Positions 1 through 22,900 of a DNA stretch of 22,900 nucleotides are shown here, piece by piece (the first letter of the stretch is position 1; each line of letters begins with the position of its first letter). The DNA comes from Mesotaenium endlicherianum (Eukaryota): contig WELA01002297.1 in NCBI GenBank assembly GCA_009602735.1, positions 124,001 through 146,900 of the forward strand. The letters are read 5' to 3'. The notes below the pieces were generated by a model. That model saw only the letters and a list, made by a program, of their open reading frames with translations, was not told the origin of the DNA and did not search any database. Position numbers and translations under genes: made by a program.

Positions 1-1010
1 CATCATAAATTACTCTTTTAGAAGAAGCGATTGTATTAGGTTGTATTGCACTTTCCTACGCCTCCTGCCACATTTTATCCATTTGAAATCATGTGTACCA
101 GCCAAAAAAAACATTGAGCAAACTCTCTACATTTTTTGATTGGCTAACTGTCATGTGACTTGTGGTACTCTTTGTTGTACTTTTGTACCTCTCGGACAAG
201 CAAAAACGCGGAGGGCAAATTTACATTAATATATGTTACATTTCTTATGTGCACAAAAGCTATTCTCTAAGCTTTGGAAGAATGCCCCTTTAGTTATTCC
301 TATCATAGCCTCTTGACTTTCCTACCTCAATCACTTTGAGCTGTAAGATTTGAATATGTATTCTTGGACTAGGGACCACTTGACCGATCAGCACACTAAT
401 TTTGGAGCGAACAAATGAGGTAGAACGATATATTGATAGCACTTCAAATTGCATGCCCCAACTTAATAACTACTCAGATTTATTGAATCTTAGAGAGACA
501 TGGAGGTTGTTCACATAAGAGCATGTATCTAATAGGCCTTTTTGGTGTATTATTCTTGAACCAAACGTAAGTCACTGTACGGCTTGAAAGCGAAGCATTC
601 AAGACCGTTACCAGTGGTTTCTACGAGATGGTTTGAATACTGAAATGCTCATCATTTTTGAACGAGATAGGTTCGTGTAATAAAATCCAACTTTTCAATT
701 CACCTCGAGGAGGTGAATTGTAACTTTGGAAACTATTCAACCTCAATCCACGATGGGTTCTTCCATTTCATGTGTCACCCCCAAAATTTGCTGACCATTC
801 GCGCGAGATTTCGAGGAGGGAATTTGACAAACACAGTTTTGGAAAATGTCCTCGAGAAGCACTGTATACCAAACACATTCTTCGATAATACCTTTGTTTG
901 AAAAACGTAATTGGCACTTTCGTTCAATACCACAATCGCCGTTGTTGAATATTGGCGCAGTGTCCACTGTAGAGAGGCCCTAAGAAAAATAATGACGATG
1001 TTTTTTTTCC

Positions 1011-1015
1011 CAATA
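1011..1015. repeat. Target site duplication of outer element (left copy, CAATA)
   Basis: CAATA directly precedes TGAAATGAATCG; same 5-mer at 16360-16364. Confidence 0.93.
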
Positions 1016-1724
1016 TGAAATGAATCGACTTACCAATAGGCGATTAAGAATTAATTAAGATATTTTAATCAGCAAGTAATCTTTATGGTATTTTCTGTTA
1101 ACTCAAATAACGGCAAAAGACATTACAACTAGCAATGAGCGACATTCAAATGCAAGTAACGAGCATCAATCATGGAATCAGTAAACTAATACATAAGCAA
1201 GGTTAGTAAGCAGTTCTTGTAACGGCTTGTTGCCTTGGATTCAGATGTTTCTTTCAGTAAGCTGTACAAAGAGTTGGCCTCGTTTCCGACTGCCGAACTC
1301 GGTAACGTTCCTAGCATATGTACATGGAATAAGTTTACTGTTCAACGGCCAGTGCGATGGCACCACCTACCCGGGAGTTAACCACGTTGGTAGGACCTCG
1401 GGTAACCAAATCCACAGCCATCTCCCATCATCCCGAATCGCCATCCACCTAAGGTGTCATCTGGCCATTCATCTACAACACCACACTTAGATGCATATCT
1501 AGGCAATTCACCGATACCGCTTAAGGCGGTCAGCTGGTTGTCAAAGAATGTGTCAGCAAGCTGACGTAAAAGGACTTCAGCCTGCTGCTATCGGCTAAGT
1601 CGTTATACTGAATATAACTAAAAGTCCAGAGGACTCAATGTTAACTAAAGTTCAACATACTGAACTTCATTTAAGAATTATATTTAAATGACTATTATAT
1701 CTATCAATATACTGATTTATTACA
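1016..1724 (-). repeat. 3' LTR of outer element (709 bp)
   Basis: Aligns end to end with 15653-16359 (about 43 substitutions and 2 small indels by hand, ~94%); TG...CA termini; adjacent to PPT. Confidence 0.97.
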
Positions 1725-1725
1725 A

Positions 1726-1737
1726 TCCCTCCAACTT
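1726..1737 (-). other. Polypurine tract of outer element (AAGTTGGAGGGA)
   Basis: Purine-rich run on the minus strand 1 nt before the TG of the 3' LTR. Confidence 0.8.
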
Positions 1738-1958
1738 AACTTGTTGTCGCCTCGACAACATTAAATTGAGTATATAGAACATAAGAAAATTGACAGTACT
1801 AATCTCCCACCGCCTGCCTCTTGTTTCAACACTGTTGCCTAACTGTAGGAATCATATGTAACAGCAATTGTTACCTCCACCCTCAGCCCACTACCTTTGT
1901 GAAATGCAAACAGAGAGACCCCCAGCAAGGTTGACTGAAGGATGGTTTTGAATTTGTT

Positions 1959-3207
1959 TCAGGGAGATGTTCCTGGGGCTGCAGGATCAGGGGACCTAAA
2001 CCTGGACCTAGAACCAGACAGTGCTCTAGTCCTGTCAGCAGGTACTCTAAAGAGGCCTTCCTGCTGCAAAGTGGGGCCTCGAGGAGATCGGAGAATTGCA
2101 GCCTGCTCCTCCACCACCTGGTGGCTGATCTCCACAATGACAGGCACGCCAGTAGGATGTTGAAATACATTGGCAACAGGTACATGTCCCTGGCTGGAGG
2201 GAGGGGCCAGCATACCTCTGGCTGTACCTCGAGTTCCCCTTCTGGGCCCTCTGTCTTCTGAGGATTTTTGCCTGTCCCTGCTACCAAGTACAGTCAACTC
2301 TGCCTCCTCCTCTGCTTGGGGAGGGAAATGGGGAAGCATGAGAGAGTGGGGCCTAGCACCTGTAGCTTCCACAGTAGGATAAACTGTCCAAGAGGTAGTT
2401 CCCTGTGCCTTTGGGGCCTGTGTTCCTGTAGCCTGCTGCACCTCACCAGTACCAGAAGTAGATGCTTCTCCCTTTCCCTGTTCCTGGTCCTCCTCCTCCT
2501 CATCATCCTCTTCCTCTGAGAGGGCTGGAGTTTGATCTCCAAGCTCATCTTGCTCCCTAGTAGACATGGAGAAGTCTACTGAATTGCCTTTCTTAGGTCG
2601 GGGCGGGGGCTGCTTGGCTTTCAGCTTGCTAAGGTCTATCCTCCCTGCCCTTTTTGCCTATTTGACAAAGGCATGCTTTCCCTTTGAGAAGTAGTCCTGA
2701 CCTCTTCTCCTGTGCTCCTTGGTTTCCGAGTTCATGTTACTCAGGCAGCTGTTCAGCCTGGCATCCCATGGGGCAATGTGAGGTGGTAGGATGAGACAGC
2801 CATCCAGCCCATAATGAAAATCGTCGGGGTGGGCCCGGTCACACTCCCGCTTCCTGTTAGTGACTGTCATCCATCTCCAGTCTGTTGGGTGCTGATATAA
2901 TTGGTGCCCATCCACCGCCTTCCTCAGCTTACAAGGGAACCAGTGGGGAGCGAAAATCTGCTGCCCTGTCTCCTTGGCCAAGTAGTCCCAACTTCTCTTC
3001 TCAACTTCATTATAGGTGCAAAGCAGCGCTTGCCAAAAGTTGACATCCTTGAAGCTGTTCGGTTGCAGGCTCACCATCCGGATGAGTCTTTGATGTCCTA
3101 CTAGGCTTGGTAACGGTATTGGCTGGCCTTCTGAGTCGTCTGCAAAGACCAGAGCCTGGTCCGACTCATACCCGACCATCTTGGCATAATCTTCGTAGAG
3201 GACAACG
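1959..3207 (-). pseudogene. Extra ORF (ORF3) of outer element, 3' part; protein of unknown function
   Basis: ORFs 2658-3179 and 1959-2567 are in one frame, separated only by TAG at 2660-2658 and 30 open codons (AKRAGRIDLSKLKAKQPPPRPKKGNSVDFS); frame continues across the nested insertion site. Confidence 0.8.
3203..3207. repeat. Target site duplication of nested element (left copy, CAACG)
   Basis: CAACG precedes TGTAAC; same 5-mer at 9579-9583. Confidence 0.95.
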
Positions 3208-3634
3208 TGTAACGATTTGAGCTTTTTAGGCGTATTTGGGACGTTTTCTCAATTACCTAAAATACATTATACTATTCATCATAAGTTATTTGATAAATGA
3301 TTGCATCACATTGAATTATTTGCCACACACGTGTGCCGATTGATTCCCGGTTGATTGGCGAAACGATCGAGATACTATTGCAAAACGCGTCGTAACGTAA
3401 TACGACTACTTCGCAAAAGTACGACATAATTATTCATAAAGCTACTGTGAATAATTATGAGATGATAATTTAATTATTCATTGTTTGATTAAATTATTTT
3501 GATTGTCATTATTACGAATGATGGACAATCACAGATTTCGGATTACGACTAGTCGTAATACGAAGAAACTGTCGTATCATTAATACGAACAAACAGTCGT
3601 AAAGTCAAACGAAACGAAATATGCGAAGTCGCTT

Positions 3635-3705
3635 TGCATCCGAGCGGATTCGAACCCGCGACTTTCGTTTGAAACGTTCACACCTATTCGATTGGCCAAA
3701 GTAAC
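3635..3705 (-). promoter_or_regulatory. tRNA-like Pol III type-2 promoter module (A box + B box) in 5' LTR
   Basis: Minus strand TGGCCAATCGAATAGG...GTCGCGGGTTCGAATCCGCTCGGATGCA; perfect B box GGTTCGAATCC at 3656-3646; cloverleaf not intact. Confidence 0.5.
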
Positions 3706-3954
3706 TTTTTTAACTACCGGTTGATGACGAAAGCATCTGTATGCGACTCCGCGATCAATTGCGACTTTTTCGGAAAGTCGCGAGAACGCGAAAACGCCCG
3801 TTTGGCGCAAAACGGTTTTTCGGAAACCGTCGAAAAGTCTCCAAACGACCAACTGCGCGTTTCGAGCATTCGGCCGAATGGGACACGTCCCTTCGACCGT
3901 TTTTGTTGCCCTAGGTGAAGACTCGAAGCACTCCAGTGCCTCATGTTGTGCAGG

Positions 3955-3962
3955 TATAAATA
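3955..3962 (+). promoter_or_regulatory. TATA box of nested element LTR (TATAAATA)
   Basis: Canonical TATAAATA followed ~30 nt later by a pyrimidine/CA-rich tract; same site at 9397-9404. Confidence 0.7.
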
Positions 3963-4136
3963 CCTGTAGAGTCATTGTGAGTGCAACTCTCACAAGCACA
4001 CATTCTACGTTAGTTTTCACTTTCGCTCTTTCGAGTATTCGTCAATTTCCACAAGTATACAGATTTTCCTCCCACTTGAATTAAATATTCCTTGAATACT
4101 AAGGAAAGATCCTCTCGATAAGCAGAAACGTCACAT

Positions 4137-4149
4137 TGGTATCGGAGCC
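4137..4149 (+). other. Primer binding site, tRNA-iMet type (TGGTATCGGAGCC)
   Basis: 1 nt after the LTR CA; one mismatch to the plant iMet PBS TGGTATCAGAGCC. Confidence 0.9.
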
Positions 4150-4287
4150 GATCTCGGTTTCTTCAAGGAATTATTTTATTTTTTTTTGGTCAGAAAGTCT
4201 GTCGCATTTTCTGCCGGATTCTGTCGTCGAATCTAACCGATTTCTTGATTCTGTATAGATTCGCCCCCGATTCGTTTCCAGTTCGCC

Positions 4288-4449
4288 ATGGCTCGCGGTC
4301 GCCGGATCAAAATCATCTACATCGACGACGACTCACCCCGCCGGCCTCGGGTCTCGCCACGTGTTGCCTCGGAGCCAACTCGGCCGTCGCCTACTTATTC
4401 GCCTATGGCTCCGCCCGGCTCGCAGCGCTCGTCACCCGTCGATCTTTGA
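4288..4449 (+). pseudogene. Short 53-aa ORF, possible truncated gag N-terminus ([20 protein letters not shown]...)
   Basis: First ATG after the PBS, in GCCATGG context; Pro/Ser/Arg-rich; no capsid or zinc knuckle follows. Confidence 0.4.
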
Positions 4450-7400
4450 TCGAAATTCTAGGAGTTTGCGCGCTAGCCCCAAGAATCCTTGTTCACTCAG
4501 GCATACCCGATATAAATATACTTCGAAACGAATATATTTGTATGCCAGTGTTGAGCTTTGCTGAGTTCTTGGAACTCGAGTGCATCCATGATACCATGTT
4601 CTTGCACTTTCAGCCGCATGATCCTAACCTTGCCAAGTGTTACGAACACTTATCTCGCTTACAAAAAATGCACAAGTGTCTTGCACCAATATATATTGCT
4701 GCATTCACATATATTCGCGCGTACTTTGACCCGATTACTCGATTTCGCGCAAGGACAGCAATGCAAAATGAGATTTTGGTAAAGGACCTCCATATTTCCC
4801 ACATTCCTCTCAAGGCGAGGACGTTGCTGCTGATGCATAATGCTTCTTTGGGATTAAGTATGACATTTGAAACGAAAGTTTCAGGAAAATCATGCTTTAC
4901 AGTCATTGATTCAGGCGCGTCAGTAAGCTTCATTAGTGCACGTTTTGCACCAGGGATGAAGTTGTTTCCAATACTCAAGGACGAGACTCTTCACCTTGGC
5001 GATGGCTCGTTAGCTTGCATTACTGGAATGCTTAAATTACCGCTCAGCGTGCAGTCCTTCCATGGGCATGTACAATTCTACGTAACTGAATTGCCGCATG
5101 GAATCGACGCAGTTTTGGGTAATGATTGGCTTACGCAAACAAGTGCATTGCTTGACTTCAGTCAAAAGACATGCATTGTACGCAAGGGGACTAGGAAGAT
5201 TTCTCTTCAGTCCCTTAAGCCCGATATGGCCTTGGAAAGTCCTTCGAAGACTCTACTATTGTCCATAAAGCAAGCGCGACGTTTGGCAAAGCACGGTCAA
5301 AATGTTCTCTTTGGATTACTGAGACCCGATTCCCCAGCAACTTCAACTACGCTCTTTACGCAAGAACCGATGTTGGACATTACTGGTCATGAAGAAACAC
5401 TCACAGCCGACCTTTTTGCTCTTTTGCAAAAGTATAAGTCAGTGTTTCCAACTGAAATACCAGCCGGGCTTCCGCCTGATAGGGGTATTGGACATACCAA
5501 CCCTCTTGTTCCGGATTCTCAACCGACTTGGCGACCGATTTATCGCCTAAGCCCGTTGGAAATGACCGAGATGAGAGATCAAATTAGCGACTTGCTGGAG
5601 AAAGGCTGGATTGAGCCGAGCTCTTCTCCATTCGGGGCCCCCATCCTCTTTGTCCAGAAGAAAGATGGGACGCTTAGAATGTGCATTGATTATCGTGCGC
5701 TGAACAACATAACGGTCAAGAACCGCTATTCGTTGCCTCGCATTGATGATTTGTTTGATTCGCTGCAGGGGGCATGCGTGTTCTCCTTGCTTGATTTAGC
5801 CCAAGGCTATCATCAGATTCGAATCACACCAGAGGATGTCCCCAAAACAGCGTTTCGAACGCCTATTGGGCATTTTCAATACAAAGTCCTAAATTTTGGA
5901 CTTACCAATGCACCAGCGACATTCCAAAGTACCATGAACGATTTGTTTAGACCTTACTTGGGGAAATTTGTCCAGGTTTACCTCGACGATATTCTTGTCT
6001 ACTCAAAGAACAGGGACGAGCATTACAAGCACCTCGAGTTGGTGTTGCAAATCCTTCGTGAGCAGCAGCTGTACGCTAAGCTCAAGAAATGTTCCTTTCT
6101 AAAGGATGAACTGTTGTACCTGAGACATATAGTGGGTTTGAAAGGGGTGCGCCCTGACCCAGCCAAGATAGCGTGTGTCGCTGACTGGCCTGTCCCAACC
6201 GATATACATACTGTACGTTCATTCCTCGGATTTGCTAACTACTTTCGTAAGTTTATGCAAGGTTATTCAGTGATGGCCGCGCCACTCACTGCTCTGACAA
6301 GGAAAGATAAGACGTTCATTTGGGATGAGAATACGCAACATGCGTTTGAGCGCATTAAGTATGCACTCACGAATGCGCCACTTCTTTCATTAGCCGATCC
6401 CGACTTGCCTTACGAGGTCGTCGCCGATGCGTCTGGTGTTGGAATAGGGGCTGTACTGCTGCAGGCAGGCCAGCCTATTGAGTCGAAAGCTGACACCTGC
6501 CGAATAAAATTACTCAACGACAGAGCAGGAGCTTTGGGCAGTCATATACGCTTTGAAAACTTGGCGATGTTATTTGGAAGGCTGCAAAGGTTTGACAGTG
6601 GTTACGGACCACTGCCCAAATACTTTCTTTCAAATTCAGCCAACGCTATCGAGGAGACAGACGAGATGGTCCGAGTTCTTGCAACGATTCCACTTTGAGT
6701 GGGCGTATTGCCCAGGCCGCAACAATGTTGCTGATCCTCTAAGTCAAATTCCTCACCACCACTTTATGTTGGGGACTGTTGCGAGCTTGCGAGAACGAAA
6801 TGGTCAGGTTTCGAGGGCGGCCACCCTTGATTCTGCTGTACTCCCCCAGACGTCTGACCGCAACCAACCTGGTGACGCGGGCACACCCGATTTGGATAGC
6901 ATGCATAACTCGGAAATACTTGACCTGCATCAATTATTTCACGAGGGCCATCTCAAAGATCCGATTTTCCTAGATCCAGGGTACTGGCTTGAACGGTGTA
7001 GCCGTAACGATGGACAGTATGGATAAAAGGAAAGAACACTCAAACTATTCGTTTGAGGACGGTTTTTGGTGGCACAATGGGCGCATTGTTGTCCCAGAAG
7101 GCCGAGTAAGACATGTGCTACTACAAGAAGCGCATGACTCTCCTTACTCAGGTCATGATGGAATTACCAAAACCACACACTCTTTGCGCCGAGGGTACAT
7201 TTGGCCGTCCCTTAAGGTTGATGTTGCCGAGTACATCATCCACTGCGCAACATGTCAGAGGCATAAGCCGAGCAATACGTTGCCCGCTGGGAAGTTGCAA
7301 CCATTGGAACTTGCATGTGCTCCTTGGGAAAGCATAAGCCTCGACTTTGTCGTTGAATTGCCTACCACCGATCGAGGACACAATGGGGTGCTAACGATCG

Positions 7401-8233
7401 TGGATCGTTTCACTAAGATGGTACACTTTGTGGCCACTACCCCAGCACTTGATGCCGTCGAGACCGCACGTCTCTTCGTAGATCACGTGTTCAAGTTGCA
7501 TGGCATGCCAAAGGAAATCATAAGTGATCGTGACAGTAGATTTACGAGCCACTTCTGGCAAGAAGTTTGTTCGCATTTCGGCACGAAACTTAAGATGTCA
7601 ACTAGCTTCCATCCTCAGATCGATGGTCAGACAGAACGAATGAACCGCGTTCTGCAACAGTTCCTTACGCATTATGTGAATCCTTGCCAAGACGACTGGG
7701 ATACCCTCCTTTCAGTCGCAGAGTTCGCAGTTAATAATGCTTATTAGAAAAGTGTTAAGAAAACTCCATTTTTCCTTAACTATGGGCGACATCCGCACAC
7801 TCCTCTCACGCGGGTCGTTTACGTTGAGGCGGGGCTGTCAACTATGAGAGTACCAAGTGCACGCCTATTTGTCCATTCTCTTCAAGAGGTGCACAAAAAC
7901 GCGAAGCTAGCTTTAGCCGATGCTCGAGATCGGCAGAAAAAGTTTGCTGACACGCACAAGACTGAGTTAAGTTTTCAAGTTGGCAATAAAGTATTTTTGC
8001 AAACTAAAAACCTCCAACTCAAGCATCCAGGAAAGCGCTAGCTTCTGCCTCGCTGGGTAGGCCCTTTTATCGTTATCGCAAAGGTTGGACCTGTTGCATA
8101 CCGACTGGATTTGCCTACATCCATGGGGCGAACGCATCTTGTGTTCCATGTCAGTTTACTGAAGTTGTTTAGGTCCGATGGCCGCTATCAGCCACAAGCA
8201 CCGAAATTGGAACTCGCCGATGATGATAAGGCC

Positions 8234-8392
8234 TGGGATGTAGAGGAGGTCTTAGGACACCGCTACACTCGTCATAAACCTCCACGCGTGGAGCTTTTGA
8301 TAAAGTGGCTAGATTACGATTCCAGTTGGAACTCGTACGAACCTCATGACGAAATCCTACTTGATTGTAAGGACCTGGTCCAACAATATTGG
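8234..8392 (+). other. Chromodomain at integrase C-terminus (nested element)
   Basis: WDVEEVLGHR...LLIKWLDYDSSWNSYEP matches the chromodomain pattern; followed by basic tail RKPWNKRKR. Confidence 0.88.
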
Positions 8393-8622
8393 TTACGATG
8401 GGCTGATGCTCAAAAGCTCTGCACCGAGGCAAGTGTGCTACCAAGCGCTCTTCGTAAGCCATGGAACAAACGCAAAAGAGACGCAGCCAAGTAATCGCTC
8501 TTCTCCGTCACTATGATGATGCATAGTCCAATCGCTCACCAGTGTTTTCCGCTAGCCAAGGCTTGTATCGACACATCTACGACTTAAAAGACGTACGCTT
8601 AACGAGGACGTTAAGTTCTTGT

Positions 8623-8635
8623 AAGGGGGGAGGAG
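8623..8635 (+). other. Polypurine tract of nested element (AAGGGGGGAGGAG)
   Basis: 13 purines directly before TGTAAC of the 3' LTR. Confidence 0.95.
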
Positions 8636-9578
8636 TGTAACAATTTGAGCTTTTTAGGCGTATTTGGGACGTTTTCCCAATTACCTAAAATACGTTATAC
8701 TATTTATCATAAGTTATTTGATAAATGATTGCATCACATTGAATTATTTGCCACACACGTGTGCCGATTGATTCCCGGTCGATTGGCGAAACGACCGAGA
8801 TACTATTGCAAAAAGCGTCGTAACGTAATTCGACTACTTCGCAAAAGTACGACATAATTATTTATAAAGCTACTGTGAATAATTATGAGATGATAATTTA
8901 ATTATTCATTGTTTGATTAAATTATTTTGATTGTCATTATTACGAATGATGGACAATCACAGATTTCGGATTACGACTAGTTGTAATACGAAGAAACTGT
9001 CGTATCATTAATACGAACAAACAGTCGTAAAGTTAAACGATACGAAATATGCGAAGTCGCTTTGCATCCGAGCGGATTCGAACCCGCGACTTTTGTTTGA
9101 AACGTTCACACTTAACCGATTGGCCAAAGTAACTTTTTAAAGTATCGGTTGATGACGAAAGCATGTGTACGCGACTCCGCGATCAATCGCGACTTTTTCG
9201 GAAAGTCGCGAGAACGCGAAAACGCCCGTTTGGCGCAAAACGGTTTTTCGGAAACCGTCGAAAAGTCTCCAAACGCCCAACTGCGCGTTTCGAGCATTCG
9301 GCCGAATGGGACACGTCCCTTCGACCGTTTTTGTTGAACATGAACCAGTGCCCTAGGTGGTGACTCGAAGCACTCCAGTGCCTCATGTTGTGCAGGTATA
9401 AATACCTGTAGAGTCATTGTGAGTGCAACTCTCACAAGCACACATTCTACGTTAGTTTTCACTTTTGCTCTTTCGAGTATTCGTCAATTTCCACAAGTAT
9501 ACAGATTTTCCTCCCACTTGAATTAAAATATTCCTTGAATACCGAGGAAAGATCCTCTCGAAAAGCAGAAACGTCACA
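8636..9578 (+). repeat. 3' LTR of nested element (943 bp)
   Basis: Direct repeat of 3208-4135. Confidence 0.97.
9063..9133 (-). promoter_or_regulatory. tRNA-like Pol III type-2 promoter module (A box + B box) in 3' LTR
   Basis: Minus strand TGGCCAATCGGTTAAG (A box/D-loop-like, starting 9126) and GGTTCGAATCC (9084-9074) at tRNA-like spacing, ending CGGATGCA. Confidence 0.55.
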
Positions 9579-9583
9579 CAACG
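9579..9583. repeat. Target site duplication of nested element (right copy, CAACG)
   Basis: Follows ...CGTCACA; matches 3203-3207. Confidence 0.95.
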
Positions 9584-10018
9584 CCTGTGCTAGTCTCAAT
9601 ATATTTGTCAACGTCCCCATCTCTCTGCAGCACTGCCTGCTGAGCTTTCATATTAATGTCCTCGGCCACCAGCAGCGCTTCCTTCAGGTTGTCAAAGGTT
9701 GACCGCCCACTACCGTATACCTGTAAGTGGCTGTGTGGACCTGCCTGTCCTCCTCCTCCTTCTTCCGCCTGGCTTGCTCAGCAACAGCAGCCTGTTCTTG
9801 TTGTATTCTTTGTTTCTCCCACTCAGCTTTTCTGAGGTTTTCAGCATCCTGCTCTTTCTTCCTCTGTGCCTCCTCCGCTTGCTCCTGCTGCTTGGCTACC
9901 TGTCCCGTTGTCTCTTAGTGAGGGACGTTGACGCCAGTTCCTGCTGGTAGCGCTCCACGGTCTTTCTGGCTTCCTCAGCCTTGCGTATCCTGTCTCCATT
10001 TTGCGTGGTGGGAGCCAT
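9579..10018 (-). pseudogene. Extra ORF (ORF3) of outer element, 5' part; charged coiled-coil-like N-terminus
   Basis: ATG 10018: MAPTTQNGDRIRKAEEARKTVERYQQEL..., frameshift ~9900, VAKQQEQAEEAQRKKEQDAENLRKAEWEKQRIQQEQ..., frameshift ~9700-9775, TFDNLKEALLVAEDINMKAQQAVLQRDGDVDKYIETSTGV joining VLYEDYAKMVGYESD once the nested element is removed. Confidence 0.72.
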
Positions 10019-10019
10019 C

Positions 10020-10123
10020 CTGCACAGACAATCACCACGGTAGTTAGTAGAGCACAATAGGTTGTTACTGTGATCCTTGAGCGAGACAGAGGTTTATTAA
10101 TGCAGCGATTTTCCACCCCTTAC
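10020..10123 (-). other. Candidate 104-nt spliceosomal intron in 5' UTR of ORF3
   Basis: AAG/GTAAGG donor, TACTAAC branch point at 10049-10043, TTGTCTGTGCAG/G acceptor 1 nt before the ATG. Confidence 0.65.
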
Positions 10124-10208
10124 CTTAACAAGGTTTGTGTTAGGAGTCAATAATCCATAATGCTGAAAGTGAATGTGAGTGTGATTGTGTACTGTGAAGA
10201 GGTAAGTG

Positions 10209-10218
10209 TTTTTATGTA
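10209..10218 (-). promoter_or_regulatory. TATA-like box (TACATAAAAA) of a putative internal ORF3 promoter
   Basis: Followed ~20-45 nt downstream by CA/pyrimidine-rich ACACAATCACACTCACATTCAC, then the splice donor. Confidence 0.4.
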
Positions 10219-10246
10219 GGGCCTCTTTTGTGCCGAGCAGTGAACA

Positions 10247-10360
10247 CCCTCCAACTTAAATGAAAGTGGGTCCCATCAGTCACTACCGTCACCTTCCCAT
10301 CAATTAACTGTCACTTTCCTCCAACTTAAATGAAAACAGGACCTTCTGTCACCTTCCCAT
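10247..10360 (-). repeat. Imperfect tandem duplication containing two PPT-like copies
   Basis: CCTCCAACTTAAATGAAA at 10248-10265 and 10318-10335; GTCACCTTCCCAT at 10288-10300 and 10348-10360; 10247-10259 is identical to 1727-1739. Confidence 0.85.
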
Positions 10361-10407
10361 GTCAACTGAAATGACAGTTAGGGTGATTTACCAGCTTCCC
10401 GAAGGTG

Positions 10408-10563
10408 AAAGCGTTTGAGAGCGCCTTTTGCGTTGACCAAGTGATCTTTGAATTCCCATGTGTCCCCAGATGCATCATACCCTTTCCACCGGACCAAGTA
10501 TTTCATGACATATTTAGAAGATCGACGGACAGATCGAGCTTCCAAAATTTCAATCACCTCATA
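10408..10563 (-). other. Chromodomain at integrase C-terminus (outer element)
   Basis: YEVIEIL...YLVRWKGYDASGDTWE with the three aromatic-cage positions (Y, W, Y) of group I chromodomains. Confidence 0.92.
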
Positions 10564-13500
10564 TTCATCAGGGTCACCATTGCGGACAGGAGGGACCGGT
10601 CCCGGTTGGACAGGTAACCGACCTGTGAACAGTTTGTCAACCTTGATGTATGGTTCTAGGAAGGAGACATTAAAGACAGGGTGACCCTTGTAGTCAGCTG
10701 ACATGTTCAGTTTATATGCATTCTGACCGACTCGGCGGACCACCGTATATGGACCGACCCAGACAGGTCTAAGCTTTTTCTTAACCACTCCAGGTAGGTA
10801 CAGGTGTTGAGCATGCAGTTTGACTAGATTCCCTTTGGAAAATGTCAGATCCCGACGGTGTTGATTGGCATATTTTTGTTGGTTTTCTTGAGCTGTAATT
10901 AGATTCTGTTGGACCTCTGACAGAGTGTCAGCAAACTCTTGAGTCAGCTCAAGGAATGCCGGATTGTCAATCCCCTTTGGATTGGTCAATGACTTCCCTA
11001 GGACATCCAAAGGTGACTTAGGGACCCTGCCCAGACTGAGTTCAAACGGAGACTTCCCCGTTGACACATGGACCGCACTATTGACAACAAACTGAATCTG
11101 TGGCAATAGGTCATCCCAATTGTTTTGTTTTTGATTAATATAAGTTCTCAGCACCTCCTGAAATTCTCTCAGTCTGCCCATCAGTCTGAGGGTGGTTTGC
11201 TGTGCTGAGAAGCTGTTTGACTCCCATCAACCCCATTAGAGGTCTCCAAAACTTAGAGGTGAATTTTGAGTCTCTATCTGATATGATGTTAGAGGGTAGC
11301 CCATGTTGGCATACCACATGATTATAAAATTGTCTCGCAGTTTTGAGAGCAGTTACCTTCCCAGTGATGAGTATAAAAATGACCACTTTTGTCAGTTTAT
11401 CCACTACTACCAGAATAGAATTATGTCCATTCTCAGTTCTCGGTAGTATCACTATCCAGTCCATGGAAATGGTTTCCCATCTTCCTGCTGGTATAGGGAG
11501 TGGTTGCAATAGCCCTCCAGGGAGAGTGTGTCGAGATTTATTTCTCTGGCACTGATAATATGACTTAACATATTTTAAGACCTCCCTGGTCAAACCTATC
11601 CAATGGTAGTGTTTTGCCAGTTTGCCAACAGTTTTGGCCTGCCCCAAATGTACACCCAGGAAGGTGTCATGTGCCTGACTCAGTAGGAGCGACCTTATTT
11701 CCAGGTTATTAGGAATGACCAACTTCAGCCTGCCTGAAGTGGTTTAGTTACCCAGATCCCCCCTTTGAGCTTATACCCAAGTGCAGTAGCAGGACACACA
11801 CCATCCGTGGGGCTTGGCTCAAATGTTGGGTCAGAAAGGTTGGCTTTCCTAAGTTGTTCAAGGAAGGATTTTTTCGCCTTAAGTGAAGTGAGTGCACAAA
11901 GGACTTTGTCTACAGCATGCTGATCAAAGTTCCTTTCTTGCAAGTCAGGTCTTCTAGAGAGTGCATCAGCAGGACTCAACTTCCCTGGTTTGTAGTCAAT
12001 CTGGACTTGGAACTGCTCCAGCATCTGGCTCCAGCGGTTCTCCTTCCTCGACAGCTTGGACTTCTTCTGAAAGTGAGTCAGAGCTAGATGATCTGTAATC
12101 ACCTTAAAGGCCTTACCATGTAAGTATGCTCTCCACTGTTTGAGCACATGAATGATAGCTAGCAACTCTTCATCATGCACTGAGTAATTAATCTCCGCTG
12201 GATTAAATTTCATAGATTCGTACAACACAGGGCGCCACTCCTGCCGTACCTTACCATCCTTTGTGGTTTTGTCAGCAGGCTGCAACAAAATAGCACCCAT
12301 GGCAAAGTCAGAAGCGTCAGTAACCACTTGCACAGGTTTGCTGGGGTTATATACAGCGAGAACAGGGGCAGAACATAGGGCATCTTTAAGGGTCTGGAAG
12401 GCAGCTTGCTGCTCTTCCCCACACACATAGCCTATGTCCTTTTTAGTAAGGTCAGTCAGTTTACTGGCCTTGGTGGAGTAATTTTCAATAAATCTTCTAT
12501 AATTGTTAGCCAACCCAAGGAAGGACCTAACTCCTGAGACAGATTGAGGTACTGACCAGTCCCTTATGGTCTGGACCTTCTTAGGATCAACACTGATGCC
12601 TTCCTTACTGATAACATGACCCAAGAATTCTATACTCTCTTTAAAGAAATCACATTTGCTCATTTTAACATACAATTGATTCTTTCTGAGAGTATCCATT
12701 ACTATTTTCAAGTGTTCAGCATGCTCAGCTTCATTCTTAGAAAAGATCAAAATATCATCCAAAAAGACTTGCACAAACTTATCCAAATAATGTCTGAAAA
12801 TGTTATCATAGTACCCATGAAGGTAGCAGGAGCATTGGGCAGACCAAAAGGCATCACATTGAACTCATAATGTCCATAGCGTGTGCGGAAGGCCGTCTTG
12901 TGTTCATCCCCTCAGCAATTCTGATTTGATGATACCCACTCTTCAGATCAATTTTATTGAACACTTTAGCACCAGACAGTGTATCAAGCAGATCCTCGAT
13001 CTGGGTAAAGCATACTTGTTCTTTACAGTAATTTGGTTCAGAGCTCTGTAATCAACACACATCCGCATACTGCCATCCTTCTTTTTAACAAATGAAATGA
13101 GTGCGCCATAAGGTAATTTACTAGGAGAATTATAACCATTCTCCTCCAGCTCTGCAATTTGTGTTTTTAACTCTTCACTCTCCACATAAGACAAGCCATA
13201 AGTGCGTTGCCAAGGAGGCTGACTCCCAGGTATAAGATCAATCTTATGAACTACCTCCCTCTTAAGAGGTAATCCTAGAGGCATGTTAAAAACGTCATCA
13301 TAATGAGCAACAATTTTTACAGCAGTAGGGTGCTCCGGAGGGCTTACCTTTTTCTCAACCACTTCTTCAGGTTGAGGAGGTACCTCTAGCAGTAGACAAA
13401 ACATTCTGTCCTCCTTCTGGTTCCAGCTCTGCATGAACTCCATTGCATTCAGCAACTTGCATCCTCTTGGAAGCCTTTCTCTTTCCTTCATTTGCCATGC

Positions 13501-14144
13501 ATACAGGACAAGAGGAAGAGCACTGGTGGGTGCCAAGTTAGTCTGCCCATCACTGGCTCCTCTCACTTTAACTGTACCTCTGCTCCAACACACTTCGGCT
13601 TGATGTCTATTCAATCAGGACCTCCCTAGCACGAGATCATAAAAGCCAGTGTTGAGTACCTCAAATGCAAGCGTTTCAGTTAGAACTGCAATGCCAGAAC
13701 CTAACTGGACCTCAATAGGCTTGGTTATAATTCCTCTCGAGATACTTGAGGCATCTCCAAGAAATATCTTTCTATTCCCTTGGGTGACAGTAGGCAACCT
13801 TAGTTGCTTAACTAAGTCCTTATGGATAAAAGTATGTGACGCCCCTCCGTCAACAAATGCTCTCACCTTCCTACCTGCGATCATGCAATGCAGTAGGATA
13901 GTGGGCACTGATTTTTCCTGACTTTCGCATTGTTCTCCTGACTTTGCAAAGAAATGTTGGACATCAGGTGGAACAAGACCATCCAGAGTGTGCACTCTCT
14001 GGAGATCTATATTGCTGATGGTCTCCTTTATCTAGTTGTCAGGCATGCATAGTGAATTCAGTTCAGCAGGACCCATAATACCTGCTACGAGGGTAGCTAG
14101 CGACGACTCACTACCTCTAGCATCCTCATAGTTAGTAGATTAGA

Positions 14145-15617
14145 TTACTGACTGTTGCTGTCTTTTAAAGGCTGATCCTTTCTCTCGACCCTCGGAAGGT
14201 TCTTACCAGGACATTGTTCTCTGTAGTGACCCAACTTCTGGCAATGGTAGCAAGTGGATTTTGCTGAGGCTGGTCTCGGCTTAGTCCTTCCACCACCTCT
14301 TCCATAGCCACCACGAGAGTAGCCACCCTGACCTCTGGACTGCATAGCATTGTACTCATACTCATGCTCCTCATACTGGTCATCCTGAGCCTGGTCTCCT
14401 TCAATAGCATTGTAGGAACCATGGGGCTTTTTGACCACCTTAGACACCAAAGCACTACTCTGGCGTTTGTGATTGAACTGTTGTTGATCCCAAGCATCAG
14501 TATCTTGGATCAAGTCAGCCAATGCCTTATACTTCTTCTCAGCAAAGTGGCCTGAGACCTCAGTTTTCAAGCCAAACCTGAAGTATGCTATCCTGTACTG
14601 TTCCGTCAATTCCGATTGTTTCATCATGTTCTCCTAGAACCTCTGAGCATACTCAGCAACTGAAGTAGTCTGCTTCAGTGTCAAGGAGATCATCGCATAG
14701 ATAGCTTTCTCTTGCTGATTGATGACATCAAACTTCTCATGCAAGAACCCAACAAACTCTACCCATGTTGGGTCACGGAGTTCTTTCTCTTACCTATCTT
14801 TCTTCCAGTAAAGCCACCATTCTACTGCACTGCCTTTTAGTAGAGCACCGATATGCCTTATTTTCTCATGATCTTCCAGTTCTGGATAGTTTTCCAGCCA
14901 CTGATCTACATCAGCGAGGAACTTGATCAGATAGTACTTTTTGTTTCTCTCAGGATCAATCTCCTGAGGAGGTTTTGGCTTGGGCCTAATAGGTCCCCTG
15001 CCTCCACCAGTAGCCTGTGAACCCAGTTGGTCTCTACTACGCATCATATCACGCAGGGCTCTTCTATCCTCCTGTTGAGCTTCATACATCATCGCCAATT
15101 GCGATTGCATTTGCACAACCAGGGCACCCACGTCCACAGCCCGAGGTGGCAAGCCAGCAAACGCAACAGCAGTAGCATTAACTTGAGCAGCAGCCGCTTC
15201 GGCATTCCCTCTTGTTGCTGCTTCAGCTATTCCTGTTGCACTCAACTGCCTTTGAATGCGAGCAAGAGGGACAACTGTAGGTACAGTAGGAGGTTGGTTT
15301 TGGAGAGCAGCCATTTCTGCCATTTGCTCCTCTACCGTCCTTTCCTGCGTAACTCTTCGGTTGACTCCTTCTATGTCTGCTACCTCTTTAGCAAGACGCT
15401 CGGCTTCTACTCTGAGTCTTTCGTCTTCAGCCTGCTGGGCTGCTACTAAGGCTATGGCTTCAGCTTCCTCTTCAGTCTCTCTAGCCTTTTTAGCTGCCAC
15501 TACCTCCGCATAAGTCTGGGATTGAGCATCTTCCTCAGCTCCTGGAGCTGCGGCGTTCTCGTCATGCTCACCCTCCATATTACCGGAGTTGCTAGTTTGA
15601 GACCGGGTCGATACCAT
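14145..15617 (-). pseudogene. gag: gag of outer element (490 codons, two in-frame stops)
   Basis: MVSTRS start close behind the PBS; LKGSAVEWW, TWVEF, LKQTTSVAEY motifs; CYHCQKLGHYREQC knuckle at 14252-14211; TAA 14792 and TAG 14636 interrupt one frame. Confidence 0.93.
14163..14169 (-). other. Candidate -1 ribosomal frameshift heptamer T TTA AAA at gag-pol junction
   Basis: X XXY YYZ pattern in the gag frame 5 codons before the gag stop; the -1 frame is the protease frame. Confidence 0.65.
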
Positions 15618-15633
15618 ACAAGAGAACTGTAAT

Positions 15634-15651
15634 AACCTCGCTCCGATACCA
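15634..15651 (-). other. Primer binding site, tRNA-iMet type (TGGTATCGGAGCGAGGTT)
   Basis: 1 nt after the 5' LTR; 16/18 match to land-plant iMet PBS TGGTATCAGAGCCAGGTT. Confidence 0.92.
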
Positions 15652-15652
15652 C

Positions 15653-16359
15653 TGAAATGAATCGACTTACCAATAGGCGATTACTAATTAATAAAGATCT
15701 TTTAATCAGCAAATAATCTTTATGGTATTTCTGTTAACTCAAATAACAGCAAAAGACATTACAACTAGCAATGAGCGACATTCAAATGCAAGTAACGAGC
15801 ATCAATCATGCAATCAGTAAACTCATACATAAGCAAGGTTAATAAGCAATTCTTGTAACGGCTCGTCGCCTTGGATTCACATGTTTCTCTCAGTAAGCTG
15901 TACAGAGAGTTGGCGTTGTTTGCGAATGCCGAACTCGGTAACGTTCCTAGCATATGTACATGGAATGAGTTTACTGTTCAACGGCCAGTGCGATGGCACC
16001 ACCTACCCGGGAGTTAACCATGTTAGTAGGACCTCGGTTAACCAAATCCACAGCCATCTCCCATCATCCCGAATCGCCATCCACCTAAGGTGTCATCTGG
16101 CCATTCATCTAGCACACCAAACTTAGATGCATATCTAGGCAGTTCACTGATACCGCTTAAGGCGGTCAGCTGGTTGTCAAAGAATGTCTCAGCAAGCTGA
16201 CTTAAAAGGACTTCAGCCTGCTGCTATCGGCTGAGTCATTATTTGAATATAACTAAAAGTCCAACAGACTCAATATTAACTAAAATTCAGCATACTGAAC
16301 TTTATTTAAGGATTATATTTAAATGAATATTATATCTATCAATATACTGATTCATTACA
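15653..16359 (-). repeat. 5' LTR of outer element (707 bp)
   Basis: Direct repeat of 1016-1724, adjacent to the PBS. Confidence 0.97.
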
Positions 16360-16364
16360 CAATA
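16360..16364. repeat. Target site duplication of outer element (right copy, CAATA)
   Basis: Follows ...CATTACA; matches 1011-1015. Confidence 0.93.
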
Positions 16365-16399
16365 TGAATATTCCAAAAATTTAATGGATCAATATTGGT

Positions 16400-17700
16400 C
16401 AAAATTTCCATTGACGTTCTTGCGAAGTATATTATACGTTGTACTTGGCCATTGGTGATGGGAATGTATCACCAGGTACAGAATACGGACGAAGCCTTAA
16501 ACTACTTCCAAGGCGCGCTACGTGTCATTCAAGTTCACAGTGATAGGTAAGGCACCTACTAAATTCACGGAACTCATAAAAATTATCTTCAAATTTTATA
16601 TGATCCAATTTGTTGGAGTATGTTTACACGATATACCAAAGTTATTCAAAGACTCTTGTAAAACATGTGGAATATTTGAGAAATATGTTCAAGGTCTTAA
16701 GTGGTAAGAAGTTATATGGGAAGATGAACAAGTGCAACTTCCGCCTCAAGAAATTTGAGTTTCTTGGGCACATAGTGGCAGGTGAAGAAGTCAAGGTGGA
16801 GCAAAAGAAGGTCTGAGCAAACAGGTGCTTGGTAAAATACGTCAACTCAGGGTTTTCCTCGGCATGATAAGTTATTATTAGGGCTTCATTAAAAAGTTTG
16901 TCTTGGTTTGTGGACCAGTCAGAGACCTGTTAAAGAGGGAAGAGAAATGGCTATGGGTGACAAGGAGCAGCAAGCCTTTGAGTAGGCTAAGGTGTTATTG
17001 ACACAAGCATCTGTGTCGGCAATTGCCAATCCAAAATTTCCTCTCACCATCATCACAGATGCATAAGACTTTGCTGTCGGAGCCATTCATCTCCAGCACC
17101 AAGAGAAGGAACGAGCATAAGTATGCCTCACACGAGCGAGAGAAATTCACTATTATTCAGGATATAAGGATCTTGGCAATGTTATGTGGACGGTCAGAAG
17201 GTGCTGATTAAGACCGGCTACAAAAGCTTGGAGACATTCATGACGCAACAGACGTTGACACCAGACACGCAAGGTGGATGAAATTTGTGCAACATACCAC
17301 AAGATTGGATCAAACCTGCAAACGCTTGTCCAGGAGATATGACCTTGCACCTGTCTCAGTGACCAAAGAGACTTTGGACTTCAAGAAGAAGCTTAAGGAA
17401 GCTTACGAGGAGGACCCAAAGTTTGTTGACGGTGGAGTTGTTGAGTCCAACTCAAGTATGCAGGAGAAGGACGCCATATGGTATTATGCTGATTCCAAGA
17501 GAGTGGTGGAACCTGTTCTCAAGGAGCTATTAGACTTACTACTTGCGCAACATCATAATTGCTTATATGCTGGACACTTGAGCAACGAGAAGACGGCAAG
17601 CTTGTTGGAGCAGGAAATTATTGGAATAATATGGCCGGACAAGTTCATTGAAGAGTCAATCAAGAAATGGGATGCATGCCAAAAAACAAGACACGAAATC
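16400..17700 (+). pseudogene. pol: Ancient, highly degenerate Gypsy pol relic (RT, RNase H, integrase zinc finger)
   Basis: Across frames: GMYHQV, SYSKTLVKHVEYLR, KLYGKMNKCNF, EFLGHIV, FLGMISYY, EQQAFE, ITDA*DFAVGAI, HHNCLYAGHL...WDACQK. Boundaries approximate. Confidence 0.85.
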
Positions 17701-18445
17701 GAAAGAAGGGGGTACCTTGCAATTTCTGTTGAATTATACTTAAGTCATGTCGAGAAGTTCCCAAGCCCTCACCCTTTACACATGTGGTTAACCATCAGAT
17801 TTTGACGTTCTCAACTAAATATTTTTGCCACAAGAAATTTGTATGTACAGCTGAAAAAATATTCCTCTTTCATTTGGAGCTCAATGTCATGGAGCTTGTC
17901 AATGACTATTATCTATTGTTCATATTCTCATTCGGTACTAATTCCTAGTAGGGACTTGACCTTCTAGGTGCAAGAGCAAGTTTTCTCCCTCTCGTATCTT
18001 CTTGCGACCATAAGTCGCAACATCTTCATCATCAAACTGAGCTAGGTCACAAATTCCAAGCTTGAGGGGGGGTGAACCATACGCCTGTTTCTGTCGGTCA
18101 GCGTATCCAAGAGGTTGACTTGCACACTCTTGGCGCTCGCCACACCTGAGCTGGTCGATTTTCCTACGGACGAGTACCTGTTTTTGTAACAAGCGCTCGC
18201 AGGGAAGAGCCAGAATCGCGCCACAAAGTCAGACCCCATTTCTGCTGTCATTCGAACGGTCAAGGAATTTGAAATGAAACTGTATGTGATACGCGAGCTT
18301 CATGTTGTCGAACTCAGTGCTCACTACTTATACTAGGTGGAACACTAGAATTATCAGTCGTTTTTTGTATCGGGCATAACGGACTGGGGGTGGGGTCTTG
18401 CATATCGTTCTTCACTTATACCTCTCACGGATGACTAAGTGAGGG

Positions 18446-18575
18446 ATGGAATTCAAAATACCTAATAAAATAGAGGAGCTGGAAGATGGCGCTTATGAAG
18501 GACAATATTTATGCGTCAAGTCTCGAACTGATTTTTCCGAGTTAGTGCCCGAAGATGCCACAAGTTTCGTGCGAG
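18446..18575 (+). CDS. CAP-D2: Condensin I subunit CAP-D2 (NCAPD2/Cnd1), coding exon 1
   Basis: MEFKIPNKIEELED...DATSFVR; donor G/GTATGT; phase fits exon 2; resembles the plant CAP-D2 N-terminus as recalled. Confidence 0.8.
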
Positions 18576-18687
18576 GTATGTATGAGAGGTAGAATTACTA
18601 GGTAATATAATGGCTGACAATTTTATAATGTTTCTTTTTTGAGGCTGCGTGACAGACAATCTGAATGGTGCTTGTTTCCTTTTACAG

Positions 18688-18769
18688 AGCTGACCTTTGA
18701 GCTTTCGAACAAGGAGGTACTCTGCGTGGAGGAACAGGACGTCTTTGACAAATTGCACTCCGTTGTCAG
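18688..18769 (+). CDS. CAP-D2: CAP-D2 coding exon 2
   Basis: TTTACAG acceptor; ELTFELSNKEVLCVEEQDVFDKLHSVVR resembles plant FDLSDRELFCVEDQDVFD motif; donor AG/GCAAGT. Confidence 0.87.
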
Positions 18770-19174
18770 GCAAGTTTTCAGACCTTATTTCGTAGGATAC
18801 AAGGAAGTGGAGCTTGGCATTCCATACGTTCAGATACTAGCATGTCTCTCAAACATGAAACATATACTATGACACATTCTAAAATAGTTTGGATACAATG
18901 GCAGAGAATTACCGTCCTCGTACACCTGCTGATACCCCAAAATGACAGATCAGACGTTCCCATCCGCCTCCTCAGTCATGGTCAACTTAGGTTTTCAACA
19001 AGATGATTGTTGAGAGCTAAGGGGCTTTTCAGTGTAAGTACGTTTTTCCAGTAAGAAGATAATCTTAGTCTGCGGGACAATGTGTGACGCAACATCGGCA
19101 AAACATGTCATACAGCTGACCTGATAGTGCTCCATCAGTCAGCTGACCTGCCCCCCCCCCCGGTGTCCTTGCAG

Positions 19175-19439
19175 GGACTTTGAGCTGCTTGAGCCGAGCA
19201 ACAAGAGCCATATACTTGATGGCCTCTGTTCAAATCTCACCTGCCTCATACCTTCCATCTCGTCCCTCTGCTCCACGCCCTCAGAGACGTCAGAGGACGC
19301 AGCAGCTCTGAGCGATGCCATACAGTCCCACAGAAATGCCCTCAAGATATACACCTACTTCCTGCACTGCATATACCTGACGGGGGAGAAGGGAGCAGCC
19401 TCTGCTGCAGCGGAGGCAGTGCCAGTCAAGCCCGGCAAG
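19175..19439 (+). CDS. CAP-D2: CAP-D2 coding exon 3
   Basis: CCTTGCAG acceptor; LCSNLTCLIP and SHRNALKIYTYFL motifs; donor AAG/GTGTGG. Confidence 0.9.
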
Positions 19440-20001
19440 GTGTGGCCTCCGCTTCCCCGCTCCAGCACCCGAGCACAAAATTCTTCTGAAGTTTGTGCCA
19501 AGGAGTGTGCGAGGGAGTCAGCTCTGACATCTGAAGGAGAGGAGAGGCTGCTGAAGGGAGACTTAGCAGGGGCCAGTACTAGCGTGGCTGCAGTGGCAGT
19601 GCTCTCCGTCTGTGCCAAGGGGCTGGCCCTGGAGAAAGCTCCCAGGCTCCTGCGGCCCTAAGCCCCGCTGCAAGAGAGGGCCATGTGGTGATGGCTGTGC
19701 TGCTAGCATACACTTTCAGGGTGCCCTGCGCAATTCTGTCTGTGACGAGCGTGTGGGTCATCGACGTTGGGAGCTTGCCATGAGTGGTGTTGGCAAATTT
19801 TGTCTTTTTGTTTGATGTTTTGATGGTTGAAAGGAGAGGGTAATGTTGGCAGCAGGGATGAATGGCATCACTGCATCGTCTCGGCTGCCGTTTCGAGATG
19901 CAACTACGTAGACAGCAAGCAGGCGTTTGCGCCACTCGCTGCTGAATTGACCCGACTTGACCTGCGGTGGACCGCTCCTCCGGCCTTGCCTGAATCCGCA
20001 G

Positions 20002-20165
20002 GGGCGGCAAACGAAGAAGAGGCATGTGGCAGCCGGGTGGGACTGGGAGATACAGCGGACGGCAGTGATGCGCCCCCTGGCCCTGGCGGCCGCCCTGGAC
20101 AACGACCTGCTGCAGCTCTTCCGCGGCGCCAAGCCCGACGAGGCCCTCGTCATGCTCTTCCAAAT
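20002..20165 (+). CDS. CAP-D2: CAP-D2 coding exon 4
   Basis: CCGCAG acceptor; WDWEIQR...DLLQLF...PDE; donor AT/GTACGC; phase fits exon 5. Confidence 0.87.
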
Positions 20166-20172
20166 GTACGCC

Positions 20173-20226
20173 GCCTGCCTGCCTGCCCGTCTGCCTGCCT
20201 GCCTGCCTGCCTGCTGCTGCTGCTGC
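20173..20226. repeat. Intronic microsatellite (GCCT)n then (CTG)n
   Basis: Directly visible. Confidence 0.85.
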
Positions 20227-20937
20227 TTGTGCGAGGGGCACACGCCGCTGCTTCAGCCCTAAGTTACGGAACTCGCCAAGCGCGTGGCACTACGAGCAGC
20301 CCACGCTGGCGCGCACTCCCTTCCAGATGTCATTGCGAAACAGGCAGGCGGAGCGGTGTGCGAGGGGGAAGACTTCATCCACGCCTCCGGCTCTGGGGCC
20401 TCAGTGGCAAGGGAGTACGCGCAGCTCTATGCAATGGATGCTGAGACTGCTCAGCAATTTTCAGCGAGGCCCAGTCTGCGTAGGTCCTTGGCTGAGTTGG
20501 GCCGACCCAAGTTACTGTCCCAACCCTGGCACTTGCAGGGCCAGCAGACTGCTCTAGTGAGGAGGGGGGGGAGGAGGGGAGGGAGGGCTTGCGTGGGCTG
20601 CCCTAGGCGCGGAGTGGCATGCTGCGGGGACGTAAGTGCCCGCAGTGGCGAACCAAGCGTGCTGCGTGCGTGGCGTTCACTATACCGTGTTAGGACACGG
20701 AAAGGGCGAGAGTCATATGCAGCGCTTTTGACGTGTTGGCGCCTCCTCTGCACGCCCGTCGGGGACAGGGCCTCCTTAACGTGCTCGGGCCAGGGCTGTC
20801 TCGCCCCATCTTGGCTGCCCGCCATGCGCGTAGTCCCCCCTCCGCTCACCTTCCACGCCGCCCTCTCACAACAGCCAGCCTGTCGACTCTCGTCCCGTGC
20901 TGCCACGTGGCGCGATGGGGGGCGGGCGGGCGAGCAG

Positions 20938-21625
20938 GACGGCCATGGCGCTCCTGGAGAGCCCCGTGGCGGTGCGCGACAAGGAGGCCAAGGAGTACTC
21001 GGGCATCATGCTGGCGCACTGCGCGCTGCGCTATGGGCAGCTCCCGCACACGGTGTCGGCGCTCATGCACGCGCTGCACAAGCACGAGCACCTGCCGGGC
21101 CACCTGGCGGACGTGGTGGCGCTCTCAGAGCTCAAGCTGCGCGACGGCCGGCTGGCGTCCGCCGCCCTCCAGGAGGCCGGCCGCGGCGATCCGCGGCAGT
21201 ATGCGCGCGACGCGGGCGGCGCCAAGAACGTGGCGGAGTTCCTCGTGGCCCTCGCCGACCGCCTGCCACGCCTGGTGGCCAAGAACCTCAGCCTGGTCAT
21301 GCCGCACCTCCACGGCGAGGCGTACCCGCTGCGCAACGCCGTGGTGGCCGTGTGCGGCAAGATGGTGGCCAAGGTGTTCCGCGACCCCGTGGCGGAGAAC
21401 GCGGGCGGCGAGGCCAGCCGGCTGCGCTCCAAGCAGGGCCTGCTGGAGGTGCTGCTGGAGCGCGCGCGCGACGTGTCGGCGTACGTGCGCAGCCGCGTGC
21501 TGCAGACGTGGGGGTACCTGTGCGAGGAGGAGGCGGTGCCGCTGGGTCACTGGAACGCCGTGGCCGCGCTCGCCATCGGCCGCCTTGAGGACAAGTCCTC
21601 CATCGTGCGCAAGAACGCCCTCGAG
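20938..21625 (+). CDS. CAP-D2: CAP-D2 coding exon 5 (HEAT repeats)
   Basis: EAYPLRNAVV, LLERARDVSAYVRSRVLQTW, GRLEDKSSIVRKNAL motifs; GCAG acceptor, GAG/GTGAGC donor. Confidence 0.93.
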
Positions 21626-22238
21626 GTGAGCTCCCGCGCGTGTAAGCGCGCACTTGCGTGTCTGCTTCTGTGCGCGTGTGCACGCCTAGCACGTTCCTGC
21701 CCCCCTCCTCCCAACCTCCTTCCCTCCTCTGCCTTTCTCTCCCATATCCGCCCCCCCCCTCCCTTCACGCCTCCCCCTCTGCATCTCTCTCCTCCTCTCC
21801 TTCTCTCGCTTCTGCATCTGCCAGCAGCGACCAGCCCGTCCGTGGCAGGAAGGCAGAAAGCTCTTGGTCTGTCCGTGGGGCTCTGAGGAGCAGTCCAAGT
21901 GCTTGGCCAGGCCCGCACCTTTGCCGAGCGAGCGGCACCGCTGGCCCGCCTCGACCTGAGCGCACCCCAGCCTTGCCCCCTCATAACGCGCAGACACCAC
22001 TTCGGCGCACTGCACGGGCGGAGCAGTTGCGTCAGGGGGGCCAGGCCTCACTCCCCTGCCCACCTATAGCCAGCCCCCGCCGTGCCCGCATCTCCCGCCC
22101 CTGGTGACACCGTCCCTCTTGCCAGGGGCGAGCAAGGGATCTCTGTGAGTCCGAGGGGCCCACTGCATGAGGCTGAATTCCTTCACTGTGTGTGTGTGGG
22201 GGGGGGGCGGGGGGGCGCGCGCGCGTGCGTGAGAGCAG

Positions 22239-22847
22239 CTGCTGACGGTGATGCTGGAGAAGAACATCTTCCAGGGCAACCTGGATCCCGAGCCCGTGGA
22301 GGCCTCCCTGGAGCTCTACCAGGCGCACCTGGCCAGGCTCAAGCCGCCGCCCGCCCCCGAGGAGCAGCGCCCGGAGGGGGAGGACGGGGGGGACGGCGAA
22401 GAGGGAGCTGCGGCGGCGGAGACGGGGGACGCAGGTGCGGGAGCGGAGGAGGGCGAGGGCAGGAGAGACGGCGAGACGGAAGAGGAGGCGGCAGAGCAGC
22501 CGGCAATGCAGGAAGAGGAGACCCAGACCCAGACCCAGACGCAGGACAATGAGGGGCTCCAGCAGGGCAGGCAGGAGGGCGGGGGTGCTGACGTGGCGGC
22601 GGCGGCGGCGGGCGGTGGGGAGGAGCTGCTGGCGCACGTGACGTACGAGGAGGGGCGGCGCACGGTGGCCATGCTGGACAGCATGCTGTCGTACAGCCGC
22701 TGCATGTCGCGCGCCATGCCCGTGCTGCAGCAGCTGCTGGCGTCCAACACGGCCAGCGACGTGGAGCACACCATTGGGTGCCTCATCGTGGCGCACAAGT
22801 TCAAGATCGACGGCGCCGAGCACGCCCTGCGCAAGATGCTGCCCCTC
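22239..22847 (+). CDS. CAP-D2: CAP-D2 coding exon 6; gene continues beyond window
   Basis: LLTVMLEKNIF, acidic linker, MPVLQQLLASNTASDVE, FKIDGAEHALRKMLPL; donor CTC/GTACGC. The six exons splice into 646 uninterrupted codons. Confidence 0.9.
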
Positions 22848-22900
22848 GTACGCTGCTCTCCCTCTCCTTCCTCCTCCCCTACCCCCCCCTCTCAAACCCC

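Follow-up and report, generated by a model that had tools for sequence, protein, structure and literature searches.

A codon-constrained extra gene behind pol in a decayed chromovirus of Mesotaenium endlicherianum, split by a younger insertion

Analysis of a 22,900-nucleotide stretch of Mesotaenium endlicherianum DNA (the window) indicated that an old, dead gypsy-type element carries, between pol and its 3′ LTR and in sense orientation, an additional reading frame of about 560 codons, which can with high confidence be regarded as a protein-coding gene of the element's family: it is present in sister copies, its codons are constrained, and its product has no membrane segment. The relevant components of this outer element, and of the younger element nested within it, are as follows.

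1016–16359, minus strand: outer chromovirus, an older, dead gypsy-type element, host to the extra gene
15653–16359, minus strand: outer 5′ LTR, with target duplication CAATA at 16360–16364
15640–15651, minus strand: primer binding site TGGTATCGGAGC, of the same letters as the site of the nested element
10378–15617, minus strand: gag-pol of the outer element, interrupted by 4–5 stops and shifted in frame 5 times; the chromodomain lies at 10405–10563
1725–1760, minus strand: terminal hairpin and polypurine tract (PPT), with its 12-mer at 1728–1739
1016–1724, minus strand: outer 3′ LTR, with target duplication CAATA at 1011–1015
3208–9578, plus strand: nested younger chromovirus of 6.4 kb, with LTRs at 3208–4135 and 8636–9578

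The outer element is a chromovirus, its domains following the gypsy order of PR, RT, RNase H, integrase and C-terminal chromodomain (Pfam; Chromo E = 2e-8), and its LTRs, bounded by TG...CA ends and the target duplication, have diverged by 6.1%. Its primer binding site is presumably of the tRNA-Met type. The corresponding divergence for the nested element, which begins with TG at 3208, ends with CA at 9578, is flanked by a 5-bp duplication (CAACG at 3203–3207 and 9579–9583) and has no counterpart of the extra gene, is 3.1%. Best hits were 44–52% identical, and a quick tree of 122 rows placed the outer RT, with weak support, beside unnamed sequences and separate from the 13 named seed-plant rows. 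A metagenome search with the integrase returned one 1.1-kb contig devoid of context. Inspection by eye recorded the aromatic cage residues of the chromodomain. The N-terminus of the outer Gag is a long, charged helical stretch.

Removal of positions 3208–9583 brought the frame ending ...DKYIETSTGV into register with that beginning V-VLYEDYAK, in agreement with the original prediction that the nested element had split a single gene. Also as predicted, this gene runs from an ATG at 10018 to a stop at 1959 (1684 nt without the insertion), interrupted by a single TAG at 2660–2658 and, in its 5′ piece, by two frame changes, at about 9900 and 9740; read across these breaks, its roughly 560 codons exceed the 250 taken as the minimum for a sense ORF between pol and the 3′ LTR, an interval in which the element holds about 2.1 kb of extra sequence. 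The frame from 3206 to 1962 contained one stop in 415 codons compared with 9–25 in the remaining five frames, and in 5000 base shuffles of the region the best frame always had at least three. The successive parts of the gene are listed below.

9584–10018, minus strand: 5′ piece, comprising the ATG, a coiled-coil-like charged segment in which the frame changes twice, and the start of the core
2532–3207, minus strand: conserved core and basic stretch, containing the TAG; summed contig depth is high here, and codon changes are biased to synonymous
2324–2531, minus strand: acidic variable linker, at single-copy depth (59.6–65) in run X2
1959–2323, minus strand: C-terminal part, with an RG-rich motif, a sister-shared block (2068–2223), a short RS run and the stop (1961–1959)

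The charged N-terminus (50–72% E, K, R, Q and D in the pieces of 10018–9741) and the core of 182 residues, with six W, five C and nine H, correspond to the layout first proposed; the 'RS-rich end' of that layout, by way of correction, amounts to a run of about 10 residues, and the RG stretch is similarly short.

Evidence from sister copies was drawn from contigs of public runs of the same species, X2 and X8 among them. Diverged copies without the nested insertion read through the junction with the frame unchanged. In X2, 826 contigs aligned to 1700–3235, most of them less than 95% alike, and summed contig depth, which is not a copy number, reached 18,000–129,000 in most bins of 2532–3207 as against 59.6 in the linker, for which no sister aligned at 80% identity. 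One X8 contig of 1806 nt was colinear through the LTR edge, the C-terminal block and the core. It is thus in many copies of the family, as the X2 contigs and colinear X8 contigs indicate, and not in a single copy, that the extra gene is found. The loose ends of nine X2 contigs and one X8 contig extending past 3207 resembled the window from 9584 onward, and over the nine codons beyond the junction the synonymous, replaced and identical codons, counted by eye, numbered 3/3/3 in X2 and 5/3/1 in X8. Of the 12 changed codons in the core, eight were synonymous (0.24 expected as a fraction, P = 0.002; 0–3 in other frames), as were all three sister differences in the coiled coil (two contigs); the codon counts derive from the 25 in-gene differences among the matches listed, out of more than 250 rows. 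Sister copies lacking the region or decaying neutrally, a match to a known env, and a host gene captured in this copy alone were each sought and none was found; the original view of a genuine accessory gene is upheld by the in-frame junction, the sister copies and the synonymous bias of the core.

Searches for relatives of the protein were uniformly negative, as was the recognition of any family at the outset. A full HMMER search of 1.84 billion proteins yielded no homologue; word-index searches with the core (228–727 aa and 100–319 aa) returned nothing; and the core matched nothing in Pfam, PHROGs (best E = 0.036), NCBIfam or PDB sequences, nor in viral, metagenome or prokaryote contigs. Five HMMER matches to WD40-repeat proteins were rejected because their scores sum over the repeats of the target: the best single domain gave 6.4–8.8 bits, with no Pfam WD40. 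Likenesses to GT-A glycosyltransferase-like folds (Atlas at most 0.90, with 99–130 shared features compared with 2226 for recognition) fell below the Atlas's own bar, had no Pfam match and were likewise set aside. The single-sequence fold of the core (pLDDT 33.5; no PDB match at E ≤ 0.001) was uninformative. Rfam gave no match, and RNA structure in four stretches was unremarkable (z from 0.14 to −1.52).

Several signals absent from the original prediction were located.

15665–15671, minus strand: candidate donor G/GTAAGT, 18 nt before the LTR end and upstream of the primer site
10248–10329, minus strand: two internal 12-nt polypurine-tract copies (10248–10259 and 10318–10329) in a 70-nt duplication directly behind pol
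10118–10218, minus strand: local alternatives, namely a TATA-like TACATAAAA (10218) and a G/GTAAGG donor (10124), at single-copy depth only
10020–10049, minus strand: putative splice signals, with a TACTAAC branch point at 10049 and, one base ahead of the ATG, a TGCAG acceptor that ends at 10020

Taken together, the branch point, acceptor, LTR donor and internal PPT copies suggest splicing in the manner of env, and the acceptor ahead of the ATG is probably joined to either the LTR-end donor or the local one. The LTR donor recurs in the 3′ LTR at 1034, and such a donor fell within the last 60 nt in 61 of 4000 LTR shuffles; the branch point and acceptor arrangement arose in 4 of 4000, and the PPT 12-mer in 1 of 4000 spacer shuffles. 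The splice patterns were chosen after inspection. The local donor by itself is frequent by chance (612 of 4000). The bin holding the acceptor and ATG had a summed depth of 1850 compared with 55.8 in the adjoining bin, and the coding strand of the nested element, a single case, contained neither TACTAAC nor GGTAAG[TG]. Since the LTR end carries several ATGs upstream of the donor, the LTR model requires a late start site. No spliced junction read or RNA start was seen over 9602–10308 (zero reads in runs X10 and X13, about one in X16) in the 6–24% of each run that was read, at a likeness threshold of 85%, too strict for diverged sisters. Across the 3′ half RNA was sparse, consisting of 41 X13 reads in both mate directions with none in the 99+ band, for which DNA carry-over or host read-through is a possible source. 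An RNA loose end at 10318, considered as a sister family without the gene in which the PPT leads straight to the LTR, was dropped: it resembles the next bases of the window itself.

The favoured, though tentative, proposal is that the extra gene is read from such a spliced message and specifies a soluble nuclear RNA-binding regulator akin to retroviral Rev and to CERV of the nematode element Cer1. The coiled coil would promote self-assembly, the folded core together with the basic and RG/RS stretches would serve nuclear entry and RNA contact, and the protein would thereby assist the survival and nuclear exit of the element's unspliced genomic RNA. Such a role is proposed because strong splice sites around gag-pol would oblige the element to protect its full-length RNA; searches for an RNA-binding domain, or for a fold or sequence link to CERV or Rev, found none. 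The broader scenario, in which a chromovirus of a non-seed-plant, alga-like host became a complex retroelement, splicing from LTR to acceptor as for env, exporting its unspliced genome by means of a new nuclear protein family that would amount to Rev invented independently outside animals, and using internal PPT copies to assist the copying of a longer genome, is distinctly doubtful.

Of the alternatives, that of an anti-silencing factor (a VANC-like DNA binder or a suppressor of RNA silencing) keeping the family active is rather unlikely, although transposon accessory proteins that counter silencing are described in PMC13547354 and PMC11728184, the family is abundant, and the product combines a basic stretch with an orphan globular core. 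Pfam gave no match to a VANC-type protein or to any other domain, and the outer element contained no target motifs in tandem array. CpG depletion is strong in the carrier, extra gene included (ratio 0.24–0.46), but absent from the nested element, which has no such gene (0.92), a comparison between elements of different ages. A chromatin or particle partner, its coiled coil co-assembling with Gag or the integration complex to steer nuclear entry or target choice, would account for the charged N-terminus, which the outer Gag shares in kind, and for the basic stretch. The two coiled coils are, however, dissimilar (E = 1.9), the integrase already possesses a chromodomain, and the nested element inserts with no such gene, which makes this partnership unlikely.

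It is also quite improbable that the TAG at 2660–2658 is a natural stop, dividing two genes or a read-through gene with a lightly constrained C-terminal tail. The C-terminal block, with three synonymous and seven replaced codons, does match expectation in the absence of selection, the sister codon at 2658–2660 is not among the matches listed (212 further rows), and nothing but the logic of the frame and short loose ends ties the ATG to the core. On the other hand, the sister codons directly after the TAG were mostly synonymous (four, with one replaced and one identical; two contigs, by eye), the basic, acidic and RG motifs beyond it are retained (by eye), and one stop plus two frame changes is what the gag-pol rate of decay predicts.

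That rate, judged by eye as 9–10 breaks in 5.2 kb of gag-pol and matched by three in the 1.68 kb of the extra gene, together with the common CpG depletion, identifies an old family gene as opposed to a fresh host capture. Capture of a host gene, or a useless passenger, could be argued from a GC content of 0.54 compared with 0.44 in pol, and from the PPT copy directly behind pol as a possible mark of foreign entry; it is nevertheless very improbable, and already largely refuted, given that sisters about 18% diverged retain the gene with synonymous bias, that its CpG ratio resembles gag-pol and not the host exon (1.05; GC 0.73), and that no cellular homologue exists among the proteins searched. 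An envelope or small fusogen for cell-to-cell spread, despite the env position, sense orientation and env-style acceptor before the ATG, is scarcely credible: a hydropathy scan, in keeping with the initial judgement that this was no obvious env, gave a maximum of 1.01 over 19 residues in any piece, hence no transmembrane helix, and a charged N-terminus with no signal-like stretch, and the protein is therefore not an env.

With respect to known systems, the original remark that extra ORFs after pol are less typical of chromoviruses overstated their rarity: sense examples are given for 18% of Tekay chromoviruses in the supplement to PMC6317226, and others are drawn behind pol of fungal gypsy elements in PMC2864245. 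In PMC6317226, none is listed for Chlamyvir (algal, 44 elements), Tcn1, Reina, CRM or Galadriel. The present gene resembles eORF-3′F / aORF-3S, as characterised in PMC6317226 and PMC7264820, in place, orientation, length above 250 codons, occurrence in many copies and the lack of any domain in common with other such ORFs; it differs from the env-like members in having no transmembrane segment, and, as far as tested, its host and the outer RT fall outside the Tekay set of seed plants. With non-seed-plant chromoviruses the outer element shares the PR-RT-RH-INT-chromodomain order, the 5-bp target duplication and the tRNA-type primer site, and departs from them in the 2.1 kb between pol and the 3′ LTR and the two internal PPT copies. 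The function of extra ORFs in plant-type retrotransposons is an open question (PMC7264820). What is added here is an orphan protein family with a conserved core, variable linker and candidate splice signals in an abundant family, for which expression route and role are now testable. Were a role in RNA export or in countering silencing to be established, the case would be among the few in which such an ORF has an assigned function, and a chromovirus group with no entry in the main survey would join those known to carry such genes; failing that, it would be one more unnamed extra ORF.

Grande gene23 (antisense, with its own promoter) and the sunflower Tekay 5′ aORF, according to PMC7264820 and PMC11728184, are likewise orphan, helical plus disordered, with a basic localisation-like stretch, but lie antisense or ahead of gag, whereas the present gene is sense and behind pol. 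As described in PMC10309623, CERV of C. elegans Cer1 is a nuclear protein of 517 aa without homologues, made from a spliced mRNA and required for export of genomic RNA. Both it and the present product are orphans of similar size from gypsy-type elements, with a helical or zipper N-terminus, a globular part and a basic stretch, and the candidate splice signals here likewise suggest a spliced mRNA. CERV has exons in common with gag, whereas the gene described here has a separate ATG downstream of pol, and the searches made found no link in sequence or fold between the two.

Two chromoviruses, one nested in the other, adjoin a host condensin gene in the window:

16359 to 1016, minus strand: outer element, LTRs of ~707 nt (6.1% diverged), target duplication CAATA
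Minus strand: outer-element primer site, TGGTATCGGAGC
3208-9578, plus strand: inner element, LTRs 3.1% diverged, target duplication CAACG

The primer site, common to both elements, is followed in the outer one by gag, protease, RT, RNase H, integrase and chromodomain, a series that ends at 10378; with the inner element subtracted, the outer pol and the terminal polypurine tract lie about 2.1 kb apart. When the joined frame was built by subtracting the inner element plus one copy of its target duplication, the upstream and downstream frames lay in register, thereby bearing out the original prediction of one split gene, which runs from an ATG at 10018 to a stop at 1959, spans 1684 nt (roughly 560 codons) and is broken by one TAG and two frame changes. 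The downstream frame contained a single stop in 415 codons, the remaining five frames having 9 to 25, and none of 5000 shuffles gave one or fewer stops in any frame. That this extra gene is a real hidden gene is well supported.

Sister evidence was drawn from public runs under the same species label. On 1700-3235, 826 contigs from a DNA run (X2) aligned, of which 560 had a likeness below 95%. Summed contig depth, which by the tool's own warning is no copy number, reached 18,000-129,000 in 11 of 13 bins spanning 2532-3207, and 33,000-46,000 at 2116-2219. In the acidic linker it stood at 59.6, equal to that of the window copy's own contig; the profile tracks the layout of the protein. A single 1806-nt contig from a second run (X8) carried the LTR edge, C-terminal block and core colinearly. 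At 3207, the insertion start, contigs from X2 (nine) and X8 (one) departed from the window and continued in a manner resembling 9584 onward (20 of 29 bases identical by eye in X2), which indicates sisters free of the insertion with the joined frame kept; the possibility that sister copies would lack the region was thus checked and set aside. Over the nine codons past 3207, synonymous and replaced codons numbered 3 and 3 in X2, and 5 and 3 in X8. Support for the 5' side is thinner, since at 85% likeness most bins there sit at single-copy depth, only 9804-10106 being higher.

The codon test covered 25 in-gene differences among the 40 listed, of more than 250 in all. Among the 13 listed for the core, 8 changed codons were synonymous and 4 replaced, where a synonymous fraction of 0.24 was expected (P=0.002), the same differences yielding 0-3 synonymous in the other five frames; the predicted codon constraint was accordingly upheld in the core, and failed in the C-terminal block, where 12 listed differences gave 3 synonymous and 7 replaced codons, at chance level. 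Short loose ends contributed 4 synonymous, 1 replaced and 1 identical codon behind the TAG, and 3 of 3 differences synonymous in the coiled coil. The block 2068-2223 appears constrained, being common to sisters at the DNA level, yet its listed differences lack codon bias and no unusual RNA folding was found there.

Breaks in the window copy, counted by eye, amounted to 3 per 1.68 kb in the extra gene and 9-10 per 5.2 kb in gag-pol, equal rates being as expected if all genes were intact when this copy inserted. CpG ratios of the extra gene (0.24, 0.46) match those of gag-pol (0.30, 0.38), unlike that of a host exon (1.05), which argues against recent capture; with the gene shared by sisters, a host gene captured in this copy alone is not what was found. 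The CpG gap between the outer element (observed/expected 0.24-0.46) and inner pol (0.92) seems larger than their age difference (6.1% versus 3.1% LTR divergence) would give.

Several further features were recorded. The inner element has only about 750 nt from primer site to protease (4148-4900), and Pfam yielded neither a Gag nor a zinc-knuckle match; its gag may be very short or unusual, another family's capsid possibly being required. In the inner LTR (3537-3608, 8965-9036), a 25-nt tandem pair comes after a 28-nt palindrome. The outer gag and protease frames overlap (14125-14170, minus strand) at TTTAAAA, which resembles a -1 slippery site; just downstream, a second TACTAAC at 14137 with AGs behind it could be a coding coincidence or a pol acceptor. 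Decay is far more advanced in a third pol fragment (16600-18080, plus strand; integrase zinc-finger match, E=0.004), which terminates near 18065 in a G-rich run resembling a PPT. The host gene (18680-22900) has GC-rich exons, matches condensin subunit 1 (Ycs4/CAP-D2; E=7e-17), and shows by eye CTRAY-type branch motifs in its introns.

Between pol and the ATG, a 359-nt spacer carries the 12-nt motif of the polypurine tract twice. It also holds a TATA-like stretch, a sequence resembling a splice donor (GGTAAG, 10124) and a candidate branch point (TACTAAC, 10049), after which a candidate acceptor stops one base short of the ATG; GGTAAGT also lies in both LTRs, 18 nt before the LTR end and upstream of the primer site. 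For these patterns, picked post hoc after inspection of the sequence, shuffles reproduced the branch point plus acceptor in 4 of 4000 cases, the LTR donor in 61 and the local donor in 612. Sisters share the acceptor/ATG bin (summed depth 1850), whereas the bins holding the TATA-like stretch and the local donor's upstream flank are unshared (55.8-60.9), which would slightly favour env-like splicing from the LTR over an internal promoter. No splice-junction reads were detected in three RNA runs (6-24% of each read), and almost no reads of any kind fell on the 5' piece. One of these runs (X13) gave 41 reads on 1700-3235 in both mate directions, none in the 99+ band; some of them match diverged sisters, over the core and the basic stretch.

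As at the first reading, no family was recognised: sequence and domain searches returned no relatives, and alignment-free fold prediction gave a pLDDT of 33.5, too low to be informative. Two candidates were rejected, namely WD40 proteins (five HMMER matches among 1.84 billion representatives, scored from many weak repeats; best single match 6.4-8.8 bits) and glycosyltransferase-like Atlas clusters (score 0.90 or less, few shared features). The reading favoured, tentatively, is that the product may bind RNA in the nucleus and regulate the transcripts of its own element. With strong candidate splice sites flanking gag-pol, the genomic RNA would be an intron-containing one; the coiled coil, folded-looking core, basic stretch, short RG and RS runs and lack of a membrane anchor would suit such a role, and the inner element, a single case, lacks both the extra gene and these splice motifs. 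An anti-silencing role is less likely, and a particle or chromatin role slightly less likely again. The envelope reading is largely excluded, every piece being devoid of a hydrophobic segment (hydropathy maximum 1.01), as anticipated, and so is the passenger reading.

For a nuclear RNA regulator, CERV of Cer1 (PMC10309623) offers, as there described, a tested precedent in a gypsy-type element, likened by job and element type, with no homology shown. Neumann et al. 2019 (PMC6317226) give sense 3' extra ORFs for 18% of the 782 Tekay elements surveyed; among 44 Chlamyvir elements, and for the remaining chromovirus clades, they list none, though their per-element data could hold exceptions. In a quick RT tree the outer element stood apart from the named seed-plant sequences, grouping at weak support with unlabelled ones. 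A search of largely open-access literature found no report of a gene of this kind in a chromovirus from algae. Among related accounts, Vicient and Casacuberta 2020 (PMC7264820) review extra ORFs of this sort and give their role as unknown; others describe Tekay 5' ORFs predicted to be nuclear (PMC11728184), fungal gypsy elements with an added ORF (PMC2864245) and accessory proteins in general (PMC13547354). The present gene, with a testable expression route and a putative function, is an orphan addition to the known class of extra ORFs behind pol.
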